From: Minisyncoccota bacterium
GTDB lineage: Bacteria > Patescibacteriota > Minisyncoccia > Phycocordibacterales > UBA9973
Assembly: GCA_041666225.1 (NCBI GenBank)
Contig: JBAYHJ010000001.1
Span: 65,881-129,880 of the forward strand
Length of the DNA stretch: 64,000 bases
Reading direction: 5' to 3'
The position numbers and the translations under genes are program-made. How positions within the stretch are numbered: the stretch's first letter is position 1; each line of letters begins with the position of its first letter. This document shows, one piece after another, positions 1-64,000 of the stretch. Below the pieces are notes generated by a model. The model was not told the DNA's origin. It ran no database searches and saw only the letters and a list, made by a program, of their open reading frames with translations.

Positions 1-768
1 CAAAATGAATTAATAGTTAAAATTAAAGGTGGTTTTGGTAAAGATGAGGGAAATGCTCCAAATACTTCAAATGAAAACGATGAGGGAAGTAGAACAACTC
101 CATCTGGAGTATATTTACTGTCATCTGCCTCACTCCCAAGCGACATAGTAAAATATGGAAAACTAAGATATTCTCTTTTTGGTAAAACTATTTTGGGTGA
201 TAAAATAACCCTAGGGGAACATCAAACATGGCCAGATGAGTTAACAATTAGAACAGAAAAATTAAATACACCTGATCCAAAAGATAATAAATTCTCATAT
301 GGTTGTATAAACATAAGTGCGAACGATTTTGAAAAATATGTAAAACCAAACTTCAAAGGTGACTATGGGGAATTCATGTTTGTTCTTCAAGACAAAAAAG
401 GTAGAGAAAGTGGGGTTAAATTTGAAACAAAAAAACTTATTGAAAGTATTATTCCTACTATGGTTGAAATGGCAAATAAAGAAATGAATATGTATAGTAA
501 TTCAATTATTGAAATAAAAGACACTCTCAGTAAGCTTGGCGATGAAATTACAAATATTGAAGATAAATATAATAAACTGGTTAAAGAATATAAGCAAAAT
601 AAGAATGTTAATACTCAAAGAAAAATCGAGGATATTAAAAATGAAATAAAAAACAAAAAAAATGAAGTTGGGCAACTAAGAAAATTGCTAACTATATACG
701 CCGACAAGGTAAAAGGTGTAACAATTAAGCGTGATCAGGTGGAAAAAATATTGATGGAAATGGATTAG
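1..768 (+). CDS. L,D-transpeptidase (YkuD-like) catalytic-domain protein with C-terminal coiled coil; 5' partial (frame open from base 1)
   Basis: Frame 1 is open from position 1. The translation carries TPSGVYLL...KYGKLRYSLFGKTILGDKITLGEHQ...SYGCINIS, matching the YkuD TPxG...HG...SxGC[IV] pattern. The C-terminal 100 aa are K/E-rich heptad-like. Confidence 0.5.
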   Translation, partial: QNELIVKIKGGFGKDEGNAPNTSNENDEGSRTTPSGVYLLSSASLPSDIVKYGKLRYSLFGKTILGDKITLGEHQTWPDELTIRTEKLNTPDPKDNKFSYGCINISANDFEKYVKPNFKGDYGEFMFVLQDKKGRESGVKFETKKLIESIIPTMVEMANKEMNMYSNSIIEIKDTLSKLGDEITNIEDKYNKLVKEYKQNKNVNTQRKIEDIKNEIKNKKNEVGQLRKLLTIYADKVKGVTIKRDQVEKILMEMD

Positions 769-863
769 AGCACATTGACTTTTGTACTGTTTTGTGATAT
801 AATATAAAGACATGTAAGTTAAAATTTAGTACAATTAGTAAATATTATAAAAAATAAAAATTT

Positions 864-3092
864 ATGAAAGATCTAGAATCAACTCTTGGTAATTTAAACA
901 AAAATGAAAAACGACTAATAGAAATTAAAAAATCTAGAGTTGAGCTTGAAGAAAAAATGGGCGAATTAAAAGATCCAGTTGAGATAGAAAAAATCAAAAA
1001 ACAAATTGATGCACTCCATGAAGAAAAAGCGGGTATTATATCCAATTTCATAAAAACTGTTCCTGAAACACCATTCGAGGATGTTCCGAGTGAGTCGGAA
1101 AAAGTGGGGGTAGAAAAAAATAAAAAAGAGAGATTGCCTCCAAAACTTAGTTTTGAGCAATTAAAAGAAAAAATATCAAAAGGCGAAATAATAATCGACC
1201 CAAATAAATTTTCAGTTATAAAAGCAGACATTTTAGAAAATAAAAATGGAAAGCTAGTAAAAGAAAGGGAAAATCTATTAAAACAATTATCAGAAAAACA
1301 AAAGTATGATAAAAAAGAACTTTATAATTCTCTTGAATTTAGAAAAAGTTTAAATTTAGAATCAAAAAAAGATAAAAATGATCTTATTGATGGTAAAACA
1401 CTTAGTGAATATATTATGCAAATGGCAGGGAAAGAAGTTCAAAAAGAAGACAGGTATCCTGAAATAAAAGAAAGATTAAAAAATATAAAACTCTACAAGG
1501 AAGAAGAGATAAATGAAATGTCATATATTGAGTATATGAAAAAATATGAGGTTATAATTATAGAAGAAGAAAATCCAGCACAAGAAACGGTTGAGCAACC
1601 TGAAACTCAAAATATCACAGAAGAAAGTGAACCCGTTGTCACAAATGAAGAAGAAGCAGAAAAACAAAAGCAGGTAAAATTAGAACAAGAAAAAATGAAA
1701 AGAATTAATGCAGCCTTTGATAACTTTGTAAAAATTACACAAAACTACCAAAAATTAAAACAAGAACATGGTGAACTTGAAAACAAACTAAATGAATTAA
1801 TAGAGCTGAGAGAAAAGTTATTAAAGGAAAGTGAAAGCTCAAAAATAGAAAGGGAAATAACAATCGAGGAGCTGGCTGAAATACTAAAAAATAATAAGAT
1901 TGATCAAATAATTGTAGCCAGTAGTTATAACAAGAATAAAGAACTTGCTAGACTTAATCCTGATTTAGATTCACGTGGAGCTCTTTATCTATTAAACAGT
2001 TTAAATAAAAAACCAATTAATAATACATATGCTGACGGATCTATGAGTTCAGTTGTTGGGAAACGTGGCGAAGGGAAAGAGTCTGTTTTAAAAAACACTA
2101 ATGAGTTCAGCCCACTAAGTATAAATGAGAATGGAATTAAAAAAGATAATGAGGGAGAAAAAACAATAGAAAATAAACCTGGTCTAAAAATTTTTATAGA
2201 TACTGGTGGTGAATGGTTAAAAATCGAAGAAAATGGAGAGGAGAAAGTTCTTTATATTGACCACCATGGGTCAGGAAAGAGAGAGCCAACCTCTGGGACA
2301 AAAATGATATACAGAGCAATGGAAGAAGCTGTTATTCTAGAGAATAAACCTTGGGTGAAAAAATTAGTGAGGTTTATCAATGACACTGACAACTTAAGTT
2401 ATGTAGATGAGAAAGATAAATTTGGTAAAAGAATTTTTACTGAAACAAATTTCAAAGAAAACTGGCCTAGGTCTCTATATGCTCTAGCTGAAGATTATAT
2501 CCCTTTTAATAAACTTGTTGAATTATTTGAAAAAGGAACAATTAAAGATCCATCTAAACCATTCACAAAAGAAGAATTGGAAGGCGAAATCGGAAAAATT
2601 GAAACAACAGAGATGGGACATAAAAAACCCTTAAAAGATATAGTGGAGGAAATAGAAAAAAAAGTAATAGAAAATGTTGAAAGTGTAAAGAGAATAAGAA
2701 ATTATAATAGTAAAGTAGAAAAGTTGAATACTAATTCAAAAAATCTTGGGAAAATTATTTATCATAATTTTAAATGCAAATATAAAGATCCTGATGATGA
2801 AACCAAATTAAAAACAAGCATTATTGATGACAAAATGTCATTTAAGGCCATAAAGGCAATGAACGCTGATACTTATGTTGTTTGGAATAAGACAAAGGAC
2901 AAAAAATCTTTCTTCATTAATTCAAAAGATGCTGACTTGGTAGAAATTGCAAAGAGGTTAAACGAAGAAGACCCAGGTTGTGCAAAAGAAGTTCGTGGAG
3001 TATTCATATTTGGAAAAATAAATAAGCTGAGTGAGAGAAAATTCCTAGAAATACTTGACCCAGAAATAATAAAAGATGCAAAATTAAAATAA
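864..3092 (+). CDS. Large coiled-coil protein with embedded DHH-family phosphoesterase-like motifs
   Basis: 742-aa ORF. N-terminal K/E coiled coil. Motifs RLNPDLDSRGALYLL (NrnA-like motif I HxxPDxDxxGS), IFIDTGG (motif II) and LYIDHHGSG (motif III DHH). Confidence 0.45.
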   Translation: MKDLESTLGNLNKNEKRLIEIKKSRVELEEKMGELKDPVEIEKIKKQIDALHEEKAGIISNFIKTVPETPFEDVPSESEKVGVEKNKKERLPPKLSFEQLKEKISKGEIIIDPNKFSVIKADILENKNGKLVKERENLLKQLSEKQKYDKKELYNSLEFRKSLNLESKKDKNDLIDGKTLSEYIMQMAGKEVQKEDRYPEIKERLKNIKLYKEEEINEMSYIEYMKKYEVIIIEEENPAQETVEQPETQNITEESEPVVTNEEEAEKQKQVKLEQEKMKRINAAFDNFVKITQNYQKLKQEHGELENKLNELIELREKLLKESESSKIEREITIEELAEILKNNKIDQIIVASSYNKNKELARLNPDLDSRGALYLLNSLNKKPINNTYADGSMSSVVGKRGEGKESVLKNTNEFSPLSINENGIKKDNEGEKTIENKPGLKIFIDTGGEWLKIEENGEEKVLYIDHHGSGKREPTSGTKMIYRAMEEAVILENKPWVKKLVRFINDTDNLSYVDEKDKFGKRIFTETNFKENWPRSLYALAEDYIPFNKLVELFEKGTIKDPSKPFTKEELEGEIGKIETTEMGHKKPLKDIVEEIEKKVIENVESVKRIRNYNSKVEKLNTNSKNLGKIIYHNFKCKYKDPDDETKLKTSIIDDKMSFKAIKAMNADTYVVWNKTKDKKSFFINSKDADLVEIAKRLNEEDPGCAKEVRGVFIFGKINKLSERKFLEILDPEIIKDAKLK

Positions 3093-3131
3093 TAAAAGTC
3101 GAACTTAATAATAAAAAATAACAAATACAAA

Positions 3132-6128
3132 ATGACTAAAAAACCAGATTACCCACCATTAAAACTATCAGATATTGATAAAAGTATTGAGGAGACAAAA
3201 AAGGCTCTTGCAGAAAAGGGTGGATTGTTAGATGAAACAAAAACACAATTAGAAGAACAAATAAAAGTATTCGAGAGTCTAGGTGTTTCAAAAGAAAAAA
3301 TCGATGAACTTCGTAATAAAATGATAGAGAGTGAGGTTAAATCAACAACAATAGAGAAAGTTGACACAAATCCAGAAGAAAACAAAACTTCTAAAAATAA
3401 AGAACCAGTAAAAGATATTAAAGATGAAAATCTAAGGAGTGAGTATTATGATAAAGCACTTGAGATAATAACAAAAACGGGTGACACAACTTTTTCTAAT
3501 TTACAAAGAAAACTCAAGATAAGTATGGGTAAGGCAAAAAGACTACTAGAGATTCTCGAGCAAGATGGAATTCTTGGTCCGTCTATAAACGGTACCCCTA
3601 GAGAGATTTTAAAAAAAGAGGAGAAAAAAAATATAAATAGCACTGAAAAACCTGAAACTGACCAGGAAAAAGCGGCAAAGTTAAGCGATCAGATAAAAGC
3701 CGAACAGGAAGAAAGAGAGAATGCAACCAAAGGAAAAGAAAAAACAAAATATAATTTTGTTTGGGAGACAAAAACGAATCAGACAGATCAAGCTTACGGT
3801 TATTACGACTATCAAGTAGGAACTTTTCCTTTTGAAATTAACGGGGTGAAATCAGAAGTTGTAATTAGTGAGGAAAAAACAGAATGGCATGAATATTCAA
3901 GACTTAAGAAAATGGCCAGATTTGGAATGGGAGACTCTGGAAAAATAATTTTCAAAAAAAATCCATCTTGGAGTGTTTATGTAACTGATGGAAATAAAAC
4001 ATTAGACAACAAATATCCAAAAACAATATATTTTAATACAAAAGAAGAAGCTATTGAAAAAGCAAATGAAATTATAGAGGAGGGAATGAAAATTAAATTT
4101 GAGGAAGAAAAGAAATACATGGGACAAGGAGCAACTCCTCCTCCACCTCGACAAAATCAAAATAATCCAGGAACAAAAACACCAGAGCCAATTCAAAATA
4201 TTTCTCAAGAACAACTACTTAATAATTTAAACAATCTCGAAAAATTAGCTCAAGATAAATTAGACTCATCAAAATTCAGAGGCAAAATTCTAAAGGGCTT
4301 AGATAAATGGGAAAATCTTGGGAAAGGAGAAGGAAAAGCAAATTTTGCCAAAAGAATGACTAAAATTGCTCTTAATTTAGCTCTAATCGGTCTGGTTTCT
4401 TCAATTGCGGTTGATCAAATTGCTAATGCTGGAATAGAAATTGCCGGTCAAACTCTTTCAAATACCGCTTTAGCTGGCGGAACATCTCACTATTTAATTA
4501 ATAAAATGGGAATCGGACTCGGGCTTTCTGCTTCAATGGATCGTTTAGGAAATAAAATACCAAATAAAGTAAAAAAGTGGATACCTTGGGTTATGGGGGG
4601 CGGTAGTATTTTAGCTGCAGGAGTCTTATCAGGAGGAACAGTAGCTGTGGCCGCCGGTGTTGGTTTTGCTGCCTCTAAATTATTAAAAAAGAATTTTACA
4701 AATGAAAAAATTGAAGCAAAACAGGAAAATGCCAGAAAAGAATTGTTAGAAAAAATAAAAAAAGAAGGAGCTGAAATAAATCCTGAAAAAGTAAAAGCTT
4801 TTGAAAATGAATATTCTAAGTTATTAAAAAAATACGAAAACCAAAAAATATGGGGTAAGTTGTGGGGTACAGCGGCAAGATTTGGCTTGGCGACAATTGT
4901 TAGTACTGTAACTCTAGAAGCTGCAGGATATGCTAAAGATATGCACGCAGAACATCAAGCAAATGTTGAAAAACCAGTAGAAGAAGCGAAAGCTGTCGAA
5001 GATCAAAGCAACACTTCGCAAAATGATTCAATTTCAGAAAAACAAAATGAAATAATTAAATCCGATTCAACTGAAAATAAAACACCTATTTCTGATACAA
5101 CAGATATGACCAAAGAATCTGATACCACAACTTCACAAATTGAAAATACTCAGACACCACAAACAGCAGAGGGTAATATAACACAAAGTGGTAATATCCA
5201 AGAATTTATGAAATCAAGTGCCACACAAGATGCTATAAAACTTGGTATGTATACTCCGGGTGAGGCAAATGAAAGTATGATTGTCCAATCAGGAACAGTT
5301 TCATTTGATGCAAATGGCCATCACGTCGAAGTTCCATATAGTTCAGATGGAGCAATTCAAACAATCGCCGATTTGAAAGAAAAAATGATTGCAGAATTTG
5401 GTGGTGAAGAAAAAATCCCAGAAGGAAATATGACAACTCATTATGTTGACATGAATGGAGCAGAGCATGATCAATCTCTAATACACAATGATACAAATGG
5501 AGTAGAAGTTATTGAAAAATATAATGGAACAATGTTTGATTCAGACCACTCTCATGCAACAGTTGAACATTCTGCTCACGATAGTCTCTCTGATGATAAT
5601 AAAGTGCCAGAGCAAATAAATCATGAAACAGGTGAACCAATGGATAATAACACTGGAAATAATTCAGAAACACAAACCAATGAATCTACAACCCCTAAAC
5701 AAGTAAATCCTAAGACAGGACTACCTATGGACAACAAGGGGGATAATTCGCAAGCTGATAACAAAAACAATTTATCAAATAATGGCAATGAAAATACCAC
5801 TATTTTATCGACCGAAAAGTTAGAACATGTCCACAAAGTTTTTAATCATAATATTGATCATTTATTTGGAGAAAGACCTATAAGTGCTTGGAGTTACATA
5901 AAAGACCATGTTTCTGCAACAAGAATAATGGAAATGTATAAAGAGGGTGAAATAAAAGAAGACTTTAAGCCGCTTACTCATTATATGAACCAATTACAAA
6001 ATATTACCGGAATAAGGCCACAAGGAGTTGACCTATTACACCCTGATCCAGAAACAATTCCTCATTATATTGGTCGGGCACTAGAAGAAGCAGAGCGAAC
6101 TGGTCAAATAGGTAAAGTTACATTATAA
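3132..6128 (+). CDS. Giant membrane-associated protein with FtsK-gamma-like winged-helix segment, Gly-rich TM/amphipathic core and T/S/N/D-rich C-terminal half
   Basis: 998-aa ORF. Residues ~105-150 read YYDKALEIITKTGDTTFSNLQRKLKISMGKAKRLLEILEQDGILGP, close to the FtsK gamma consensus (SxLQRxLxIGxxRAxRxxxxLExxGIVGP). Hydrophobic G/A-rich segments at ~400-520. Confidence 0.45.
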   Translation: MTKKPDYPPLKLSDIDKSIEETKKALAEKGGLLDETKTQLEEQIKVFESLGVSKEKIDELRNKMIESEVKSTTIEKVDTNPEENKTSKNKEPVKDIKDENLRSEYYDKALEIITKTGDTTFSNLQRKLKISMGKAKRLLEILEQDGILGPSINGTPREILKKEEKKNINSTEKPETDQEKAAKLSDQIKAEQEERENATKGKEKTKYNFVWETKTNQTDQAYGYYDYQVGTFPFEINGVKSEVVISEEKTEWHEYSRLKKMARFGMGDSGKIIFKKNPSWSVYVTDGNKTLDNKYPKTIYFNTKEEAIEKANEIIEEGMKIKFEEEKKYMGQGATPPPPRQNQNNPGTKTPEPIQNISQEQLLNNLNNLEKLAQDKLDSSKFRGKILKGLDKWENLGKGEGKANFAKRMTKIALNLALIGLVSSIAVDQIANAGIEIAGQTLSNTALAGGTSHYLINKMGIGLGLSASMDRLGNKIPNKVKKWIPWVMGGGSILAAGVLSGGTVAVAAGVGFAASKLLKKNFTNEKIEAKQENARKELLEKIKKEGAEINPEKVKAFENEYSKLLKKYENQKIWGKLWGTAARFGLATIVSTVTLEAAGYAKDMHAEHQANVEKPVEEAKAVEDQSNTSQNDSISEKQNEIIKSDSTENKTPISDTTDMTKESDTTTSQIENTQTPQTAEGNITQSGNIQEFMKSSATQDAIKLGMYTPGEANESMIVQSGTVSFDANGHHVEVPYSSDGAIQTIADLKEKMIAEFGGEEKIPEGNMTTHYVDMNGAEHDQSLIHNDTNGVEVIEKYNGTMFDSDHSHATVEHSAHDSLSDDNKVPEQINHETGEPMDNNTGNNSETQTNESTTPKQVNPKTGLPMDNKGDNSQADNKNNLSNNGNENTTILSTEKLEHVHKVFNHNIDHLFGERPISAWSYIKDHVSATRIMEMYKEGEIKEDFKPLTHYMNQLQNITGIRPQGVDLLHPDPETIPHYIGRALEEAERTGQIGKVTL

Positions 6129-6140
6129 TTAATAAACCCT

Positions 6141-6446
6141 ATGGGTAAAATAAATATGAATACTGTAAAAAAAGATTTGTTCGATTTGTTTCAAATAGAT
6201 AAAATGTCACCTGAAAAAGGAGAGGAAATGCTTGGACGTCTTTCTAAGTTAGTTTTCCAGGCTGTTTTAGTGAGAGTATTACCAACATTATCAGAAGAAG
6301 AGTTAAGTGAGTATGAAAAAATCGTAGATGGAGATCAAGAAGCAGATGTTATCTTTAAATTTTTATCAGAAAAAATAAAAAATTTAGACGAAATAATTAA
6401 AGAAGAAGCCGAAAATTTAAGAATTGCTTTAGCTGAAAAGGCTTAA
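6141..6446 (+). CDS. Hypothetical small helical protein
   Basis: 101-aa ORF following the giant gene; no recognisable motif. Confidence 0.35.
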   Translation: MGKINMNTVKKDLFDLFQIDKMSPEKGEEMLGRLSKLVFQAVLVRVLPTLSEEELSEYEKIVDGDQEADVIFKFLSEKIKNLDEIIKEEAENLRIALAEKA

Positions 6447-6465
6447 TAAATATAAAATTAGACAT

Positions 6466-6499
6466 AAAAACACCCTCATTATTAATGAGGATGTTTTTA
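6466..6499 (+). terminator. Rho-independent terminator-like hairpin
   Basis: aaaaaCACCCTCATTattAATGAGGaTGttttt: 8/9-bp stem followed by a T-run. Confidence 0.5.
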
Positions 6500-6508
6500 T
6501 GTTAAGAT

Positions 6509-8461
6509 TTGTCTATGCAATATCTTGATTCTTTAAATGATAAACAAAAAGAAGCAGCCCTTTATACAGAAGGACCACTTTTGATAGTAGCCGGAGCGGG
6601 GGCGGGAAAGACAAAAACCATCACTCATCGAATAATTCACCTTATTCACCAAGGGGTAGATCCAAAGTCTATACTAGCGGTAACTTTTACAAATAAAGCT
6701 TCAAAAGAGATGCGAGACCGCATTACGGCCATGCTTGGTGAACCTATCCACGGCAATGATCCCAAAAATAATTATCCAACTTATAGAGATAGTGTTCCTT
6801 TTGTTTCAACTTTTCACTCTCTGGGAGTTCATATAATCAAAGAAAATTCTCACCTGATTGGTTTAAATAAATATTTCACTATCATGGATGAAAGTGGGGC
6901 TATCAGTATCATTAAAAGTGTCATGAAGGAGCACGACATCGACCCCAAACAACATGAACCTCGAAAAATAAAATCGGTAATTTCAAAATCAAAAGGAGAT
7001 TTTATTACTGTTGAGACTTTTAGTGCAAATGTTGGAAGTGCCGCTCAGAGTATCATCGCAACAGTTTGGCGTGGATATGAAGCTCAATTAAAAAAAGAAA
7101 AGGCTCTCGACTTCGATGATCTTCTACTTGAAACTGTTTTAATTTTAAAAAAATATCCTGAAGTAAAACAAAAGTATCAGGAGCAATGGAAATATCTTCA
7201 CGTCGATGAGTACCAAGATACAAATGAAGTCCAATACGAGATGACAAAACTTCTTGTCGGGAAAGAAGAAAATATTTGTGTGGTTGGAGATACTGACCAA
7301 AATATTTATAGTTGGCGTGGGGCAAATATAAAAAATATGCTTCATTTTGAAAAAGATTTCCCAAATGCAAAGATAGTGATGCTCGAACAAAACTATCGTT
7401 CAACAAAAAACATTATCGAAGCCGCAAATAGTGTAATAGAGAAAAATATTTACCGTGTTCCAAAAATTTTATTTACAGAAAATATAGCAGGTGAAGAAAT
7501 AAATATTTGCGAAGCTTATGATGAGCAAAGTGAAGCAGTTTTTGTCGCTTCAAAAATTGATGAATTGTTGAAAGAAAATAAACCTGAAGATATCGCAATT
7601 CTTTACCGGGCAAACTTTCAATCACGAGTCCTAGAAGAAGCACTTTTGGATAAACAAATTCCATATCAAGTTCTTGGTGTAAAATTTTTTGATCGCAAAG
7701 AAATTAAAGATGTACTTTCATATGTTCGTGTCGCTTACAATAAAGAAAGTCTATCTGATATAAAAAGAATTATAAATATTCCCGTCCGAGGAATAGGTAA
7801 GGTTACAATCGCAAAACTTTTCGCGGGGCAACAAAATGAACTGCCAAGTGGCACTCAAATAAAAATAAATAATTTCTATAAAATTATTGATGATATAAAA
7901 TCATATGTAGATACACACAAACCATCTGAATCGATTAAATATGTAATCGAGAAAAGTGGCATGAAAGATGAACTAGAACATGGGACGACAGATGAGCAAG
8001 AACGCTTGGAAAATATGATGGAATTAGTAACTTTAGCCATTAAGTATGACAATTTCAAGAGTGGAGAAGGCATGGAAAAATTATTAGAAGACGCCTCACT
8101 TTCAAGTGACCAAGATACCCTAATTCATGAAAAAGGAAATGGAGTAAGACTCATGACAGTACATGCATCCAAAGGATTGGAATTTAAATATGTTTTTATT
8201 ACTGGACTTGAACAAGATTTATTCCCCCACGTAAAAGATAGAATGAAAAAAAAAGAAGACACCGAGGAAGAGAGGAGGTTGTTTTACGTTGCAATAACTC
8301 GCGCACGAGAAAAATTATTTTTATCTTACGCTTCTTTGCGTACAATATACGGAATGAAACAAGTAAATAATCCAAGTGAATTTATTTATGATATCCCCGC
8401 ACATTTAACAACTTTCGAACAAGCACAAACTTCAAATGGTGAAAGAATAGTTTATCTATAG
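6509..8461 (+). CDS. uvrD: ATP-dependent DNA helicase, UvrD/PcrA family
   Basis: Walker A in LIVAGAGAGKTKTITHRI, then TFTNKAS and the YQDTNEVQY motif; 650 aa. Confidence 0.85.
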   Translation: MSMQYLDSLNDKQKEAALYTEGPLLIVAGAGAGKTKTITHRIIHLIHQGVDPKSILAVTFTNKASKEMRDRITAMLGEPIHGNDPKNNYPTYRDSVPFVSTFHSLGVHIIKENSHLIGLNKYFTIMDESGAISIIKSVMKEHDIDPKQHEPRKIKSVISKSKGDFITVETFSANVGSAAQSIIATVWRGYEAQLKKEKALDFDDLLLETVLILKKYPEVKQKYQEQWKYLHVDEYQDTNEVQYEMTKLLVGKEENICVVGDTDQNIYSWRGANIKNMLHFEKDFPNAKIVMLEQNYRSTKNIIEAANSVIEKNIYRVPKILFTENIAGEEINICEAYDEQSEAVFVASKIDELLKENKPEDIAILYRANFQSRVLEEALLDKQIPYQVLGVKFFDRKEIKDVLSYVRVAYNKESLSDIKRIINIPVRGIGKVTIAKLFAGQQNELPSGTQIKINNFYKIIDDIKSYVDTHKPSESIKYVIEKSGMKDELEHGTTDEQERLENMMELVTLAIKYDNFKSGEGMEKLLEDASLSSDQDTLIHEKGNGVRLMTVHASKGLEFKYVFITGLEQDLFPHVKDRMKKKEDTEEERRLFYVAITRAREKLFLSYASLRTIYGMKQVNNPSEFIYDIPAHLTTFEQAQTSNGERIVYL

Positions 8462-8465
8462 TATT

Positions 8466-8496
8466 CCCCATGTCCAGGCCTTGCCTGGACATGGGG
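8466..8496. repeat. REP-like GC-clamped palindrome copy a (ccccaTGTCCAGGC-ctt-GCCTGGACAtgggg)
   Basis: Perfect 14-bp stem with a 3-nt loop, immediately after the helicase stop. It is the reverse complement of copy d. Confidence 0.85.
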
Positions 8497-8515
8497 GATG
8501 GATTATAATTAGTTT

Positions 8516-9184
8516 ATGTCTATTCGTGCAACACCTTTTGTTTGTGATGAGTATTATCATATTTACAACCGTGGAGTAAACAAGATGAAAATATTCATAA
8601 ATCATAGCGATTATGATCGTTTTTTAAAGTTATTATATTCAATAAATAATACCACTTTGACAAAATTCTCAGATATTGAAACAAGTCCAGGCAAGGCTTG
8701 GACATTTGAGAGAGATGAAACACTAGTTGATATTGGAGCATTTTGTCTTATGCCAAATCATTTTCATTTACTTTTAAAAGAAAAAAATGAGGGTGGAATT
8801 ACAACTTTTTTACACAGATTAGCAACTTCATATTCTACATATTTTAATAAAAAATATAACCGTAATGGTTCTGTGTTTCAAGGAAAATTTAAATCTGAGT
8901 ACATAAACAATGATCGTTATTTAAAATATTTATTTTCATATATTCATTTAAATCCAATAAAACTTGTACAAAAGGATTGGAAAGAAAAGGGGGTAAATAA
9001 TATAAATAAAACAAAACAATATTTGAATAAATATAAATATTCTAGTTATGTTGATTATAAAAATGAAAAAAGAAAAGAATCAAAAATTCTTAATCCATCA
9101 GTTTTCCCAAATTATTTTCCAACAACAGAAAAATTTGAGAAAGAAATTTTTGAATGGCTAAATTATAACAACTATGATAAATAA
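8516..9184 (+). CDS. IS200/IS605-like HUH Y1 transposase, REP-associated (RAYT-like)
   Basis: YHIYNRGVN near the N-terminus, HuH motif in LMPNHFHLLL, and later Y-containing motifs (YLKYLFSYIHLNP). The gene is flanked by inverted copies of the palindrome. Confidence 0.6.
   Translation: MSIRATPFVCDEYYHIYNRGVNKMKIFINHSDYDRFLKLLYSINNTTLTKFSDIETSPGKAWTFERDETLVDIGAFCLMPNHFHLLLKEKNEGGITTFLHRLATSYSTYFNKKYNRNGSVFQGKFKSEYINNDRYLKYLFSYIHLNPIKLVQKDWKEKGVNNINKTKQYLNKYKYSSYVDYKNEKRKESKILNPSVFPNYFPTTEKFEKEIFEWLNYNNYDK
8684..8705. repeat. REP-like palindrome copy b (aGTCCAGGCAAGGCTTGGACAt), inside the transposase CDS
   Basis: Same core with one G-T wobble; in-frame, encoding SPGKAWT. Confidence 0.75.
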
Positions 9185-10046
9185 ATATAAGAATAAAATA
9201 CAAACTAATATCAAAGCAAATGTCCAGGCAAGGCTTGGACATGTTCATAGTGCAAAGAAATCACTGGGGCAAAATTTTTTAAAATCGAAACCCGTACTTA
9301 AAATGATGTGTAAAGCAGGTAGTGTTGTAAGTAGTGATGTTATTTTAGAAATCGGACCAGGTAAAGGGGCTCTGACTAGTAACCTTTTATTGGGAGCTAG
9401 AAAAGTTTTAGCTATTGAAAAAGATAATGAACTATTTGAATTCCTGAAAGAAAAATTTGCAAGTGAAATAAAAAATAAAACACTTCAATTAATACACGAA
9501 GATATTTTAAACTTAGAAGTAAAAAAATTTGGACTTAAGAAAAATGAATATAAAATAATTGCAAATATCCCATACAATATTACTGGGGCAATATTTAAGA
9601 AATTTTTATCAAATGAGACACAACCAAAGACAATGATTCTACTTGTTCAAAAAGAAGTTGCTGAAAGAATTGTTGCTAAAAATAAAAAAGAAAGTATCTT
9701 ATCCTTAAGTGTCAAAGCTTACGGGGAACCTAAATATATAATGAAAGTGGAGAAGAGATTTTTCTCTCCTGCTCCAAAAGTAGATTCTGCTATTATTGCA
9801 ATAACTAATATTTCTAAGAAAAACTTCGCATCGGAAATAGAAGAAATTAATTATTTTAATATAATCAAGGCTGGTTTTGCCCACAAAAGAAAAATTCTAT
9901 GTAAAAACCTAACATCTGTCCAGGCAAGGCCTGGACAAGTGGGGAGGATTTTTGAAAAATTAAAAATTAATCCAAAAGCTCGGGCTGAGGATATAAAAAT
10001 TGAAAATTGGCTTGAAATATCTCGTCTTTTATCCACAGATATTTAG
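9174..10046 (+). CDS. rsmA: 16S rRNA (adenine1518/1519-N6)-dimethyltransferase RsmA/KsgA
   Basis: SLGQNFL at the N-terminus, SAM-binding EIGPGKGALT, NIPYNIT, and a C-terminal KsgA-like tail. The start is uncertain: ATG 9174 overlaps the transposase gene end. Confidence 0.85.
   Translation: MINKYKNKIQTNIKANVQARLGHVHSAKKSLGQNFLKSKPVLKMMCKAGSVVSSDVILEIGPGKGALTSNLLLGARKVLAIEKDNELFEFLKEKFASEIKNKTLQLIHEDILNLEVKKFGLKKNEYKIIANIPYNITGAIFKKFLSNETQPKTMILLVQKEVAERIVAKNKKESILSLSVKAYGEPKYIMKVEKRFFSPAPKVDSAIIAITNISKKNFASEIEEINYFNIIKAGFAHKRKILCKNLTSVQARPGQVGRIFEKLKINPKARAEDIKIENWLEISRLLSTDI
9221..9241. repeat. REP-like palindrome copy c (TGTCCAGGCAAGGCTTGGACA)
   Basis: Downstream of the transposase stop, inside the rsmA N-terminal region (encodes VQARLGH). 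Confidence 0.8.
9917..9937. repeat. REP-like palindrome copy d (TGTCCAGGCAAGGCCTGGACA), inside rsmA
   Basis: Perfect 9-bp arms. In-frame, encoding SVQARPGQV; followed by agtgggg. Confidence 0.8.
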
Positions 10047-10064
10047 GCTATTCTATTAAAAGGT

Positions 10065-10072
10065 TGTATAAT
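10065..10072 (+). promoter_or_regulatory. Putative -10 element (TGTATAAT) for the downstream gene
   Basis: tTGTATAATt lies 6 nt upstream of the heptamer array; no clear -35. Confidence 0.3.
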
Positions 10073-10076
10073 TTAA

Positions 10077-10144
<68 letters not shown>

Positions 10145-10146
10145 TT

Positions 10147-11031
10147 ATGAATAATTTTCAAAAATATCTTCCAAGTAAAAAATTTATATCAATTGTTTTT
10201 ATTATTGTTATACTTATAGCACTATTTTTCGGAATCAAAGAAATAATATCTATATTTAAAAATAAAAAGACATCCAACGGGGAACCTATTAAAATGACTA
10301 TCGGGGGAATAATCCAAAAAGATAGCAATAAAAATGGAATTGCTGATTGGGAGGAATACCTCTGGGGACTTGACCCAAATAAAAACGGCCCAGAAAATAA
10401 AGAATTTATTTTGGCAAAAAAGAAAACATTGGAACAAAATGGGGTTATTTCAATGGATGATGATTCTAAGCAGATAACAGACAACGAAATCCTTTCTCGA
10501 GAATTTTTTGCAACAATCATATCCCTACAGCAGACAGGGGAGATCAGCCAAGAATCACTTGATTCTGTAGCTCAGGCTGTTGGGCAAAAAATCGAAGCGA
10601 CCCCAATACCAGACATATATAAAAGTGACATGCTTACAATAGAAAATGATTCCGCTCTGGCAAATCAAAAATATCACGAAGCAATATCTAACCTTATAAA
10701 TTCATATGAAAATGCTGACATAGGAACTGAATTAATCCTTGTGGCAGAAGGGTTAAAAACCCAAGACCCTCAAGCTTTATATGCTGCAAAAACAGTTGCT
10801 GTGGCATACCGATCTTTTGGTAACGACCTAACAAAAATCGCAGTGCCTAGGTCTCTAACACAAACACACCTATCTCTTGCTAATAATTATGAAAAAACTG
10901 CCCAATCCATAGAAGGTTTAGCTAAAATGCTAAACGACCCAACGATTGGGATGAGTTCAATTATAAATTACAAAAAATACAGTGACGCAATCGCAACAGA
11001 CCTAGAAAAACTTTCAAATATTTTACAATAG
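10147..11031 (+). CDS. Membrane-anchored hypothetical protein (N-terminal TM, extracytoplasmic domain)
   Basis: N-terminal [18 protein letters not shown] helix; no known motif. Confidence 0.5.
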
Positions 11032-11065
11032 ATGATAAGATTGATATAATTAGAGTAGCTATATT

Positions 11066-14000
11066 ATGAAAAAACAAAATTTAACAAAAATAATTGGAAT
11101 GGTTATTATGTTTATTTTTGTATTCTCTTTCGTGCAAATTATTTTACCTACAAACATCAACGCGGCAAGCCAGATAGACTGGGAAAACCCAAATAAATCA
11201 GGTAAAACCTACAATAAATATAAATTTAAAATCACAGACGTGGTCAATTCCGACGTAGCCATGCAGGTTATCGGATGTACTGGAGTAGTAAATAAAGTCT
11301 CTACTTGGATGCAAAAATTGGCCACAGACAAGTTGAAAGATATAGCATATGATAAATTGTTAAAACAGGCAAAGAAAGCCTGTCGGTCTGGAGAAAAGGT
11401 TGCTGTCAATTCGGCGGGGGCTATTATAAACGTTAATGATCTTACTTCCGGAGTGGATATGTTGTTTGATTGTGGTGAAATCATGCAAACAGAAGATGGA
11501 AAAACTCTACGATACTTTACTGAGGAAAAAAAAGCAACAGAAAAAAGAGATAATATGGAGCAATGCTTCAGTGGTATTGCTACAACTCTCGCAAAAAACC
11601 AATTAACCGCCATGACTCGTAGTGCCGTCAGTTGGGTAAATACTGGTTTTAGTGGAAACCCACTTTATGTTCAAAATATAACTTCGCTTACAAATAGCAT
11701 TGAAAGAAACGTTTTAGAGGAAGGAATGAATAAATTTAAAAACCCCAACAATGCATACCCATATGGAAGTGCTTTTTCTCGTTCTGTTATAAGTGGGTAT
11801 AGATCTGGAGGAATTTTTGGGAGTGGTAATAATGCACTTGATAATCTGACTTCTGATTTATCTGCATTTATTTCTGACCCAGTTTCATATAGTTCTGGAT
11901 CAGATGAGAGAACTGCTCTTCAGAGATCGAAAGACGCCAATATTGCATTTTCAAATGACTTCTCAACTGGGGGTTGGGATGGATGGCTTGCTTTTACCCA
12001 AAGAGATTCAAACAACCCTCTTGGATTTACAATGCAAGCAGCTCAAAATCTAGCTGATGATATAGCTCAACAAAAAAACAATACTGAAAATGAATTAATC
12101 CAAAATGATGGTTTTTTGTCTCAAAAAAAGTGTACCTTATGGCAAGTACATGATAGTACCACAGGAGTAATCGCTATGAAGTGGGACCCCGTTGAACATA
12201 AGATAAAAAACTTTACCAGTAAAACCAAAACTAATAGTTTTGATGAGTGTAAAGAATGGGAAACAATCACTCCAGGAAGTATTATAAAAGAACAAATGAG
12301 TGCTTACATAACTTCACCTGTTCGTCAGCTCGAACTTGCTGACACTATCAATGAATCTTTAAATGCAGTATTTTCAATATTGATGTCAAAACTTCAAAGC
12401 AATGGCCTAACAGGTCTTTCTTCTGAAGAATATGCATATACAGATGAAAATATGAATTGGACAGATAATTCGTCCAATGGAGGTCTTGGAGGGGCCAATT
12501 TATATGATAATAATGGAGCTTATAGTAGTGGTTTTGATCTTACTCGTGACCTTGGTAATACTTATATTTATGACGAGCCAACCAAAATTGGAACTTGGAA
12601 CGCAGATTCTGAAGTTAATTTAACTGATAAAAACCAAAGTCTGTATTCCGATCTTGCTCCAGTTGCTTATGATGAAATTACTAAACCTAAAACTTCAAAT
12701 ATTTATTACACAGTGAGTAATTCTGGAAAAACCAAACTCGTAACAAATGGTTACAATGGTTGGGCGATAGGAGATCGAGCTTTTTGGAATGGAAGCTCGT
12801 GGCAAAACTGGAAGAAAGACCAGACAAATCCGATAAAAAAGAGGGGGGTAATTCAAATTCAAAAGGATTATATAGTCGCAGCAAAAGAATCTTTACAATT
12901 TTTACCAAATGTTATGCCAAAACTTGGTGAACTTGACTACTGTATCCCCGGACCAAACCCAAGTTACAAAATAAACGTCGGACAAAATCAATCATTGTAT
13001 ACAGATTGGGTTGGAACTCTTTCTGGAGTCTACGATCAAAATGGTATATTTGAAAGAGACTCAACGCAATATCACATTGCTCAACCAGGAGACAAAGAAT
13101 ATGACGACTGGAAAAATATTTTTGATGATAATCCCAGTGTTTGGAGTTGGCTAGCAAAAGACGCAGGAACAGAAAAACATGCTCCGCACTTTTATTATTC
13201 CCATCCACTTATGTTAGGAAATGGAAAAGATAAGAATGATGAAAGTGAGGCTAAACACACAAATTGGATGGATAATTATATGTACATGGTCAACAATTAT
13301 ATGTTTACCAACTTCTATGAGGTGTTTGATAAGATGATGAATAAAACATATTTTGCAAATATAACTACAGAATATTTACAAAACGAAAAATATCCAGTAA
13401 ATATAGATCTAGATAAAAATCCATCATACATCCCCATGGCGGAGGAAGGTCTAGCTCTTACAAAAGATATTGTTTCATACGATGAAGATATAAACTCTGT
13501 TATGGATCAGTATAGAAGTGATATCGCTCAAGCTAACGCCAATATTGGAAAATTAGAAACTATTAAAAGACAAGTTAGCAATATCATAAAAGCAGCTCAA
13601 GATCGCCGTGATGCTAATCTGATTGAGCAAGTAAATAAGATAAATTCTTTAGCTATAGAAAATTGTAAGGCTGCACAAGTAGAATGTGATAATAGTACAG
13701 AAAACGTTAGTCTATGTTTGGAGGAATATAATATTTGCATAGAAAATTCAGTAAAAAGTGGTGGTATCTTGACTAATGAACAATATAAAGCAAAATATAA
13801 AGAATGTTTAGATGAAGAAGATATCCTTTATTATGATGATTCAGATATTATGAATGATCAAACAGGAGAAAGATGTAACAACAACCTTGATGATGACATG
13901 GATGGACTAATAGATATCAAAGATCCAGACTGTAGAGATTCTGTTATCGAAGCGCACTGCGAGACTAATTCTCTAAATTATGAAACTTCTAGAATTGTTC

Positions 14001-14188
14001 ATGGTTTTACTCCAGTTTCCTGTAAAGCACAAGATAGTGCGTTAAAAAATACTGGGGCAACAGAACAAGTTAGGGAATCGAGCTGTCTTTCCTATTCATA
14101 TTACACTGCCAATAATGGGAAAGATGAATCTACTGATCCATATATCATATATAATTGTAATTGGATACCAAAAAAAATAATTAATTAA
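11066..14188 (+). CDS. Giant secreted Cys-rich protein with C-terminal thrombospondin-type-3-like Ca-binding motif
   Basis: Signal-peptide/TM N-terminus (MVIMFIFVFSFVQIILPTNINA) and many Cys. CNNNLDDDMDGLIDIKDPDC near the C-terminus. Confidence 0.5.
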   Translation: MKKQNLTKIIGMVIMFIFVFSFVQIILPTNINAASQIDWENPNKSGKTYNKYKFKITDVVNSDVAMQVIGCTGVVNKVSTWMQKLATDKLKDIAYDKLLKQAKKACRSGEKVAVNSAGAIINVNDLTSGVDMLFDCGEIMQTEDGKTLRYFTEEKKATEKRDNMEQCFSGIATTLAKNQLTAMTRSAVSWVNTGFSGNPLYVQNITSLTNSIERNVLEEGMNKFKNPNNAYPYGSAFSRSVISGYRSGGIFGSGNNALDNLTSDLSAFISDPVSYSSGSDERTALQRSKDANIAFSNDFSTGGWDGWLAFTQRDSNNPLGFTMQAAQNLADDIAQQKNNTENELIQNDGFLSQKKCTLWQVHDSTTGVIAMKWDPVEHKIKNFTSKTKTNSFDECKEWETITPGSIIKEQMSAYITSPVRQLELADTINESLNAVFSILMSKLQSNGLTGLSSEEYAYTDENMNWTDNSSNGGLGGANLYDNNGAYSSGFDLTRDLGNTYIYDEPTKIGTWNADSEVNLTDKNQSLYSDLAPVAYDEITKPKTSNIYYTVSNSGKTKLVTNGYNGWAIGDRAFWNGSSWQNWKKDQTNPIKKRGVIQIQKDYIVAAKESLQFLPNVMPKLGELDYCIPGPNPSYKINVGQNQSLYTDWVGTLSGVYDQNGIFERDSTQYHIAQPGDKEYDDWKNIFDDNPSVWSWLAKDAGTEKHAPHFYYSHPLMLGNGKDKNDESEAKHTNWMDNYMYMVNNYMFTNFYEVFDKMMNKTYFANITTEYLQNEKYPVNIDLDKNPSYIPMAEEGLALTKDIVSYDEDINSVMDQYRSDIAQANANIGKLETIKRQVSNIIKAAQDRRDANLIEQVNKINSLAIENCKAAQVECDNSTENVSLCLEEYNICIENSVKSGGILTNEQYKAKYKECLDEEDILYYDDSDIMNDQTGERCNNNLDDDMDGLIDIKDPDCRDSVIEAHCETNSLNYETSRIVHGFTPVSCKAQDSALKNTGATEQVRESSCLSYSYYTANNGKDESTDPYIIYNCNWIPKKIIN

Positions 14189-14199
14189 TAAAAAATTGT

Positions 14200-16527
14200 A
14201 TGGAAAATCAACCAAGAAAAAGTAAAGCGTTCATAATTACAATCATAGCTATTGTATTGCTTTTGGTGGCTGGATATTTCCTATACAAGAGTGCAAAAAA
14301 TTCTTCCTCGACAAATATTATTTCAAGAATTTTCTCTCCATTAAGTTCTTCAAATAATTCGAAGGGCATCTCGGCTCAAGCAGGGGAAGACATAAAACAA
14401 GGTGACCAAGTATACACGGCAAGTACAAATACAAATGGTAACCCGATCGTTATGAAAGTTGTAGGAAGTGGAGCACTGAGTTCCGACAAAGTATTGGGAA
14501 TTGCCATTGGTAATATAAATAACGGAGAATTTGGAAGAGTTGAATTTAATACTCCGGGTTCAAATAGTTTCCTAGATTCTTTTTCAAATTTTATAAATGA
14601 TTTATTTACAGGCAACACTGGCAGTGGTGGTACTGGTACAGGAGGAAATGGTACTGGGGGTAATGGAACGGGTGGTGAATATTTACAAGTATGTAGTGAC
14701 ACTTTAGACAATGACTCTGATGGATTGATAGATACTCTCGATCCACAGTGCCACACCGATGGTGATGCTACAAATGCTAGTTCATATGCACCTACACATT
14801 ATTCTGAATTAAATTCACCTGGAGGTGGAGGTACTGGTGAATACACAGTACAGTGTAACGACAAAATAGACAATGATGCCGATGGATTGATTGACGCACT
14901 TGATCCACAGTGCCACGTTGATGGTGATTTAGCAAAAACATATATCCCAACTCATTATTTAGAAGCATCTTTACCAGGAGGTGATTATAAAATGCAGTGT
15001 AATGACACTTTAGACAATGATTCTGACGGATTGATAGATACTCTTGACCCACAGTGCCACACCGATGGTGATGCTACAAATGCTAGTTCATATGCACCTA
15101 CACATTATTCTGAATTAAATTCACCCACAGGTATATGTGCAAACGGAGCGACAAATTACCCAATTTGTACTATTGATATACCAGCGGGCCAACCCGACTT
15201 AACAGCAGGAAGGGTCACTCCTATTAGTGCCACGATCGATACTCCAACAACTCTTTCCTCTATCATTACAAATGAAGGAGATGGAGCAACTGGATATAAT
15301 TTCTCAGGCTTGTTCACAATTATAAAAAATTCTGACACAAATAGCACAACGACAAATGGTGCTGTTTCTAAGTCAATAATTAAAAATTTCATAGCTCGTA
15401 TTTTAAATAAAATATCTTGGATATCTAAAGCTATCGCATCAAATGAAATCGAGTACAGTGTCGTAGTTCCAGCTCTTTCGCCAAAAACAGGAAATGTGGC
15501 AACTGTCTCATATACTTTCAATTCCACGGGGACATACAATATCCGAGCCTGTGCAGATAAAAGATACTCAAGTGACACAGGAATAATTCCAGAATCAAAT
15601 GAGGACAATAATTGTGGACCGTGGGTCACCCTTACTGTCTCTGGATCATTGCCACCTCCTGGAGAAGAGTGTGCAAATGGAGCGACAAATTATCCTTTAT
15701 GTATCCTTGGCGATGATACACTTACACAGTGTAGTGATACCATAGATAATGATGGCGATAGTAAAATAGATGAATTAGACCCAAATTGTCATACAGATGG
15801 TGATTTGACAAAAGCATATCTAAGAGATCATGATTCTGAAGCCACTTCAACAATAACAGAAATAATTGAAGAAAATAAATGCCTACTGATAGAACAAAAT
15901 CCACTTATCTTTACTGATACAGAAAAAGCAAAATTGGCTGAGCTTCTACGTAAATTTTACTTAATATCATCCACCCTAAGGACAGAAGAAGACATCGTGG
16001 CAGTATATAGTGAGATAGACCAATATAAAAATTTTATCGCCCAAACAGACGATCTAATAGGTAGGTGTTATAAAGAAGTTGCTATTGTACAAAACAAGGG
16101 TGGTGGTGGAGGGTGGGTTAGAAATGGTAATCCTTGGTATCGAAAAGAAAAAGGGGGAACAGCCCCATATGGAGGAAATGGAATTTACACAGATTTTAAT
16201 ATTTTAGAGGGCAATGAGGGAAGAGTATATCAAGATGGAAAAGGTCCTGGGTGTAAGGCTGTGTCTGGTTATTTTTATGGTGGAAACCTTCTAAAAGATG
16301 CCATAATACATTATCCTCCAGCAGATGGTGGTGATGTAGTGGTTGGATATGCTGGGGCTAGTTGTGATTCAGTCAATACACAACCTTTCGATTGTTATCA
16401 AGTGAATAGTACTCTTTATGGGAATAACACTAATCTCCTTAAAAAAGAAGCACTGTTAGGTGCTGGGTGTAAGTGGAAAGAAGGAGTTTACCTTGATGGA
16501 GTAGAGAGAATTCTGGAGATTTGGTAG
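14200..16527 (+). CDS. Membrane-anchored surface protein with GTGGNG repeats and four thrombospondin-type-3-like (DxDxDGxxDxxDPxC) repeats
   Basis: N-terminal TM. Four C(S/N)DT(L/I)DNDxDGLIDxLDPQCH modules, two of them about 95% identical at the DNA level (14696-14826 vs 14998-15128). Confidence 0.5.
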   Translation: MENQPRKSKAFIITIIAIVLLLVAGYFLYKSAKNSSSTNIISRIFSPLSSSNNSKGISAQAGEDIKQGDQVYTASTNTNGNPIVMKVVGSGALSSDKVLGIAIGNINNGEFGRVEFNTPGSNSFLDSFSNFINDLFTGNTGSGGTGTGGNGTGGNGTGGEYLQVCSDTLDNDSDGLIDTLDPQCHTDGDATNASSYAPTHYSELNSPGGGGTGEYTVQCNDKIDNDADGLIDALDPQCHVDGDLAKTYIPTHYLEASLPGGDYKMQCNDTLDNDSDGLIDTLDPQCHTDGDATNASSYAPTHYSELNSPTGICANGATNYPICTIDIPAGQPDLTAGRVTPISATIDTPTTLSSIITNEGDGATGYNFSGLFTIIKNSDTNSTTTNGAVSKSIIKNFIARILNKISWISKAIASNEIEYSVVVPALSPKTGNVATVSYTFNSTGTYNIRACADKRYSSDTGIIPESNEDNNCGPWVTLTVSGSLPPPGEECANGATNYPLCILGDDTLTQCSDTIDNDGDSKIDELDPNCHTDGDLTKAYLRDHDSEATSTITEIIEENKCLLIEQNPLIFTDTEKAKLAELLRKFYLISSTLRTEEDIVAVYSEIDQYKNFIAQTDDLIGRCYKEVAIVQNKGGGGGWVRNGNPWYRKEKGGTAPYGGNGIYTDFNILEGNEGRVYQDGKGPGCKAVSGYFYGGNLLKDAIIHYPPADGGDVVVGYAGASCDSVNTQPFDCYQVNSTLYGNNTNLLKKEALLGAGCKWKEGVYLDGVERILEIW

Positions 16528-16529
16528 TT

Positions 16530-16625
16530 TGAATTAATTAAGAATTAATAATTAAGAATTAAGAAGGGGGAGTAGTAAGGAAAAAAGTAATTAAGAATTA
16601 AAAATTACGAATTAAGAATTGGGAA
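16530..16625. repeat. AT-rich dispersed intergenic repeat cluster (AATTAAGAATTAATAATTAAGAATTAAGAA ... TAATTAAGAATTAAAAATTACGAATTAAGAATTGGG)
   Basis: Built from the AATTAAGAATT / TAATAATTA(C/A)GAATT units that recur at 20571, 21036-21137, 32386, 61641, 62626 and 63301. Confidence 0.7.
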
Positions 16626-16654
16626 AGTACGAGAAAAGAGAAAAAATAAATAGG

Positions 16655-19570
16655 ATGAAAAGATTTTTACCATACATTTTAATATTGACGATTCTAGTGC
16701 AACTCCTTGCGCCTTTTAGTGTTGGCAGTGGAGTGAAAATTAATAAAGCCGAAGCAGCAGATTGTGTAATTAATGATGTTTTATTTAATCCTCTTACGGC
16801 ACTGCCAGACAAAAAACCAACCAGTGTAACTCTTCATATTTGGACGAGTGGTTGTGCTGGGCAAATAATTAGTGGACTAGGTCTTAATTTAAAAGATGAG
16901 GGGAAAAACTCTGTTTTATTGGTAGTTCCACGACAGGGGATAGTTTTAGATAAATTTTCTTTTCAATTAAAAACAGGGGAATACGGTTGTGGTACTGATA
17001 AAAAATGTGAAAATGTATCTGTTGATTTTACTATTATTGACAACAAGGGAGCAGTCTTGGCTACATATTCCTCAACTCAAGGTGGCTCAAAAAGAGACGA
17101 CGGAGCAGACATTATGTCTTATTTGTGTACAAAAAATGGAACAGAGTCTGATTGTAATAATACTGAGAAGTGGGAGTTTGTTTCTTCTGTTGGAACTGAT
17201 CAATCTGTTGGAGGTGCGACTACAACAGAAAAAGATGTTTGGTATTTTGAAAGTAAAAATGCAACAGGGGTTGTTGTTTTTACTTCAACAGAATATTCAT
17301 CTATTGAAACATGTACATTGGAAAGTGATGATAGGGCAAAAAATTTTAAAGATGAAAAAGTAGGTGATTGTGTATCAAAAAAAGTTGTTGTTGTTCGTGG
17401 TAATGAAGAAACACTTAATGATACAGATTCAAATCCATTGGACTGTGGAATAAGAAATTTTAAAGGCTGTGTGGCAATGGTTCCATATTATTTATTATTT
17501 GTACCAACTTCAGCGGTTTTCACAATAGCAGGGAAAATGCTTGATTTTACTTTGGGGTATTCTATTCAGGATAAATCATATCGTTCAACATTTGTTGTTG
17601 AAGGATGGGGAATTGTTCGAGACTTTTGTAATATGTTCTTTATTTTCATTTTGCTTTATATTGCTTTTGGAACTATTTTAAATCTTCACAGTGTTAAAAC
17701 AAAAGAAATGATTATAAATGTTGTAATCATTGGGCTTTTAATAAACTTTAGTTTATTTGCCACACAAGTAATTGTTGACGCTTCAAATATATTGACGCGG
17801 GTGTTTTATAATTCAGAGACAATCAAAATAGTTGAAAAGAATGCAGATGGAACAATCAAAGAACCTGTTCCTGGTAGTTATATAAAACTTTCTGAAGCTA
17901 TTGTCTCAAAAGTAAATCCCCAAGAACTAGTTTTGAGGGCTGGTACTGTTGGTTACATACAAGATAAAGGGGGTTTGTCTACACCCCCAGAAGCAGGAAA
18001 AATTGGTCTTGGTACGCTTATTTTAGTTATATTACTTGCAACAGCGGTAAACATTGTTGGAATAATAGTATTCGTATCTGTCTCTTTGATTTTCGTGACA
18101 AGAGTTATTGGGCTTTGGCTTGCTATGATATTTTCTCCTTTTGTATTTTTCAGCTACACCGTTCCATCATTGCAAGACATGGAAATGGTTGGTTGGAAAA
18201 AATGGTGGCCAGAAACTTTAAAACTTGCTTTTCTGGCTCCTGTTTTTATGTTTTTTATGTATCTAATTGTTAAGTTTTTGAATCTAAAACTTGATATTAT
18301 AAATACCACGGGGAAATCTGGGCCGGATTTCGTTGTTTCAATATTATTACCATTTGCTTTTATAATGATACTTCTCTGGAAAGCAAAAGATATTGCCAAA
18401 GACATGTCTGGTAAAATGGGCCAAACAATAACAAACGGAATTGCTGCTGCAGGAGGAATTGCACTGGGTGGAGCTGCATTGGGAACAGCAGTGTTGGGAA
18501 GAAGGGTAATTGGACAGACAATGGCAAAAGCATCAAGGGGAGATACTGCTACGCAGAAATACCAAGCTGCATTAGGAGATCCAGCAGCTATGGCTAAATT
18601 AACTAATTGGCAGAAACTAAAAGGAGGTGTTGGTTCAGCAGTAGGAATGGGTAAGGTCTATGGTACTGATAAGGGTAATATTGACCCACTAACAGGTAAA
18701 CCTATTGGGGTTGAGGGTGGTATTGGTGGGGCTCTAAATAAAAAACAGAAAGCTGTTGGGGATGTAGATAGTGCTCGACACAAAGAAGATGAATTAAAGA
18801 AAGCAAGTGGATTAGAAGGTGTTGATAACAGTAAACTATCTGGTAATGATATTAACACGATGGAAGGTAAGTTTAAAGAAACAGAACGATCTAATGCAGA
18901 AGCTGCCGCAAGAAAGGGAGTTGACGCTAAAGGAAAAGCAATATCAATAGAAGATGATAAAGGAATTTCATATCGAGGTGAAGAAGAATTCAAAAAAGCA
19001 AAGATGGAAAAGATGATACAAGACAGAAAAGACCTTGGAAATGATGATGATTTTGTAAAAGAAAAGGTAAGAGATAAAAAGGGTAATGTTATTAGAGAAG
19101 AAAGAACAGATCAATTAAAACCTGAAATATTAGACGGCATCAAGAATGAATTAAATATTAAATTAAGTGCTGCTGTTAAAATAGCTGCTGACAATAAACT
19201 TGTTGAGGACTTTGGTAAAATGAGAGAAAACGCCTCAAAACACGTCAACCCAATTAACAGAGTAATTGCTGGATCAAATAAATATAGTTATGACGCTAGA
19301 AAATTATCTGATATCAAATCAGATAAAAGAGAGGGGTTCTTTGCAAAAGTCCCAGTCGCTCTTATAGCGGGTATCGCAACAGGTGTTAGAGCTGGTATAA
19401 AAAATATTGGGCTAAGCAATGGAGGTGTAAAAGTTGAAGGTAATTTTATGAAAGATTTAGGAAATACAATTAGTGATTCATTAAAGAGTATGAAGGTTAA
19501 TGTAGACCTAAGCCATGTTGGAGAAACAAAAAGTAGTGCCGATGCACATGCAGGAGGAGCACATCATTAA
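16655..19570 (+). CDS. Large polytopic membrane protein, possible VirB6/TrbL-like T4SS channel component with long extracytoplasmic N-domain and G/K-rich C-tail
   Basis: Signal peptide MKRFLPYILILTILVQLLAPFSV, a ~290-aa Cys-containing domain, then six or more hydrophobic helices between aa ~290 and 620. The ATG at 16655 was chosen over the TTG at 16619. Confidence 0.35.
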   Translation: MKRFLPYILILTILVQLLAPFSVGSGVKINKAEAADCVINDVLFNPLTALPDKKPTSVTLHIWTSGCAGQIISGLGLNLKDEGKNSVLLVVPRQGIVLDKFSFQLKTGEYGCGTDKKCENVSVDFTIIDNKGAVLATYSSTQGGSKRDDGADIMSYLCTKNGTESDCNNTEKWEFVSSVGTDQSVGGATTTEKDVWYFESKNATGVVVFTSTEYSSIETCTLESDDRAKNFKDEKVGDCVSKKVVVVRGNEETLNDTDSNPLDCGIRNFKGCVAMVPYYLLFVPTSAVFTIAGKMLDFTLGYSIQDKSYRSTFVVEGWGIVRDFCNMFFIFILLYIAFGTILNLHSVKTKEMIINVVIIGLLINFSLFATQVIVDASNILTRVFYNSETIKIVEKNADGTIKEPVPGSYIKLSEAIVSKVNPQELVLRAGTVGYIQDKGGLSTPPEAGKIGLGTLILVILLATAVNIVGIIVFVSVSLIFVTRVIGLWLAMIFSPFVFFSYTVPSLQDMEMVGWKKWWPETLKLAFLAPVFMFFMYLIVKFLNLKLDIINTTGKSGPDFVVSILLPFAFIMILLWKAKDIAKDMSGKMGQTITNGIAAAGGIALGGAALGTAVLGRRVIGQTMAKASRGDTATQKYQAALGDPAAMAKLTNWQKLKGGVGSAVGMGKVYGTDKGNIDPLTGKPIGVEGGIGGALNKKQKAVGDVDSARHKEDELKKASGLEGVDNSKLSGNDINTMEGKFKETERSNAEAAARKGVDAKGKAISIEDDKGISYRGEEEFKKAKMEKMIQDRKDLGNDDDFVKEKVRDKKGNVIREERTDQLKPEILDGIKNELNIKLSAAVKIAADNKLVEDFGKMRENASKHVNPINRVIAGSNKYSYDARKLSDIKSDKREGFFAKVPVALIAGIATGVRAGIKNIGLSNGGVKVEGNFMKDLGNTISDSLKSMKVNVDLSHVGETKSSADAHAGGAHH

Positions 19571-19581
19571 AAAAACAAATT

Positions 19582-20184
19582 ATGGATCAAACACAATTAC
19601 AACAAAATATCGCTAAATACTATGCAAAACTTCCTAGTGATTTACAGCAATCTTTTTCGAGTATGGCCTGGATGGAAGATTTAAAAAATATTAGTACTAA
19701 ATATTCTCTTACCAATGAACAAACTGAGACCCTAGCAACAGAAACAACACTAGTTTTACTTGGTATTGTTCATCTGGAAGATTATGTTTTGACTCTTAAA
19801 AATGATTTAAAATTAAATGACGAAACTTTTAATAAAATATTAGATGATTTAGACGCAAATATTCTAAAAGACACCAAAGATGATCTTGTTAAAACATTTG
19901 AGTTAAATATTGAATTATTGGAAAAAGAAAATAGTAATAAAGAAAAAGAAATAATTAAAACAAATGAAGATGAAGTACCATTGCCACCATACGCAGAAGT
20001 AATTAAGAATGACGAATTACCAATTACAAAAGTTGAAATACCTAAGGGAATAGAAGTAAAACCAGAAATTAGTATTGCTCCGAAAAATATTTTTGAAGAA
20101 AAAATGAAAGGAGCAACAGTAAGCACTCAAACCGTTTCTGATTATTCTGTCACAAAAAAAGATCCATATAGAGAGGAGTTCTAA
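19582..20184 (+). CDS. Hypothetical protein
   Basis: 200-aa ORF, tightly packed in the operon. Confidence 0.4.
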   Translation: MDQTQLQQNIAKYYAKLPSDLQQSFSSMAWMEDLKNISTKYSLTNEQTETLATETTLVLLGIVHLEDYVLTLKNDLKLNDETFNKILDDLDANILKDTKDDLVKTFELNIELLEKENSNKEKEIIKTNEDEVPLPPYAEVIKNDELPITKVEIPKGIEVKPEISIAPKNIFEEKMKGATVSTQTVSDYSVTKKDPYREEF

Positions 20185-20215
20185 AAAATTAAGACTTAAC
20201 AATTATGAATTAGGA

Positions 20216-20566
20216 ATGAAAGAAGATAATATAATTAAAGAAAAAAGTTATAATTTTAGTCTTAAAATTATAAAAACATACCAAGAATTAACAATAGATA
20301 AAAAAGAGTTTATTCTTTCAAAACAACTAATTCGTTCAGGAACATCTATCGGGGCTAACGTAGAAGAATCAATCGGTGCTCAATCAAAAAATGATTTTAT
20401 ATCAAAAATAAGTATTTCTTACAAAGAGGCAAGGGAAACACTTTATTGGTTACATCTTTTAACAGATAGTGGTTTTCTAAAAAAGGAACAATCTGATACA
20501 CTTATATTTGATTGTGAAGAATTATTAAAAATACTCGGTTCTATTTTAAGAACATCTAAGTCGTGA
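20216..20566 (+). CDS. Four-helix-bundle protein (23S rRNA intervening-sequence protein family)
   Basis: QLIRSGTSIGANVEE signature and the ETLYWL motif. Confidence 0.7.
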   Translation: MKEDNIIKEKSYNFSLKIIKTYQELTIDKKEFILSKQLIRSGTSIGANVEESIGAQSKNDFISKISISYKEARETLYWLHLLTDSGFLKKEQSDTLIFDCEELLKILGSILRTSKS

Positions 20567-20570
20567 GTGT

Positions 20571-20610
20571 ATAATTATTAATTCTTAATTATTAATTCTT
20601 AATTAATCCA
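20571..20610. repeat. AT-rich dispersed repeat, reverse orientation (ATAATTATTAATTCTTAATTATTAATTCTTAATTAATCC)
   Basis: Reverse complement of the AATTAAGAATTAATAATTAAGAATT unit. Confidence 0.7.
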
Positions 20611-20612
20611 AG

Positions 20613-21020
20613 GTGCAATTCAAAGTCCCACAATTTATCGACGTTGAAGACAAACTTTTTGGTCCTTTCACCTTTCGCCAATTCGCATACCTCGCAGGCG
20701 GAGCAGGAGCAATTTTTGTCTTATATAAATTACTTCCTTTATGGATTAGTATTTTTCTAATTATCCCAATGGCAGTTCTAACTGGTCTTTTGGTTTTTTA
20801 TAAAATAAACGAAAAACCTTTTATTTTTTACCTTCAAGCTGGATTTGAATATTTAACTTCAAGTAAGCTATATATTTGGAAACAGCGCTTGGCAAAACCT
20901 GGAAACAAAGAGACAGAAACAGAAACACCTCTTCCTATGGTATCAATAGTTCCAATGACAACAGAAAATAAATTAAAAGATTTGTCATGGAGTTTAGACG
21001 TTAAGGACAAAAACAAGTAG
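20613..21020 (+). CDS. PrgI-family (VirB3-like) T4SS membrane protein; GTG start
   Basis: N-terminal KVPQFIDVEDKLFGPFTFRQFAYLAGGAGAIFVLY matches the PrgI pattern (KVP...EK...T.RQ...G.GAA), and two TM helices follow. Confidence 0.55.
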   Translation: MQFKVPQFIDVEDKLFGPFTFRQFAYLAGGAGAIFVLYKLLPLWISIFLIIPMAVLTGLLVFYKINEKPFIFYLQAGFEYLTSSKLYIWKQRLAKPGNKETETETPLPMVSIVPMTTENKLKDLSWSLDVKDKNK

Positions 21021-21034
21021 TAACTTGTTTTTGT
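21008..21034 (+). terminator. Hairpin overlapping stop codon (aaaaACAAGTagtaACTTGTtttt)
   Basis: 6-bp stem flanked by A-run and T-run; could act in either direction. Confidence 0.4.
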
Positions 21035-21035
21035 T

Positions 21036-21140
21036 AATTAATAATTAGGAATTAAGAATTAAGAATTGGGCTAAAAAGTATGATATAATATTAGTAGTTA
21101 TGAATTCTTAATTCCTAATTATTAATTCTTAATTATTTAA
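21036..21140. repeat. Inverted pair of the AT-rich repeat (AATAATTAGGAATTAAGAATT ... AATTCTTAATTCCTAATTATT) flanking a TGATATAAT -10-like core
   Basis: Arms of about 22 bp at 21044-21066 and 21105-21127. The 36-nt centre contains gTATGATATAAT. Confidence 0.65.
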
Positions 21141-21142
21141 AT

Positions 21143-21793
21143 ATGATTAGTGCAAAAAGTTCTCAAGAGTTTGTTCCAATTAAAGAAGTTCGAAACGGCA
21201 TCATTGTCCTTAAAGATGGTGGTCTTCGTGCAATTCTTCTTGCTTCTTCTTTAAATCTTTCTTTAAAATCGTCCGATGAACAAGCTGCTATTATAAATGA
21301 ATTTCAAAATTTTCTAAATGGATTGGATTTCCCCACACAAATATCTATGCAATCACGCCGACTAGATATCCGCCCATATCTTTTAACCTTAGAAGCAAGA
21401 ATAAAAGAACAAGTTGAGCCACTTTTAAAAATACAAACGAAAGAATACATAGACTTTATTCGGTCTTTCACTGATGAAGTAAACATCATGACAAAAACTT
21501 TTTTTATCGTCGTTCCTTATAGTCCCACAATCATAAAATCTAGTGACAGTATGATGAATAGTTTACTTGGAGGAAGTTCTGAAAAAAAACAAATTGAAAA
21601 TACAAAAAAAGCCATGGATTTGGCTTCATTTGAAGAAAAGAGAACTCAACTTGATCAAAGGGTTGGAGTCATCATTGGAGGCTTGGGTAGAATTGGGATC
21701 AGAACAGAACAACTTAAAACAGATCAGGTTGTTGAACTTTTTTATAAAACATTTAACCCAGGAGATATTAGTCAGGGAATTAAATTACAATAA
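21143..21793 (+). CDS. VirB4 N-terminal (CagE/TrbE/VirB-type) domain protein; same frame as the downstream ATPase ORF, separated by one TAA
   Basis: VPIKEVRNGIIVLKDGGLRAILLASSLNLSLKSSDEQAAIINEFQNFLNGLDFPTQISMQSRRLD resembles the VirB4 N-terminal family pattern (DG.l.av.e..G...l.sd.e.e.....f...l..l......Q....R). Stop TAA at 21791-21793, then F-I, then ATG 21800 in the same frame. Confidence 0.45.
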   Translation: MISAKSSQEFVPIKEVRNGIIVLKDGGLRAILLASSLNLSLKSSDEQAAIINEFQNFLNGLDFPTQISMQSRRLDIRPYLLTLEARIKEQVEPLLKIQTKEYIDFIRSFTDEVNIMTKTFFIVVPYSPTIIKSSDSMMNSLLGGSSEKKQIENTKKAMDLASFEEKRTQLDQRVGVIIGGLGRIGIRTEQLKTDQVVELFYKTFNPGDISQGIKLQ

Positions 21794-21799
21794 TTTATT

Positions 21800-23638
21800 A
21801 TGGGAATATTTTCATCTATATTTAAAAAGAAAGGGGACATAAACACTCAAAACAAAAGTGGTGTTATGCCAATGCTTCCAAGTGAAGTATATAAAGCAGC
21901 GACACTTGAGCTTCAAGACATTATCGCTCCATCTGCTCTCCAAATAACACCAAAATCGCTAAACTTGGGAGACAAAATAGCCAGAACTTTCTTTGTCATA
22001 TCATATCCAAGATACCTAAGTGACAACTGGTTTTCTCCAATTATAAACTTGGATAAAGTTTTTGATGTTTCTATTTTTATTCATCCTATTGAGACTGCTG
22101 AAATACTTAGATCCTTCCAGAAAAAAGTTGCTGAAGTTCAAAGTCAGATTTCTATTCGTGAATCAAAAGGTCTTGTTCGTGATCCAATGCTAGATACTGC
22201 ATATAAAGATCTTGAAGACCTTCGCGACAACCTAATGCAAGCTCAAGAAAAAATGTTTGATGTTGGGCTTTATATTACAATCTACGCTGAAAATGATAAT
22301 GATTTATTTAAAATTGAAAATGAAATAAAATCTCTTCTTGAATCAAAGCTCATTTATTTAAAACCTGCTCTTTTCCAACAAAATGAAGGTTTTAAGAGTG
22401 TTATTCCTCTTGGAACTGACATTTTAGGTATTCATCAAAAGCTCAATACTGAACCACTTTCAAGCATCTTTCCTTTCGTTTCGTTTGATCTAACTGAAGA
22501 CAAAGGAATACTTTATGGGGTTAACCGCCACAATTCAAGTTTAATTCTTTTTGATAGATTTTCTCTTCCAAACTACAATTCAATAACTTTTGCTACCGCT
22601 GGAGCAGGAAAATCTTACGCCACAAAGCTGGAAATTATTCGTACTCTTATGTTTGATACTGAAGTTATCGTCATAGACCCAGAAAGGGAATATGAATATT
22701 TAGCAGAAGCCGTCGGTGGTAGATACTTCAATATTGCTCTTTCGTCAGATCACCACATCAACCCTTTTGATTTACCAATACCGACAGGAGACGAAACAGG
22801 AGCCGATGTCTTGCGAGCAAATACCATAAATCTAGTAGGCTTGTTTCGTATTATGCTTGGAGGACTTACCCCAGAAGAAGATTCCATCATAGATACGGCA
22901 ATCACAGAAACATATGCGCTTAAAGATATTACTTCTGATTCAGATTTTCGAAACATCGAACCACCTATGTTGTCCGACTTCGAGGTTGTTCTCTCTGGGA
23001 TGGAGGGAAGTGAATCTTTGATGCAACGTTTGATTAAATACACCCATGGTTCTTGGGCATCTTTCCTCAATCAACCATCAAACGTCGATATCAATCGTAA
23101 GTTTATTGTTTTTTCCGTTCGAGACATGGAAGACGAATTGAAACCTGTTGCTATGTATATTGTCACTCACTATATTTGGAATGCTATTCGTAAAAATATT
23201 AAAAAGAGATTGTTGGTAGTAGACGAGGCTTGGTGGATGATGAAGTCAGAAGACACTGCTTCTTTCCTTTACTCTATTGCTAAGCGTGGAAGAAAATACT
23301 ATTTGGGGCTTGCAACCATTACTCAAGATGTAGGGGATTTTATGAAAAGCCCTTATGGTATTCCTATTGTTACAAACTCTTCTATTCAACTTCTTCTTAA
23401 ACAATCCCCGGCAACCATAGATGTACTCCAAAAAACTTTCAATCTGACAGATGAAGAAAAGTATCTACTCTTGGAGGCAAATGTGGGAGAGGGTATATTC
23501 TTTGCTGGATTGAAACACGTTGCCATCAAAACTATCGCATCTTACACCGAGGACCAGATCATTACTTCTGACCCTTCACAAATTCTTGCTATCAAAAAAG
23601 CCAAAAGTGATTTACTTGCGTCAAACAGTAGTAATTAA
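21800..23638 (+). CDS. virB4: VirB4/TrbE/TrsE-family T4SS ATPase (C-terminal part or full protein)
   Basis: Walker A in FATAGAGKSYATKLE, Walker B/DEAW in LLVVDEAWWMM, and a VirB4-like N-region (FFVISYPRYLSDNWF). Confidence 0.75.
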   Translation: MGIFSSIFKKKGDINTQNKSGVMPMLPSEVYKAATLELQDIIAPSALQITPKSLNLGDKIARTFFVISYPRYLSDNWFSPIINLDKVFDVSIFIHPIETAEILRSFQKKVAEVQSQISIRESKGLVRDPMLDTAYKDLEDLRDNLMQAQEKMFDVGLYITIYAENDNDLFKIENEIKSLLESKLIYLKPALFQQNEGFKSVIPLGTDILGIHQKLNTEPLSSIFPFVSFDLTEDKGILYGVNRHNSSLILFDRFSLPNYNSITFATAGAGKSYATKLEIIRTLMFDTEVIVIDPEREYEYLAEAVGGRYFNIALSSDHHINPFDLPIPTGDETGADVLRANTINLVGLFRIMLGGLTPEEDSIIDTAITETYALKDITSDSDFRNIEPPMLSDFEVVLSGMEGSESLMQRLIKYTHGSWASFLNQPSNVDINRKFIVFSVRDMEDELKPVAMYIVTHYIWNAIRKNIKKRLLVVDEAWWMMKSEDTASFLYSIAKRGRKYYLGLATITQDVGDFMKSPYGIPIVTNSSIQLLLKQSPATIDVLQKTFNLTDEEKYLLLEANVGEGIFFAGLKHVAIKTIASYTEDQIITSDPSQILAIKKAKSDLLASNSSN

Positions 23639-23639
23639 T

Positions 23640-23670
23640 CCCCAGATAGTGCTTTAAGCCCTATCTGGGG
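23640..23670 (+). terminator. GC-clamped hairpin (CCCCAGATAG-11nt-CTATCTGGGG) after virB4
   Basis: Perfect 10-bp stem with no strong T-run. It has the same 31-nt length and CCCCA/TGGGG ends as the REP-like palindrome. Confidence 0.4.
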
Positions 23671-23706
23671 AAGCTAAAGTTGTTTGATTTATAAGGTTAT
23701 TGTATA

Positions 23707-24711
23707 ATGTATAAAGTGAAAATTATAAAAATAAAATTTTTTCTAGTTTGGGTTTTTATTTTTGGAATAATTTGTATACCATCTTTTTCTTTTGCTGAAA
23801 TGCAAATAGAAGTGCAGAGTGATGAAGTTAATATAGAGATGAGTCCCAGAAACCCACAACCATATGACGATGTAACTATTACTCTTAGTAGTTACGCAAC
23901 TGATCTAAATAAGGCAATAATCGTTTGGAAAACTGGCTCAAGTACAGTTCTTTCGGGAATTGGTAAAACTAGTTATTCTTTTAAAGCGTCAGGGCCAAAT
24001 ACAACTAACTTTTTTGATATAAGTATTACTCCAGTTGGATCCATGAGTAATATAAATAAAAAAATTTCTATAACCCCCTCAGAAATTGAGATCATGTGGG
24101 AATCAGTAAATGGATACACACCTCCTTTTTATAGAGGAAAGTCACTTCCTTCAAGTGGTTCTTTTATCAAAGCTGTCGCAATCCCAAATACGAATACAAT
24201 AAAATCAGGGAGTGGTAGTATAACTTATAATTGGAAAAACAATGACAGTGCAGAAGTTGATTCTTCTGGATACAATAAAAATTCTTACATATTTAAAAAT
24301 AATATGTTTGATAATAAAAATGAAATAAGTGTAGTAGCTTCTTCTGTTGATGGAAAATATTCAGCTGAAAATTCAATACAAATACCTACATATAAACCAA
24401 AAATAATTTTTTACAAAAAGTCTCCAACTGAAGGCATTCTTTACAATAATGCACTCGACAAAGAAGCCTATATGTCTGAAGAAGAAATGACAATACTTGC
24501 TGAACCATACTTTTTGACTCTTCAAAACAATGAAAATGATTTAACTTACTCTTGGCAAATAAATGGAGAAAAAATAGTAACTCCTTCAAAGAAAAACGAA
24601 CTCACTGTCAGGCCAACTTCACGAGGTGGCTATGCTACTATTAATTTGATTATTGAAAATGTAAATGAATTATTCCAAGAAGTTAGTAATCAATTAAAAT
24701 TAAATTTATAA
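23707..24711 (+). CDS. Secreted hypothetical protein
   Basis: Signal peptide (FFLVWVFIFGIICIPSFSFA). The -10 TGTATAAT overlaps the annotated ATG, so the true start may be the downstream GTG at 23716. Confidence 0.45.
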   Translation: MYKVKIIKIKFFLVWVFIFGIICIPSFSFAEMQIEVQSDEVNIEMSPRNPQPYDDVTITLSSYATDLNKAIIVWKTGSSTVLSGIGKTSYSFKASGPNTTNFFDISITPVGSMSNINKKISITPSEIEIMWESVNGYTPPFYRGKSLPSSGSFIKAVAIPNTNTIKSGSGSITYNWKNNDSAEVDSSGYNKNSYIFKNNMFDNKNEISVVASSVDGKYSAENSIQIPTYKPKIIFYKKSPTEGILYNNALDKEAYMSEEEMTILAEPYFLTLQNNENDLTYSWQINGEKIVTPSKKNELTVRPTSRGGYATINLIIENVNELFQEVSNQLKLNL

Positions 24712-24712
24712 T

Positions 24713-26008
24713 ATGAAAAAAATATTTGTATCCATTTTTATAATAACTACAATTTTAACTCCATTGTTTTTTGTTAGTAAAATACAAAAAGTTGAAGCTG
24801 TAACCCCAAAAATTGATAGTATAAATAAGGTTACAGAAGTTAAACATGCAAATAATACTTGGGAATGGAATCTTAATATCCAAACAACTGATATCCCAGA
24901 CGGAACAGATGTTTGGGTTAATTTATATAAAGGAAGAACCCCTGGAGAAAATTTAATTAAAGCAATTGTAGCTCCTGATATAAAAGATAACATTTCAAGA
25001 TTTGGCACAGATTCTATTTTGGAAGATAATACTGATTACACGATTCAGGCTTCAGTATTATCACTGCCACGAACTTCTATTGTTTTCCGTGGAAAAACAA
25101 TAGAAGGGGATAAGGGTGATGTAGTTTATATAAACCCAGAAGAAAATAATGTTGATACTGGAATATACACCCTTCTTGCACCAATAGGAGATCTAAAAGT
25201 TGCTCCAGGTAATGTGGGTGATTATTTTAATATAATATTTAAAATAGCTATCGGCCTCTGTGGAGCTCTCGCTGTTATAATGATTGTTCTTGGTGGAATA
25301 CAATACATGGGTAATGAATCTATTTTTGGGCAAACAGAAGCAAAAAGTAAAATAACTGCCGCAATTCTTGGTCTATTGATTGCTCTTGGTGCTTATGCTC
25401 TTCTTAATACTATCAACCCAGACCTACTAGGTGGGGGAGGAGTACATATTGATCAGGTGAGTGCAGAAATACAAGAAGAACCAATATTATCAGATATAAA
25501 CACTCCAATTCCATCTGGATCATCAAACTCTTTCCCTTTTTGTAAGGGGGGTGTCAGAAAAACCGCAGTAAAAACAACTGCTGGGTATATGACATTTTGT
25601 TCAGCTTATTCATCTAAACTCCAAGAAATGATTTCTAGTGCATATCATGCTACTCCTAGTATTGCACTTGGAGGAGGAGCATTCAGGGATCCAGCAACAC
25701 AAATTGCCGCGAGAAGAAGAAATTGTGCCGATGTTTACAATACACCCTCAGAAAAATGTGTTCCCCCAACAGCAAAACCAGGAACATCTGCACATGAAAA
25801 TGGGCTTGCAGTTGATTTTACTTGTGATGGAACAACAATTAATTGGCAAACTAATACAAAAGCACCTGACTACCAACCTAAATATGCCCGTGTTCAAAAT
25901 ACAAAAAAATGTTTTGATTGGCTAACAGCTAATGCTAGTAAGTATGGGTTTAAAAATTATACAAGAGAAAACTGGCATTGGTCTACTGGGGATTTAGCTG
26001 GTCATTAA
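24713..26008 (+). CDS. Fusion protein: signal peptide + VirB2/TrbC-pilin-like double-TM segment + C-terminal VanY/M15 (LAS) peptidoglycan peptidase domain
   Basis: Double-TM FKIAIGLCGALAVIMIVLGGIQYMG...ITAAILGLLIALGAYALLNTINP. SAHENGLAVD matches SxHxxGxAxD exactly, and ENWHW gives the ExxH motif. Confidence 0.6.
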   Translation: MKKIFVSIFIITTILTPLFFVSKIQKVEAVTPKIDSINKVTEVKHANNTWEWNLNIQTTDIPDGTDVWVNLYKGRTPGENLIKAIVAPDIKDNISRFGTDSILEDNTDYTIQASVLSLPRTSIVFRGKTIEGDKGDVVYINPEENNVDTGIYTLLAPIGDLKVAPGNVGDYFNIIFKIAIGLCGALAVIMIVLGGIQYMGNESIFGQTEAKSKITAAILGLLIALGAYALLNTINPDLLGGGGVHIDQVSAEIQEEPILSDINTPIPSGSSNSFPFCKGGVRKTAVKTTAGYMTFCSAYSSKLQEMISSAYHATPSIALGGGAFRDPATQIAARRRNCADVYNTPSEKCVPPTAKPGTSAHENGLAVDFTCDGTTINWQTNTKAPDYQPKYARVQNTKKCFDWLTANASKYGFKNYTRENWHWSTGDLAGH

Positions 26009-26015
26009 TTAATTT

Positions 26016-27512
26016 ATGTCTAAAAAAATAATCATTTTTATAATAGCATTTATAACCACAGGAATAATAATTCTTGGGGTTTATTTCTGGATAAATAAAG
26101 ACAAAACCACAAATTTAGATGGAACTACTCCTTGGTATCAAGAGTTCAATCCTTTTGGAACTGGGAGTAATGCCACAAATAATACAGACAATAATAATGT
26201 GGGGGGAGACCAAAATGAAGTTCCAGATGGGGCAAATAATCAAACATCCAAATTCTATCAGATTACAGACTTTGCAATCGCTGGTGCTACCTTTTTAGAA
26301 GATACAAGACCAATTGTGGTTATACCGGGCCAAGAAGTTACCCAAAAGCCAGAACCAATTAAAACAATTATTAGTGCTGAAACAAAAGAAGGAAGAAAAG
26401 AAATCCAAATATTTTTGAATGAAACTCTTTCTTTAAAACCAGCCCTTGTGGTAGATGGAAATTTTGGCAAAAAAGTTACAAAGGCGATAAAAGATTTTCA
26501 AAAATTAAATAATTTACCAATCACAGGTATTGTTGATGCTGCAACTGCTCCATTTTTCATAAAAACAACTACAATTACGGACGTGGCAGAAAAAAACTTA
26601 TTTGAAACTGCTCCATCTGTCAGATATGTAGAGAGAATGAACGGACATATTTATAAAATGTTCCTAGATACAAAAATAAAAGAAAAAATTTCAAACTCAA
26701 CTATTCCTAGTATTTATGAAGCACTTTTTGATAAAACAGCAAAGACTGTGGTTTATAGATATTTATCAGAAGACAAAATAATAAGTAGTTTTATGGCAAC
26801 CTTAGGAGCAGTAAAGGGGGAGTTCCTTCCACAAAATATTTCTGGAATAACTACCTCGCCAGATAAAACTAAATTTTTCTATCTAACAGAAAACAGCAAT
26901 GGTGTCACGGGAACAGTGGGAGTTTTTGGGGGAGCAACGAGAGACAACGTATTTAGTTCTCCTTTTACAGAGTGGATACCACAATGGACAAAAAATCAAA
27001 ATATTTACCTAACAACAAAAGCTTCTTACAGTGTTTCTGGAAGTGTCTTTCTTTTAAACACAACAAACAAAACTATTTCAAAAATATTTGGTGGTGAACT
27101 GGGGCTCACTACATTAGTAAGTCCAAATGGGTCAAATGTTTTGTATAGTACATCCACAGAAACAGGCCCTAAGCTCGGTGTTTTTAATGCTACAAATCAC
27201 TCTACAAAAGATTTAAATACTTATGGACTACCTGAAAAATGTGTTTGGAGTAATGATGGTATTAGTGTTTACTGTGCTATTCCAAGTGTTATCACTGGCA
27301 ACCAATACCCTGATATTTGGTATCAAGGGCTAATTTCTTTTGATGATTATTTTGTAAAGATAGATACCAACAATGGTGAAAAAGTAACCATGGCAAATTC
27401 GGTCAATGAAAAACCATTAGATGGAACTTATCTATTTTTAGACAATAAAGAAGACAATCTTTTCTTTACAAACAAAAAAGATTCAACATTTTGGGGGTTG
27501 GACCTAAGATAA
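26016..27512 (+). CDS. Membrane-anchored protein with PG_binding_1 peptidoglycan-binding domain and beta-rich C-terminal domain
   Basis: N-terminal TM; VVDGNFGKKVTKAIKDFQKLNNLPITGIVDAATAPFF matches DGxFGxxTxxAVKxFQ...GL..DGIVG..T. Confidence 0.55.
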   Translation: MSKKIIIFIIAFITTGIIILGVYFWINKDKTTNLDGTTPWYQEFNPFGTGSNATNNTDNNNVGGDQNEVPDGANNQTSKFYQITDFAIAGATFLEDTRPIVVIPGQEVTQKPEPIKTIISAETKEGRKEIQIFLNETLSLKPALVVDGNFGKKVTKAIKDFQKLNNLPITGIVDAATAPFFIKTTTITDVAEKNLFETAPSVRYVERMNGHIYKMFLDTKIKEKISNSTIPSIYEALFDKTAKTVVYRYLSEDKIISSFMATLGAVKGEFLPQNISGITTSPDKTKFFYLTENSNGVTGTVGVFGGATRDNVFSSPFTEWIPQWTKNQNIYLTTKASYSVSGSVFLLNTTNKTISKIFGGELGLTTLVSPNGSNVLYSTSTETGPKLGVFNATNHSTKDLNTYGLPEKCVWSNDGISVYCAIPSVITGNQYPDIWYQGLISFDDYFVKIDTNNGEKVTMANSVNEKPLDGTYLFLDNKEDNLFFTNKKDSTFWGLDLR

Positions 27513-27545
27513 TTACCAATTAATAATTACCGATTAGTAATGAAT

Positions 27546-27580
27546 ACAAAAATGCACAAGCGAAGCTTGTGCATTTTTAA
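27546..27580. terminator. Bidirectional rho-independent terminator (aaaaaTGCACAAGCgaaGCTTGTGCAttttt) between convergent genes
   Basis: 9-bp stem, GAA loop, A-run and T-run; flanked by inverted AATTACCAATTAATAATTACC repeat variants. Confidence 0.7.
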
Positions 27581-27601
27581 TTAGTAATTTTTAATTGGTA
27601 A

Positions 27602-28069
27602 TTAGTCATTATTGACGTATTTAATCACAACTCTACGAGTTGGACCATACCCCTCTGATTCTGTTTTGATGTTTTTTGCTCCTTCTAAAAACATATGAAT
27701 AATACGTCTTTCATAAGAGGGCATCGGATCAATTTCAATATTACTTTTGAAATAACGAGCACGTTCTGCCATCATGTGGGCAATATTTTTTAAATTTTCA
27801 AAACGCTTTTTTTGATAACCATTTACATCAATAAAAATACTAGGACCTCTCTCTTCTTCTTTTATCGTTCCTTTCTCAACTATTCTTTGAACAATGTGAT
27901 TTAAAGAACGCAAGGTTTCACCCTCTCTTCCAATAATAAAATTAGAATCTGGTGTTTCTATAGAACACCAAAGTATTCCATTTTCATCCACAAATTCACA
28001 TTTGGTGAGTGTGCATGCTGTGTGTTTAAATATTTGCTCTATTGCTTCTTTTATTTTATCTTTATTCAT
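27602..28069 (-). CDS. jag: RNA-binding protein KhpB/Jag (KH + R3H domains)
   Basis: IGREGETLRSL is KH GxxG-like. MPSYERRIIHMFL is R3H-like. The gene sits downstream of yidC. Confidence 0.7.
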   Translation of the reverse strand: MNKDKIKEAIEQIFKHTACTLTKCEFVDENGILWCSIETPDSNFIIGREGETLRSLNHIVQRIVEKGTIKEEERGPSIFIDVNGYQKKRFENLKNIAHMMAERARYFKSNIEIDPMPSYERRIIHMFLEGAKNIKTESEGYGPTRRVVIKYVNND

Positions 28070-28075
28070 ATTTTT

Positions 28076-28849
28076 TTAAATTAAATTGCGTGACAACTGT
28101 CGACGAATATACCATTCTTGGACAATAGTAAATATATTACTCACAATCCAATACAATGCAACTGCAGCTGAAATCTTCCACGCAATAAAACCAATAAATA
28201 CAGGTAGAATATATCTTACGTTTAACTGCATACTGTCAGATAATTGTTCTTGAAATGTTTTTGGTTCATCTTTATTTCCAATTTCTTTAACAATTTCAAC
28301 ATTTTTTGATTTAACAGGCATAGATAAATACCCTTGAATAAATTGTGTAACACCAGCCAAAACACCCAAGGATATACTTTTACTACCTAGCTCAATTAGA
28401 TTCAAGAAATTTGTATTTATAGCGACTGGAGTTTGGATAAAAGAATATATAAGATTTGCATCGATAGCAAAGGTTTTATAAAAAACATAATACAAAGCAA
28501 AGATAACAGGAAGTTGGAGTAAAACAACTAAACACCCAGAGAAAGGATTGGTTCCATATTTTTTATAAAGTTCAAATGTTTTTTTTGCTTGCTCTTCTTT
28601 ATTGGGAAAATCTTTTTTTATTTGTTTTAATTCTGGCTCCATCCTCTTCATCAAAATCTGGCTTTTTATAGACTTACGGGTAAGAGGGGAAAGGACTAAT
28701 TTAACAACGATTGTTACTAAAATAATAGCAAAACCAACATCACCAAAAGTAATGTTGTTTATTATAAAAATTAAAATATTATATATTGGTTGATAAAATA
28801 CAGTATTCCATAAAGCATTCATTGGTCTATTGTATCCTAAAAATATCAA
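28076..28849 (-). CDS. yidC: Membrane protein insertase YidC (short form)
   Basis: Five hydrophobic helices, KRMEPELKQIKKDF, and the conserved rpmH-rnpA-yidD-yidC-jag order. Confidence 0.8.
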   Translation of the reverse strand: MIFLGYNRPMNALWNTVFYQPIYNILIFIINNITFGDVGFAIILVTIVVKLVLSPLTRKSIKSQILMKRMEPELKQIKKDFPNKEEQAKKTFELYKKYGTNPFSGCLVVLLQLPVIFALYYVFYKTFAIDANLIYSFIQTPVAINTNFLNLIELGSKSISLGVLAGVTQFIQGYLSMPVKSKNVEIVKEIGNKDEPKTFQEQLSDSMQLNVRYILPVFIGFIAWKISAAVALYWIVSNIFTIVQEWYIRRQLSRNLI

Positions 28850-28885
28850 TTCTCAAAATTGTTGGAAGTCGGACTTCCAACAATT

Positions 28886-29092
28886 TTAAATTAATGGATC
28901 GTAGTGGTTTTTTTGCCAAGGATGACAACGTAAAATCCGCAAAAATCCCTTTAAAATACCCCTAATTATACCATATTTTAAAACAGCTTGTTTGGTGTAC
29001 TCTGAACATGTAGGCAAAAAAACACAAGAAAAATGTGCTTTAGATGGTGTTTTTTGGTAAAAATCTATTAAAAAAACAATCATTTTTTTCAT
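28886..29092 (-). CDS. yidD: Membrane protein insertion efficiency factor YidD
   Basis: PTCSEYTKQAV...RILRCHPWQKNHYDP. Confidence 0.8.
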   Translation of the reverse strand: MKKMIVFLIDFYQKTPSKAHFSCVFLPTCSEYTKQAVLKYGIIRGILKGFLRILRCHPWQKNHYDPLI

Positions 29093-29103
29093 TTTAGTTT
29101 ATT

Positions 29104-29424
29104 TTAAAGAAAACCTGTTTTTTTAAGGATAAAAATAATATCCTCTTTAATTTCTACTTGAGTTGAAGAAATAGATTGTTTTTTATACATAAAAATACCA
29201 GACCCTGATTTTAAAGAAAGAAAACGAATTATATTGTAACCAATTCTTCTTTGTTTATTCCTTTTAACTGCCGTTTTATATACGTTTTTAGGAGCAACAA
29301 ATACATATTGTGGGTACGGAGTGTTTTTATAATAAAACAAAAAAAGTCGGGAAGAAAAGGTTTTTCCTCCTTTCATTAAAGTTTGGAAAATTTCTTTTGT
29401 AATCCGCTTTTTCTTTGGAAGCAT
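29104..29424 (-). CDS. rnpA: Ribonuclease P protein component RnpA
   Basis: LPKKKRITKEIFQTLMKGGKTFSSRLFLFYY, in position between rpmH and yidD. Confidence 0.75.
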   Translation of the reverse strand: MLPKKKRITKEIFQTLMKGGKTFSSRLFLFYYKNTPYPQYVFVAPKNVYKTAVKRNKQRRIGYNIIRFLSLKSGSGIFMYKKQSISSTQVEIKEDIIFILKKTGFL

Positions 29425-29425
29425 A

Positions 29426-29566
29426 TTATTTCTTTATAGATACATTGGCACGGCCCTTTTGACGGCGAGCCTTGTTTACTTTTCTACCATTTTGTGTTTT
29501 GGTTCTAACAAGAAAGCCGTGAGTTTTGGCTCTTTTTCTTTTATTTGGTTGATATGTTTGAGACAT
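29426..29566 (-). CDS. rpmH: 50S ribosomal protein L34
   Basis: [39 protein letters not shown]. The internal Met was chosen as the start. Confidence 0.85.
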
Positions 29567-29692
29567 AGTGAAAATATATACTATATTTGACAAAAATGCA
29601 ACGGGGGTTTTAAAACATATCCACACGATATTAACATGTTAATTAAGATATTTAATTGTGGGGGAAACTCAAAACAATGTATAATGTGCACT

Positions 29693-31057
29693 ATGAATAC
29701 AAAAGAACTCTGGAATAAATGCTTATCGGAAATTGAAATAAATATCTCAAAAGCGAATTTTACTACTTGGTTTAAAAATACGTCTATAATCAAAGAAGAT
29801 GGAGGGGTTATTGTTGTCGGTGTACCAAATGAATTTGTAAAAGATTGGCTTTACAATAAATTCCACAAACTTATACTAAAAACTTTAATTGGAAACGAGG
29901 AGAGTATCCGCGGTGTTGAATACATCATACACAAACAAGAATCTCACCATGAACAAGATCCTCAAACTGGTGACAAAAACCCCATAAAAACACCCCTAAC
30001 TACAAACAAAGAACTTCCTCTTAGTGATTTATATATAAACAAAGATGATAATTTAAACCCAAAATATAATTTTAATTCTTTTATTGTTGGTCCATTCAAT
30101 GAGCTTGCTTATGCTGTGGCTCAAGCAATCATCACAAATCCTGGACAAAACTACAATCCATTTTTTATTTACGGGGGAACTGGTTTGGGTAAAACCCATA
30201 TGATCCAAGCAATAGGAAATACGATAAAAATAAAACATCCATCAAAAAAGGTGTACTATGTTAGTTTAGAAAGGTTTACAATCGACTACATAAATTCAAT
30301 TCAAAACAAAAATCCTAATTCTTTTAAGGAAAAATATAGGAAATATGATGTGATAATAATGGATGATATACAATTCATCTCAGGAAAAGACAAAACCCAA
30401 GAAGAACTTTTCCATCTTTTTAATACTCTATATGAGAGTAATAAGCAAATAATTTTTTCATCCGATAAACACCCAAACTTTATTCAAGGATTAGAAGATA
30501 GGTTGCAGTCTAGGTTTGCTTCTGGTATGACAGTACAAATAGTTGAACCAGATTATGAATCTCGTGTTGCCATCATAAAAGCCAAGTTTGAATCTACAAA
30601 TTGTATCATTGAACCAGAGGTAATTTCTTATCTTGCTGAATCTCTGGAGGGGAATATACGTGAATTAGAGGGAAGTTTAAACACTGTTGTATGCCAAACT
30701 CAACTAAAAAACAGACCCTTAAATTTAGCTGAAATAAAAACTCTGATAAAAAACAATATCCGCCCTAAAAAAACTGTTGCAATTAAAGACATTGTAAAAA
30801 TCGTGGCTGATCAGTATGGTCTTGCTGAGGAAGTAATTTATGAAAAAACAAGAAGAAAAGAAATCGTGAGAGCAAGGCAAGTAGCAATGTATTTACTCCG
30901 TGAAGATTTTAATATCTCGTATCCTTTAATTGGGCAAAAACTAGGAGATAGAGACCACACAACAGTAATTCACTCTCATTTAAAAATAAAAGCTGATTTA
31001 AAAACTGATCCCTCATTATTACAAGAAATCGAAAAGATAAGAATTATGTTCAAATAA
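29693..31057 (+). CDS. dnaA: Chromosomal replication initiator DnaA
   Basis: AAA+ motifs (FIYGGTGLGKTHM, IIMDDIQF) and a C-terminal DNA-binding HTH. TGTATAAT lies 8 nt upstream of the ATG. Confidence 0.9.
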   Translation: MNTKELWNKCLSEIEINISKANFTTWFKNTSIIKEDGGVIVVGVPNEFVKDWLYNKFHKLILKTLIGNEESIRGVEYIIHKQESHHEQDPQTGDKNPIKTPLTTNKELPLSDLYINKDDNLNPKYNFNSFIVGPFNELAYAVAQAIITNPGQNYNPFFIYGGTGLGKTHMIQAIGNTIKIKHPSKKVYYVSLERFTIDYINSIQNKNPNSFKEKYRKYDVIIMDDIQFISGKDKTQEELFHLFNTLYESNKQIIFSSDKHPNFIQGLEDRLQSRFASGMTVQIVEPDYESRVAIIKAKFESTNCIIEPEVISYLAESLEGNIRELEGSLNTVVCQTQLKNRPLNLAEIKTLIKNNIRPKKTVAIKDIVKIVADQYGLAEEVIYEKTRRKEIVRARQVAMYLLREDFNISYPLIGQKLGDRDHTTVIHSHLKIKADLKTDPSLLQEIEKIRIMFK

Positions 31058-31290
31058 AAAATGATAAGTATGTGGAAAAGATGTGTTTATAAAAATAATA
31101 AATGTGTAAAAAATAGTTATTATTAAAAAAGTAAAAAATAATTAACAAGTTAAATAAAATTCAAAAATAAAAATTATAAAAATATACTTTGTTTGATTGG
31201 TCTAAAAAGTAATCCACATATTCACAGGTTTAATAATAGTAGTAAGTATTAATATATAAATTATAAACAATTAAGAAAACAATTAACTAT
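31058..31290. other. Candidate oriC segment (dnaA-dnaN spacer): AT-rich DUE plus DnaA-box-like 9-mers
   Basis: TAATCCACA and TTTTCCACA (as tgtggaaaa); more than 80% A+T across ~120 nt. A further ATATCCACA lies upstream of dnaA at ~29612. Confidence 0.5.
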
Positions 31291-32388
31291 ATGAAAATAG
31301 AATGCTCAATTGATAAAATTAAAAAAGCACTTACTTCAGTAGAAAGAATTACAGGAAAAAATTTAACCCTTCCTGTCCTTAGTTCTGTTTTATGGGTTGC
31401 AACAGGTAAAACTTTAAAATTAAGGGCTACAAATTTAAATATTGGTATAGAAATAGAAATTCCAGCTAAAATAGAAAAAGAAGGGGTTGTTGCTGTTCGG
31501 GGTGATATTTTATCATCACTTTTTTCTATTTTACAAGGAGATTTATTTGTTAAATTTGAACTAATAAATGGTAATTTATTAGTTAAAACAAATACTAGTA
31601 CTATCTTATTGAAAAGTATTTCTCATGAAGATTTTCCCACGATTCCAATTGTGGAAGGGGAAAGCCTTTTGATTCCAAGTAAAAAATTTATAGATGGAAT
31701 AAAGTCTGTTTATTACAGTGCATCCGTTTCAGAAATAAAACCAGAAATTGGGAGTGTTTATATCTACCCAGAGGATGATATGTTGGTTTTTGTTTCAACA
31801 GATTCTTTTCGATTAGCTGAAAAGAAGGTAAAAATAAAACAAAAGCTTTCTTTTGGGGGGATATTGATCCCATTTAAAAATGTTACAGAGATAATTAAAG
31901 TTTTCGACGGTCTTGAAGATGATTTAAAAATAACACTTCAAAAAAATCAAATATCTTTTTCCTCTTCAAATATATATTTAACTTCTCGTGTTGTTGATGG
32001 AAGTTTTCCTGATTATAAACAAATTATTCCCCAAAACCCCACAACGAAATCTGTGGTTCTAAAACAAGACTTTATTTCATCTTTAAAAATTTCAAATATT
32101 TTTTCTGATAAATTTAATCAAATTATTTTAACAGTTAAACCAGATGAAAAAATATTTGAAATAGAATCAAAAAACACAGATATAGGTGAGAATACCACGC
32201 TTATTTCTGGGGCTCTTTCAGGAGATAGTGTTTCTGCTAATTTTAATTATAAATACATTCTTGATTGTTTCCAATCAATAGGAGGAGATAGTTTGAGTAT
32301 TGAACTATCTGGAAATAATAAACCAATGATAATTAAAGGGATAGGGGACCCGTCTTTTATGTATTTAGTTATGCCAATGAATAGGTAA
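31291..32388 (+). CDS. dnaN: DNA polymerase III beta sliding clamp
   Basis: 365 aa with three-domain clamp architecture, adjacent to dnaA. Confidence 0.85.
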   Translation: MKIECSIDKIKKALTSVERITGKNLTLPVLSSVLWVATGKTLKLRATNLNIGIEIEIPAKIEKEGVVAVRGDILSSLFSILQGDLFVKFELINGNLLVKTNTSTILLKSISHEDFPTIPIVEGESLLIPSKKFIDGIKSVYYSASVSEIKPEIGSVYIYPEDDMLVFVSTDSFRLAEKKVKIKQKLSFGGILIPFKNVTEIIKVFDGLEDDLKITLQKNQISFSSSNIYLTSRVVDGSFPDYKQIIPQNPTTKSVVLKQDFISSLKISNIFSDKFNQIILTVKPDEKIFEIESKNTDIGENTTLISGALSGDSVSANFNYKYILDCFQSIGGDSLSIELSGNNKPMIIKGIGDPSFMYLVMPMNR

Positions 32389-32431
32389 TAATAATTAAGA
32401 ATTAATAATTACGAATTAATAATTATAATTC
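32386..32431. repeat. AT-rich dispersed repeat copy (TAATAATAATTAAGAATTAATAATTACGAATTAATAATTA)
   Basis: Same units as 16530 and 62626. Confidence 0.65.
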
Positions 32432-32440
32432 AAAAAACAG

Positions 32441-32704
32441 ATGGATTATAATCATATAACAAAATTTCTTGATAAGTTTAAAAAAATACTTTTTCAAAAA
32501 GAGGAAATTAAAGAAATTGTTTTAAAAATAATCTCTTTAGAAATTTCTCATGAAATAAAAAAAGAATCTCTCAAAATTAAAAATGGTTGCATTTTTATAC
32601 AAGGGTCTCCAGTGCTTCGTGGTGAAATTTTAATACACAAAAAACAAATTTTAGTAAAACTAAAAACGGCACTACCCGAGAATACTTTTATTGATATTAG
32701 ATAG
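32441..32704 (+). CDS. Hypothetical small protein
   Basis: 87-aa ORF downstream of dnaN. Confidence 0.35.
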   Translation: MDYNHITKFLDKFKKILFQKEEIKEIVLKIISLEISHEIKKESLKIKNGCIFIQGSPVLRGEILIHKKQILVKLKTALPENTFIDIR

Positions 32705-32708
32705 TTTA

Positions 32709-35219
32709 TTAGATACCGACTACTTTTAGCTCAATAGTTTTTTCTCCAGTATTACCCAAAGAATCAACACCCATAACTTTAATTGTATTTAAGTTTGAAA
32801 TATCCCCAATACTATTTGGGGCAAAAGAAGTGGAAAAAGGATAAGTTTTTAAAGATGTTAGATATGTATTATTTACAAAAACATCTATTTTTGAAATTGG
32901 ATTTATGCTTGTTGATGTAATATTTATTGAAACATTTTCATTTTTACCATAAGATTTATCTTCTATTCCATTTATTTCAAAAACAGGTTTTGATTTTTGG
33001 GTGTGTATCGTATCATAAAAAGATGGTTTATTTGACTCTGTTATTGTGGGGTAATTATTTTTATTTACGGACCACCATTTTTGTATTCCATATTCCCAAT
33101 TATTATATTGTGAATCGTCGCTATGGCCTGGTATTTTTGTTTCAAGGGGATTATTTTTATTTATCCAATACAGAATTGAATGAACATTTGTAATCGAAGT
33201 TTCCTTTTTTAATTCCTCGGGTGTATTTTCTGTGGCCAATCCACCCGATACGGAATCAATTGTAAAAGTATTACCCCCCTGCCAAAAACCTCTTAGAATA
33301 GCTGGAATTCCACTGTCTATTGCTTCGGGTTTAATAAAAGTTTCAGTGGGCAATTTTTTAAGTGCCTCAGTCATAACTGCGTTCCAGATGGGTCCAGCAA
33401 GGGCTGCACCACCTTTTTTCATTGGTTTATTATCATTGTTACCAACCCACACTCCAACAGCAACAGAAGGCGTATAACCAATCGTCCAAGCATCTTTGTT
33501 GTTGTTTGTGGTACCAGTTTTAACTGCGACCTCTCTCCCTGGTATTTTTAAAATAGAATTTGCTCCAAAGGTTGGAGTTCTGTCTCCATCGTCTGACAAA
33601 ATACTTGAAAGTATGTGTGTTGTGTTTGGTGTGATTGTTTGTTGAGGTTTATCTTCATACTTTTCAAGAACAGTACCACTACTTTCTTCAACAGAAAGAA
33701 TTCCAGTGTAAGGATTTCGTACCCCATCATTAGCAAAAACACCATAAACAGAAGTCATATCGAGAAGGGTTGTCTCGCCTCCACCGATTACAAGAGATAA
33801 TCCATAAATATTGGGATCATTTTTTAGTGTAGTAACTCCAAGGTTGTGAGCCATTTTAATGGAGTCAGAAACACCAACTAAATATAAAAGTTTTACCGCG
33901 ATAATGTTTATAGATTGAGCAAGGCCTTCACGTAGCGTCAATGGGCCACGAAAAGCATTGTCGTAATTGTCTGGAGTATAACATTTAGTTTCTGTGTCTG
34001 TACCTGCTGGGTTACAAGATGAATTGAATTCTGTTTTAACATCAAATAAGGTTGTCTTTTCTGTGTAACCTTTTTCAAATGCGAGGGCATAAACTATTGG
34101 CTTAAAAGAAGACCCCGGTTGTCTTGCAGCTGTTGCAACATTGAAATTTCCATCTATTTCCTTGTTGAAATAATCACGAGAACCAACCATTGATAAAATT
34201 TGACCAGTTTTAGGATCTATCACAACAATAGCAGTATTTTTTCCATCCCAACTTTTTTCATTTTCTTTTGCTTTAATAAGGGCTATTTCTTCTGCTTTTT
34301 TTTGAAGTTCATAGTCCAGGGTTGTAATTATTTTTAAACCTCCAGCTTCTAGTGTTCCAGTTCCATAACGACTCTCCAAATAGTCTTTAATGAAAAAGAC
34401 AAAATGTGGAGCCGCAATATGAAGAGGTTGTTCTGGTAAAAATGTAACCAATTCTATTTTTGCTTTATTGTATTCATCTTCATTAATAAATTTTAAATCA
34501 AGCATTCTTTTCAATACTAAATTTTTACGTTCATCCAACTTATCTTTATTTTTTCGATAAGGAGAATAATAAGTCGGACCATTTGGTATTGCAGCCAAGT
34601 AAGCAGATTCGGCCATAGTTAAATTTTTTGGTTCTTTACCAAAAAATGCTTTAGAAGCTTCTTCTATTCCATAAATATTTCCACCATATGGAGCCTCATT
34701 TAGATAAAGAGCCAAAATATCATCTTTACTCATAATTTTTTCAAGCTTAACAGATAGTATCCACTCTTTAATTTTACGAGAAATGGAAACCTCAGAAGTA
34801 AGAAGGGTGTTCTTTATTAATTGTTGAGTAATAGTTGAGCCACCTTGAATTTTTCGCCCTGTTAGTTTAGCCCAAATTGTTGCACGGATTATAGAGGTGA
34901 TACGAATTCCTTTATGTTGATAAAATTCTGAATCTTCAATTGCCACTGTTGCATTTAAAATATTTGTTCCCATTTCCTCATATGGAATTATGGTTCTTTT
35001 TATATTTGCATGAACGTCATAAAGAAGAATTGTCCCAGTTCGGTCGTATATTTTTGTTGAACTTTGGATTTTACGTTCATTAAATGATTTGAAGTCTGGA
35101 AGCTTTAAAGTACTAACCCAAATCATCAAAATACCAGTAAAAAGAAGCCCAGCTCCAAGTACTATTAAAACTGTGTTTTTAAAAGGAAATTTTTTAAAAT
35201 GTTTTACTCTATTTTTCAT
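32709..35219 (-). CDS. Class A penicillin-binding protein (PBP1A-type, transglycosylase + transpeptidase)
   Basis: GT51 motifs EDSEFYQHKGI and ITQQLIKN, SSFKP (SxxK), and an N-terminal TM. The second ATG was chosen because TATAAT overlaps the first. Confidence 0.85.
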   Translation of the reverse strand: MKNRVKHFKKFPFKNTVLIVLGAGLLFTGILMIWVSTLKLPDFKSFNERKIQSSTKIYDRTGTILLYDVHANIKRTIIPYEEMGTNILNATVAIEDSEFYQHKGIRITSIIRATIWAKLTGRKIQGGSTITQQLIKNTLLTSEVSISRKIKEWILSVKLEKIMSKDDILALYLNEAPYGGNIYGIEEASKAFFGKEPKNLTMAESAYLAAIPNGPTYYSPYRKNKDKLDERKNLVLKRMLDLKFINEDEYNKAKIELVTFLPEQPLHIAAPHFVFFIKDYLESRYGTGTLEAGGLKIITTLDYELQKKAEEIALIKAKENEKSWDGKNTAIVVIDPKTGQILSMVGSRDYFNKEIDGNFNVATAARQPGSSFKPIVYALAFEKGYTEKTTLFDVKTEFNSSCNPAGTDTETKCYTPDNYDNAFRGPLTLREGLAQSINIIAVKLLYLVGVSDSIKMAHNLGVTTLKNDPNIYGLSLVIGGGETTLLDMTSVYGVFANDGVRNPYTGILSVEESSGTVLEKYEDKPQQTITPNTTHILSSILSDDGDRTPTFGANSILKIPGREVAVKTGTTNNNKDAWTIGYTPSVAVGVWVGNNDNKPMKKGGAALAGPIWNAVMTEALKKLPTETFIKPEAIDSGIPAILRGFWQGGNTFTIDSVSGGLATENTPEELKKETSITNVHSILYWINKNNPLETKIPGHSDDSQYNNWEYGIQKWWSVNKNNYPTITESNKPSFYDTIHTQKSKPVFEINGIEDKSYGKNENVSINITSTSINPISKIDVFVNNTYLTSLKTYPFSTSFAPNSIGDISNLNTIKVMGVDSLGNTGEKTIELKVVGI

Positions 35220-35270
35220 ATATCTATAATAACACATTATATTCTTAAAATAATGTAAATATGTTAAAAT

Positions 35271-36476
35271 ATGAACATGGTAAAAATAATAATAGATGAT
35301 AAAAAAATAGATGAAATTTTAAATAGAGGAGTAGAAGAAATTATAGAAAAAGAACATCTAGCTCAAATACTTAAAACAGGTAAACAAATTCGAGTAAAAT
35401 TTGGCATTGACCCAACCGCCCCTGATTTACATCTTGGGCATGGTGTACCACTTAGGAAATTACGCCAATTTCAAGACTTAGGACATAAAGCCGTGCTAAT
35501 AATTGGGGATGCAACCGCTATGGTTGGTGATCCTTCAGGTAGATCAGAGACAAGAAAAATGATTAGTTCTTCAGAAATTAAAAAAAATATGAAAAATTAT
35601 CTAAAACACGCCGGTAAAATTTTAGATATTAAAAAAACAGAAGTTCGTTACAACAGTGATTGGTTAGATAAAAATATGACAACCATACTAGAGCTTTCAA
35701 AAGCCGGAACAATACAACAAGTTTTACATCGTGCTGATTTCAAAAAAAGAATTGATAATAATCAAGATATCACAATTCTTGAGGTTCTATACCCACTACT
35801 TCAGGGATATGATTCCGTCGTTATAAAAGCTGACCTTGAAATTGGTGGAACAGATCAAAAATTTAATTTATTGATGGGACGCCGTGTTCAACGTTTTTAT
35901 CAAATGAAAGAACAAGATGTTTTAACCCTACCTCTTCTTGAGGGTACTGATGGAGTAAAGAAGATGAGCAAGTCTTATGGTAATTATATTTCTTTAGACG
36001 AGAAACCAAATGATATGTTTGGTAAACTGATGTCTATATCAGACAATCTTATCGCAAAATATATGAAACTTTGCACAGATATTTCTTTGTCAGAGATAGA
36101 ACAAATTGAAAACGGTATAGCCAAGCAACTTATAAATCCTAAAGAGGCAAAAATTAAACTCGCTTTAAATATAATAAAAACTTATCACAATGAAAAAGAA
36201 GCAGTAGAAGCTCAAAAAGTTTGGGAGAAAACTTTTTCAAAAAAAGAAATTCCTGAAGAAGTCTTGGAAATAAGTGCAACCAAAGATGATTTATTGGTAG
36301 ATGTCTTATTGAAGAATAAAATGATTTCCTCAAAAAGTGATTTTCGTAGATTGGTTGGAGAAAAAGCCATAACTAACTTGGATACTAACGAAAAAATTTC
36401 TTCCAACACAGAAAAGGTAAAGAAGGGGACATATCGTATTGGTAAAAAAAGATTTTGTCGAATTAAAATAATATAA
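35271..36476 (+). CDS. tyrS: Tyrosine--tRNA ligase
   Basis: HLGH (PDLHLGHG), GDATAMVGDPSGR, KMSKS, and a C-terminal S4-like tail. Confidence 0.85.
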   Translation: MNMVKIIIDDKKIDEILNRGVEEIIEKEHLAQILKTGKQIRVKFGIDPTAPDLHLGHGVPLRKLRQFQDLGHKAVLIIGDATAMVGDPSGRSETRKMISSSEIKKNMKNYLKHAGKILDIKKTEVRYNSDWLDKNMTTILELSKAGTIQQVLHRADFKKRIDNNQDITILEVLYPLLQGYDSVVIKADLEIGGTDQKFNLLMGRRVQRFYQMKEQDVLTLPLLEGTDGVKKMSKSYGNYISLDEKPNDMFGKLMSISDNLIAKYMKLCTDISLSEIEQIENGIAKQLINPKEAKIKLALNIIKTYHNEKEAVEAQKVWEKTFSKKEIPEEVLEISATKDDLLVDVLLKNKMISSKSDFRRLVGEKAITNLDTNEKISSNTEKVKKGTYRIGKKRFCRIKII

Positions 36477-36482
36477 AAATAA

Positions 36483-36510
36483 AACCCTCTGATTTAGAGG
36501 GTTTTATTTT
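36483..36510. terminator. Bidirectional terminator hairpin (aaAACCCTCTgatttAGAGGGTTttatttt)
   Basis: 8-bp stem with a T-run. It sits between convergent tyrS and a small minus-strand ORF. Confidence 0.65.
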
Positions 36511-36514
36511 TATA

Positions 36515-36679
36515 TTATTCTGTGTCTTCTGACATTTTAAATTCCTCACTTAAAAGATCATCATCTTCTAGTAAGTCATCGTCAATCGGGTCACTAAAAC
36601 CATCTAGGGTTTCAAGGTCTTCTTCCTCTTCCTCACTATCAACGTCTAATTTTAATTCTTCATCATCTATATAACTCAT
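36515..36679 (-). CDS. Small highly acidic protein (54 aa, ~45% D/E); not in the supplied ORF track (<60 aa)
   Basis: MSYIDDEELKLDVDSEEEEEDLETLDGFSDPIDDDLLEDDDLLSEEFKMSEDTE, an open frame sharing the terminator with tyrS. Confidence 0.3.
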   Translation of the reverse strand: MSYIDDEELKLDVDSEEEEEDLETLDGFSDPIDDDLLEDDDLLSEEFKMSEDTE

Positions 36680-36742
36680 ATTTAATAAGTTAAATTATAA
36701 TGCATTATTTGTATCAAAATATAATTTTCTTTGCAATACCTT

Positions 36743-37234
36743 TTATTTGTGGATAAGTTTAAAACCCTCACAAGCAAGACAAGTAAGCCCTATGGCGACC
36801 GCATCCAACTCATCATCTGATTTTATCTCTTTATTTATATCTATTAATTTGGGAATCATAGACATGACATTTTCTTTACTAGCTTTTCCATAGCCAGTAA
36901 CAGCTACTTTAATCTGCGGTGGAGTGTATTCATAAACAGTCAGACCATTTTTTGCGGCCGTATAGACGATAACTCCACGAGCTTCCGACACCCCCATAAC
37001 TGTTTTTTGATTGGTTGTAAAATAAAGTTTTTCGATTGCCAAATTTTCTGGTTTATACTTTTTAATTATTTTTTCAATTTCAAGTCCGATGTCTCGCAGT
37101 CTTTCTGGAAAAGGAATTTTTGCAGAAGTTTTAAAACATGAGGAATAAATAAGAATATCTTTTTTTAAAAAAGTTTTTTCAATGACAGCTATTCCGATTC
37201 TTTCAAACCCTGGATCAATTGCTAATATTTTCAT
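36743..37234 (-). CDS. ruvC: Holliday junction resolvase RuvC
   Basis: MKILAIDPGFERIGIAV... with catalytic D/E. Confidence 0.85.
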   Translation of the reverse strand: MKILAIDPGFERIGIAVIEKTFLKKDILIYSSCFKTSAKIPFPERLRDIGLEIEKIIKKYKPENLAIEKLYFTTNQKTVMGVSEARGVIVYTAAKNGLTVYEYTPPQIKVAVTGYGKASKENVMSMIPKLIDINKEIKSDDELDAVAIGLTCLACEGFKLIHK

Positions 37235-37252
37235 GAGTAAGTTATAAACTTT

Positions 37253-38275
37253 TTACTTTATGAACTCATACCCTAAATGTTCGTATCCTTTTTTTGTGAC
37301 AATTCTTCCTCTTGTTGTTCTATCAAGTAGACCAAGTTGAATTAAGTATGGTTCCACAACTTCTTCTATGGTAGCTTCTTCTTCACTGGTTGCTGCAGCA
37401 ATGGTTTTTAAACCGACAGGTCCGCCACCAAATTTAGAAATAATAATATCTAAAATTCTTCGATCTGAAGAAGATAAACCGAGTTCATCTATCTCAAGTA
37501 GAGCCAGAGCTTTTTTCACGGCATCTTTGGAAAGTGGGATTTTGTGAACTTGGGCATAGTCACGGCAACGCTTCAGAAAATAATTTGCTGTACGAGGGGT
37601 GAAGCGAGCACGTTTTGATATCTCGTCGAGAGCTTCATTTTCTAAGGTAACTCCAAGTATTTGGGCTGAACGTGCCAAGATTTTTTTTATTTCATCATGA
37701 GAATAAAATTCAAGTCGAAAAACTCCACCAGAGAAACGTGAACGAAGAGGGGATGATAAAAGTGCGATACGAGTGGTGGCTGCGATGAGAGTAAAAGGAG
37801 GAAGTTCAAGTTGGATGGTTCTTGCTGAGGGTCCTTTGCCGATGATGATATCAAGAACCCCGGATTCCATGGCAGGGTAGAGAATTTCTTCAACCATTTT
37901 ATTTAAGCGGTGGATCTCATCAATAAAAACAATATCTCCAGGTGCCAGGTTTGTAAGTATTGATGCAAGGTCACCAACTTTTTCAATTGCAGGACCAGAA
38001 GTAATTTTTATCTGCCTGCGAGTTTCTTTTGCGATCAAATGAGCCAAGGTTGTCTTTCCTAAACCCGGTGGTCCGTAGAAAAGTATATGCTCGGCGGGAT
38101 GAGAGCGCTCTTCAGCAGCAGTTAATAGTATTTTGAGGTTTGCCTTGATATTTTCTTGCCCAATATACTCTTCCCAGACTTCTGGGCGGAGTGTTTGGTC
38201 TAAAAATCCCTCATCCCGACTAGGCACTGAGGACTCCGGACGAATGTGTTTATTTGTTTTGTTTGGGCTTGACAT
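37253..38275 (-). CDS. ruvB: Holliday junction branch-migration ATPase RuvB
   Basis: LFYGPPGLGKTTLAHLIA and DEIHRL. Confidence 0.9.
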   Translation of the reverse strand: MSSPNKTNKHIRPESSVPSRDEGFLDQTLRPEVWEEYIGQENIKANLKILLTAAEERSHPAEHILFYGPPGLGKTTLAHLIAKETRRQIKITSGPAIEKVGDLASILTNLAPGDIVFIDEIHRLNKMVEEILYPAMESGVLDIIIGKGPSARTIQLELPPFTLIAATTRIALLSSPLRSRFSGGVFRLEFYSHDEIKKILARSAQILGVTLENEALDEISKRARFTPRTANYFLKRCRDYAQVHKIPLSKDAVKKALALLEIDELGLSSSDRRILDIIISKFGGGPVGLKTIAAATSEEEATIEEVVEPYLIQLGLLDRTTRGRIVTKKGYEHLGYEFIK

Positions 38276-38535
38276 TATTTTTTAAGTATGATATACTCTT
38301 TTTATAAGTTTGATATGTTTTTATTATAGCATTTTAATTAAGAGGATATAAATCTCTAAGCAATCGGCCCCGTGCTCTATATTTGTGCATAGGACGTTCT
38401 GGTTTATGTAAATTTTCTGGATCTATCCTGTAATCCTGTATTACTTTGTAAGTGTATGCTCTCAAAGGATTGTTTAGAGATTTATGTTTTCTTAAAAATA
38501 CTCCACCGGTTCAAGTCGGTGGGGTATTTAATACC

Positions 38536-38564
38536 TTGACTTTTTCAATCTAATAGTGTATAAT
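38536..38564 (+). promoter_or_regulatory. Consensus sigma70 promoter TTGACT-17-TATAAT
   Basis: Exact -35/-10 with a 17-nt spacer; a ~70-nt leader with AAAGGAAA precedes the ATG at 38643. Confidence 0.6.
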
Positions 38565-38642
38565 CACGAAGAATAAAAAATGTAAATTGAAATTTACAAA
38601 CAAAATGAACATAAACAAATCATAAAAGAAAGGAAACAAAAA

Positions 38643-39257
38643 ATGAAAAAAACTATGATTGCCTTAATTGGGTTAATTATTATTGTTGCTAATAGTTGTA
38701 AAACTATTGAAGTAACAAGTACTGGGCCTTCAACTGAAGCCCAGGAATTAAACCTGAACCTGATACCTTGGACTAATCAGATTCCTGGAATCACCGACAA
38801 TGATCCTATAAGTTTTTACAATGAAATGGAAATAAAGGTAAAAGCGCTTACCCCAGATGAAAAATGGGTCTTAAAAGATGGATACGGGGAGTATGTGGAC
38901 AATGCAATGCTGGATGGCTTCACTGTTCCAGCTAAAACAAAAGGAGCATTGTTGAAGGGAGGAATATCTATAGAAAAAAACATTATAACTTATAAAATTT
39001 GTTTTTTTGAAGAAGGGGATGATACTTATTTTGTTTGGAAACAGTCACTGCAAAATGGTTATTTTTCTCTTGAAAAAAGGGCAACAATTTATGTAGAGGG
39101 TATTCCCTTTAATGTTGAGCTTCCTCCAGGTTTTGAAAAAAATAAATTATTTTGGAACACGGGGTTTTCTAACAACACAAAAACAACGGAGCGTGTTGCA
39201 ACAGGAAGATCTGTCTCTGGAACAAAAGAGATAGAAATAAAAAAAAGAAACAAATAA
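38643..39257 (+). CDS. Lipoprotein, hypothetical
   Basis: Signal peptide plus lipobox (IIVANSC). Confidence 0.55.
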   Translation: MKKTMIALIGLIIIVANSCKTIEVTSTGPSTEAQELNLNLIPWTNQIPGITDNDPISFYNEMEIKVKALTPDEKWVLKDGYGEYVDNAMLDGFTVPAKTKGALLKGGISIEKNIITYKICFFEEGDDTYFVWKQSLQNGYFSLEKRATIYVEGIPFNVELPPGFEKNKLFWNTGFSNNTKTTERVATGRSVSGTKEIEIKKRNK

Positions 39258-39282
39258 TTTTTTAAATTTATTTTGTTGAAAC

Positions 39283-39312
39283 AAAAAACCGGATTTTAGT
39301 ATCCGGTTTTTT
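39283..39312. terminator. Bidirectional terminator (aaaaaaCCGGATtttagtATCCGGtttttt)
   Basis: 6-bp GC stem, A-run and T-run, between convergent genes. Confidence 0.65.
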
Positions 39313-39328
39313 AACGCCTAGTAGGGAT

Positions 39329-41029
39329 TTATTCCTCAATCAAATCAACCGCACTTCCGACTTCTTCAAGAGAAGTAATTCCTTTTAAGACTTTTACAAT
39401 ACCATCCTCTTTCATATTTAGTGTACCTTGGTTTGCGGCAATCTTTTTAATCTCACGCTCACTTGGATTTTGAGGAATTATTTTTTCAATCTCGGCATCA
39501 TTATAAATAGCTTCAAATATTCCCATCTGCCCACTATAGCCAGTACGGTTGCATTTATCACAACCAACCGATTCATATATTTTAAGTGGAGCATTTACAT
39601 CTATATCATAACTTGAGAAATCTTTATTGTGATTTTTAGCTTCTTCTAATATATTTTTTATTATTTTAGTTTCCTTTTCGGTAATTTCTTTTTCTTTTTT
39701 ACAGTCATTACAAAGTTTTCTGATCAAACGCTGAGCGATAGAAAGCGACAAAGCCGAGACTAAAGTCTTTGGGTTAACATCAAGGTCAATCAAGCGGGGA
39801 ATAACACCAGCGGCATTGTTGGTGTGGAGTGTCGAGAAAACCAAATGCCCAGTCAAAGCTGACTCGACGGCCGTCTTTGCCGTCTCAGCATCACGGATTT
39901 CTCCGACCATGATTACGTCGGGGTCTTGGCGAAGAGCTGAGCGTAAACCTTCTAAGAAGGTGTAACCCTTTTCATCGTCAGTTTGAGTTTGAGAGATTCC
40001 ATGTAAATGATATTCAATCGGGTCCTCTATTGTAATTATTTTTATTTCCTCGGAATAAATTCTTTGTAAAAAAGAGTAAAGAGTTGTGGTTTTACCTGAA
40101 CCAGTAGGACCAGTCAGAAGAATAAGTCCATTTGGTTTTTTTATTTCATTCATAAAAATCTCAAATAATTTTGGCTCTATACCCATGTCTTCTAGTTTTA
40201 CCCGTATTGACTTTGGATTTAAGATTCGGAGAACGATGGATTCACCATATGCCCCAGGCATGATAGACACACGAAGACTGATTTCACTTTGGTCGAGGAA
40301 TATACTAAAGCGACCATCTTGAGCTACAGCCGAAGTAGTTATTTTAAGTCCAGAGATGAGTTTGATTCTTGAATTTATAAATTTGTGAACAAAAGGAGGA
40401 AGCTCCATAACTTCATGAAGGACTCCATCGAGACGAAGTCTGAGTCTGACTGTCTCTTCTTCTGGTTCGAAGTGAACGTCAGATGCGTTGATGGCGATGG
40501 CTCCAGCTAGAACAATTTCAAGTATATGTGAGGTTGTGTGAGTTTTATCTTTTTCGGCTTCATTGATGGCATTTTTTATGTCATCCATATTTTTTATTCC
40601 AGCCATTAATTTTTTTAGGACATCACCAGAAATAGTCACAGCCCCGATCTTTGATTCAGAAGCATAAGATATTTCTTTGTATCTATCCCAAGCCTTTTCT
40701 AAACTGGAAAGGGAAGCCATATAAAAATGAGGAGTGAATTCGTGTTCTTCAAAGTAAGTTTTTAAACTTTCCAATTTTTCTGGTTGAGGAGAACGAACGG
40801 CAACGTGAATATTTTTACCAACCAACTTAAAAGGAGCTATTTCTAGAGAAATAGCATCTTTTTCTGGAATAGAACGAAGGGCATTGTTGTCGATAACTAC
40901 TCCAAGTAGGTTGATAGGGGGGATTCCATACCTAGCTTCAGCTAAAACTTCCACCAAATCTTCCTCTTCTTGTTTTCTTAGGTCTTCTAAATTTTTTTGT
41001 TGCTTTTCGTCGTCAAATTGAATTACCAT
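39329..41029 (-). CDS. pilB: Type II secretion/type IV pilus assembly ATPase (GspE/PilB family)
   Basis: Walker A LLTGPTGSGKTTTLYS, GEIRD, His box, and a C-terminal CNDC...CDKC zinc motif; 566 aa. Confidence 0.8.
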   Translation of the reverse strand: MVIQFDDEKQQKNLEDLRKQEEEDLVEVLAEARYGIPPINLLGVVIDNNALRSIPEKDAISLEIAPFKLVGKNIHVAVRSPQPEKLESLKTYFEEHEFTPHFYMASLSSLEKAWDRYKEISYASESKIGAVTISGDVLKKLMAGIKNMDDIKNAINEAEKDKTHTTSHILEIVLAGAIAINASDVHFEPEEETVRLRLRLDGVLHEVMELPPFVHKFINSRIKLISGLKITTSAVAQDGRFSIFLDQSEISLRVSIMPGAYGESIVLRILNPKSIRVKLEDMGIEPKLFEIFMNEIKKPNGLILLTGPTGSGKTTTLYSFLQRIYSEEIKIITIEDPIEYHLHGISQTQTDDEKGYTFLEGLRSALRQDPDVIMVGEIRDAETAKTAVESALTGHLVFSTLHTNNAAGVIPRLIDLDVNPKTLVSALSLSIAQRLIRKLCNDCKKEKEITEKETKIIKNILEEAKNHNKDFSSYDIDVNAPLKIYESVGCDKCNRTGYSGQMGIFEAIYNDAEIEKIIPQNPSEREIKKIAANQGTLNMKEDGIVKVLKGITSLEEVGSAVDLIEE

Positions 41030-41068
41030 ATTGGTTTATTATAGCTTATGGGGATACTAAAAACACAC

Positions 41069-41097
41069 TTGACATTTGTTGCCTAATATGATACTAT
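41069..41097 (+). promoter_or_regulatory. Promoter-like TTGACA-17-TACTAT; near-duplicate of the promoter at 42277
   Basis: ttgacatttgttgcctaatatgatactat versus ttgacattttgctgttaatatgctatactat. Confidence 0.4.
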
Positions 41098-41210
41098 ATG
41101 CTCAAATGTTAGTTTTCTAGTTTGGTCTTATTTCTTTCTCAGAAATTGCTTTTTGGGAGGTGAATAAAACCAAATATAGAAAACAAATAAAAACAAATAA
41201 AAACAAGACC

Positions 41211-42077
41211 ATGAAAACAAAATACGTAGTATTTTTGATTCTGACCTTTATAGGATTAGAATCAACAGCCCAGAATGGGCATCTTTACCCAACTGTAATG
41301 CCTGTAAAAGAAAACGGCTACAGTGGTTGGGAATTTGAAAATTTTGCACTCGGTGGGAGTTCAATTTCTCAGGACTACAAAGAGAAAATTGTAGATCGTG
41401 TAAAACAATTCTGTAGTGATGTCGGAGTATATCCTACAGATGAAAATGGTAATCCACTTAGAACTACTGATGATTGGGTTCGTTGGACATTTTCACCTGG
41501 TCGTACTTGGGTTGAGGACAGAACTTATGATAATGGGTTCTGGAATTCTCATCAAAGTTCCGATGGGAGAAAAGTTGTTCTCTATTGGGATAAGCGTCCA
41601 TTTCGTGGACCTGTTTTAGTTCTTCATGTTGAAGGATATGAACTTGATTTAGGTAAAACAGCTTGCGCTAACTTTGTGAAAGTTTCATATGTTGTGAAAA
41701 AAAAGGAACAATTTCAAACTGAACAAAGACAGCCTAGTGGAACGATTGAGGATAATAATAGATCAAAAGAGTCAATTTTTTCTCCATCATTATCATTAGA
41801 AAACCAAACTTTTACTATTCCACCACAAAAAATCACCACTACAAAAAAAGTGGTTGATTGGAAAAAAGTTGCTATTGCCTCAGCTATTATTACTGCTGTT
41901 GGAATAGGTACCGGTGTAGTTATTAACAATTGGGACAATTTGTTTGGAAAACCAACCACCATAGTAACCACTACTACTCCAACTGGTCATGGAAATGACC
42001 CATCTGGACATGGGAAAAGTTTGCCTGTGCCCACCATTCCCACAAAGTATCAGGTGGGAATATCATTAAGACTATAA
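41211..42077 (+). CDS. Secreted/membrane-anchored hypothetical protein
   Basis: Signal peptide MKTKYVVFLILTFIGLESTA, a C-terminal TM, and a T/P-rich tail. The track starts at GTG 41160. Confidence 0.45.
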   Translation: MKTKYVVFLILTFIGLESTAQNGHLYPTVMPVKENGYSGWEFENFALGGSSISQDYKEKIVDRVKQFCSDVGVYPTDENGNPLRTTDDWVRWTFSPGRTWVEDRTYDNGFWNSHQSSDGRKVVLYWDKRPFRGPVLVLHVEGYELDLGKTACANFVKVSYVVKKKEQFQTEQRQPSGTIEDNNRSKESIFSPSLSLENQTFTIPPQKITTTKKVVDWKKVAIASAIITAVGIGTGVVINNWDNLFGKPTTIVTTTTPTGHGNDPSGHGKSLPVPTIPTKYQVGISLRL

Positions 42078-42085
42078 GTTCTTTT

Positions 42086-42115
42086 ATTTTTGTCTGAAAT
42101 CTCTCCAGACAAAAA
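42086..42115. terminator. Hairpin terminator (tttTGTCTGaaatctctcCAGACAaaaa)
   Basis: 6-bp stem, T-run and A-run. Confidence 0.45.
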
Positions 42116-42276
42116 TTAAGTTTGATTAAAAAACAAGATAGAGAGATATCGCGTAGGGAGGAGTAGATTTTATTTTTTATCTTCTCCCTTGCTTTTTTAA
42201 GCTTTTAAGGTTAATTTAATACTTTAAAAGTTTAAAATTGCAAAGTTAATAAAAGACAGTTTATATAGTAACACCA

Positions 42277-42305
42277 TTGACATTTTGCTGTTAATATGCT
42301 ATACT
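42277..42305 (+). promoter_or_regulatory. Sigma70-like promoter TTGACA-17-TATACT
   Basis: Consensus -35, extended TGcTATACT. Confidence 0.5.
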
Positions 42306-42377
42306 ATATAGGTAAGTTTTAAATTAAAAATTAAACCGCAGTCACGGTTTAAATGAAAATTTTTATAAGTAAATTAT

Positions 42378-45300
42378 ATGAAAAATTATATGAAAAAAAT
42401 AATAGTCGGAATTTTAAGTTTTGTTTTCCTTTTTGTGGGACAAAATGTTTTTGCTGCTACTATTTGGAATACAGGATCAGGTGGCCCCGAATGTCCAGAT
42501 ATAAATATTGCAAACTATACTACTAATACCGGATATGGTTCTCCTTGTTGGACAGGGACAAACATAAACGCCAATCCTGGTGATACTATAAATGTAAAAA
42601 TTTATTATCATAATACAAGTAATACAACTGCTACAAACACAGTTATTAAACTAGTTGCTCCTACTGGATCTTCTACTAACCATTCATTCACTGCTCAAAT
42701 TGTTTCACCTCAAGGAAGTTTATATTCTGCTCCTGTAACAGTAACTATTCCCTCATCCCAAACACTAAGTTTTGGTTCAACAATTTGGTATACAAAACCA
42801 GATCCTATTAATCAGCCAAATTATTTAGCACCAACTCCACTATTAAATGGACAAAATGGAGCTGATGTTATTAGCACAAACGGAGGTTTATATATTGGAA
42901 ATATTGCTTCAGGTTGGACAACCCAAGGAGCTGTTGTTGTCAGTTTTAAAGTAAGTAATACAACTACAAATTCAAATTGTACACTATCTAGTTTTTCCGC
43001 AAATCCTTCAACTATAAATCCAGGGCAATCTTCTACTCTCACTTGGGGTATGGCTAACTGTGCGTTAGTTAAACTTTATGATGGGCCTACTTTGATTGGA
43101 GTTTACAATAGTCCTCAAACACAAACATCTGTCTCTCCAGTATCTACGACAAATTACAACCTACAAGCTTATAGTTACAAAGGAATATTGAGTGGTTCAA
43201 AAAATACGACAGTCACAGTAAATCCTATTGTTCAACAAATGACTGGAAATATTTCTGTCACACCTCCAGCTTCTACTTCTTGTGTAATCGCCTCGGGGAA
43301 TAGTACTTGTGGAATTTCATTTACATGGACTACCCAAAATCCTGAAGCAGTTTCAGCTGTAACTCACAATGGAGCAACAGTAGCAAATGGGAATAATGGG
43401 ACAAAAACATTTGCAATTTCTAAAGGACCCCAAACTTATTTCTTGTATAATAATACTGTATTATTAGACCAAGAAACTGTTTATGCAAGTTGTGCTGTGA
43501 ATACTTCATGGAACGGATCTTCTTGTGCGCCTACAATTGTTACCAATAATTGTATTATTGATAGTTTTTACGGAGACCCTACCTCAATAACATCGACCCA
43601 AGATTCAACTCTTAAGTGGACATCAAGGGGTTGTAGTTATTTTAAACTCTATGAAGGAACAAATCTAATTAATACTTATTATGGTAATCAACAAATCGTT
43701 TCACCCAATGTAACTACAACTTATACCCTAAAAGCTTATAATTATAATAATATTTTAGGTGATTCAGAAAGTACTACTATCACAGTTAAGGGAATAATTA
43801 TTCCAACTGATACTTGTACGATTAAAGGTTTTACCGCAAGCCCTGATTTTATTAAACAAGGAGGTTATTCAACTCTCGTATGGAGTACAAGTAATTGTGT
43901 GAGTACAAGTATTTCACCAAGTATAGGACCTGTTGTCCCTGTAATTGGAGGTTCTTTAAAAGTTAAACCAATTCAAACTACTACTTATACCTTAACTGCG
44001 ACAGGATCAAATGGTGTTGTTAAAAGACAAACAGTAACAGTTGTCGTTGATTCAATAATAATTTCTGGTTGTAAAATAAAAAACTTTACCGCAAATCCTG
44101 ATTCTATAATGATAAGTGATTATTCTGTCCTTAAATGGGAAACAGAAGGTTGTACAAAAGTAACCATCTCAAATCTTGCATACAATATTCCTACATCAGG
44201 AGAACAAAAAGTTTGGCCAACTCAAACAACAAATTATATATTGAGTGCTGAAGGTGAAAATGGGTTGGGCATGGATGCTCAGGTTACTATTTATGTGAAT
44301 TCAGTTCCTTCCACTTGTAAAATAAATGACTTCGCGGCAAGTGATACATCTATAAACTTAGGTGACTCGTCAACTCTCTCTTGGAGTACAAGTAATTGTG
44401 CCCATGTTGCAATTTCAAATATTGGTAATGTAGACGCAGTTAATTCCAAAGTAGTTTGGCCTGTAATTACAAAAACTTATACTCTAACAGTAGAGAATCA
44501 ATATGGTAGTGTTGTGGATTCAAGAGCGGTCACTATCTATGTGAATGACAATAACAACAATACTTGTAAGATCAATAATTTCACCGCAAGTGATACAAGT
44601 ATAGACGATGGAGATTCTTCAACATTACACTGGAATACAACAAACTGTGAACGTATAAAAATTTCAGATGTTGGTGACTATCTATCTGACGATGGAAGTG
44701 AAACTGTTTCTCCAAATGAAGATACCACATATGTTTTGACTGCCTATGATTCAAACGGCACACACGATACAGCTTCCGTAAGAATATATGTAGATAACAA
44801 CAACAATAATGATAATGATTGTTCTATTGATAGTTATTCTGCCAGCGATACATACATAAGTCGTGGTGATGATGTTACTCTAAGATGGAGGACAACTGAT
44901 TGTGATGATGTAAGTATTACAAACGTTGGAGATGTTAATGATGATGGAAGTGAAACTGTTTCTCCTTATAGTACAACAACTTATGTCTTGAGAGCTTATG
45001 GTAATCATGGTAGTGATTCTGAATCAATAAAAATAAATGTTGATTACAATAATTATGAAACTGACAATACAAATGTAGTTACAACAATTGCGACAAATAT
45101 TTCTCAAAATAGTGCTCAAGTAAATGGTCTTATCACAAACACAAATTATAATAGTGCAAGTACATATTTTGAATATGGTACAAATGTCACTCTTGGTATG
45201 AGAACCTCGTCTCGTAATGTCAGTGGTAGTACTAACTTTAGCGAATACTTAACTAATTTAAGTCCAAATACAATCTATTATTTCCGAGCAGTTGGCGAAG

Positions 45301-45989
45301 GGTCAAATGGCGTCTCTCGTGGAGCAATAGAAATATTTAGAACTCTTGGATATACAAATTACAACAACACTAATTACAATAATACCAATACAACAACTAG
45401 AACAATAAGAGAATATGTCTATCAGCAAGGAACGACAGTTTCTGGTTCCGAATCACCGATTGTTCTTAGGATTGAAAATAAATACCAAAATATTGGAATA
45501 GGAGATATTGTTGACTATGTTGTTTTCTATAAAAATATCAGTAGCTCAACACTTACTCATCCGATGGTTCAAGTATTTATCCCACAAGGTTTGACACTTC
45601 TAAACTCTTCAAGAGGAACTTATCAAGTAGATGACAGAACTCTATCTGTTCCTATTGAAGACTTATATCCTGATGCAGAGGGTGTAATATATTTACAAGC
45701 AAGAGTTGATTCTTTGGAAATAAACTTAGCACAAATAGTTACAACCGCTGTTCTTGTTTACACAAATCCAAATGGAGCACAAGAAAATGCAATGGCTTAT
45801 GTCTTAAATAATCCTAAAATTGTAAACTTACTTGGTGCATCTGCTTTCTTTGGAGGCATGTACGGCATGAGTTTGATTGGCTGGTTAATATTGATATTAA
45901 TTATATTATTGTTAATATTTATTGCTAGAAGTTTCTATTATCGTAGAAATATAACAACAACTACTCATACGACATCTACCCACTTATAA
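42378..45989 (+). CDS. Giant cell-surface protein (1203 aa): signal peptide, about eight tandem ~95-aa Cys-bracketed beta-domain repeats, N/T-rich linkers, C-terminal TM anchor
   Basis: Repeated modules C(K/T)I(K/N)xF(T/A)AS(P)D.I..GD(S)STL.W.T.NC..V.IS; C-terminal LIGWLILILIILLLIFIARSFYYRR. Confidence 0.5.
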   Translation: MKNYMKKIIVGILSFVFLFVGQNVFAATIWNTGSGGPECPDINIANYTTNTGYGSPCWTGTNINANPGDTINVKIYYHNTSNTTATNTVIKLVAPTGSSTNHSFTAQIVSPQGSLYSAPVTVTIPSSQTLSFGSTIWYTKPDPINQPNYLAPTPLLNGQNGADVISTNGGLYIGNIASGWTTQGAVVVSFKVSNTTTNSNCTLSSFSANPSTINPGQSSTLTWGMANCALVKLYDGPTLIGVYNSPQTQTSVSPVSTTNYNLQAYSYKGILSGSKNTTVTVNPIVQQMTGNISVTPPASTSCVIASGNSTCGISFTWTTQNPEAVSAVTHNGATVANGNNGTKTFAISKGPQTYFLYNNTVLLDQETVYASCAVNTSWNGSSCAPTIVTNNCIIDSFYGDPTSITSTQDSTLKWTSRGCSYFKLYEGTNLINTYYGNQQIVSPNVTTTYTLKAYNYNNILGDSESTTITVKGIIIPTDTCTIKGFTASPDFIKQGGYSTLVWSTSNCVSTSISPSIGPVVPVIGGSLKVKPIQTTTYTLTATGSNGVVKRQTVTVVVDSIIISGCKIKNFTANPDSIMISDYSVLKWETEGCTKVTISNLAYNIPTSGEQKVWPTQTTNYILSAEGENGLGMDAQVTIYVNSVPSTCKINDFAASDTSINLGDSSTLSWSTSNCAHVAISNIGNVDAVNSKVVWPVITKTYTLTVENQYGSVVDSRAVTIYVNDNNNNTCKINNFTASDTSIDDGDSSTLHWNTTNCERIKISDVGDYLSDDGSETVSPNEDTTYVLTAYDSNGTHDTASVRIYVDNNNNNDNDCSIDSYSASDTYISRGDDVTLRWRTTDCDDVSITNVGDVNDDGSETVSPYSTTTYVLRAYGNHGSDSESIKINVDYNNYETDNTNVVTTIATNISQNSAQVNGLITNTNYNSASTYFEYGTNVTLGMRTSSRNVSGSTNFSEYLTNLSPNTIYYFRAVGEGSNGVSRGAIEIFRTLGYTNYNNTNYNNTNTTTRTIREYVYQQGTTVSGSESPIVLRIENKYQNIGIGDIVDYVVFYKNISSSTLTHPMVQVFIPQGLTLLNSSRGTYQVDDRTLSVPIEDLYPDAEGVIYLQARVDSLEINLAQIVTTAVLVYTNPNGAQENAMAYVLNNPKIVNLLGASAFFGGMYGMSLIGWLILILIILLLIFIARSFYYRRNITTTTHTTSTHL

Positions 45990-46004
45990 AGATTAGATCT
46001 ATAC

Positions 46005-46028
46005 ATACCCCGACTTTAGTCGGGGTAT
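46005..46028. terminator. GC-clamped hairpin (ataCCCCGACtttaGTCGGGGtat)
   Basis: 7-bp stem after the giant gene. Confidence 0.4.
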
Positions 46029-46042
46029 GTTAGTATATAGAA

Positions 46043-46492
46043 ATGAAAGCCAAATTTAATAAAAAAGAGATACCCAAAATAGCTCAAAATATATTAGATA
46101 AAATAGTAAAAACCAAAAATAATAAAGCTAAAATTTTAGCTTTATCTGGTGAATTAGGAGCGGGTAAAACAACTCTCACTCAAAGCTTTGCAAAACATCT
46201 CGGTGTTAAAGAAAAAATAGTTTCGCCAACATTTGTGATTATGAAATTTTATAATATTGGTTCAAAATCTATTTATTATTCTAGTTTTAAAAAATTGATT
46301 CATATTGATGCTTATCGTCTTGAATCATCTCTGGAATTATTAAAAATAGGTTGGGAAGAAATAATTGAGAATAATGATAATTTAATTATTATAGAATGGC
46401 CAGAAAAAGTAAAAAAAATTATTCCCCCTACTGTTTTTAATATTTCACTTTCTCATATTGACGAAGAAACTCGCTTAATAGAATTTTTGTAA
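46043..46492 (+). CDS. tsaE: tRNA threonylcarbamoyladenosine biosynthesis protein TsaE
   Basis: LSGELGAGKTTLTQSFAKHLGV...SPTFVIM. Confidence 0.8.
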   Translation: MKAKFNKKEIPKIAQNILDKIVKTKNNKAKILALSGELGAGKTTLTQSFAKHLGVKEKIVSPTFVIMKFYNIGSKSIYYSSFKKLIHIDAYRLESSLELLKIGWEEIIENNDNLIIIEWPEKVKKIIPPTVFNISLSHIDEETRLIEFL

Positions 46493-46510
46493 TTCTGCTA
46501 TAATTAGTCT

Positions 46511-48985
46511 ATGGCAACAAAAAAGACCGACAAAAAAAGACTAATTTTACTCGATTCCCATGCAATTATTCACCGAGCCTATCATGCCCTCCCTGAGTTT
46601 ATGAACTCGCGTGGTGAGCCTACTGGGGCCATATACGGCCTTGCTACGATGCTTTTTAAGATTATTACCGATTTAAAACCGGACTATATTGTGGCTTGTT
46701 TTGATCTACCTAAAAAGACCTTTCGTCACGAAGCATATGATGATTACAAAGCCGGGCGAGCCAAGGCCGACGATACCCTAGTAGCTCAGCTCATAAAGTC
46801 ACGTGATTTTTTTAAAGCTTGTTCTGTGCCGATGTATGAATGTGAAGGGTTTGAAGCCGATGATTTACTTGGAACAATCACTGAACAATTAAAAAAGAAA
46901 AATAAAGATATAGATATTATTATTGCCTCTGGCGATATGGATACTTTGCAACTTGTCGATGACGATCATGTACAAGTTTATACCCTCAAAAAGGGAATCA
47001 ACGATACAATTTTATATAATGAAGAAAAAGTTTTTGCGCGTTTTGGATTTTCTCCAGACAAATTACCAGACTACAAAGGTCTTCGTGGAGATCCGTCTGA
47101 TAACATTATTGGGATAAAAGGAATTGGAGAAAAAACAGCGACGACCCTAATATCAAAATATGGCACAGTTGAAAATATTTATAAAACTCTAAAGAAAGAA
47201 GGAGAATTAAAAGAAATTGGAATAACAGATCGCATAGTGACTCTTTTAAAAGAAGGAGAAGAAGAAGCACTTTTTTCAAAAACTTTAGCCACTATTCGTC
47301 GTGATGCACCGATTGTTTTTGAGTTACCCAAAAATGAATGGAAGAATACTGTTGATAAAAACAGTGTCGCTGAATTTTTCCGCGACATGGAATTTAAAAG
47401 TTTACAAAATAGATTTTTGAATGTTTTAGAAGGTTCTAATCTTAATGACGCTTCGCAGGAGAGAGGAAAAGGCCAAAGTCCTTTGAGCGATGGTCTGGCC
47501 GAGCCCCTTGAATCTTTCGATGATGTTGGGCGAGGAGATCCGAGGACCTTGCGAGGAGGAGCTTTGGCCTTGGACGATCTCGAAAAAATTAGCAAAGCCA
47601 AAATTGCTTTCTGGCTTCTTAATTCTGAAAGAACAGACCCTGATCTCGATGAGGTTATAAATTATAAAGGTTGTAAAACTTTAGATGAGGCATTGTTAAA
47701 ACTTGAAGAAGATATAAAAAAGCAAAAACTCACATATGTCTATGAAAATATTGAACAACCGATTACTCCGATAATAGATAAAATGGAGAAACAAGGGATC
47801 CTTGTTGATGTTTCATATTTAAAAAAGATTGGAGAAGAATATCATAAAGATTTAGAAATTTTAGAAAAGAATATATGGCAAGAAGCTGGAGAGGAATTTA
47901 ATATTAATTCACCAAAACAAATTAGTGAAATTCTTTTTACTAAACTCGCTCTTTCTATTAAGGGTATTAAGAAAAGTGCGGGGGGAGCAATATCTACCCG
48001 TGAAAGCGAACTTGAAAAACTTAGAGATGTGCACCCTATAGTTGGCGAAATATTGAAACACCGCGAACTTCAAAAATTATTATCAACATATATAGATACT
48101 ATTCCCGCTCAAGTTGGACCAGACGGCAGGCTTCATGCACATTTTATTCAGGCGGGTACTACAACAGGCCGTTTTTCTTCAAACAATCCAAATTTACAAA
48201 ATATTCCGATTAAAACCGAGCGTGGGAAAAATATTCGTAATGCTTTTATTGCCCCTGAGGGTTACTTTCTTGCCTCATTTGATTATTCACAGATTGAGCT
48301 TCGTGTTGCGGCTTTGATGTCGCAAGATTCTTATTTTGTAAAAGCTTTTGAAGAGGGCAAGGATATCCACTGCGCAGTGGCAATGAAAGTTTTTGGAGTT
48401 TCTGAAGAAGATGTAACTCATGATATGAGACGCCGAGCCAAAGTTATTAACTTTGGAATTCTCTATGGCATGGGAGTAAATGCGCTTAAGGAAAATCTTG
48501 GTACAGACAGGAAAGAAGCTCAAATATTTTATGATAATTATTTTGCTCAATTCCCAACTATTGCCGGATATTTAGAGAGTATTAAAAATTTTGCAAAAGA
48601 ACATGGGTATACAGAAACTCTTTTTGGAAGAAAGAGATATTTCCCAGGGATTAAATCTCCCATTCCTTTTATTAGAGCAATGGCTGAACGTATGGCGACC
48701 AATGCGCCGATTCAAGGAACTGCGACTGCAGATATTATAAAGATTGGGATGAAGAAGGCTGACGATGCACTCAGAAAAGCTTCACTTATAAATGATGTAA
48801 GGTTAGTCCTTCAGGTTCACGATGAATTGGTTTATGAAATAAAAAAAGAAAAGAAAGATGAAGCGACCAGGATTATTGAGGAAGCGATGAAAAATGCGAT
48901 TCCAGATGAGTTTTTAGAAGGAAAAGAGAAAGTACCACTCCTTGTTTCAGCTGTTTTAGGTAAAAATTGGGGGGAGTTAAAATAG
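46511..48985 (+). CDS. polA: DNA polymerase I (5'-3' exonuclease + polymerase domains)
   Basis: Pol A motifs RRRAKVINFGILYGM and VHDELVYE, with an N-terminal FEN domain. CTGCTATAAT-N6-ATG lies upstream. Confidence 0.9.
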   Translation: MATKKTDKKRLILLDSHAIIHRAYHALPEFMNSRGEPTGAIYGLATMLFKIITDLKPDYIVACFDLPKKTFRHEAYDDYKAGRAKADDTLVAQLIKSRDFFKACSVPMYECEGFEADDLLGTITEQLKKKNKDIDIIIASGDMDTLQLVDDDHVQVYTLKKGINDTILYNEEKVFARFGFSPDKLPDYKGLRGDPSDNIIGIKGIGEKTATTLISKYGTVENIYKTLKKEGELKEIGITDRIVTLLKEGEEEALFSKTLATIRRDAPIVFELPKNEWKNTVDKNSVAEFFRDMEFKSLQNRFLNVLEGSNLNDASQERGKGQSPLSDGLAEPLESFDDVGRGDPRTLRGGALALDDLEKISKAKIAFWLLNSERTDPDLDEVINYKGCKTLDEALLKLEEDIKKQKLTYVYENIEQPITPIIDKMEKQGILVDVSYLKKIGEEYHKDLEILEKNIWQEAGEEFNINSPKQISEILFTKLALSIKGIKKSAGGAISTRESELEKLRDVHPIVGEILKHRELQKLLSTYIDTIPAQVGPDGRLHAHFIQAGTTTGRFSSNNPNLQNIPIKTERGKNIRNAFIAPEGYFLASFDYSQIELRVAALMSQDSYFVKAFEEGKDIHCAVAMKVFGVSEEDVTHDMRRRAKVINFGILYGMGVNALKENLGTDRKEAQIFYDNYFAQFPTIAGYLESIKNFAKEHGYTETLFGRKRYFPGIKSPIPFIRAMAERMATNAPIQGTATADIIKIGMKKADDALRKASLINDVRLVLQVHDELVYEIKKEKKDEATRIIEEAMKNAIPDEFLEGKEKVPLLVSAVLGKNWGELK

Positions 48986-49020
48986 TAGCAAAAATTAATT
49001 TCAAGTGATAGGATTAATAT

Positions 49021-49521
49021 ATGAAACCAATAGAGTACCAAGAAAATGAATTTAAACTAAAAAGGAAGGAAACAGTCCATTTTGTTTTACTTCATTCATA
49101 TTCAATATTTCTTATTGCTGTGGTTTTGGGTGTGTTTTTAGATATTGTCTTTAAATTGAAAATATTTTCTAACGAAATATATAAATATGTCGGTTTTGCG
49201 ATGCTTATAATTAGTTCTTTAATTATATATTGGGCACAATCAACTTCTGCTAATTACCAAGAAAGAGTTCATAAGAAAGAGGGGAGGTCTAATTTTGAAT
49301 TTGGTCCATACCGATATATGCGTTCCCCAACACATTTTGGGCTTTTTATTATGACGATTGGTTTTGCTCTCATAATAAATTCACTTTTTAGCGTTATCTT
49401 TACCATAATTGCTTATGCCATCACAAAACTTTTTTTCCTTAAGAGAGAAGAAAAGATATTAGAAAAAAAATATGGTGAAGTTTATCGAGACTATAAAAAG
49501 AAGGTTAGAAATTGGATATGA
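49021..49521 (+). CDS. Isoprenylcysteine carboxyl methyltransferase (ICMT/PEMT) family membrane protein
   Basis: GPYRYMRSPTHFGLFIMTIGFALI. Confidence 0.55.
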   Translation: MKPIEYQENEFKLKRKETVHFVLLHSYSIFLIAVVLGVFLDIVFKLKIFSNEIYKYVGFAMLIISSLIIYWAQSTSANYQERVHKKEGRSNFEFGPYRYMRSPTHFGLFIMTIGFALIINSLFSVIFTIIAYAITKLFFLKREEKILEKKYGEVYRDYKKKVRNWI

Positions 49522-50153
49522 TATATATTCTCTTTGGTAATGATACAAAGAAAAAAAATGTTTATTTAAAAAGGTTATATAAAAATAATCAACCAATTTT
49601 TATTCCCGTGCGTGAATTATCAAAAGAAATGTTTTTTGACCAAGCACAAAGTGTAAGTTTATTTGGCGAACAGTCTATTTTCGTTTTTGAAAATTTCATT
49701 GGAGATAAAGATTTTGAATTAAAAGATGAGGAGATCTCACATTTAAAAGATTCACAAAATATTTTTATTTTCAAAGAAGATAAATTACTTGCCCCGGATT
49801 TAAAAAAATATAAAAAACATGCAACAATAGAAGACTTAAGTTCAGCAGTAATAAAACAAACACCGAAAATAAATGTTTTTGGCATTGCCGATGCATTTGC
49901 ACGAAAAGATAAAATTCAAACATGGGTTTTGTTTAGAGAGGCAGTTTCCGCTGGTGTTGCACCCGAAGAAGTTTCTGGAATTTTATTTTGGAAAATAAAA
50001 ACAATGATATTAAATAGCACAAAGGTTTTCACTAGTGATGAGCTTAAAAATAGATCAAGTGAGCTCGTTTCTATTTATCATAAAGCACACGGCGGGGAAA
50101 TTGATTTTACTATCGGGCTTGAGCAGTTTATCTTAAATTCATTAAATAAATAA
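49512..50153 (+). CDS. Possible DNA polymerase III delta subunit (HolA-like, short)
   Basis: YILFGND...SLFGEQSIFVFEN near the N-terminus and a helical C-domain; weak similarity. Confidence 0.35.
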   Translation: MDMIYILFGNDTKKKNVYLKRLYKNNQPIFIPVRELSKEMFFDQAQSVSLFGEQSIFVFENFIGDKDFELKDEEISHLKDSQNIFIFKEDKLLAPDLKKYKKHATIEDLSSAVIKQTPKINVFGIADAFARKDKIQTWVLFREAVSAGVAPEEVSGILFWKIKTMILNSTKVFTSDELKNRSSELVSIYHKAHGGEIDFTIGLEQFILNSLNK

Positions 50154-50484
50154 TTTAGACAAAAAGAAAAGGCTTGGAAGTTGAACCTCAAAAATTTGAG
50201 AACCAGCTTCCAAGCCTTTGGCTTTATTAGAAACAAAGAACGACTCACGAATAATAATGTGAGTATAAATGTGCTAAATAATGATTATATATCTTTCCCG
50301 ATATTAATATCCCAATACATAGGGAGAATGTTGGAAAGATTATTTCAAATACGTCTTAATTACATTATATAATAAAACTGGGGATAAGCAAAGACATAAG
50401 GGGATAACTTTCATACCCCATATTTATAGGTGTTGATTTTTAAGCATAAATGTGGTATTTTTGATAAATCGTGCTATTTAATAT

Positions 50485-50557
50485 CCTCTCGTAGCTCAGT
50501 TGGTAGAGCAGCTCCCTTTTAAGGAGATGGTCGTAGGTTCGATTCCTACCGAGAGGA
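50485..50557 (+). tRNA. tRNA-Lys (anticodon UUU)
   Basis: Acceptor CCTCTCG/CGAGAGG, D-arm GCTCagttggtaGAGC, anticodon loop cuUUUaa, T-arm GTAGGttcgattCCTAC; no encoded CCA. Confidence 0.85.
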
Positions 50558-50605
50558 CAAGAATAAAAACCTTAAGAAATTGAGGTTTTTATTCTTGTCC
50601 TCTCG
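50550..50605 (+). terminator. 23-bp perfect inverted repeat hairpin (includes the tRNA 3' acceptor strand)
   Basis: CGAGAGGACAAGAATAAAAACCT-10nt-AGGTTTTTATTCTTGTCCTCTCG. Confidence 0.5.
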
Positions 50606-50749
50606 AGCAAGCAAACTGCTTTGCTTGCGTGTAGGAAGTGAAAAGCTTTTCAGTAAATATGAGCATTTATGCGAATATTTTTGAAAAGGTGTACTGGTTA
50701 TGTAATGACCGATAAGAGTACTCGCTGTCCTATAGAACCTAACCCAGAC

Positions 50750-50791
50750 AGGAATCGAACTTTTGTGTATTTCTGATATAATTTGATTATG
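50750..50791 (+). promoter_or_regulatory. Conserved 42-nt promoter cassette copy 1 (GAATCGAAC...TATTTCTGATATAAT-N6-ATG), leaderless-type
   Basis: Aligns column by column with copies at 54031 and 55175. Confidence 0.55.
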
Positions 50792-51277
50792 GAAAATTTA
50801 TCAATAAAATCAAAAGAAATAATAGAGAAAATTGAGTATCTTAATTTGGCTACTATTACACCAGAAGGGTTACCTTGGAATAGCCCAGTATATTGTTCTT
50901 TTGATAAAGACCTTAATTTCTATTGGTTATCTTGGAAAGAAAACCAACATTCAAAAAACATAAGAAACAATGAAAATGTTTATGTGACAATTTATGACTC
51001 AACAATATTTTCGGGAACTGGGATTGGTGTTTATTTTCAAGGCAAAGCATATGAATTAAGTAATCCTATAGACATAGTTAAAGGTTTAACTCATCATTAT
51101 GGAAGAAGTAAAAAGAAAATAAAAGATGTAATAATGTTTCTTACTTCATACCCAAGGAGAGTTTATAAATTTGTTCCAGAAAAAGCTTGGATTAATGGCG
51201 AAGGAGAAATAAACGGTAATTACATAGATACTAGAACAGAGTTAGATTTAGAGGAATTAAAGAAAATGATTAAATAA
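50789..51277 (+). CDS. Pyridoxamine 5'-phosphate oxidase-like FMN-binding split-barrel protein (general stress protein 26-like)
   Basis: LNLATITPEGLPWNSPVYCSFDKDLNFYWLS...NVYVTIYD. Confidence 0.45.
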   Translation: MENLSIKSKEIIEKIEYLNLATITPEGLPWNSPVYCSFDKDLNFYWLSWKENQHSKNIRNNENVYVTIYDSTIFSGTGIGVYFQGKAYELSNPIDIVKGLTHHYGRSKKKIKDVIMFLTSYPRRVYKFVPEKAWINGEGEINGNYIDTRTELDLEELKKMIK

Positions 51278-51281
51278 TTTT

Positions 51282-51881
51282 ATGAAAAAAATTGGACAAG
51301 GGTGGCAATATACGACATATGATTTAGGAAATGGAAAGGTTTTAAAAAAATTTCATTCTTGGACTAAAGCTTATTTTGTAATTTTCTGGCAAATATTTCC
51401 ATTTAACAAGGATTCTTTTTTTGAGATTCCTAGTTTTATTAAAGATGTAAAAAGAAAGGCCGATGTTTCATTTAAAATATTAAAAAGAGTTAACATTCCA
51501 CAAGAATGGATGGCAAATCCAAGGTTTATTAATAAATATGATTTTGAGCAAGATAAGGTTATCGCCCTGCATGAAGCGTTTGAAGGTTTGGACTCTAACG
51601 GAATTAAAAAAATCGTAGATCAGTTTATTGAATTTAATTTAAAATTATTAAAACTCGGTGTAATAGATAAAAGTTTCAACATTACAAAAAATTACGGGAT
51701 AAATAATAAAGGAGAGGTAGTGCTTATTGATATAGGAGAACTTTTTGATAATAAAGAATTAATAAGGAAACAACTAAATGACCGTGGGTGGACCAATAGT
51801 TATGTGGGAGGATGTATTAAAGACAAAGAGGCTCAGGAGTATTTTATTAATGAGATGGATAGAAATTTTAATTTGAATTAA
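51282..51881 (+). CDS. Hypothetical protein, possibly a small atypical kinase-like fold
   Basis: GQGWQYTTYDLGNGKVLKK (glycine loop + Lys), VVLIDIGE (DxG); weak. Confidence 0.25.
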   Translation: MKKIGQGWQYTTYDLGNGKVLKKFHSWTKAYFVIFWQIFPFNKDSFFEIPSFIKDVKRKADVSFKILKRVNIPQEWMANPRFINKYDFEQDKVIALHEAFEGLDSNGIKKIVDQFIEFNLKLLKLGVIDKSFNITKNYGINNKGEVVLIDIGELFDNKELIRKQLNDRGWTNSYVGGCIKDKEAQEYFINEMDRNFNLN

Positions 51882-51887
51882 AACAAT

Positions 51888-52502
51888 ATGAAACTAATAC
51901 TAGCGTCAGATTTAAGTTTTCTATTAAAATATGGCTATGACCTGACAGGTATTTCCAAAAATCAAATGAGTGTAGGTTATGTGACAACTGCTTCCAAGGG
52001 TACCCCTAATTCAGATTACATAAAAAAGTACAGTAAAATTATAAGCGAAAATGGCATCTATCTTAAAGAGATAGACATTGAAAATAAAAACGAAGAAGAA
52101 CTAAGAGCATTTTTCAAAGATAAAAATATTATTCACATAGAAGGTGGAAGTACTTTTTACTTATTAAATGCGATGAAAGCCAATGGTTTTGATAAATTAC
52201 TAATAGAACTTCTTAATCAAGGGAAAGTATATATTGGTACTAGCGCTGGAGCTGCAATAATGGGGATAACCATAAAATCAAGCTCTGGTATCCCTGAAAA
52301 TCCAACAAAAGAGATGCTGCGAGGATTAGGACTAGCTCCGTTTGTAATACAAGCTCATTACACAGATGATAAAAAAGAAGAATATAAAGAAAAAACGAAG
52401 GATTTAGAATACCCAGTTAAATTTTTACGAGACGGGCAAGGTTATTTTGTTGAAGATGACAATTATACTTTTATTGGTGAAGTAGAAGAAGTTAAAATAT
52501 AA
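51888..52502 (+). CDS. Peptidase E / S51 family (type 1 glutamine amidotransferase-like) peptidase
   Basis: IHIEGGSTFYLLNAMK...VYIGTSAGAAIMG. Confidence 0.6.
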   Translation: MKLILASDLSFLLKYGYDLTGISKNQMSVGYVTTASKGTPNSDYIKKYSKIISENGIYLKEIDIENKNEEELRAFFKDKNIIHIEGGSTFYLLNAMKANGFDKLLIELLNQGKVYIGTSAGAAIMGITIKSSSGIPENPTKEMLRGLGLAPFVIQAHYTDDKKEEYKEKTKDLEYPVKFLRDGQGYFVEDDNYTFIGEVEEVKI

Positions 52503-52507
52503 ATATT

Positions 52508-52930
52508 ATGTTAAAAGTAGATTTTTACAATTTAGGAGAAATAAAAGATAGTGATCTTTCTTTTTCTGTGATTACAGCTATACATAATAGTAAATGGGTA
52601 TTTACCAAACATAGGAAAAGAGATACTTGGGAAACACCAGGTGGAAAAAGAAATGAATCTGAAAGTATTGATGAATGTGCTTCCAGAGAATTAATTGAAG
52701 AAACAGGAGCCGATAAATTCAGTTTAATTCCTTTATGTATTTATTCAGTTGAGAAAGAAGACAAAAAAGATTTTGGGCAGATATATTATTCCGAAATTGA
52801 TAATTTTAATGAATTACCTGATTTTGAGATGGAAAAGATAGAATTTTTTGATAAATTACCAGATAAACTAACTCATCCGTTAATTGAGTCACTTATATTT
52901 AAAAAGGTTTTAGAGATTCTAGGTAAATAA
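52508..52930 (+). CDS. NUDIX hydrolase
   Basis: Nudix box GGKRNESESIDECASRELIEETGA. Confidence 0.7.
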   Translation: MLKVDFYNLGEIKDSDLSFSVITAIHNSKWVFTKHRKRDTWETPGGKRNESESIDECASRELIEETGADKFSLIPLCIYSVEKEDKKDFGQIYYSEIDNFNELPDFEMEKIEFFDKLPDKLTHPLIESLIFKKVLEILGK

Positions 52931-52931
52931 T

Positions 52932-53969
52932 ATGGAAAAATTTTACACTGAACATAAAGGAAAGGTTATAAATACTGATAATAAATTTACTCATGTTATG
53001 GCTATTACTCTCGACCCTAGGACTCAATACAAAGAGGGGGTTATTAGATGTATAACAAGCCGTGAAGGGGACATACAAACAAAGGGCTATATAGACAGAA
53101 GTGAACTTCATAAAATAAAAGGAAATTTATTAGAAAGTTTCGAAATTGAACAAAAGTTAAATATAAAAAATGAAGGAGATATAATAAAAGAATTAACTCT
53201 AGAAGGTTATGAGTTTATTGGATTAGAAGACCCTGATATTTGGATAGATGAAGAAAATGATTTGATACATTTATATTTTACAATTCCAATAATTAATAAA
53301 AAAGAACATGGTAAAAATAAAATTCACCTTGGTCATGCTGTTGGGAGGGATTTGGATTCTTTAGAAATGACTACACCTGTTTTACTTGCAGACGAAATTG
53401 GAGGAGCTAAAGAATTATCCATAGTTCCAATAAATAAAAAAGGTTTCAGGTATAATTTAGTAGAATCAAGTAAAAAAGAGGAAGATTTTAATTATTCAGT
53501 AATTAGAATAGCTGTTACAGAAGATATGAATAAAGAATGGAAATTTGGAGATATTATATTTCACCCCAAAGAACACAATATTCCGTGGATTGGAGGACAT
53601 GCTTCTCCGGGACCATTGTTGCCGGAAAGTTTTATATATATAGGAGAAGGTAAATTATTGGGTTTTATAAATGGTCGTGAAGCGAATCAGAAAGGAGAAA
53701 ACGAAAAAACTAAATATGGGATATTTTCTATTGGGTTGTTTGTGTATGATTATGAAAAGGGGAAAATAGAATGGGTGTCACCCGAACCATTTATTCAAGA
53801 CAGTGAAGCTGTCACTATTACATTTGCGAGTCATTTTATAGAAACAGGTGAAGGGGAAGGAATTTTATATGCTCATGTAGATGATTCATTTGTAAGGGCG
53901 TATACATTAAAAAGTGAACAAGTAAAACAGTTTTTGATTAAATATAGTTGTCCTTATTCCGTGTCTTAA
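52932..53969 (+). CDS. Hypothetical protein (beta-rich, possibly propeller-like)
   Basis: 345-aa ORF, last gene of the operon driven by cassette 1. Confidence 0.35.
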   Translation: MEKFYTEHKGKVINTDNKFTHVMAITLDPRTQYKEGVIRCITSREGDIQTKGYIDRSELHKIKGNLLESFEIEQKLNIKNEGDIIKELTLEGYEFIGLEDPDIWIDEENDLIHLYFTIPIINKKEHGKNKIHLGHAVGRDLDSLEMTTPVLLADEIGGAKELSIVPINKKGFRYNLVESSKKEEDFNYSVIRIAVTEDMNKEWKFGDIIFHPKEHNIPWIGGHASPGPLLPESFIYIGEGKLLGFINGREANQKGENEKTKYGIFSIGLFVYDYEKGKIEWVSPEPFIQDSEAVTITFASHFIETGEGEGILYAHVDDSFVRAYTLKSEQVKQFLIKYSCPYSVS

Positions 53970-54030
53970 TAAAAATCCTATTATATAATCTATTCAAAAC
54001 AGGTCTTTGTTCTGAGAACTCAAGCTCAAC

Positions 54031-54072
54031 GAGAATCAAACTTTTATCTATTTCTGTTATAATTTAAATATG
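54031..54072 (+). promoter_or_regulatory. Conserved promoter cassette copy 2 (GAGAATCAAAC...TATTTCTGTTATAAT-N6-ATG)
   Basis: See copy 1. Confidence 0.55.
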
Positions 54073-55134
54073 AAATTAGAAGATTTTGGTTACAGCGACT
54101 TTTTTGAACATTCTAGAAAAGAATTGAAATTAGAGGATTTTTCTATTGCCCGAGTTATTGCCGAATACAAGGGAGCTTATAAAATAAAAAATACAGATGG
54201 GGAATATTTTGCCAAAGTTACTGGTAAAAAGATTTTTAATGCTAAATCAAGAGAAGATTATCCTGCTGTGGGGGATTGGGTAATAATAAAAGAGCAAGAT
54301 AGAGAATGGGCTGTGATACAAGAGGTATTACCAAGGCAAACACTCATAAAGAAAAAATATAATAATAAAAATGGAATTCAAATAATTGCAACCAATATAG
54401 ATGTGGCTTTTATTGTGGAATCAATTGGTAGAGACTATAATTTAAATCGTTTTGAAAGATATTTTGCGATAGCCAACGATGGAGGTGCCCAGACCACTAT
54501 TATTTTAAATAAGATTGATTTAATTTCCAAAGAAGAATTAAATTTAAAATTAGTTCAAATAAAAGAAAGATTTAAAAATGTTGATATTATTCTAACTAGT
54601 ACTATAACCGATGAAGGATTAAAAGAATTAAGATCGTATATATTATCTGGGAAAACATATTGCTTTTTGGGATCCTCGGGGGTTGGTAAATCATCTTTGA
54701 TTAATAGGTTACTAGAAGAAAATGCACTTGAAACAAATGATATTAATTTTGAGACAGGTAGAGGAAAACACACCACAACAAGAAGAGAAATGTACTTTTT
54801 GAAAAATGGAGGAATTGTTATAGATAATCCAGGAACCAGAGAGGTGGGAATGGCCGATACAAGGGAAGGTGTGGATAGTACTTTTGATGAAATAATAGAA
54901 TTAGCCAAGAAATGTAAATTTGCTGATTGTTCTCATATTTCTGAACCCGGGTGCAATGTTTTGCTTGGATTAGGGTCTGGTGAATTAGATGCGGAGAAAT
55001 ATTCTAATTATATTAACTTGAAAAAAGAAACCGAGTATTATGAGATGACTGAAACGGAGAGGAAGGAAAAAGACTATAAGTTTGGGAAATTTATAAAAAA
55101 AGCCAAAAAGGAAATAGAAAAATATAAAATATAG
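54070..55134 (+). CDS. rsgA: Ribosome small-subunit-dependent GTPase A (RsgA/YjeQ)
   Basis: Circularly permuted GTPase: ILNKIDL precedes GSSGVGKSSLINRL, and a C-terminal CKFADCSHISEPGC zinc motif follows. Confidence 0.8.
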   Translation: MKLEDFGYSDFFEHSRKELKLEDFSIARVIAEYKGAYKIKNTDGEYFAKVTGKKIFNAKSREDYPAVGDWVIIKEQDREWAVIQEVLPRQTLIKKKYNNKNGIQIIATNIDVAFIVESIGRDYNLNRFERYFAIANDGGAQTTIILNKIDLISKEELNLKLVQIKERFKNVDIILTSTITDEGLKELRSYILSGKTYCFLGSSGVGKSSLINRLLEENALETNDINFETGRGKHTTTRREMYFLKNGGIVIDNPGTREVGMADTREGVDSTFDEIIELAKKCKFADCSHISEPGCNVLLGLGSGELDAEKYSNYINLKKETEYYEMTETERKEKDYKFGKFIKKAKKEIEKYKI

Positions 55135-55174
55135 ACACCAAAATAGTTTTTATATATAGTTTGCCAACCCATTT

Positions 55175-55216
55175 GAGAATCGAAATTTCCTGTATTTCTG
55201 ATATAATCTACATATG
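55175..55216 (+). promoter_or_regulatory. Conserved promoter cassette copy 3 (GAGAATCGAAA...TATTTCTGATATAAT-N6-ATG)
   Basis: See copy 1. Confidence 0.55.
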
Positions 55217-56065
55217 GTTGCTTTTTTAAGTTATCTATTTTATTTTATAGCTGCAAGTGCATCACCACTTCAACGTAGATGGCTTGCTACACATAGAAAT
55301 ATAAAAAACGAAGGACAAATACGTCTCGCTTTTCAGGTTACACTTATAACTGTCATATTGAGTTTTACACTACCTCTTTTTGAACCATTTCGTCTTCAAG
55401 GGAATATTTTCCATTTGATTGGTTTATCACTCACTTGTGGATTATTTGGTGCTGGTTATTTTGTTTTTTCATATACAGCTCAAAAACACGTAGAAGCTGG
55501 AATTAGTTCATTAGTTAGTAATATTTACACACCAATTACAATAGTATTAGCAACTTTACTTTTAAATGAAAAACTGACACTAATTCAAATACTTGGAACC
55601 GTATTATTGATAATTGGAATATTGGTTGTATCAAGAAAACACCGAATAGGAAGATTTAAATTTGATAAATATTTTATGCTCATGGTTCTGTCTGGGGTAA
55701 TGATGGGTATTTTACTTGTGGCAGAACGAGCATTAATGAAAATAACTGGATTTTCAGCAGGGGTAATGCTTTCTTGGTGGTCACAGTGTTTGTTTTTGGG
55801 AATAGCAACATTGATAACTCATAGCAAAAGCGTTTATACTAAAAAAGACATAGCCATTACCGGAGTACTTCGATTTCTTCAATCGCTTTCATGGGTGGTT
55901 CTAGTTTTTGTTGTAGGGAATCTAAGTATTGTTTCTGCTATAACAACATTTAAAGTAGTCGTCGTATTTATTGCTGGAGCTATCTTTTTAAGAGAGAAAG
56001 AAGATTTACCAATAAAAATATTGGGTAGTATAATAGCATTAGCAGGACTTTTATTAATGAAATGA
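55214..56065 (+). CDS. EamA/DMT-superfamily transporter-like membrane protein
   Basis: About 10 hydrophobic helices in two halves. Confidence 0.4.
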   Translation: MVAFLSYLFYFIAASASPLQRRWLATHRNIKNEGQIRLAFQVTLITVILSFTLPLFEPFRLQGNIFHLIGLSLTCGLFGAGYFVFSYTAQKHVEAGISSLVSNIYTPITIVLATLLLNEKLTLIQILGTVLLIIGILVVSRKHRIGRFKFDKYFMLMVLSGVMMGILLVAERALMKITGFSAGVMLSWWSQCLFLGIATLITHSKSVYTKKDIAITGVLRFLQSLSWVVLVFVVGNLSIVSAITTFKVVVVFIAGAIFLREKEDLPIKILGSIIALAGLLLMK

Positions 56066-56075
56066 TAAAGAATTT

Positions 56076-57806
56076 ATGAAAGGGACAAAAACACCAGAAT
56101 TTGATGCACTACTAGATAAGATATTAGACGAGTTAATCCCTCATATAAGAGTTTGTTTGGATTGTAAAAAAGAATTTAAAATAGAAGAGGGTGATGTTTC
56201 TCTACTTAAAATGTTGCGTTCACCCGCCCCAAAACTTTGTCCTGATTGTCGCCATAGAAGAAGATTATCCTTTTCAAATTATTCAAATATATATAAACGG
56301 AAATGCGATATACCAGGTCATAGTGATACTATGCTTTCACCTGTCGCTCCTATTATTCCTTGGGTTATTTATGATTACGATACATATTATTCGGATTTAT
56401 GGGATCCATTTTCTTACGGAAGAATAGTGAATGAAACTCAGTCATTTTTTGATCAATTTTTAAGTTTAATGAAAGTTGTCCCATTGCCAGGAGTGCGTCG
56501 GGGTAAAAACTCCATTAATAGTGATTTTTGTTTTTATGGAGAAAGTTTAAAAGATGGGTATTACGTTTTCGGAGGTAGAAGATCGGAAAATGTATTATTT
56601 AGTACTTCCATTTATGATTCTAAAAACATTATAGATTCATATTTTCTTCGCAGGGTTGATTCAGCCTATGATAATATAGGCACTTCTGATTGTTACAAAT
56701 GCCAATACGCATATTTTTCATCAAATTGTATTGAATGTGATTTCGTTTATGATTGTCGTAATTGCCAAAATTGTTTTGGTTGTGTTAATTTGCGGAACAA
56801 AAATTATTATATTTTTAATGAAAAATTTAGCCCAGAAGAGTATACAAAAATAAGAAATGAAATAAACCTAGGTAGTAGAAAAGTTAAAGATGAATATCAG
56901 AATAAATTTTGGGAGCTTATAAAAACAAACCCAATCCGTGCAGCACGAATTTTTAATTCCCAAAATGTTTTTGGAAATGATATAAAAAATTCTAAAAATT
57001 GTAGAGATGTTTTCCAAATAGAAGATTCTGAAAATGTTAGACATTCTGCGTTTGTAGTTTTTAAAGTAAAAGATTCAATGGATGTTGGTTTTAGTGGCAG
57101 AGCTCAGGGTAATTATGAAGCCCAAAATGTTAGTGCCAATTCTTCGAGTGTCAAATTTTCCTTCGCAGTAAAAGAATCTACAGATTGTGAGTTTTTGATA
57201 AATTGTCAAAATTGCACAAATTGTTTTGGGTGTGTTGGACTTAAAAATACATCCTATAGTATTTTTAACAAGAAATATGAACCAGAGGAATATTTTGAAA
57301 TTCTAGATAGTATTAAAACAAAAATGCTTCAGAATGGAGAATATGGAGAATTTTTTCCAATGTCTTTTGCTCCATATGCTTACAATAGTTCTATGGCACA
57401 TGTTATTTATCCTATGACAGAAGAAGAAGCTAAAAAGCGTGGTCTTTTTTGGCAACCCGACACGACTGTTGATACAAAAAATCTAAAAAGTATTAAAGTT
57501 CAAGAGTTGCCAGATAATATTTTAGATGTTGGATATGAAATTTGTGAATTAGCCATTATCGGAGAAAAATCAGGGAAACCCTTTCGTTTAATAAAAAGGG
57601 AAATTGATTATTATAAACAAAATAATATTACCTTGCCCAATGATACACCATACCAGAGGATGCTTGATCGTTTTAAGATTTTAAACAATTTTAAAGTTTT
57701 TAATGAAACTTGTGATTTTTGTAATAAACAAATAGAATCAGCATATAAAAGGTCAGATGGTTTTAAACCATATTGTGAAGATTGTTATAAGAGAGAAATT
57801 GTATAG
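56076..57806 (+). CDS. Cys-rich hypothetical protein with repeated NC(Q/T)NCFGCV(N/G)L(R/K)N modules
   Basis: CLDCKKE...CPDCRHRRR near the N-terminus; NCQNCFGCVNLRNKNYYIFNEKFSPEEY and NCTNCFGCVGLKNTSYSIFNKKYEPEEY repeats. Confidence 0.35.
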   Translation: MKGTKTPEFDALLDKILDELIPHIRVCLDCKKEFKIEEGDVSLLKMLRSPAPKLCPDCRHRRRLSFSNYSNIYKRKCDIPGHSDTMLSPVAPIIPWVIYDYDTYYSDLWDPFSYGRIVNETQSFFDQFLSLMKVVPLPGVRRGKNSINSDFCFYGESLKDGYYVFGGRRSENVLFSTSIYDSKNIIDSYFLRRVDSAYDNIGTSDCYKCQYAYFSSNCIECDFVYDCRNCQNCFGCVNLRNKNYYIFNEKFSPEEYTKIRNEINLGSRKVKDEYQNKFWELIKTNPIRAARIFNSQNVFGNDIKNSKNCRDVFQIEDSENVRHSAFVVFKVKDSMDVGFSGRAQGNYEAQNVSANSSSVKFSFAVKESTDCEFLINCQNCTNCFGCVGLKNTSYSIFNKKYEPEEYFEILDSIKTKMLQNGEYGEFFPMSFAPYAYNSSMAHVIYPMTEEEAKKRGLFWQPDTTVDTKNLKSIKVQELPDNILDVGYEICELAIIGEKSGKPFRLIKREIDYYKQNNITLPNDTPYQRMLDRFKILNNFKVFNETCDFCNKQIESAYKRSDGFKPYCEDCYKREIV

Positions 57807-57816
57807 AACAAATAAT

Positions 57817-58383
57817 ATGAAAAAAATAATTTTAGCCTCTACTTCATATCACAGAAGAGAACTACTTGAAAAAACAGGATTAGTATTTGAAGTTGTTTCG
57901 AGTGATTATGAAGAGGATATGACCCTTGATTTAATACCAAGTGAATTAGCAAAATTTTTATCAAAAGGGAAAGCAGATAGAGTTGCAGAAAATTTTGAAG
58001 ATGCGATTATAATTTCTGCAGACACTTTTGTATCTATTGATGGTAAAATTTTAGGAAAACCTCATACAGAAGAAAAAGCAAAGATTACTTTAAACACATT
58101 AAGCGGAAGGACACATTCAGTTTTTACTGGTTATACTATTATTGATACTAAAGACAAAAGAGTGGTATCCAAAGCTGTTGAAACGAAGGTTACTTTCTTG
58201 CCACTTACCGAAGAAATGATTGAAGAGTATATTAGAGTTGGGAACCCATTAAAATTTGCTGGTTCGTATACATTGACTGATGTCAGTGATAAATTTATCG
58301 AAAAAATTGAAGGGGACCATAATAATATTATTGGTTTGCCAGTAGATGAAGTTATGAAAACATTAAAAGAGTTTGATATATAA
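57817..58383 (+). CDS. maf: Maf-like nucleoside triphosphate pyrophosphatase
   Basis: KIILASTSYHRRELLEKTGLVFEVVSSDYEE; the internal Met start was chosen. Confidence 0.8.
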   Translation: MKKIILASTSYHRRELLEKTGLVFEVVSSDYEEDMTLDLIPSELAKFLSKGKADRVAENFEDAIIISADTFVSIDGKILGKPHTEEKAKITLNTLSGRTHSVFTGYTIIDTKDKRVVSKAVETKVTFLPLTEEMIEEYIRVGNPLKFAGSYTLTDVSDKFIEKIEGDHNNIIGLPVDEVMKTLKEFDI

Positions 58384-58392
58384 AAATATAAT

Positions 58393-59040
58393 ATGAAAAT
58401 CAAAGATATTTACAATAAATACCAAATTCCTGAACATCTACGGCAACACATGTATAGAGTTACTGCGGTGGGTTTATTGGTAAATGATTTTTTGTCTGAT
58501 TTTGTAAAACTTGATAAAAATATCCTTTCTACGGCAATGCTACTTCATGATATTGGTAATATAATCAAATTTGATCTGAATAGTGATCTTCTTAAAAAAG
58601 AAAACATTGAAAATCTTGAAAAAATTAAAAATGATTTTATTTTAAAATATGGAGACGATGAACATATTGCTACACTGAGTATAGTTAAAGAAATAAAAGT
58701 GAATCAAAAGGTTATAGATATATTAGATAATATTGGTAGTTCAAAAATTCAATCAACCATAGATTCAGATGATTGGTATAAAAAGGTTTGTTCTTATTCT
58801 GATTTTAGAGTTGCTCCTTATGGTGTTACAAGCATTGAAGAGCGTTTTAATGATGTAATTAAAAGATATAAAGGGCTTGGTCATATTCTTGGAGATGTTG
58901 AAAAAACTGAACAAAAGAAAATAGATGCTTTAACCTTAGAATCACAAATACAGGAAAAATGTTCATCTTCCCTCGATTTAATTAATGATTTGAAAATAAA
59001 AAATATAGTCGAAATGTTAGAAGAATACGAAATTAATTAA
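58393..59040 (+). CDS. HD-domain phosphohydrolase
   Basis: H...LLHDIGN motif. Confidence 0.5.
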   Translation: MKIKDIYNKYQIPEHLRQHMYRVTAVGLLVNDFLSDFVKLDKNILSTAMLLHDIGNIIKFDLNSDLLKKENIENLEKIKNDFILKYGDDEHIATLSIVKEIKVNQKVIDILDNIGSSKIQSTIDSDDWYKKVCSYSDFRVAPYGVTSIEERFNDVIKRYKGLGHILGDVEKTEQKKIDALTLESQIQEKCSSSLDLINDLKIKNIVEMLEEYEIN

Positions 59041-59053
59041 TAAAAATTAATTA

Positions 59054-59242
59054 TTATAATCCTTGAGTCGTCTTACACATTTTTGTATATAGGTCTCGGA
59101 AAATATTATTTGGGTCAGTTATCTTTTTAACCTCATCATAATTGGGCTTATTCCAAGTCTTCCAAAACTCTTCTTCTGAGTAGTAATTATTTGAAATAAG
59201 AGTTTTAATTCCACCAACTGAAGTTAATTCATCTTCCATCAT
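59054..59242 (-). CDS. FAD-linked oxidoreductase C-terminal tail as a separate 62-aa ORF (ATGA overlap with upstream ORF)
   Basis: YSEEEFWKTWNKPNYDEVKKITDPNNIF resembles the C-terminal DPxNxF segment of FAD-linked oxidases. Confidence 0.4.
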   Translation of the reverse strand: MMEDELTSVGGIKTLISNNYYSEEEFWKTWNKPNYDEVKKITDPNNIFRDLYTKMCKTTQGL

Positions 59243-60411
59243 TTTATAATAATTTTTACCTTCCTTTTTTGCATTCCATATATTGCAATATCTATAAATA
59301 GTTCTTCGCCATTATTTTTATTCATAACTTCTGGATTAATCCACTCATAGTGTCTGACTATTTTATAAGGCACGTACCATAAAGGGAAGTGGTTGATTTC
59401 TTTTTTATACCAATCTATAAATTCACTCAGCCTTGTAAAAGGGATAAATAAGTCTATCGTTATTGGAATTTTATTGGCAGGAATTAGAGAGTGGAATTTT
59501 TCCACGAAACGAAGGGTTTTTGTTGTGTCTAAGAATCTACCAAAGAATAATCTTCCTAAAAATGATTTTGGAGAAACATTTGTGACACCTTTTTCATATC
59601 TGAAAAAATAATGAGATGTTTTTAGGTAATCCTCTTTTCTTTTTTTTGTACTCAAATAATATATTTTCATCCAATCATAACGATTTGTATATGGAGCAGA
59701 ATCTACAAAGTTGCCCATAGATAAAACTAGTTCGGAAGGTGAGTGAATGATTCCATCCATAAAATCAAAATCTTTCTTTTTGTAATGTTCCCAAGTTGCT
59801 TTCTTGTAATCTTCAAGATTATTGAATTTTTCATAAATAATTTTGACATATTGTTTGGCGGGGAATAATTTAAATTTTAATTTTGAGATAACACCAAGAG
59901 TTCCAAATGTTCCATGAATCATTTGAAATATTAATTTGTTTTCATTATCTGGAGTACAAATTAATATTTCTCCTTTTGCAGTTATTATTTCATACTTTAA
60001 GCAACTATCATGGAATCCTCCGTATTTATAAGACATCGATTCTAATGATGCTCCAGCAACAGCACCTCCAATTGTGATTGTTTTTAATTCTGGAACAGTA
60101 AATGGAACCAAGTCATATTTGAGCGTCGCTTCTACTAAATCAACAAAAGTAACCCCAGGTTCTGCTGTGCAAGTTAGTTCCTCTTTATTTATTTCAATAA
60201 TTTCATTAAGGATACTTAAATCAATTTTTTCATCATCATAAGTTTTGTCATTTGGTTTTGGTACTTGGTGGGAGACAGATTTTTTCTTGAAAGAGACAGG
60301 GGTGTTACTTTTTCGTTCTTTTAATACTGTGGATACATTTTTTACTTTCTGTTCGTGTGTGAGCATATTATTTTTTGTAAATTTTAATAAGTTAATTATA
60401 ACAATAACCAT
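59239..60411 (-). CDS. FAD-linked oxidoreductase (PCMH-type FAD-binding domain), N-terminal 390-aa part
   Basis: TITIGGAVAGASLESMSYKYGGFHDSCLKYEIITAKGE...HGTFGTLGV. Confidence 0.55.
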   Translation of the reverse strand: MVIVIINLLKFTKNNMLTHEQKVKNVSTVLKERKSNTPVSFKKKSVSHQVPKPNDKTYDDEKIDLSILNEIIEINKEELTCTAEPGVTFVDLVEATLKYDLVPFTVPELKTITIGGAVAGASLESMSYKYGGFHDSCLKYEIITAKGEILICTPDNENKLIFQMIHGTFGTLGVISKLKFKLFPAKQYVKIIYEKFNNLEDYKKATWEHYKKKDFDFMDGIIHSPSELVLSMGNFVDSAPYTNRYDWMKIYYLSTKKRKEDYLKTSHYFFRYEKGVTNVSPKSFLGRLFFGRFLDTTKTLRFVEKFHSLIPANKIPITIDLFIPFTRLSEFIDWYKKEINHFPLWYVPYKIVRHYEWINPEVMNKNNGEELFIDIAIYGMQKRKVKIIIK

Positions 60412-60471
60412 AAATAGTTCCTATTTATAACATCTTGATAAATACTATATATTTGTATAGACTCTCAGTAT

Positions 60472-60945
60472 ATGTTTACACAACAAGATTATTCCAACCT
60501 AATTGATAGTAAAAAGAACCAAGTGTTTCTGTTTAAATCCATGGCTAGTTTTCCGTTTATTTTCGCTGTTCATCCATGGTTTGTTTTAAATAAACAAGGA
60601 GAAATTTCAAGGTGGGAAGTAGCATTTTCAGATTCTTATCCAAAAAAGGAACACTGGGGGCACTTGTATAAAAATCTCTACCCATTTTTTCAGGGAATTG
60701 AATTTTTACCTTTCGCTAATAGATTTTTTAATAAAGGTAAGTTAATTGGGGTAGTTGAGGGGGATGAAGCAAGTAAAATTATTGATTTTATTTATAATTC
60801 CCCAATTACTTACAATAATAAGAATGAATATAAATTTATAGGTCCAAATAGTAATACCTATGCACAGTGGGTTATTAGTAATTCCCCAGATTGTAAATTA
60901 AAACTTCCCAATAACGCATATGGGAAAAATTATAAAAATGAATAA
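60472..60945 (+). CDS. Hypothetical membrane-associated protein
   Basis: 157 aa with an N-terminal hydrophobic segment. Confidence 0.35.
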   Translation: MFTQQDYSNLIDSKKNQVFLFKSMASFPFIFAVHPWFVLNKQGEISRWEVAFSDSYPKKEHWGHLYKNLYPFFQGIEFLPFANRFFNKGKLIGVVEGDEASKIIDFIYNSPITYNNKNEYKFIGPNSNTYAQWVISNSPDCKLKLPNNAYGKNYKNE

Positions 60946-61423
60946 ATCAAAAGACGAACAATCAGTTTTAATACTTCCGGATATTCGTTCGGCTATAAAC
61001 ATAGGGGCAATATTTCGAACGGCAGATGCGGTAGGTATAGATAAGATATATTTAACAGGTTTTACCCCAAGACCAACTGATAAATTTGGCCGTATTCAAA
61101 AAGATATAGCAAAAAGTGCACTAGGTGCTGAAATCTTTATCCCTTGGGAATACAAAAAAACTTTGATGCCACTTATAAATTCTCTGAAAAAAGATGGGTA
61201 CATAATAATTGCAATTGAACAAAACAGAAAAGCGATAGATTATCGAAAAATAAAAACAACCGACAAGGTTGCTATTATTTTGGGACCAGAAGTAACAGGG
61301 CTACCCAAAAGAATATTAGATAAATGTGATTTTATTGCAGAAATTCCGATGCACGGCAAAAAAGAATCACTCAATGTTTCTGTTGCTTGCGGAGTGGCTC
61401 TGTTTAGAATTTTAAGAAATTAA
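60920..61423 (+). CDS. SpoU/TrmH-family RNA 2'-O-methyltransferase
   Basis: ILPDIRSAINIGAIFRTADAVGIDKIYLTG and a C-terminal SPOUT knot region. The start may be the ATG at 60938. Confidence 0.7.
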   Translation: MGKIIKMNKSKDEQSVLILPDIRSAINIGAIFRTADAVGIDKIYLTGFTPRPTDKFGRIQKDIAKSALGAEIFIPWEYKKTLMPLINSLKKDGYIIIAIEQNRKAIDYRKIKTTDKVAIILGPEVTGLPKRILDKCDFIAEIPMHGKKESLNVSVACGVALFRILRN

Positions 61424-61638
61424 TTCTTTATTACATCTTTAGGAGCATACTTTATTCCAGGATTCACTTGGTCATTTAGGGGAGTGATAAATGGTTTATC
61501 TTCTATGGGCTTTTTGGCCCCACCCATTAAAATCCAAATAACGAAAATTGCCACAATAAACAAAAGAACTTCAAGCCCGAAATGCATCTCACCCCCATTG
61601 TGTGTACTTTTCTTTTTTTCTTTTGGTTTTTCTGCCAT
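61420..61638 (-). CDS. Small membrane protein, hypothetical
   Basis: 72 aa, one TM. Confidence 0.3.
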   Translation of the reverse strand: MAEKPKEKKKSTHNGGEMHFGLEVLLFIVAIFVIWILMGGAKKPIEDKPFITPLNDQVNPGIKYAPKDVIKN

Positions 61639-61640
61639 AT

Positions 61641-61685
61641 AAAAGTAATTAAAAATTAATAATTAAGAATTAATAATGAAATTCT
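61641..61685. repeat. AT-rich dispersed repeat copy (AATTAAAAATTAATAATTAAGAATTAATAATG)
   Basis: Same family. Confidence 0.6.
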
Positions 61686-62622
61686 AAAACAGTCTCTGGT
61701 GTTTGTTACAAAAATGGGCACTGCGACCATTTATAACTTTTCTTATTATAACACCATGGCAACCTTTTTTCATACACATAGTTCCTTTCTTTTTGTAAAC
61801 ATTATGATGGTTTTGAAAATCTCCTCGTAATCCATGTATATTTCTATAGTCAGACATCGAATCACCCCCGAAGTTGATCCCTTTGGTAAGTACTTCTTTC
61901 ATGGCTATGTATAGTTTTAATAGTTGTTTCGGTGGCACTTTGCTAGGTTTTGATTCAGGGTGAATACTCGAGAGCCATAGCATCTCATCTGAATAAATAT
62001 TACCAATACCCGCAATTATAGATTGATCCATAAGAACAGTTTTTATTTTCCAGTTTGGTTTTAGAATAAATCTTTCTTTAAATTTTGTAATTGTAAAAGA
62101 ATTTTCCAAAGGTTCTGGTCCAATATTTTTTAAATGCGAGCTTGCTCCTAGTATGTGAGTAGGAATTATTGTAACTTTTCCAAATTTTCGTGAATCACAA
62201 AATGCTAGATGTTTACCATTTGAAAAAGTTAAAACAACATGGATAAATCTATTATAAGGGTCATTTAATGGCCCCGTATTTTTTGGTTTCCAATTCGTAA
62301 TTATTAATTTTTCATTCTTAATTACCTCTTTGGTGTATTCACCAAAGAGGAGGTGGCCTGTCATTTTTAAATGGATAAGTATGGTATAACCACCAGAAAT
62401 ATTTATTAAAATATTCTTTGCTCTCCTTTCAACTTTTAGAATTTTTTGCCCAACAACTTTCTTTTTGAAATCTTTGAAAAAAGTTTCATCTTTTATTGTT
62501 TCTTTAAACTGTTTGATTGGATTTTTTTTAGATAAGTCGGTCCAGACATCAGTAAAAATAAGTCGGGGCAAGACTTTTTGTAAACCATTTACAGTTGTTG
62601 TGACTTCTGGTAATTCAGGCAT
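61684..62622 (-). CDS. mutM: Formamidopyrimidine-DNA glycosylase (Fpg/MutM, Nei family)
   Basis: N-terminal MPELPEV and a C-terminal zinc finger CMKKGCHGVIIRKVINGRSAHFCNKHQ. Confidence 0.85.
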   Translation of the reverse strand: MPELPEVTTTVNGLQKVLPRLIFTDVWTDLSKKNPIKQFKETIKDETFFKDFKKKVVGQKILKVERRAKNILINISGGYTILIHLKMTGHLLFGEYTKEVIKNEKLIITNWKPKNTGPLNDPYNRFIHVVLTFSNGKHLAFCDSRKFGKVTIIPTHILGASSHLKNIGPEPLENSFTITKFKERFILKPNWKIKTVLMDQSIIAGIGNIYSDEMLWLSSIHPESKPSKVPPKQLLKLYIAMKEVLTKGINFGGDSMSDYRNIHGLRGDFQNHHNVYKKKGTMCMKKGCHGVIIRKVINGRSAHFCNKHQRLF

Positions 62623-62625
62623 GTA

Positions 62626-62663
62626 AAAATAATTAAGAATTAAAAATTACGAATTGAAATACT
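62626..62663. repeat. AT-rich dispersed repeat copy (AATAATTAAGAATTAAAAATTACGAATTGAAATAC)
   Basis: Same family; near-identical to 16589-16620. Confidence 0.65.
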
Positions 62664-63240
62664 AACGTTTCCCTAGAACTTGGAGAGCTTCTTTGATGCG
62701 AGCATTTGTGCCTATCGTTGTATGGGGTACTTTTTTTAGTGCGTCGCGAGCTTCGTTTTGTGAGTAGCCAAGAGATTTGAGAGCTTCAATAATATCACTT
62801 TCATCACGAAGTGAACTTGGAGTATCGGAATCACTTTTGTAATCTTGTAATTTGTCTCGAAGTTCAATAATGATTTTCTCAGCTGTTTTTTTGCCAATAC
62901 CTGAAACTTTGTTTAGATAACCAGTATCTCCAGTTGCGATTGCTCTTTTTAATGTATCAATAGGAGCGATAGCAAGTATTGAAAGTGCTCCCCGTGGTCC
63001 AATACCAGAAACATCAAGTAGAAGCTCAAAAAATGACATCTCGTTTATGCTCTTGAACCCATATAGGTCAATAGAATTCTCTCGTACCGCTGTATGTACC
63101 CAAAAGGATGTATGTTCTCCTAAAACAGAAGTAGTAAGATTTTCAGAAGTAATAGATAGTTTGTATCCAACTCCCGAAACATCAACAATTATGAATTTTT
63201 CATCTATATGAACTATAATTCCCTCTATTTTTGCAATCAT
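62662..63240 (-). CDS. ruvA: Holliday junction DNA helicase RuvA
   Basis: MIAKIEGIIVHI...VSGVGYKL and HhH in LLDVSGIGPRGALSIL. Confidence 0.85.
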   Translation of the reverse strand: MIAKIEGIIVHIDEKFIIVDVSGVGYKLSITSENLTTSVLGEHTSFWVHTAVRENSIDLYGFKSINEMSFFELLLDVSGIGPRGALSILAIAPIDTLKRAIATGDTGYLNKVSGIGKKTAEKIIIELRDKLQDYKSDSDTPSSLRDESDIIEALKSLGYSQNEARDALKKVPHTTIGTNARIKEALQVLGKR

Positions 63241-63300
63241 ATTTTTATAATATCAAATATTGCTCTTTTCGGCTATTTCTGGTATTCTAATGGAGTCTCA

Positions 63301-63365
63301 GTCAAAAAATTAATAAGAAATTTAATTCGTAATTCGTAATTAATAATTCGTAATTACTTAACATT
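63301..63365. repeat. AT-rich dispersed repeat, reverse-orientation variant (AATTCGTAATTCGTAATTAATAATTCGTAATTAC)
   Basis: Same family, in the divergent ruvA/rpsT spacer. Confidence 0.6.
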
Positions 63366-63620
63366 ATGCCAATAACAAAATCAGCAAAAAAAGCCCTCAA
63401 AGGATCACTCGTCAAAAAGGCGATGAATGATCGTAATAAGAAAAACATTAAAGAAACTGTTAAAAAGATTGAAAAGTTAGTTAAAGAAAAAAACAAAGCA
63501 GATGCAAAGAAATTATTACCCGTTGCCTACAGTGTTATAGATAAGGCTGCAAAGAGAGGAGTAATAAAGAAAAATACTGCTTCCCGTAAAAAAGCTAGAC
63601 TTTCAAAAATTACAAAATAA
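63366..63620 (+). CDS. rpsT: 30S ribosomal protein S20
   Basis: MPITKSAKKALK...K/A-rich, 84 aa. Confidence 0.8.
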   Translation: MPITKSAKKALKGSLVKKAMNDRNKKNIKETVKKIEKLVKEKNKADAKKLLPVAYSVIDKAAKRGVIKKNTASRKKARLSKITK

Positions 63621-63626
63621 AAAATG

Positions 63627-63680
63627 CTAGGTCTTTCCTCAAGTGCTTCCGAGGTAAGTCCTAGTTATTTTTTTTAATTA
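63627..63680 (+). terminator. Terminator-like hairpin followed by T8
   Basis: gCTAGGtcttTCCTCaagtgcttCCGAGGtaagtCCTAGttatttttttt. Confidence 0.45.
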
Positions 63681-63797
63681 AGAAAATAAAGAATTAGCTC
63701 TTCTCAAAGGGTACACCAATTTTCTGGTGAAAATTCGTTCAGTTTTCACGCCGACGCGCTCAAAAGCCCCTTTGATAAGACTAATTCTTTATTTTCT
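63681..63797. repeat. 31-bp imperfect inverted repeat flanking a 55-nt core, immediately upstream of a TGCTATAAT-N6-ATG promoter
   Basis: Arms agaaaataaagaattagctcttctcaaaggg / cccctttgataagactaattctttattttct. The core contains a CACCAattttcTGGTG hairpin. Confidence 0.6.
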
Positions 63798-63806
63798 CCA
63801 TCTAGT

Positions 63807-63820
63807 GCTATAATTTCTTT
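63807..63820 (+). promoter_or_regulatory. Extended -10 TGCTATAAT placed 6 nt before the ATG (leaderless-type)
   Basis: Same geometry as upstream of polA and the three cassettes. Confidence 0.45.
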
Positions 63821-64000
63821 ATGAAAGATTTATTATTTTTTTATGGGCTTGAGTGTCCTCATTGTATTATTGCAGAAAAGCATGTAGATAGGCTTATTGG
63901 TGAAGGAGTAGATATAAAAAAGATTGAAGTTTGGCACAATAAAGAAAACGATGAAATGCTAGTTGGCTTAGATGTTGGCGAAGATATGTGTGGGGGAGTA
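63821..64000 (+). CDS. Thioredoxin/glutaredoxin-like protein with CPHC active site (3' partial at window end)
   Basis: MKDLLFFYGLECPHCIIAEKHVDRL... Confidence 0.5.
   Translation, partial: MKDLLFFYGLECPHCIIAEKHVDRLIGEGVDIKKIEVWHNKENDEMLVGLDVGEDMCGGV

Follow-up and report, generated by a model that had tools for sequence, protein, structure and literature searches.

The 64 kb stretch of DNA analyzed here (the window), from a Parcubacteria (CPR) genome, probably carries a REPtron-like module, consisting of a vertically inherited Y1/HUH endonuclease/ligase gene of the RAYT kind and its cognate hairpin. A domesticated transposase that coexists with non-autonomous repeats of its own is classically exemplified by REP/RAYT pairs, and to our knowledge nearly all work on them concerns Proteobacteria, whose genomes offer intergenic space. 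The system in the window is REP/RAYT-like rather than canonical, with no GT[AG]G guide, a RAYT profile score below the cutoff, a low copy number and many intragenic copies. It looks like a distinct, apparently undescribed version of the proteobacterial systems, and no description of REP/RAYT in CPR was found in the literature searched, in which subscription journals were thinly covered.

The Y1 Locus and Its Hairpin Copies

The features of the locus, in window coordinates, are the following.

8466..8496, + strand: upstream hairpin copy, 14-bp stem, + strand loop CTT
8471..8491, minus strand: 21-mer core of the upstream copy, perfect match
8481..8509, + strand: predicted sigma-70-type promoter of the Y1 gene, the top promoter candidate of the region (10/12 matches)
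8516..9184, + strand: Y1/HUH gene, 222 aa, RAYT-like (profile matches, motifs, structure model)
8684..8704, + strand: internal hairpin copy, one mismatch (A at first base), in frame in the Y1 gene, encodes SPGKAWT
9174..10046, + strand: rsmA/ksgA (16S rRNA dimethyltransferase), TIGR00755 221.9 bits against a cutoff of 171
9221..9241, + strand: downstream hairpin copy, exact match, loop AAG, in the rsmA 5' coding extension, encodes VQARLGH
9917..9944, + strand: second rsmA hairpin copy, exact 21-mer core at 9917-9937, then an AGTGGGG extension to 9944

A motif scan of the whole window found the palindrome where a previous, sequence-only reading had put it, with four occurrences of the 21-mer TGTCCAGGC-AAG-GCYTGGACA within 1.5 kb. 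No further copy turned up elsewhere in the 64 kb by motif match, 8-mer count or hairpin scan, and the 8-mer GTCCAGGC is restricted to the same four elements. Six strand-matches of the 21-mer were observed, against 0 in every dinucleotide shuffle of the window. The GC fraction is 0.28-0.37 across the window and 0.30 around the hairpin/Y1 locus, in keeping with the low-GC surroundings (about 33%) claimed previously, and the claimed maximal stem of 14 bp is present at 8466-8496.

The upstream copy lies 5 bp past the uvrD/pcrA stop codon and 20 bp ahead of the Y1 ATG. The loop of its core at 8471 is oriented opposite to that of the copy at 9221 (CTT and AAG, respectively), and the two bracket ORF 8516-9184 in inverted orientation, as had already been noted. 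The rsmA gene, whose start overlaps the last 11 bp of the Y1 gene, is host to two copies: the extension that holds the one at 9221 has no in-frame start codon 3' of that copy, and the one at 9917 encodes SVQARPGQ (VQARPGQ from the 21-mer core itself). Three of the four window copies are inside open reading frames (8684 in the Y1 gene, 9221 and 9917 in rsmA), a placement absent from the sequence-only reading.

The Y1/HUH Protein

ORF 8516-9184 encodes a Y1/HUH protein, for which catalysis is predicted from the intact motifs. The sequence carries YHIYNRG, the HUH motif N81-H82-F83-H84 (NHFH) and the tyrosine motif Y142-IHLNP, together with a helical C-terminal tail of about 70 aa bearing a YSSY motif; H82, H84 and the tyrosines Y138 and Y142 are invariant across 33 homologues. 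The Y1-type assignment previously made from the HUH and YHIYNRG motifs is supported by Pfam PF01797 (Y1_Tnp), which scored 34.8 bits (gathering score 23), in an alignment spanning residues 71-144 only because of a long loop at residues 43-70. The NCBIfam equivalog NF047646 (REP_Tyr_transpos) gave 46.2 bits, under its cutoff of 80.

Comparison of the fold of the AlphaFold model (mean pLDDT 90.6) with the PDB returned 4ER8, the E. coli TnpA_REP in complex with a REP hairpin, as the first match (E = 9.8e-07), with ISDra2 and IS608 TnpA next, and the top 23 structural matches are all Y1 transposases. Against the PDB, a sequence-profile search gave no more than a marginal match (4ER8, E = 0.37), which placed YIHLNPvk of the Y1 protein opposite YIYINPVK of 4ER8. 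By the definition taken from the comparison in PMC6006769, the tyrosine motif (YIHLNP) is of class 2, Y---NP. In the model, the internal hairpin copy falls in a surface loop that connects helix 30-42 to strand 71-79; the closest homologues keep its SPGKAWT peptide, and family members commonly have an aromatic residue in place of the W.

Inheritance of the Y1 Gene

All named homologues belong to the Parcubacteria, Nomurabacteria or Paceibacteria. The family, which amounts to no fewer than 7,500 protein clusters (90% identity), is conserved full-length at about 55% identity over many CPR lineages, and the non-CPR relatives found on plasmids share at most 35% protein identity. Gene order at the locus matches that of RAAC4_OD1_1, and the order uvrD-Y1-rsmA, part of a collinear stretch of about 20 kb, persists in relatives with protein identity as low as 67%. 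Beyond this close clade the synteny is absent (uvrD upstream in 0/60 loci, rsmA downstream in 0/55), and at one locus (L070) uvrD and rsmA are adjacent with the Y1 gene about 550 bp further downstream. Distant homologues reside in other contexts, so over long evolutionary times the gene has relocated. The window holds one copy of the Y1 gene, and a second copy of the family was not found in any fetched locus; L031 has only a distant paralogue, 28% identical.

These observations bear on the alternative that the locus is an autonomous IS200/IS605-type insertion sequence, in which the Y1 protein would be the transposase, the flanking hairpins the ends of the element, and solo hairpins its remnants or miniature derivatives. 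Such an element would account for the tight bracketing of the gene by hairpins, one about 20 bp ahead of it and the other at its stop codon, and for the relocation of the unit deep in time that is suggested by homologues at 45-56% identity not lying between uvrD and rsmA; the rank of the IS608 and ISDra2 TnpA right behind 4ER8 also points in this direction. We consider it improbable, as the gene is single in the 64 kb and in the fetched loci, the synteny persists over 67-100% protein identity, and the family is conserved at full length across many CPR lineages. Moreover, the tyrosine motif is the RAYT-type Y---NP and not the Y---Q of TnpA_IS200, the flanking hairpins are inverted where the same strand would be expected, and no tnpB adjoins the Y1 gene.

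The Hairpin Family at Related Loci

The pairing of gene and hairpin, the core of the proposed REPtron-like module, recurs in relatives. The identical 21-mer is found upstream, inside and downstream of the orthologous gene at loci L001 (89% protein identity) and L006 (67%), and the same three-site arrangement, with some variant copies, at L011 (65%) and L018 (61%); position and orientation of the upstream copy are the same at all four. At L011, both flanking copies bear the compensatory change TGCCC...GGGCA. Across a set of 83 loci of homologues 45-89% identical, perfect GC-rich hairpins occur at 6.61/kb in the 80-bp flanks versus 0.29/kb elsewhere, a 23-fold enrichment. At least one such hairpin is present in 58/74 loci, and a stretch of 12 or more identical nucleotides is common to the two flanks, upstream and downstream, in 53/74 loci, compared with 149/5402 mismatched locus pairs. 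The inverted orientation extends to the family as well, upstream copies reading CTT in 18 cases and AAG in 1, and downstream copies AAG in 14 and CTT in 4.

The hairpin apex AGG-YCTTG-CCT is nearly invariant, also in the downstream and internal copies, which do not serve the Y1 promoter. The stems are lineage-specific and covarying, using all four Watson-Crick pair types. In 24 upstream regions picked by the apex motif alone, 86.7% of stem cells were paired, versus 61.7% after shuffling and 33-48% with slid partners, and the covariation score of 0.648 (versus 0.174) was reached in 0/500 shuffles. Such covariation is equally expected of a dyad-symmetric double-stranded binding site, and extrusion of the hairpin is putative. 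At the hairpin foot, a GT[AG]G guide was not found; the foot reads (T/A)GTCC with an optional extension CCCCAC...GTGGGG. Conservation of a flanking tetranucleotide, a check proposed along with the sequence-only reading, came out negative, none of any kind being shared by the locus copies and relatives compared. About 14 of the 34 pattern-matching stretches in genome contigs were set aside as unrelated; they come from GC-rich Pseudomonas, Actinomyces and others and reflect a conserved coding site or chance.

Dispersal, In-Frame Copies and Turnover

Within the window, the copies are confined to the Y1 locus, all at most 1.5 kb from the gene, and dispersal is seen in relatives only. The complete genome of RAAC4_OD1_1 (Parcubacteria; AWSN01000001.1), 693,530 bp long, contains 12 exact cores at 7 loci, and the Y1 gene is absent near the dispersed ones. 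The outcome that the sequence-only reading had set against itself was a palindrome restricted to this locus beside an ORF with no Y1_Tnp match; Y1_Tnp was matched, and the palindrome, confined to the locus within the 64 kb, is dispersed in RAAC4_OD1_1. As for the REP-RAYT signature which that reading had recognized, the association of gene and palindrome over 83 loci and the dispersal in a relative bear it out, whereas the missing GT[AG]G and the NCBIfam score short of its cutoff do not.

About half of the copies are in frame within real genes, namely rsmA, murD, xerC/D, argS, yraN and the Y1 gene. The 21-nt core corresponds to 7 codons and is free of stops in all six frames, and all six are used, in unrelated proteins. 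Presence and absence of copies differ between orthologous genes: in rsmA they are located at three different sites in different genomes, with clean length differences of +5 codons in L040 and +25 aa in L006, and murD of L037 is 12 aa (two units) longer than that of L091. In L018, the loop of the internal copy is flipped, so that it encodes CPGLAWT. Not all internal copies are maintained, since the one in L001 has decayed through synonymous changes. At the site of the 9917 copy, the rsmA of L001 is of equal length and retains only a relic, PGQ. The copy at 9917 was accordingly not retained as a fresh insertion, the equal length and the relic fitting insertion, overwriting or differential decay alike.

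It could be argued that the in-gene copies merely encode a conserved peptide motif and that the flanking ones are chance GC-rich palindromes. The conservation of SPGKAWT in the closest homologues, the frequent aromatic at its W position and the unchanged length at 9917 relative to the L001 ortholog speak for such a coincidence. This reading has next to no probability left, being already contradicted by the absence of matches in any window shuffle, the use of all six frames of the 21-mer in unrelated proteins, the flipped loop at the same site in L018, and the family-wide hairpin enrichment and covariation.

Predicted Promoter of the Y1 Gene

The -35 box of the predicted promoter, TTGCCT (8481-8486), consists of the loop and right arm of the upstream hairpin. 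It is followed by a spacer of 17 nt and a -10 box, TATAAT, at 8504-8509, which ends 6 nt ahead of the ATG at 8516, as in the TATAAT-N6-ATG promoter described earlier. The architecture is conserved family-wide: a -10-like hexamer is located 4-9 nt (mode 6) ahead of the start in 65/81 loci versus 242/1625 control ATGs, and 35/81 loci have a -35 box matching at 4 or more of 6 positions, versus 43/1625 controls, the sequence being TTGCCT in 23 of the loci. The distance of 6 nt between the -10 box and the ATG implies a leaderless mRNA, with the putative start site deduced from promoter spacing. Because the apex overlaps the -35 box, its conservation in the upstream copies could partly be due to promoter function. 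An antisense promoter from the downstream copy was also considered and dropped, no convincing -10 box being visible by eye at the right spacing in the window.

An alternative is that the palindrome is mainly a cis-regulatory or structural element (promoter/operator, terminator or mRNA stabilizer), which RNA polymerase or a DNA-binding dimer would recognize, with copies that arise otherwise and are not moved by the Y1 protein. Apart from the -35 box at the apex of the upstream copy, it is consistent with several intergenic copies in relatives that lie between A-runs and T-runs and resemble bidirectional intrinsic terminators (aaaaAGTCC...GGACTtttt; L016, L018, L019, L023, L025, L028, L035), and with a covariation signal that is the same for a hairpin and for a dyad-symmetric duplex site. 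We regard this alternative as unlikely. It leaves unexplained the in-frame 21-mer within murD, argS, xerC/D, yraN and rsmA, as well as the apex retained in downstream and internal copies, and the element co-varies specifically with an enzyme family whose solved relatives bind single-stranded DNA hairpins. A cis-regulatory role and mobilization by the Y1 protein are, moreover, not mutually exclusive.

Comparison with Known Systems

REPtrons, in which TnpA_REP/RAYT is accompanied by REP or REPIN sequences, have been described in E. coli, Pseudomonas and Stenotrophomonas (Nunvar 2010; Bertels & Rainey 2011; Ton-Hoang 2012; Corneloup 2021, PMC8266576). As in these, the Y1/HUH gene is present in one copy wherever sequence is available, appears to be vertically inherited and lies between inverted cognate palindromes; the palindrome also occurs elsewhere in the genome (shown in a relative), protein and hairpin co-evolve, and the best structural match is 4ER8. 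Unlike in REPtrons, the conserved part of the hairpin is the apex (AGG-YCTTG-CCT) and not the foot, with no 5' GT[AG]G guide. Copies number 4-12 rather than tens to hundreds, and about half are intragenic, so that the term "extragenic" is inapplicable. Finally, a C-terminal tail of about 70 aa is particular to the CPR protein, whose NCBIfam RAYT score is short of the cutoff.

Subclass 2.1 of TnpA_Y1 (Quentin et al. 2018, PMC6006769) corresponds to Bertels Group 1, and TIRYT genes with their TIRtrons were reported by Di Nocera et al. (2013, PMC3733652). By motif comparison only, the protein resembles subclass 2.1/TIRYT, whose NH[YF]H, FQ, Y[IV]HLNP and SS-motif tail are represented here by NHFH, VFQGKFKS, YIHLNP and YSSY; the length of about 220-240 aa and the bracketing of the gene by inverted repeats are further similarities. 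Subclass 2.1 was, however, reported without nearby REP-like hairpins (PMC6006769), whereas the flanks here are self-complementary hairpins, and the GGGGWSAS shared by TIRtron repeats had no match on either strand of the window copies. In subclass 2.4 (Cyanobacteria, Bacteroidetes), REPs are located in frame inside the tnpA_REP gene (PMC6006769). This is reminiscent of the in-frame cognate hairpins inside the Y1 gene, one of whose hot spots lies between the HUH and tyrosine motifs. The REPs of subclass 2.4 are nevertheless long or double-foot elements with GT[AG]G, its protein motifs are WQ and YIxNNP, and the CPR family has a second hot spot ahead of strand beta-2.

Rickettsia palindromic elements (RPEs), reportedly described by Ogata in 2000, are longer, about 100-150 bp, and we know of no cognate transposase for them. 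The CPR unit, in contrast, is 21 nt long and is tied to a Y1 gene. Common to it, to RPEs and to intragenic REPs (PMC3733652) is that short in-frame palindromes are tolerated in essential genes of a reduced genome, where they add loop peptides.

With IS200/IS605 elements (IS608, ISDra2), the system shares the Y1/HUH fold and hairpins that adjoin the gene. In these elements, the tnpA promoter is inside the left end. The CPR module departs from them by Y---NP instead of Y---Q, by a protein of 222 aa with a tail in place of a short core-only protein, by inverted hairpins and the lack of tnpB, and by occurring once in the 64 kb, in a synteny that close relatives conserve.

Proposed Mechanism and Significance

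The module has one copy about 20 bp upstream of the gene, its CTT loop on the coding strand, and an inverted copy at or just past the stop codon; further copies are in frame inside the Y1 gene and neighboring genes. Under the REPtron-like explanation, the Y1 protein may recognize the folded hairpin in single-stranded DNA via the apex (AGG, YCTTG loop, CCT), and would then cut and rejoin DNA at the hairpin, now and then copying or relocating it, mostly nearby. Spread of the hairpin by the Y1 protein in this manner would result in a small, slowly turning-over population (4 here, 12 in the 693 kb relative). Being stop-free in six frames and 7 codons long, the 21-nt core could survive in the coding sequence of gene-dense genomes. 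The upstream copy, which bears the -35 box, would provide a plausible route to self-regulation of the Y1 gene. A point against this explanation is that the copy numbers are tiny beside those of classical REPs.

A broader reading, offered tentatively and with more doubt than confidence, is that throughout the Parcubacteria/Paceibacteria one Y1/HUH family keeps private miniature hairpins, which would be recognized by their apex without a 5' guide, would double as the family's own promoter and, because there is almost no intergenic space, would largely reside as 7-residue in-frame cassettes in essential genes. If so, the REP/RAYT relationship would exist here in an intragenic form, and it would repeatedly generate loop variation in CPR housekeeping proteins.

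Taken together, a family-wide version in very small, gene-dense CPR genomes would mean that a REP/RAYT-like system can persist with a handful of copies, that recognition may depend on the hairpin apex in place of a GTAG guide, and that the repeats can be housed within essential genes. There are practical uses as well: the conserved promoter architecture, with a spacing that implies a leaderless transcript, could serve in organisms for which experimental genetics barely exists, the protein and its DNA make a defined pair for biochemical work, and the system could be a marker for strain-level change in metagenomes.

Inverted hairpins around a Y1 transposase gene

The palindromic 21-mer TGTCCAGGC-AAG-GCYTGGACA occurs at four sites in the window, as the sequence-only reading had reported, and the 8-mer GTCCAGGC is confined to these four elements across the 64 kb.

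Hairpin copies and associated genes at the Y1 locus
8471-8491, minus strand: hairpin copy 1, perfect match, plus-strand loop CTT, 14-bp stem over 8466-8496
8516-9184: Y1 ORF, 222 aa
8684-8704: hairpin copy 2, one mismatch, within the Y1 ORF, encoding SPGKAWT
9174-10046: rsmA/ksgA, overlapping the Y1 ORF end by 11 bp and hosting the copies at 9221 and 9917
9221-9241: hairpin copy 3, loop orientation opposite to copy 1, within rsmA/ksgA, encoding VQARLGH
9917-9937: hairpin copy 4, within rsmA/ksgA, encoding SVQARPGQ

Open reading frames contain three of the four copies, one in the Y1 ORF and two in rsmA/ksgA. The Y1 ORF sits between the copies at 8471 and 9221, whose opposite loops confirm the proposed inverted bracketing. 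GC content near the locus is about 0.30, shuffled windows gave no 21-mer matches, and scanning the 64 kb for every GC-rich hairpin turned up no additional copy; that the arrangement arose by chance is scarcely credible.

Other repeats were also recorded in the window. A perfect AGAAAGT tandem array (9.6 copies, 10078-10144) occupies the space from rsmA to the following ORF (start at 10147), and similar AT-rich 7-mer arrays (AATTAAG, TAATTAT, AATTCTT, TAATAAT, TAATTCG) lie at 16536-16620, 20572-20605, 21036-21067, 21103-21134, 32389-32430, and 63323-63355; such arrays might act as regulatory spacers prone to slippage. At 14849-15125 a 144-bp tandem repeat falls within coding sequence. Strong positive GC skew (0.19-0.30) marks positions 1-4000, 16001-20000, and 50001-58000, with an AT skew of 0.31 in the first of these.

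The Y1 protein

Profile searches bore out the assignment of the ORF to the Y1_Tnp family (Pfam, 34.8 bits against a threshold of 23), while its score for the NCBIfam RAYT equivalog, 46.2, fell below the cutoff of 80. More than 7,500 relatives were found among ~5.8 billion proteins; the top 120 all measure ~215-255 aa, with 53-89% identity, and their named members all belong to Parcubacteria, Nomurabacteria, Zambryskibacteria, Paceibacteria, or Minisyncoccia. Plasmid relatives from other phyla reach at most 35% identity. An alignment of 33 sequences revealed invariant HUH histidines (H82, H84) and tyrosines Y138 and Y142, the latter within YIHLNP. The AlphaFold model is confident (mean pLDDT 90.6), and the solved structure closest to this predicted fold is 4ER8, the E. 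coli REP-associated tyrosine transposase with a REP hairpin, followed by the ISDra2, IS608, and IS200 transposases. JGI already labels one homologue 'RayT' via COG1943, so there is precedent for annotating the gene.

Conservation of the gene-hairpin association

The order uvrD-Y1-rsmA, within ~20 kb of shared gene order, is common to a genome whose Y1 protein is 89% identical (L001-L005) and to the Parcubacteria genome RAAC4_OD1_1 / DPIZ01 (L006-L008, 67%). Despite this divergence, the RAAC4_OD1_1 locus L006 carries the identical 21-mer on both sides of the Y1 gene and within it. L011 and L018, whose proteins fall within the 61-67% identity range, have this three-site layout too, some of their copies being variant; in L011 both flanking copies carry a double change (TGCCC...GGGCA) that keeps the pairing. 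An autonomous IS200/IS605-type element is improbable here given that the gene occurs once in the 64 kb and is syntenic in close relatives, has the Y---NP motif, and is bordered by inverted hairpins. In L070, uvrD and rsmA are adjacent (704-4657, gap ~130 bp) with the Y1 gene ~550 bp downstream of rsmA; this is therefore the same neighbourhood with the Y1 gene in a different slot.

Adding 80 metagenomic loci of 45-56% identical homologues gave 83 loci in all. The density of perfect GC-rich hairpins (at least 7 bp) is 6.61 per kb within 80 bp on either side of the gene versus 0.29 per kb elsewhere, and of the 74 loci having both flanks, 58 have one or more. A 12-mer or longer is common to both flanks in 53 of these 74, compared with 149 of 5402 mismatched locus pairs. 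Among upstream copies the loop is CTT 18 times and AAG once; among downstream copies it is AAG 14 times and CTT four times.

Centring 76 distinct hairpins on the loop revealed a nearly invariant apex, A-G-G (71, 63, and 73 of 76), a 5-nt loop YCTTG, then C-C-T, and stem positions 6-9 using all four Watson-Crick pair types. As a control for circularity, stem pairing was counted in 24 upstream regions picked solely by the apex motif: 86.7% of stem cells were paired versus 61.7% after shuffling and 33-48% when partners were slid, and the covariation score of 0.648 (versus 0.174) was equalled by none of 500 shuffles. A structure, or else a dyad site, co-evolving with the protein would be expected to give such a pattern.

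Five of 41 upstream hairpins have one arm directly repeated beside them, just upstream of the Y1 gene (left arm in L060, for example TAGCTAGGtcttcTAGCTAGGtcttgcctagcta, L064, L084, and L106; right arm in L068); either loop cutting and rejoining or slippage during replication could have left this trace. Two hairpin families share a contig in L084: its Y1 gene is flanked by GTGCGAAGGGTGGCCCTTCGCAC, and the CCGGAGGACCGGCCTCCGG / CCGAAGGCCCGTCCTTCGG pair that flanks the L068 Y1 gene lies ~820-860 bp upstream.

A putative promoter overlapping the upstream hairpin

The TATAAT-N6-ATG arrangement noted upstream of the Y1 gene proved real and conserved: 65 of 81 loci have a -10-like hexamer whose end lies 4-9 nt (mode 6) upstream of the start codon, versus 242 of 1625 control ATGs. 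The top promoter-like site of the region pairs TTGCCT (8481-8486) with TATAAT (8504-8509) over a 17-nt spacer, and the loop plus right arm of the upstream hairpin form this -35 hexamer. In 35 loci there is a -35 matching at 4/6 positions or better, versus 43 of 1625 controls, and in 23 its sequence is TTGCCT. By eye, no Shine-Dalgarno lies between the -10 box and the ATG in the window and close relatives. Given this absence and the promoter position, the natural reading is a leaderless Y1 mRNA, with a predicted transcription start. The hairpin right arm also ends in TGGACA, matching 5/6 of the -35 consensus (8476, 9922, 9932), and a promoter scan paired it with -10-like hexamers on both strands; judged from these motifs, each copy might offer weak outward promoters.

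Dispersal and copies inside genes

A scan of 185,579 species genomes with GTCCAGGCAAGGCYTGGAC matched 34 stretches. In RAAC4_OD1_1, one contig of 693,530 bp, 12 exact cores lie at seven separate places; five of the cores are at the Y1 locus, and the remaining places lack a nearby Y1 gene. Seven further CPR assemblies also carry the core. Matches in Pseudomonas, Actinomyces, and the like were rejected as a conserved coding site or chance. Two contigs binned as Actinomycetota (L017, L026) have the exact core with near-identical flanks. Their GC of 35-40% is much below what that phylum would show, and they may be mis-binned CPR contigs.

Of 34 exact-core copies found in CPR loci, about 19 are in frame within real genes: rsmA, murD, xerC/D (one shared site in two genomes), argS, a yraN-family gene, a giant ORF, and the Y1 gene. 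The 21-mer has no stop codon in its six frames, and all six translations are observed ((C/S)PGKAWT, VQARPG, SRQGLD, CPGLAWT, VQALPG, SRPCLD). A purely regulatory palindrome is an unlikely explanation, as it leaves in-frame copies within unrelated genes unexplained. Orthologue comparison revealed presence/absence differences: after VAERI(V/C) in rsmA there is one copy in L040 (+5 codons), two in L006 (+25 aa), and none in the window, L001, L011, or L070, and murD has two units in L037 (+12 aa versus L091). At window copy 9917 there is no length difference from L001, which retains only a PGQ relic. Within the Y1 gene, copies occupy two recurrent loops and the C-terminal tail family-wide, the loops lying before strand beta-2 and just after the HUH strand, where a copy adds 6-14 residues. 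At the internal site the loop is flipped in L018 (CTT, CPGLAWT) versus AAG (SPGKAWT) in others, and the L001 copy has decayed via synonymous changes.

CAYIBP01 has a second, distant Y1 paralogue (L031 432-797, minus strand; 28% identical). The giant ORF (>2,200 aa) of L031/L042 adjoins it and contains two cores, placed in identical repeats that encode PEPLSPGKAWTGEEVD.

Relation to REP/RAYT systems

By motif reading (NHFH, FQ, YIHLNP, a tail with SS), the Y1 protein resembles subclass 2.1 of Quentin et al. 2018, reported without REP nearby (PMC6006769) and known for inverted-repeat 'TIRtrons' (PMC3733652), whereas here true hairpins flank the gene. Subclasses 2.6 and 3 are known to have atypical hairpins, and earlier work describes REPs within genes, including, in subclass 2.4, tnpA_REP itself (PMC3733652, PMC6006769). 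The literature searched yielded no REP/RAYT link with CPR, a 2026 preprint giving merely a K07491 annotation near archaeal rbcL. We likewise found no description of such a system in this host group, a 2.1-like protein paired with true hairpins, an apex-conserved guide-less hairpin, a hairpin-embedded promoter, or a very low, largely intragenic copy number.

The proposed REP-RAYT system is best explained as a REPtron-like module, by its cognate hairpin, Y1 fold, and dispersal in a relative, and not as a canonical RAYT, the protein being below the cutoff and the hairpin guide-less. We consider a vertically inherited Y1/HUH enzyme with its cognate hairpin the probable reading. The analysis demonstrates the gene-hairpin association, their co-variation, the hairpin orientation, dispersal in a relative, presence/absence differences between orthologues, and the protein's fold and motifs. 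By analogy with E. coli TnpA_REP (PMC8266576, PMC3479197), the enzyme would bind and cleave the hairpin and cause its spread, probably recognising the apex in single-stranded DNA; the hairpin would occasionally be copied, mostly nearby, and its lack of stops and length of seven codons would allow it to persist within coding sequence.

Follow-up and report, generated by a model that had tools for sequence, protein, structure and literature searches.

Why does one short A/T-rich repeat recur between the genes of a Minisyncoccota contig, and why does it stand on both sides of a gene for a small four-helix-bundle protein? The window (the whole stretch of DNA that we analyzed, 64 kb) is 93% coding with a GC content of about 32%, and its genes include dnaA-dnaN, a PrgI/VirB4-type secretion cluster and type IV pilus genes. 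A preliminary description of this DNA listed eight sites of the repeat, and the motif is present at all eight coordinates. It also reported that the repeats flank the four-helix-bundle gene, which proved to be the key observation: a sense array lies upstream of this gene and an antisense array downstream.

The repeat consists of tandem heptamers in which AATTA precedes two variable nucleotides (AATTANN), and TRF returned a period of 7 for it in the 64-kb window. The units seen are AATTAAG, AATTAAT, AATTACG, AATTAAA and AATTAGG, with the variants AATTACC and AATTAGT. Three to five such units make up an array, which frequently terminates in GAATTGGG. The units are imperfect, the arrays occur on both strands, and their neighbors include dnaN, fpg, ruvA and rpsT. 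When an array is defined as at least three AATT cores at 7-nt spacing, the window contains 12, compared to a mean of 0.33 and a maximum of 3 in dinucleotide shuffles of the whole window. Shuffled AT-matched intergenic DNA, the control named in the preliminary description, was clearer still: 10 arrays are intergenic, and dinucleotide shuffling segment by segment gave a mean of 0.024 and a maximum of 1, so that the recurrence is not compositional. Other periods (5, 6, and 8 to 12) yielded 0 to 2 arrays in the window. Moreover, AATTAAGAATT occurs 53 times with at most one mismatch (13.8 ± 3.7 in shuffles; maximum, 24), and 23 11-mers are common to at least three intergenic segments (1.2 in shuffles; maximum, 6). 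Given the far lower shuffle counts and the enrichment of period 7 alone, we conclude that the repeat is real and no by-product of AT-rich intergenic DNA. The intergenic GC of just 26% would speak for a compositional artefact, but this reading is refuted by the shuffles (0.024 arrays versus the 10 observed), by the restriction of the enrichment to period 7, and by relatives of equal GC that lack any arrays (see below), and we give it practically no credence. Searched with Rfam at gathering thresholds, the window yielded one tRNA only, and rRNA is absent from it. A promoter scan of the window found promoter-like matches no more often than in shuffles.

Of the 12 arrays, 10 are wholly intergenic, an 11th overlaps a stop codon, and the 12th lies within the fpg open reading frame (ORF). 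The earlier statement that the repeat is always intergenic therefore holds for nearly all arrays and fails for this one, a five-unit array at positions 62292 to 62330 (minus strand; AATTAAG, AATGAAA, AATTAAT, AATTACG, AATTGGA). It is in frame inside fpg, sense on the minus strand, and coincides with an insertion of ~24 amino acids relative to solved Fpg structures. Nine arrays terminate 1 to 10 nt from a start codon. Solo arrays nearly fill short intergene spacers, with 0 to 10 nt left on at least one side: one, in sense orientation (32389 to 32430, plus strand), fills the gap between dnaN and an 87-aa ORF, another (61646 to 61681, plus strand) the 45-nt gap between two minus-strand genes, and a third (62631 to 62659, plus strand) the 39-nt ruvA-fpg gap, while a fourth (63323 to 63358, minus strand), which reads as AATTCGT units on the plus strand, ends 7 nt ahead of the rpsT ATG. 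Two arrays form a direct pair on the plus strand. The first (16536 to 16565, four units, sense) begins 8 nt past the stop of the ORF at 14200 to 16527, and its partner (16589 to 16625, five units) has the terminus GAATTGGGAA; the inter-array segment GAAGGGGGAGTAGTAAGG (16563 to 16580) resembles a second heptamer family, GTAGTAA.

Three sites are inverted array pairs (21036/21103, 27509/27573 and 20187/20571), contrary to the earlier view that the repeats are not hairpins. The first pair contains no gene. Its left arm is a sense array (21036 to 21071, plus strand), and its right arm is an antisense array (21103 to 21137, minus strand) that ends 5 nt ahead of the ATG at 21143; with 21036 to 21067 the right arm forms a perfect 25-bp stem (dG, −30.5; z, −6.2). 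Between the arms is an extended −10-like box, TGATATAAT (21081 to 21089, plus strand), which was not picked up by the promoter scan. The second pair, also without a gene, encloses a terminator hairpin between convergent genes (27547 to 27579, without strand assignment; terminator scan positive). Here a variant sense array (27509 to 27541, plus strand; AATTACC, AATTAAT, AATTACC, GATTAGT), which overlaps the stop of the ORF at 26016 to 27512, pairs with a variant antisense array (27573 to 27611, minus strand) and extends the hairpin to about 35 bp (dG, −38.3; z, −9.9).

The third pair brackets the four-helix-bundle gene, and together they form a complete cassette of 428 nt (20185 to 20612) consisting of a sense array, an ORF and an antisense array. 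It lies in sense orientation within a type-IV-secretion-like operon, between two protein-coding genes. The ORF (20216 to 20566, plus strand) encodes a protein of 116 aa that belongs to PF05635 (23S rRNA intervening-sequence protein / S23p / Avd-like), with a Pfam E-value of 6.4e−27 and a match to PDB entry 2RLD at 2.4e−30. The 5′ arm (20187 to 20214, plus strand) is a degenerate sense array (AATTAAG, ACTTAAC, AATTATG, AATTAGG) that ends 1 nt ahead of the ATG. This degenerate array was absent from the earlier list of sites. The 3′ arm (20571 to 20607, minus strand) is an antisense array of five units, and a −10-like sequence, GTGTATAAT (20567 to 20575), overlaps its first bases and faces the next gene. 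Apart from that for the 116-aa four-helix bundle, the arms enclose no gene, and the cassette contains no transposase. Neither the comparison of occupied with empty sites nor that of two identical cassette copies (see below) revealed a convincing target-site duplication. The fold of the whole-cassette RNA was no better than that of shuffles (z, −1.0).

How do these elements behave in close relatives? We compared the window with seven syntenic loci (VirB4 89 to 95% identical; about 22 kb per genome, eight related genomes) labeled Candidatus Paceibacterota, Nomurabacteria or Patescibacteria. At the site between a gene that we call gene X and PrgI, the window and the loci L122 and L203 have array, gene and array; L206 and L207 have a 25-nt spacer with neither gene nor arrays. 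L208 contains an inverted array pair alone at this site, and its gene sits one gap on, where the window has the gene-less pair. L202 contains a gene of another subfamily (26% identity) inside inverted GTAGTAA arrays, and its next gap also has the GTAGTAA heptamer. With the counts by AATT spacing and at lag 7 taken together, period-7 arrays number 0 in the three gene-free loci and 4 to 9 in the five gene-bearing loci, and the comparison showed that gene and arrays are gained or lost together in the fetched syntenic loci. L205 and L207 have the GC of the window. The gene-free L205 is among the loci closest to the window, and the gene-bearing L208 is the most distant. At syntenic positions that match those of arrays, the spacers of array-free relatives are 1 to 25 nt long. 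The gap at dnaN, for example, holds 52 nt of array with five units in the window and three units in L203, and reads TAA-T-ATG, with no units, in three relatives.

The same comparison dates the sequences that the gene-less pairs enclose. The TGATATAAT box is found without arrays in L205 and L207 and is therefore ancestral, and L207 has an orthologous terminator hairpin free of arrays. These flanking elements predate the arrays. Because the enclosed promoter and terminator are ancestral, the gene-less pairs cannot have arisen simply by insertion of a ready-made hairpin. Arrays are kept in L122 at three of four gaps orthologous to those of the window, and the 5′ arm of the cassette, degenerate in the window, is intact in L122. 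The right arm of the pair at 21036/21103 has five units in the window and four in L122, and an AGG unit in one arm of this pair is matched by CCT in the other, with neither being present in L122. The 3′ arm of the cassette, taken with the adjoining TAT (20568 to 20570), gives a 36-nt stretch that is identical to L122 at 36 of 36 positions, compared to a neutral expectation of about 40% at a dS of 1.19. Arrays are thus far better conserved than neutral sites at such divergence. The PF05635 protein is likewise under purifying selection: among the window, L122 and L203, the dN/dS of the ORF is 0.04 to 0.13 at a dS of 0.8 to 2.5, from which we conclude that the protein is functional.

We then asked whether the gene and the arrays are linked beyond these relatives. 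Protein similarity alone (query, a three-sequence protein alignment) was used to fetch 80 metagenome loci with 52 to 87% identity. Stringent period-7 arrays lie within 150 nt upstream of the gene in 26 of 78 loci, downstream in 27 of 74, and on both sides in 16 of 72; arrays with periods of 5, 6, 8, 9, 10 or 11 were never found beside the PF05635 gene in the 80 loci. Beside the gene, arrays occur at a density of 2.48/kb, as opposed to 0.086/kb over the remaining 397 kb of these loci, where 28 of the 34 more distant arrays also belong to the AATT family. Of the control genes in these loci, 6% have arrays, about 6-fold fewer than for the PF05635 gene (Fisher P values of 4e−9 and 1e−10), and in random orientation (18:18 and 20:16). 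With a laxer criterion, AATT-phase arrays are found beside the gene in 55 of 65 loci, in hosts with a GC fraction of 0.28 to 0.56. The polarity is strong across the 80 loci, with 124 sense and 17 antisense units upstream and 13 sense and 94 antisense units downstream. The gene is co-oriented with its upstream neighbor in 66 of 72 cases (baseline, 71%; P = 2e−5), at a median gap of 40 nt. An iterated HMM search over all loci collected for this analysis revealed no additional family members.

The two arms of a locus also match each other. They are more complementary than arms combined across loci (19.8 versus 13.6; permutation P < 2e−4), and an arm helix is possible in 52 of 74 loci, with an average of 25.5 bp; the cassette arms reach helix scores of 19 (window) and 26 (L122). 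Arm complementarity is maintained by selection or by arm-to-arm copying. Mismatches between the arms show no bias toward G:U over A:C on the sense strand (31 versus 28), and hence do not point to RNA over DNA as the level at which complementarity matters.

More distant homologues extend the link to other heptamers. We studied 12 plasmid genes annotated as "four helix bundle protein" that are 31 to 49% identical to the window protein, in hosts that include Nostoc punctiforme PCC 73102, N. flagelliforme, Euhalothece, Bernardetia, Treponema saccharophilum, Planktothrix, Chlorohelix and Gloeocapsa. Ten of the 12 have period-7 arrays upstream and 10 have them downstream, with nine having both, and arrays of other periods were not found at these genes. 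The units are AATTCGC, AATTCAA, GTCGGAG, AGTAAAA, AGTGATT, CAGTGAC, AATCGTA, ATTTTAG and GATGAAG, one per gene, with the reverse complement of the upstream array standing downstream. AATTCGC, for instance, flanks the gene for WP_012413221.1 of N. punctiforme, and GTCGGAG is a unit from pNPUN01. Because each plasmid gene carries its own unit, the heptamer belongs to the cassette rather than to the host. The gene pairs that enclose these cassettes are cas2 and cas1, an RND adaptor and its permease, drmD and an MmeI-type enzyme, and a helicase and a methylase. Our data thus showed that the motif in the window is a local case of a rule, namely that PF05635 genes lie within inverted arrays of a lineage-specific heptamer. 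They also showed that the cassette architecture and its heptamer accompany the protein subfamily of the window in many hosts, while other subfamilies come with other heptamers.

We also started from the arrays. A scan for four consecutive AATTANN units, with one genome per species, gave at least 120 loci, and the hosts among the matches listed comprise Cyanobacteria, Bacteroidota, Ignavibacteria, Pyrinomonadaceae, Treponema, Clostridia, Lentisphaerae, Planctomycetales and another Patescibacteria genome. Among these at least 120 listed loci were five homologues of the four-helix-bundle gene; all five, like the gene in the window, have heptamer arrays on both sides, in three of the cases with unrelated units. 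The same listed loci contain 319 arrays against 5 PF05635 homologues. The ORFs that are bracketed by arrays in these pattern-selected loci (again at least 120 listed) are mostly ordinary housekeeping genes, with just two belonging to PF05635, and arrays therefore do not imply a PF05635 gene nearby. Two other subfamily members matched 1 and 0 loci in scans of viral contigs, and a phage collection contained 2 matches; because these scans yielded so few, phages are no evident vehicle.

One genome contains two copies of an L202-type cassette, in the gap between a tRNA synthetase gene and folD and in the folD/greA gap. The copies are 100% identical through the ORF and the inner array units, and the identity ends at the outer edges of arrays of unequal length, which we take as evidence that the cassette was copied recently. 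A related strain is a recombinant without folD.

What, then, are the arrays in the window? On balance, they are probably the terminal inverted-repeat arrays of a small selfish PF05635 cassette, together with gene-less copies of its ends. Gene-less arrays with the unit of the cassette are indeed dispersed nearby. Among the three origins offered in the preliminary description, remnants of a small mobile repeat come closest, and this suggestion is supported in part by the array-free relatives and by the travel of the arrays with the PF05635 gene. Against the cassette speak the facts that most arrays in the window lie away from the gene and that in heptamer-rich genomes arrays bracket ordinary genes too. 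The lack of a transposase and of a visible target-site duplication, the ancestral promoter and terminator inside the gene-less pairs, the missing G:U bias and the unremarkable fold of the whole cassette also count against it. We hypothesize that the cassette is a selfish element of the intervening-sequence (IVS) type that resides in operons instead of rRNA. It would be transcribed together with the host operon, and its inverted arrays could pair into a long A/U-rich duplex cleavable by RNase III, by analogy to the IVSs of rRNA. Insertion of a cassette would be tolerated because RNase III could cut this duplex. In this view, the cassette ends would have given rise to the solo arrays and to the gene-less pairs at the promoter and terminator, and the spread of these derivatives may have required the cassette or its protein. 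Arrays presumably lengthen and shorten by whole units through slippage, and on the host side they would act mostly as spacers and hairpins and not as regulators.

The order of events could also be the reverse, in that slippage-made heptanucleotide simple sequence repeats (SSRs) came first and cassettes merely prefer to insert in or beside them, or have their best chance of survival there. Among long SSRs, heptamers form the most over-represented class in many bacteria and an origin by polymerase slippage has been proposed in the literature, arrays far outnumber genes (319 versus 5 among the at least 120 listed loci), and copy numbers in the window and L122 differ by whole units. However, insertion into an existing array would leave direct halves, and the polarity seen is inverted (124:17 upstream and 13:94 downstream). 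The unit tracks the protein subfamily across hosts of 28 to 56% GC and differs between cassettes of a single genome or contig (L057; pNPUN01 versus pNPUN02). Moreover, arrays arise where relatives have spacers as short as 1 nt, gene-free relatives of the same GC have none, and duplicated cassette copies share their arrays, as seen once. We therefore regard this order of events as unlikely.

Could the arrays instead serve the host? Elements of the 5′ leader RNA that control translation by binding S1, Csp or CsrA-type proteins, or phase-variable spacers between promoter and start codon, would fit the nine arrays that end 1 to 10 nt from a start codon and the few Shine-Dalgarno-like sequences in repeat-bearing leaders, and have precedents in the TAACTGA repeats, for which binding by S1, Csp or CsrA-type proteins was proposed (MacGregor 2015), and in the Haemophilus hmw heptamers. 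But with a coding density of 93% any intergenic element must fall near a start codon, and the leader arrays are sense in three cases and antisense in five, which gives different RNA sequences. Arrays are found in 3′ regions too, slippage should be slow because the units are imperfect, and the genes are housekeeping genes (the dnaN neighbor, fpg and rpsT) and not contingency genes; such a leader function is improbable. Imperfect units beside dnaN, fpg, ruvA and rpsT likewise led us to reject a phase-variable contingency SSR. Host regulatory DNA, that is, sites for a nucleoid-associated protein or transcription factor or UP-element-like A/T tracts, as the preliminary description had offered, would be in line with the intergenic position and A/T richness of the arrays, with the array at 21036 to 21071 just upstream of a −10-like box, and with the retention at orthologous positions in L122 and L203. 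Yet close relatives with the same genes and promoters do without the sites, which are thus dispensable, and both orientations are present. Many arrays lie between stop and start codons within operons, past stop codons or in an ORF, so that 5′ leaders, 3′ ends and one coding sequence are all occupied, and unrelated phyla have the AATTANN unit along with the cassette gene. These findings leave regulatory DNA very improbable. A sigma-70 UP element should be an A/T tract located at about −40 to −60 of a promoter; only the array at 21036 to 21071 is placed upstream of a −10-like box, and the rest are found downstream of promoters, between genes of operons or past stop codons.

The closest known relative of the cassette is the IVS with an S23p ORF in the 23S rRNA of Leptospira and Coxiella burnetii (Ralph & McClelland 1993; Warrier et al. 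2016, PMC4990558), whose terminal stem is cleaved by RNase III (PMC4990558). Both have an ORF from a single family, PF05635, and the same size (428 nt for the cassette and for the Coxiella IVS), and in both, terminal inverted repeats give a stem of about 25 to 28 bp around the ORF; the distribution is sporadic with apparent horizontal transfer, and such elements are regarded as selfish. In contrast to the IVS, which resides in helix 25 or 45 of 23S rRNA, the cassette lies between protein-coding genes of an operon, its inverted repeats are made of tandem heptamers, and gene-less copies of its ends are scattered through the genome. In addition, its ORF is under purifying selection, whereas that of Coxiella is decaying. 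The PF05635 fold family is shared with Avd of diversity-generating retroelements, and L202-type relatives also match PF22296 (bAvd). Avd is a pentameric basic protein that acts on nucleic acid with a partner enzyme. The window, however, has no reverse transcriptase and no template or variable repeats.

Other comparisons concern the arrays. Like REP/REPIN-RAYT systems and MITEs, they are short intergenic repeats that are often arranged as inverted hairpin pairs, with many nonautonomous copies and a low-copy protein-coding partner. The partner differs, being a 116-aa four-helix bundle in which no nuclease or transposase fold is known; tandem heptamers take the place of a fixed palindrome, and no target-site duplication was seen. 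The RAYT (IS200/IS605-like) family had no match among 20 scanned ORFs of the window. A MITE proper was rejected, since inverted arms are present but neither a convincing target-site duplication nor a transposase-encoding parent is.

The striking over-representation of heptanucleotide repeats in some bacteria has been recognized since 1990. Such repeats include the STRR sequences of Calothrix (Mazel 1990), the dominant class of long SSRs (Mrazek 2007), the TAACTGA repeats of Beggiatoaceae, Cyanobacteria and Bacteroidetes, about which it was written that "no mechanism is evident" (MacGregor 2015, PMC4679880), and the GGGAATC / GGGGAYT repeats of Xanthomonas, with 70 to 75 inverted pairs, for which no link to mobile elements was found (Rehm 2015, PMC4692102). 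The AATTANN repeat is an additional member of this class. It shares with these repeats the 7-nt unit, the short imperfect tandem arrays, the mostly intergenic positions that are often near start codons, the two orientations with frequent inverted pairs, the 7-nt length steps between relatives, and a patchy distribution across phyla with no known vehicle. The AATTANN unit and the host phylum, Patescibacteria, are new, and the arrays are tied to one gene family, a link unreported for STRR, SSR, TAACTGA or GGGAATC repeats. The earlier remark that the motif had not been described before is hence accurate for the AATTANN unit in the present lineage but not for heptanucleotide arrays as a class.

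PF05635 proteins, for their part, have been known since 1993 from rRNA intervening sequences and were later noticed in cas operons and in CPR rRNA insertions. In a literature search largely outside subscription journals, we found no paper that joins PF05635, S23p or four-helix-bundle proteins to heptamer repeats, and the gene-array link appears to be new. It recurs in several phyla and may help to explain the abundance of 7-base repeats in some bacteria. More tentatively, PF05635 proteins could be the trans partners of heptamer arrays across bacteria, acting as sequence-specific binders or mobility factors, with each lineage having a cognate unit that brackets its gene and is spread or maintained by the protein; we consider this possible but doubtful. 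If true, it would provide both a mechanism and a vehicle for the over-representation of heptamers and their patchy spread across phyla (STRR, TAACTGA, GGGAATC), and it would also bear on the function of the IVS/S23p/Avd-like family. The link makes several points accessible to experiments, among them whether the protein binds its cognate array, whether arrays depend on the gene, and whether RNase III cuts the stems. It is also relevant to annotation, as arrays interrupt operons, extend terminators and enter ORFs.

A final comparison is with hmw1A and hmw2A of Haemophilus influenzae, which have an upstream heptanucleotide SSR and undergo phase variation (PMC8262952, PMC12721329). In common with the arrays described here, the hmw repeats are 7-nt repeats located between promoter and start codon, and RNase III acts on the hmw 5′ UTR. 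The hmw repeats are perfect, highly mutable and associated with adhesin genes, whereas AATTANN arrays are imperfect and have housekeeping neighbors. The window also contains a separate tract of 9.6 copies of AGAAAGT, which, unlike the AATTANN arrays, matches the description of a phase-variable contingency SSR.

Heptamer arrays other than those made of AATTANN units also occur in the window. A perfect (AGAAAGT)x9.6 tract at 10078-10144 lies downstream of a TTGTATAAT box (10064-10072) and ahead of the ATG of a 294-aa open reading frame (ORF), for which a Pfam search returned no match. The tract resembles a phase-variable leader and is a member of a second heptamer family (GTAGTAA/AGTAAGT), which in a relative flanks an L202-type four-helix-bundle gene, that is, one of the other subfamily, on both sides. 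Both types of array, GTAGTAA and AATTAAT, are found inside a single ORF of the syntenic locus L122 (4704-4735 and 4826-4862). This ORF is the orthologue of window 19582-20184 and is 39 aa longer than the window version; heptamer arrays can thus become part of a reading frame.

In two further relatives, which have no heptamer arrays, the corresponding intergenic gaps hold GC-rich inverted-repeat elements (L205, 8711-8918 and 15367-15493; L206, 9182-9354 and 15216-15345), for example, GGGGGAGTGCCCGTAGGGCGGAGGGGGTGAAGG followed at a distance by the complement of GGGGGAGTGCCCGTAGGGCGGAGGGGGTGAAGG. These elements are a different repeat family in the niches of the heptamer arrays. One relative alone carries an insertion between the TraC-like and VirB4 genes, an 84-aa GIY-YIG ORF (L203, 9742-9996).

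Cassettes of the L202 type can also be duplicated. In one Patescibacteria genome, folD is flanked by two 100%-identical four-helix-bundle cassettes (L221, 1401-1981 and 2673-3253), and a related strain (L222) has the recombinant form, with a single cassette and no folD at that place. On plasmids of Nostoc, Planktothrix, Pseudanabaena, and Chlorohelix (L239, L243, L244, and L245), four-helix-bundle genes with arrays are located within defence loci: in the cas2-cas1 gap, adjoining cas1, separating DISARM drmD from an MmeI-type enzyme, and with a helicase on one side and an N6 methylase on the other. In some genomic loci (L028, L058, L103, and L013), many heptamer arrays recur evenly, about every 80-100 bp, and their flanking sequences are conserved, as in cgcatctcat(AATTCAT)n AATTcgttagggcc. 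This arrangement is a higher-order repeat of arrays, and it could be mistaken for CRISPR.

The window also contains a conserved 31-nt promoter-like element, GAATCRAAnTTTnnnnTATTTCTGnTATAAT, at 50752-50782, 54033-54063, and 55177-55207 (3 copies versus 0 in shuffled sequence). All three copies are followed by a start codon within 0-6 nt, and several further genes have TATAAT 6-8 nt ahead of the ATG. Such proximity of TATAAT to the start codons suggests that these genes are transcribed as leaderless mRNAs.

The very AT-rich dnaA-dnaN spacer (31058-31290; 233 nt), with the DnaA-box-like words TGTGGAAAA and AATCCACA, may be the replication origin; GC skew shows no sign switch across the window. 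Lastly, a 775-aa ORF with a weak CARDB match includes a 144-nt tandem duplication (14849-15125; 1.9 copies, 73% matches).

Follow-up and report, generated by a model that had tools for sequence, protein, structure and literature searches.

Nine plus-strand open reading frames lie at positions 16655-27512 of the window, the whole 64-kb stretch of DNA analyzed here, whose proteins correspond to NCBI MFA6514718-20 of a Candidatus Paceibacterota MAG. All nine genes of the original prediction are present at verified coordinates, but the gaps between them, put there at 2-40 nt, are 11, 31, 46, 122, 6, 68, 1, and 7 nt, a range of 1-122 nt. The central claim, a T4SS-like module, is supported for every key part: VirB4, TrsD, PrgI/VirB3, a protein of VirB6 fold, and a pilin-VanY fusion.

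The VirB4 ATPase (21800..23638, +) is of the MPF-FATA type. Its best VirB4 profile is NCBIfam NF045971, the CD1110 family from the conjugative transposon CTn2 of Clostridioides (369.3 bits; cutoff 325), and it also matched PF19044 (1.9e-24), PF12846 (35.1 bits), and the VirB4 structure PDB 4AG5 (8e-40). The predicted motifs are both there: Walker A (GAGKS) at aa 268, DNA 22601-22615, and VVDEAW at aa 473, with the DEAW motif at DNA 23216-23233. As also predicted, the VirB4 N-terminal domain is a gene of its own, a 216-aa TrsD-family ORF (21143..21793, +) that matched the TrsD/TraD profile NF041427 at 2.6e-6 and covers the CD1110 VirB4 profile from position 2 to 130, the next ORF beginning at position 182. 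Its TAA stop shares a frame with the virB4 ATG, which follows six bases later; in every one of the 79 plus-strand matches TrsD has an ORF of its own, and the 76 uncut ORFs span 210-239 aa. The PrgI/VirB3-like two-TM protein (20613..21020, +) matched PF12666 at 39.3 bits (gathering score 27) and was found in 41/41 loci at about 50% identity. The matches to VirB4 and PrgI, on which the original prediction was staked, are significant. A 983-aa ORF with a TTG start (16655..19570, +) encodes an extended VirB6-like channel subunit: a signal peptide or anchor and a variable extracellular N-domain of ~250 aa precede a core of ~7 TM segments (aa ~280-630), followed by a Lys/Gly/Ala-rich tail of ~340 aa in which about one third of residues are charged. 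This VirB6 fold bears out the proposed VirB6/TrbL-like polytopic protein. Among the Pfam profiles suggested at the outset, PF12666, PF12846, and PF02557 matched, whereas PF03135 and PF04610 had no direct match to window proteins.

Pfam, TM prediction, and motifs together define the 431-aa protein encoded at 24713..26008 (+) as a pilin-VanY fusion, in agreement with the double TM segment joined to an M15/VanY enzyme that had been predicted. A signal peptide or anchor and an N-domain (aa 23-150) are followed by a VirB2-like two-TM hairpin (aa ~150-240; DNA 25154-25438), a Gly linker, and a C-terminal VanY/M15 peptidase at aa 300-423 (PF02557, 33.1 bits; gathering score 25). Its SAH, AVD, and ENWHW motifs can be read from the sequence as the putative M15 zinc and catalytic site. 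Against T4SS_pilin the protein scored 18 bits, under the gathering score of 26.6, and 57 of its 69 orthologues matched that family at E<=1e-3. No other ORF of the window contains a pilin module, and Paceibacteria have a single pilin module, within a protein of 300-770 aa whose C-terminal peptidoglycan-active domain differs among near relatives: VanY, NlpC/P60, SLT, YkuD, and others. This fusion, and the encoding of the VirB4 N-terminal domain apart from the ATPase, uphold the suggestion of unusual component fusions. A pilus is not assured, because the ~150 aa before the hairpin and the ~190 aa after it may make VirB2-type filament packing impossible unless the protein is processed.

The other proteins of the block are mostly extracellular. 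Earlier described as a secreted protein, the 334-aa product of 23707..24711 (+) is instead membrane anchored, with three Ig/FN3-like beta-sandwich domains, and could serve as a stalk or scaffold across the wall. Its Ig-like fold led us to reject it as a VirB8-like component, and no VirB8-like NTF2 protein was found. The 498-aa membrane-anchored protein (26016..27512, +) is present in 40/41 loci and carries the predicted peptidoglycan-binding domain (PG_binding_1, aa 125-177, 3.2e-12), which is optional, occurring in only 8/46 orthologues; its conserved C-terminal domain of ~300 aa has weak TolB/PD40 hints and is probably a propeller. By contrast with these anchored proteins, the 200-aa protein (19582..20184, +) has no TM segment and is probably cytoplasmic; it occurs in 34/80 loci, only its N-terminal ~110 aa are conserved, and it has no Pfam or PDB relative.

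Three further plus-strand genes lie upstream. A 294-aa membrane-anchored protein with one N-terminal TM segment (10147..11031) is a conserved neighbor, upstream in matching orientation in 30 of the 41 loci with full flanks; the alignment of its family contains a calcium-site-like motif, DTDGDGIxDWEE, and it has no PDB relative. The next gene encodes a surface protein of 1040 aa that carries a signal peptide or anchor (11066..14188) and keeps its order and strand in 36/41 full-flank loci. Its family is unannotated: none of 41 orthologues matched a Pfam family, and the PDB contains no relative. The protein may be an adhesin or an outer component. The 775-aa surface protein (14200..16527) is a variable member, with a relative in only 8/41 full-flank loci and a marginal CARDB match. 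To call these last two giant thrombospondin-type-3-repeat proteins was an overstatement: the 775-aa protein has three strict Cys-bracketed DNDxDGxID..DP.C repeats and, on inspection by eye, a fourth in variant form; the 1040-aa protein shows a single DDDMDGLID motif; and Pfam TSP_3 did not match the upstream surface proteins even at E<=5.

One of the nine genes does not belong to the system. The gene at 20216..20566 (+) does encode the predicted four-helix bundle, of the 23S-rRNA-IVS type (PF05635, 23S_rRNA_IVP, 6.4e-27), but it occurs in only 4/80 loci, at three distinct intergenic sites, and was rejected as a T4SS part on that count. Bracketed by inverted AATTAAG heptamer arrays (20187-20217 and 20574-20604), it is an inserted cassette. 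A long AT-rich hairpin of inverted heptamer arrays (inverted repeats I3/I4) lies at 21036..21134 (+); its 35-nt loop contains TGATATAAT (extended -10-like), and the RNA fold has an energy of -31.1 kcal/mol (z -5.9).

The chromosomal neighbors of the locus are rpmH-rnpA-yidD-yidC-jag and dnaA-dnaN. The last T4SS gene and jag are convergent, and between them is a perfect 15-bp palindromic terminator-like hairpin (27547..27579, no strand assigned). Because GC skew across the window does not switch at dnaA, proximity to the origin is indicated by the marker genes alone. We compared two sets of loci, 80 related loci and 41 Paceibacteria loci with full flanks. The T4SS genes are syntenic in all 80, and the dispersal that would have told against a module was not seen. 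In the full-flank set, VirB6, PrgI, and TrsD maintain order and strand in 41/41, the three genes downstream of virB4 in 38-40/41, and dnaA and dnaN their position in 37/41. VirB4 is 76-95% identical across Paceibacteria, its matches all being Paceibacterota/Nomurabacteria MAGs at 89-95%, and it is more conserved than DnaA in 53/53 loci (medians 79.7% versus 65.2%). The original prediction had placed the genes in an accessory block; however, the dnaA-region neighbors, a G+C content like that of the rest of the window, the lack of an integrase at the locus, and gene order and orientation kept in 41/41 loci lead us to conclude that this is a core chromosomal system, vertically inherited under strong constraint.

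Systems of this kind are already described (Wang 2023, Cell, PMC10633639; Quinonero-Coronel 2025, Microb Genom, PMC12102498). The chromosomal T4SS of the ultrasmall, host-dependent Patescibacteria (CPR) has the same VirB6, VirB3/PrgI, TrsD, VirB4, and VirB2-like pilin repertoire, lacks a relaxase or T4CP nearby, and in Paceibacteria neighbors dnaA, dnaN, rnpA, ksgA, and rpmH (PMC12102498). Table S3 of that paper lists, for RAAC4_OD1_1, genes 531 (VirB6), 533 (VirB3), 534 (TrsD), 535 (VirB4), and 537 (VirB2); this genome is one of our related loci, its VirB4 is 88% identical to that of the window, and the components occupy corresponding positions. From the best matches of VirB4 and orthology to this catalogued locus, which place it in the Patescibacteria clade, the sequence very probably represents the Paceibacteria version of that system. 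One difference is that Saccharimonadia and Microgenomatia have arrays of 2-11 small pilin genes, whereas here there is one module in a 431-aa protein.

The Patescibacteria T4SS is a machine of monoderm type, derives from MPF-FATA, and is no longer linked to conjugation. Compared with MPF-FATA conjugation systems (CTn2 CD1110 type, pGO1/pSK41 Trs, pCF10 Prg, ICEBs1 Con), the locus has a VirB4 above the CD1110-family cutoff, a small separate trsD before virB4 as in pGO1, the PrgI/VirB3 and extended VirB6 of Gram-positive systems, and a membrane-tethered modular peptidoglycan hydrolase in the role of PrgK, TraG, CwlT, and TcpG. Unlike those systems, it has no relaxase, adjacent T4CP, or VirB8-like protein, possesses the VirB2-like pilin that Gram-positive conjugation systems lack, sits on the chromosome beside dnaA (the presumed origin region), and is vertically inherited. 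A parallel for the pilin is the Mycoplasma ICE, also from a wall-less/monoderm lineage, in which a pilin-like two-TM protein stands beside an MPF-FATA VirB4; our VirB4 matched its Mbov_0397 family (NF045975) at 7.7e-76, yet at 255 bits against an equivalog cutoff of 590, and the hairpin matched the Mbov_0395 family weakly (1.8e-3; 17.9 bits, equivalog cutoff 40). The Mycoplasma system, however, is on a mobile ICE. The VirB6-like protein is only ~10% identical to the channel subunits R388 TrwI/VirB6 and Legionella DotA, and adds its N-domain and charged tail to them.

One alternative, in keeping with an accessory block, is that the locus is a conjugative element, an ICE or plasmid remnant in the chromosome that moves DNA with a relaxase and coupling protein encoded outside the window. 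The CD1110-type VirB4 fits this, as does an IS200-like Y1 transposase-fold gene 8 kb upstream; and the predicted absence of VirD4 is true of the window only, RAAC4_OD1_1 having T4CP homologues elsewhere in its genome (PMC12102498). Yet a Pfam scan of 51 annotated ORFs in the window yielded no relaxase, T4CP, or integrase domain (ORFs 49512-50153, 60472-60945, and 60920-61423, of >=100 aa and outside other genes, were unscanned or partly scanned), and no flanking repeats were found within 64 kb. Matching G+C, a dnaA-side position that 37-41 of 41 related loci share, and a VirB4 evolving more slowly than DnaA also count against it, and the 2025 survey found relaxases in 103/3,035 genomes, just 15 of them near virB4 (PMC12102498). 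Conjugation is thus largely refuted and very improbable.

Since the locus lacks a coupling protein and relaxase, the T4SS most likely serves macromolecule exchange at the epibiotic host interface rather than DNA conjugation, in line with the non-conjugative role originally proposed and also favored in the literature. A Patescibacteria T4SS at the host interface is, with high confidence, the best overall explanation; that it forms a host-contact conduit is somewhat probable, and the direction of transport, protein export or uptake of host material, can be called at no better than even odds. Tn-seq showed Saccharibacterial T4SS genes and pilins to be essential, in Southlakia epibionticum, essentiality being known in Saccharimonadia only (PMC10633639); elsewhere T4SS function is called unknown and a pilus conduit suspected (PMC12857230, PMC11665869), and a 2026 preprint describes tubular structures at a parasite-host interface that could be T4SS pili.

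A nucleic-acid or nutrient uptake machine, comparable to Helicobacter ComB or archaeal Ced and importing building blocks such as DNA or RNA from the host, is compatible with this identity, as it concerns transport direction only. A VirB4-only set without T4CP or relaxase would suit it; Patescibacteria lack nucleotide synthesis, and in S. epibionticum ComEC is dispensable and the T4SS essential (PMC12857230, PMC11665869); the 2026 preprint ties VirB4 to feeding on host RNA. The VirB4 match to CedB, however, is weak and local (29 bits, cutoff 700, ~70 residues of ATPase core), and direction is not readable from sequence. A DNA-binding or channel component of the kind specific to uptake systems is not known here. 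We consider this specific reading possible but rather unlikely. More doubtful still is an adhesion and wall-remodelling organelle that translocates no substrate, its VirB4 only assembling the pilin-enzyme and surface proteins. VirB4 powers pilus assembly in other T4SSs, and most conserved partners are extracellular (Ig-like, propeller, large surface proteins, pilin-wall enzyme), but the VirB6-fold channel subunit with its long cytoplasmic tail is strictly conserved, and the window already encodes type IV pili for adhesion (PilB, 39329-41029).

In the host-interface machine that we favor, TrsD and VirB4 would dock on VirB3 and VirB6 as the membrane translocon. VirB4 would pull the pilin hairpin from the membrane into a short pilus-like conduit, with both terminal domains of the pilin protein facing outward; the tethered enzyme would open the peptidoglycan, the Ig-like and propeller proteins would form a scaffold for wall passage, and the large surface proteins would contact the host cell. 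How well such a system was described had been left uncertain: it is described in the 2023-2025 papers, but the variation of the fusion is not discussed there, the papers entering the gene simply as VirB2 with no mention of the fusion or domain swapping. What this locus adds to the known system is a sole pilin fused to a wall enzyme that varies between close relatives.

All nine plus-strand ORFs of the original prediction are present at 16655-27512, and the machine they encode is of the kind it proposed, a type IV secretion-like system (T4SS). The gaps between them had been put too tightly, at 2-40 nt; they measure 11, 31, 46, 122, 6, 68, 1 and 7 nt. The first ORF opens at TTG 16619, and ATG 16655, the start used in the prediction, is the more likely one. 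The identity of the VirB4 ATPase (21800-23638) is unambiguous. It scores 369 bits against the CD1110-type VirB4 profile (NCBIfam NF045971; cutoff 325), matches the TraG P-loop and AAA_10 domains, and has Walker A (GAGKS) and DEAW motifs. Its PDB relatives include 4AG5, the solved C-terminal domain of VirB4 (8e-40), and TrwK (5e-6). NCBI calls it only a 'DUF87 domain-containing protein' (the window proteins are identical to MFA6514718-20, from a 'Candidatus Paceibacterota bacterium' MAG). The best 120 matches are all Paceibacterota/Nomurabacteria MAG proteins, 89-95% identical; with these best matches as a proxy for clade placement, the protein would belong to the MPF-FATA lineage, its closest relatives all being patescibacterial.

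This 612-aa VirB4 ORF begins at position 182 of the CD1110 profile. The 216-aa ORF before it (21143-21793), correctly predicted to encode a VirB4 N-terminal part, matches the TrsD/TraD family (NF041427, 2.6e-6) and covers profile positions 2-130. Jointly, trsD and virB4 make one full-length VirB4. They lie in the same frame, separated by a TAA and two codons. In related loci, all 79 plus-strand matches have trsD as an ORF of its own immediately before virB4, and the uncut ones are 210-239 aa long (n=76). We therefore reject sequencing error as the cause of the split and, since the stop is moreover TAA, UGA recoding or frameshifting as well.

The weakest part of the prediction was the assignment of the 983-aa protein (16655..19570) to VirB6. 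Direct Pfam and NCBIfam scans of this protein and 45 orthologues gave no TrbL/VirB6 match, so the assignment needed distant homologues and a structural model. Homologues of its transmembrane (TM) core (aa 270-650), found at E values of ~1e-11 to 1e-40, carry PF04610 TrbL and/or PF19590 and bear the name 'type IV secretion system protein'. When the core was modelled with AlphaFold (pLDDT 82) and compared by Foldseek, the top three matches were all TrwI/VirB6 of plasmid R388. This evidence from homologues and modelled fold supports the claim, and we regard the protein as a predicted 'extended VirB6'. Its signal peptide or anchor is followed by ~250 aa of variable extracellular sequence and then by some seven TM segments; the tail of ~340 aa is rich in Lys, Gly and Ala, and roughly one third of its residues are charged.

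Among the other components, the PrgI/VirB3 protein (20613-21020) scores above the PrgI gathering score, as expected. The 334-aa protein (23707..24711) was considered as a VirB8, and this identity was rejected, because it consists of three Ig/FN3-like sandwiches rather than an NTF2 fold. The last protein of the locus (498 aa, 26016-27512) has PG_binding_1, a domain found in 8/46 orthologues, whereas its C-terminal domain of ~300 aa is common to all of them; hints of TolB/PD40 in this protein are only faint. We also rejected a relationship between the 200-aa protein (19582..20184) and the DUF5663 protein encoded at 6141-6446. In the PDB, profile searches at E<0.01 returned nothing for the VirB6-like, 334-aa, 498-aa and 200-aa families, for the VanY domain (see below) on its own, or for the 294-aa (10147..11031) and 1040-aa (11066..14188) families encoded upstream.

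The two large upstream proteins (11066-16527) had been described as carrying thrombospondin type 3 repeats; no PF02412 TSP_3 match was found in them at E<=5. The 775-aa protein (14200..16527) contains three strict repeats, and one variant, of C.D..DND.DG.ID..DP.CH.DGD, and the 1040-aa protein a single motif, DDDMDGLID. The 294-aa family has the motif DTDGDGIxDWEE. All three proteins upstream of the T4SS (10147-16527) thus share short, Asp-rich, calcium-site-like motifs, which match no Pfam repeat family.

The 51 annotated ORFs of the window that were scanned with Pfam include no relaxase, coupling-protein or integrase domain. A scan at E<=0.001 also gave no hit for 49512-50153, one of three further ORFs of at least 100 aa outside other genes (the other two being 60472-60945 and 60920-61423). 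Conjugation is an unlikely role because neither a coupling protein nor a relaxase is present in the locus. Conjugative MPF-FATA systems, on integrative elements (ICEs) or plasmids, have a relaxase, an oriT (to be sought through a known relaxase family) and a VirD4/TcpA-type coupling protein; relaxase and coupling-protein domains are missing from the 51 ORFs scanned here. They reside on mobile elements, marked by an integrase, flanking repeats or a patchy distribution, whereas this locus keeps a fixed position and order in 41/41 loci. They also include a VirB8-like bitopic protein of NTF2 fold (PrgL, TraM, TcpC, ConB); in the window the 334-aa candidate is Ig-like, and the profiles of the 294-aa and 200-aa proteins have no PDB relatives. 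The DNA-uptake systems ComB and Ced were a second comparison: against CedB, the window VirB4 scores 29.4 bits, local to the ATPase core, where the cutoff is 700.

Species-representative genomes were scanned for related loci, yielding 80 from Paceibacteria/Nomurabacteria with a VirB4 76-90% identical to that of the window. Every window protein was compared with them by tblastn, and 41 loci have full 10-kb flanks. In these 41, gene order and strand are those of the window. The VirB6-like, PrgI and TrsD genes occur in all 41, those for the 334-aa and 498-aa proteins in 40, the pilin gene and yidC in 38, dnaA and dnaN in 37, and the 1040-aa and 294-aa proteins in 36 and 30; ksgA is found in 23, the 775-aa protein in eight and the IVS-protein gene (discussed below) in one. 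VirB4 is more conserved than DnaA in 53/53 loci (medians 79.7% and 65.2%), and more than every other neighbour, in a set of loci picked by VirB4 similarity. Cytoplasmic parts (TrsD 60%, PrgI 50%) are better conserved than extracellular ones (334-aa, 498-aa and 1040-aa proteins, 28-37%). The locus also has the G+C of its surroundings (~32% in the window). These data do not bear out the 'accessory' label first given to the block, and lead us to conclude that the T4SS belongs to the core of the chromosome and is inherited vertically, rather than being an accessory island.

The genes immediately downstream are jag, yidC, yidD, rnpA and rpmH, encoded on the minus strand; dnaA and dnaN come next. 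Elsewhere the window holds housekeeping genes of the small-chromosome type: uvrD, ksgA, a gene for a PBP1A-type penicillin-binding protein, tyrS/trpS, ruvABC, polA, tsaE, rsgA, maf and fpg. Transcription of the T4SS genes runs towards dnaA, and GC skew has the same sign throughout 1-64000, without a switch at dnaA; the published idea of a benefit from origin proximity rests, in this window, on marker genes only. Several other features of the region were observed. A second envelope machine, a type IV pilus region, lies 12 kb from the T4SS on the minus strand (39329-45989), with a PilB/T2SSE ATPase gene (2e-114) and then genes for an unknown protein of 305 aa and for a surface protein (1203 aa) that matches DUF11 marginally. 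A gene with an IS200-like Y1 transposase fold (PF01797, 2e-8; 8516-9184) overlaps the start of ksgA by 11 nt and is found in 0/80 related loci. A 998-aa protein (3132-6128) has an FtsK-gamma-type winged helix near its N terminus (aa 103-160, 3e-13), two TM segments in its middle and long low-complexity stretches, without an FtsK motor domain; its 742-aa neighbour (864-3092) belongs to no family, and neither has relatives in the 80 loci.

The 116-aa protein predicted as a four-helix bundle does have its gene in the operon (20216..20566); it proved to be a 23S-rRNA-intervening-sequence (IVS) protein (PF05635, 6e-27). A diversity-generating (DGR) reading of this Avd-like gene is unlikely, given that the scanned ORFs of the window include no reverse transcriptase domain. 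The gene stands between inverted arrays of the heptamer AATTA[AC]G, and with them spans 20187-20604. A similar cassette, an ORF between long AT-rich inverted repeats, occurs in the T4SS operon of four other genomes, so that three intergenic sites are occupied in all: before prgI in the window and in two related loci (L039:3728-4260; L056:8337-8812), between prgI and trsD in another (L049:1314-1712), and between trsD and virB4, with a different repeat, in a fourth (L046:2955-3440). It resembles a mobile cassette of the IVS kind whose target is an mRNA operon instead of rRNA, and RNase III might cut at its stems.

Such heptamers, three or four to an array, occupy about ten sites in the window, almost all intergenic (16536-16620, 20187-20218, 20572-20604, 21036-21134, 27511-27603, 32386-32424, 61647-61678, 62292-62323, 62631-62655 and 63323-63355); five are in the T4SS locus or at its edges. 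An 18-mer search allowing <=3 mismatches gave 38 matches in the window (1.5 expected), and triple heptamers matched 23 times (0.04 expected). The repeat is lineage-specific, because only four of the 80 related loci (L039, L056, L004 and L049) have three or more matches; an operator, a REP-like element and a footprint of the IVS cassette are all candidates for what it is. At 21036-21134, between prgI and trsD, two inverted arrays can pair into a ~28-bp hairpin (-31.1 kcal/mol, z -5.9). The extended -10-like sequence TGATATAAT lies in its 35-nt loop. The hairpin may represent the cassette site in 'empty' form, or else an internal, regulated promoter from which trsD-virB4 is expressed.

The T4SS of the window is an already known system. 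Southlakia epibionticum has an essential T4SS with pilins and without a relaxase or coupling protein (Wang et al., 2023, PMC10633639). It is the only organism in which the need for such a system in epibiotic growth has been shown; for the locus studied here, the higher conservation of VirB4 than of DnaA would be indirect support for such a need. A survey of 3,035 Patescibacteria genomes found VirB4 in 2,417, as a clade nested in MPF-FATA, with TrsD, VirB3/PrgI, VirB6 and VirB2-like pilins near virB4, almost no relaxases and, in Paceibacteria, a neighbourhood of dnaA, dnaN, rnpA, ksgA and rpmH (Quinonero-Coronel et al., 2025, PMC12102498). In the window, VirB3/PrgI and VirB6 homologues both lie near virB4, and the cluster, again lacking relaxase and coupling protein, is chromosomal and near dnaA, dnaN, rnpA, rpmH and ksgA. 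Table S3 of the survey lists, for RAAC4_OD1_1, gene 531 as VirB6, 533 as VirB3, 534 as TrsD, 535 as VirB4 and 537 as VirB2, in the same relative positions as in the window; T4CP homologues are elsewhere in that genome (PMC12102498). RAAC4_OD1_1 is one of our 80 loci (L008), its VirB4 88% identical to the window's. Reviews call the role of the system unknown and put forward, as speculation, that it delivers effectors, takes up material from the host or forms a pilus conduit, and a 2026 preprint describes tubular structures at the parasite-host interface, perhaps T4SS pili.

What the window adds concerns the pilin. The protein at 24713-26008 had been predicted as a pilin-like segment fused to a peptidoglycan hydrolase, and its VanY domain indeed scores above the gathering score. 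It retains SAH, AVD and ENWHW, which we take to be the M15 zinc and catalytic motifs. The T4SS_pilin match is below the gathering score, at 18 bits; among 69 syntenic orthologues, PF18895 is matched at E<=1e-3 in 57 (best 9e-10) and TrbC in six. A putative VirB2-like pilin thus lies near virB4, as in other Patescibacteria T4SS. VirB2/TrbC pilins are ~70-120 aa when mature, with little beyond a two-TM hairpin. The window protein, by contrast, is 431 aa long, and its hairpin (aa 150-240) has an N-domain of ~130 aa before it and ~190 aa of VanY domain after it. Its orthologue in RAAC4_OD1_1 is the one entered as VirB2, and the main text of that survey makes no mention of VanY or of a pilin fusion (PMC12102498). 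In this lineage, then, the gene listed as 'VirB2' is not a small pilin.

The 69 orthologues range from 140 to 774 aa, and their conserved part is just ~90 aa (YxLLAPLP, two TM helices, TINPxLL); in the window protein the first motif is at aa 152 and the second, with a GGGG after it, at aa 232-243. After the hairpin come NlpC/P60 in 11, VanY in nine (with M15_4 in three more), YkuD in five, SLT in two to four, Amidase_5 in two and 3D in one; the part before it is likewise variable (TIG, Big_1, filamin-like). Variation was also seen when the window was compared with ten close relatives (VirB4 88-90% identical in nine, 83% in L013): these 11 C-domains comprise five VanY, one SLT, one YkuD, two of a divergent 'ES...GLFQLS' type resembling lytic transglycosylases and two of an unnamed 'NNPGNIGN' type. 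By local HMM, the hairpin occurs in one ORF of the whole window, once in 68 loci and twice in four, and the intergenic space of the window yielded no small two-TM ORF standing on its own. Hairpin relatives at E<=1e-3 number 14,225 among 1.84 billion cluster representatives; in the best 150 of these, at least 100 aa follow the hairpin in 144 (median 181 aa) and at least 80 aa precede it in 130. Some relatives (P0409, P0495 and P0490) have 4 to 11 copies of the module per predicted protein of 612-1382 aa, and could be fused pilin arrays or gene-calling artefacts. We conclude that the sole VirB2-like pilin of the Paceibacteria T4SS is a polymorphic fusion of a variable Ig-like N-domain, a conserved hairpin and an interchangeable peptidoglycan-active enzyme (VanY/M15, NlpC/P60, SLT, YkuD, Amidase_5, 3D and at least two unnamed types), and that the enzyme differs even at 88-90% VirB4 identity.

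To the observed composition and conservation we can add a sequence of steps inferred from established T4SS biology. TrsD and VirB4, seated on VirB3 and VirB6, would form the membrane translocon, and VirB4 would draw the pilin hairpin out of the membrane to build a pilus-like conduit. Both termini of VirB2-type pilins face outward, as the F- and T-pilus structures show, so the fused domains would lie on the exterior of the filament, unless cleavage removes them. The tethered enzyme would open the peptidoglycan, the job done in Gram-positive systems by PrgK, TraG, CwlT or TcpG; the Ig-like and propeller-like anchored proteins would scaffold the passage through the wall, and the large surface proteins would make contact with the host cell. 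On the ordinary reading, the enzyme is VirB1-type and acts on the cell's own wall. That it is instead displayed on, or released from, the conduit and cuts the host cell wall seems to us doubtful; were it so, enzyme swapping would track host peptidoglycan chemistry, as in a polymorphic-toxin system.

The Patescibacteria T4SS, which a cultivated Saccharibacterium needs for growth on its host, is only found again in the window. To it the window contributes a clean Paceibacteria example, support at the level of the fold for the VirB6 subunit, an anchored Ig-like protein in a place where one might look for a VirB8, and a lone pilin fused to a rapidly swapped cell-wall enzyme. The polymorphism of this pilin-enzyme fusion is a modest, testable addition to the described system, and whether the fusion is cleaved, and whether the enzymes prefer the cell's own wall or that of the host, could bear on how epibionts breach a neighbour's envelope.
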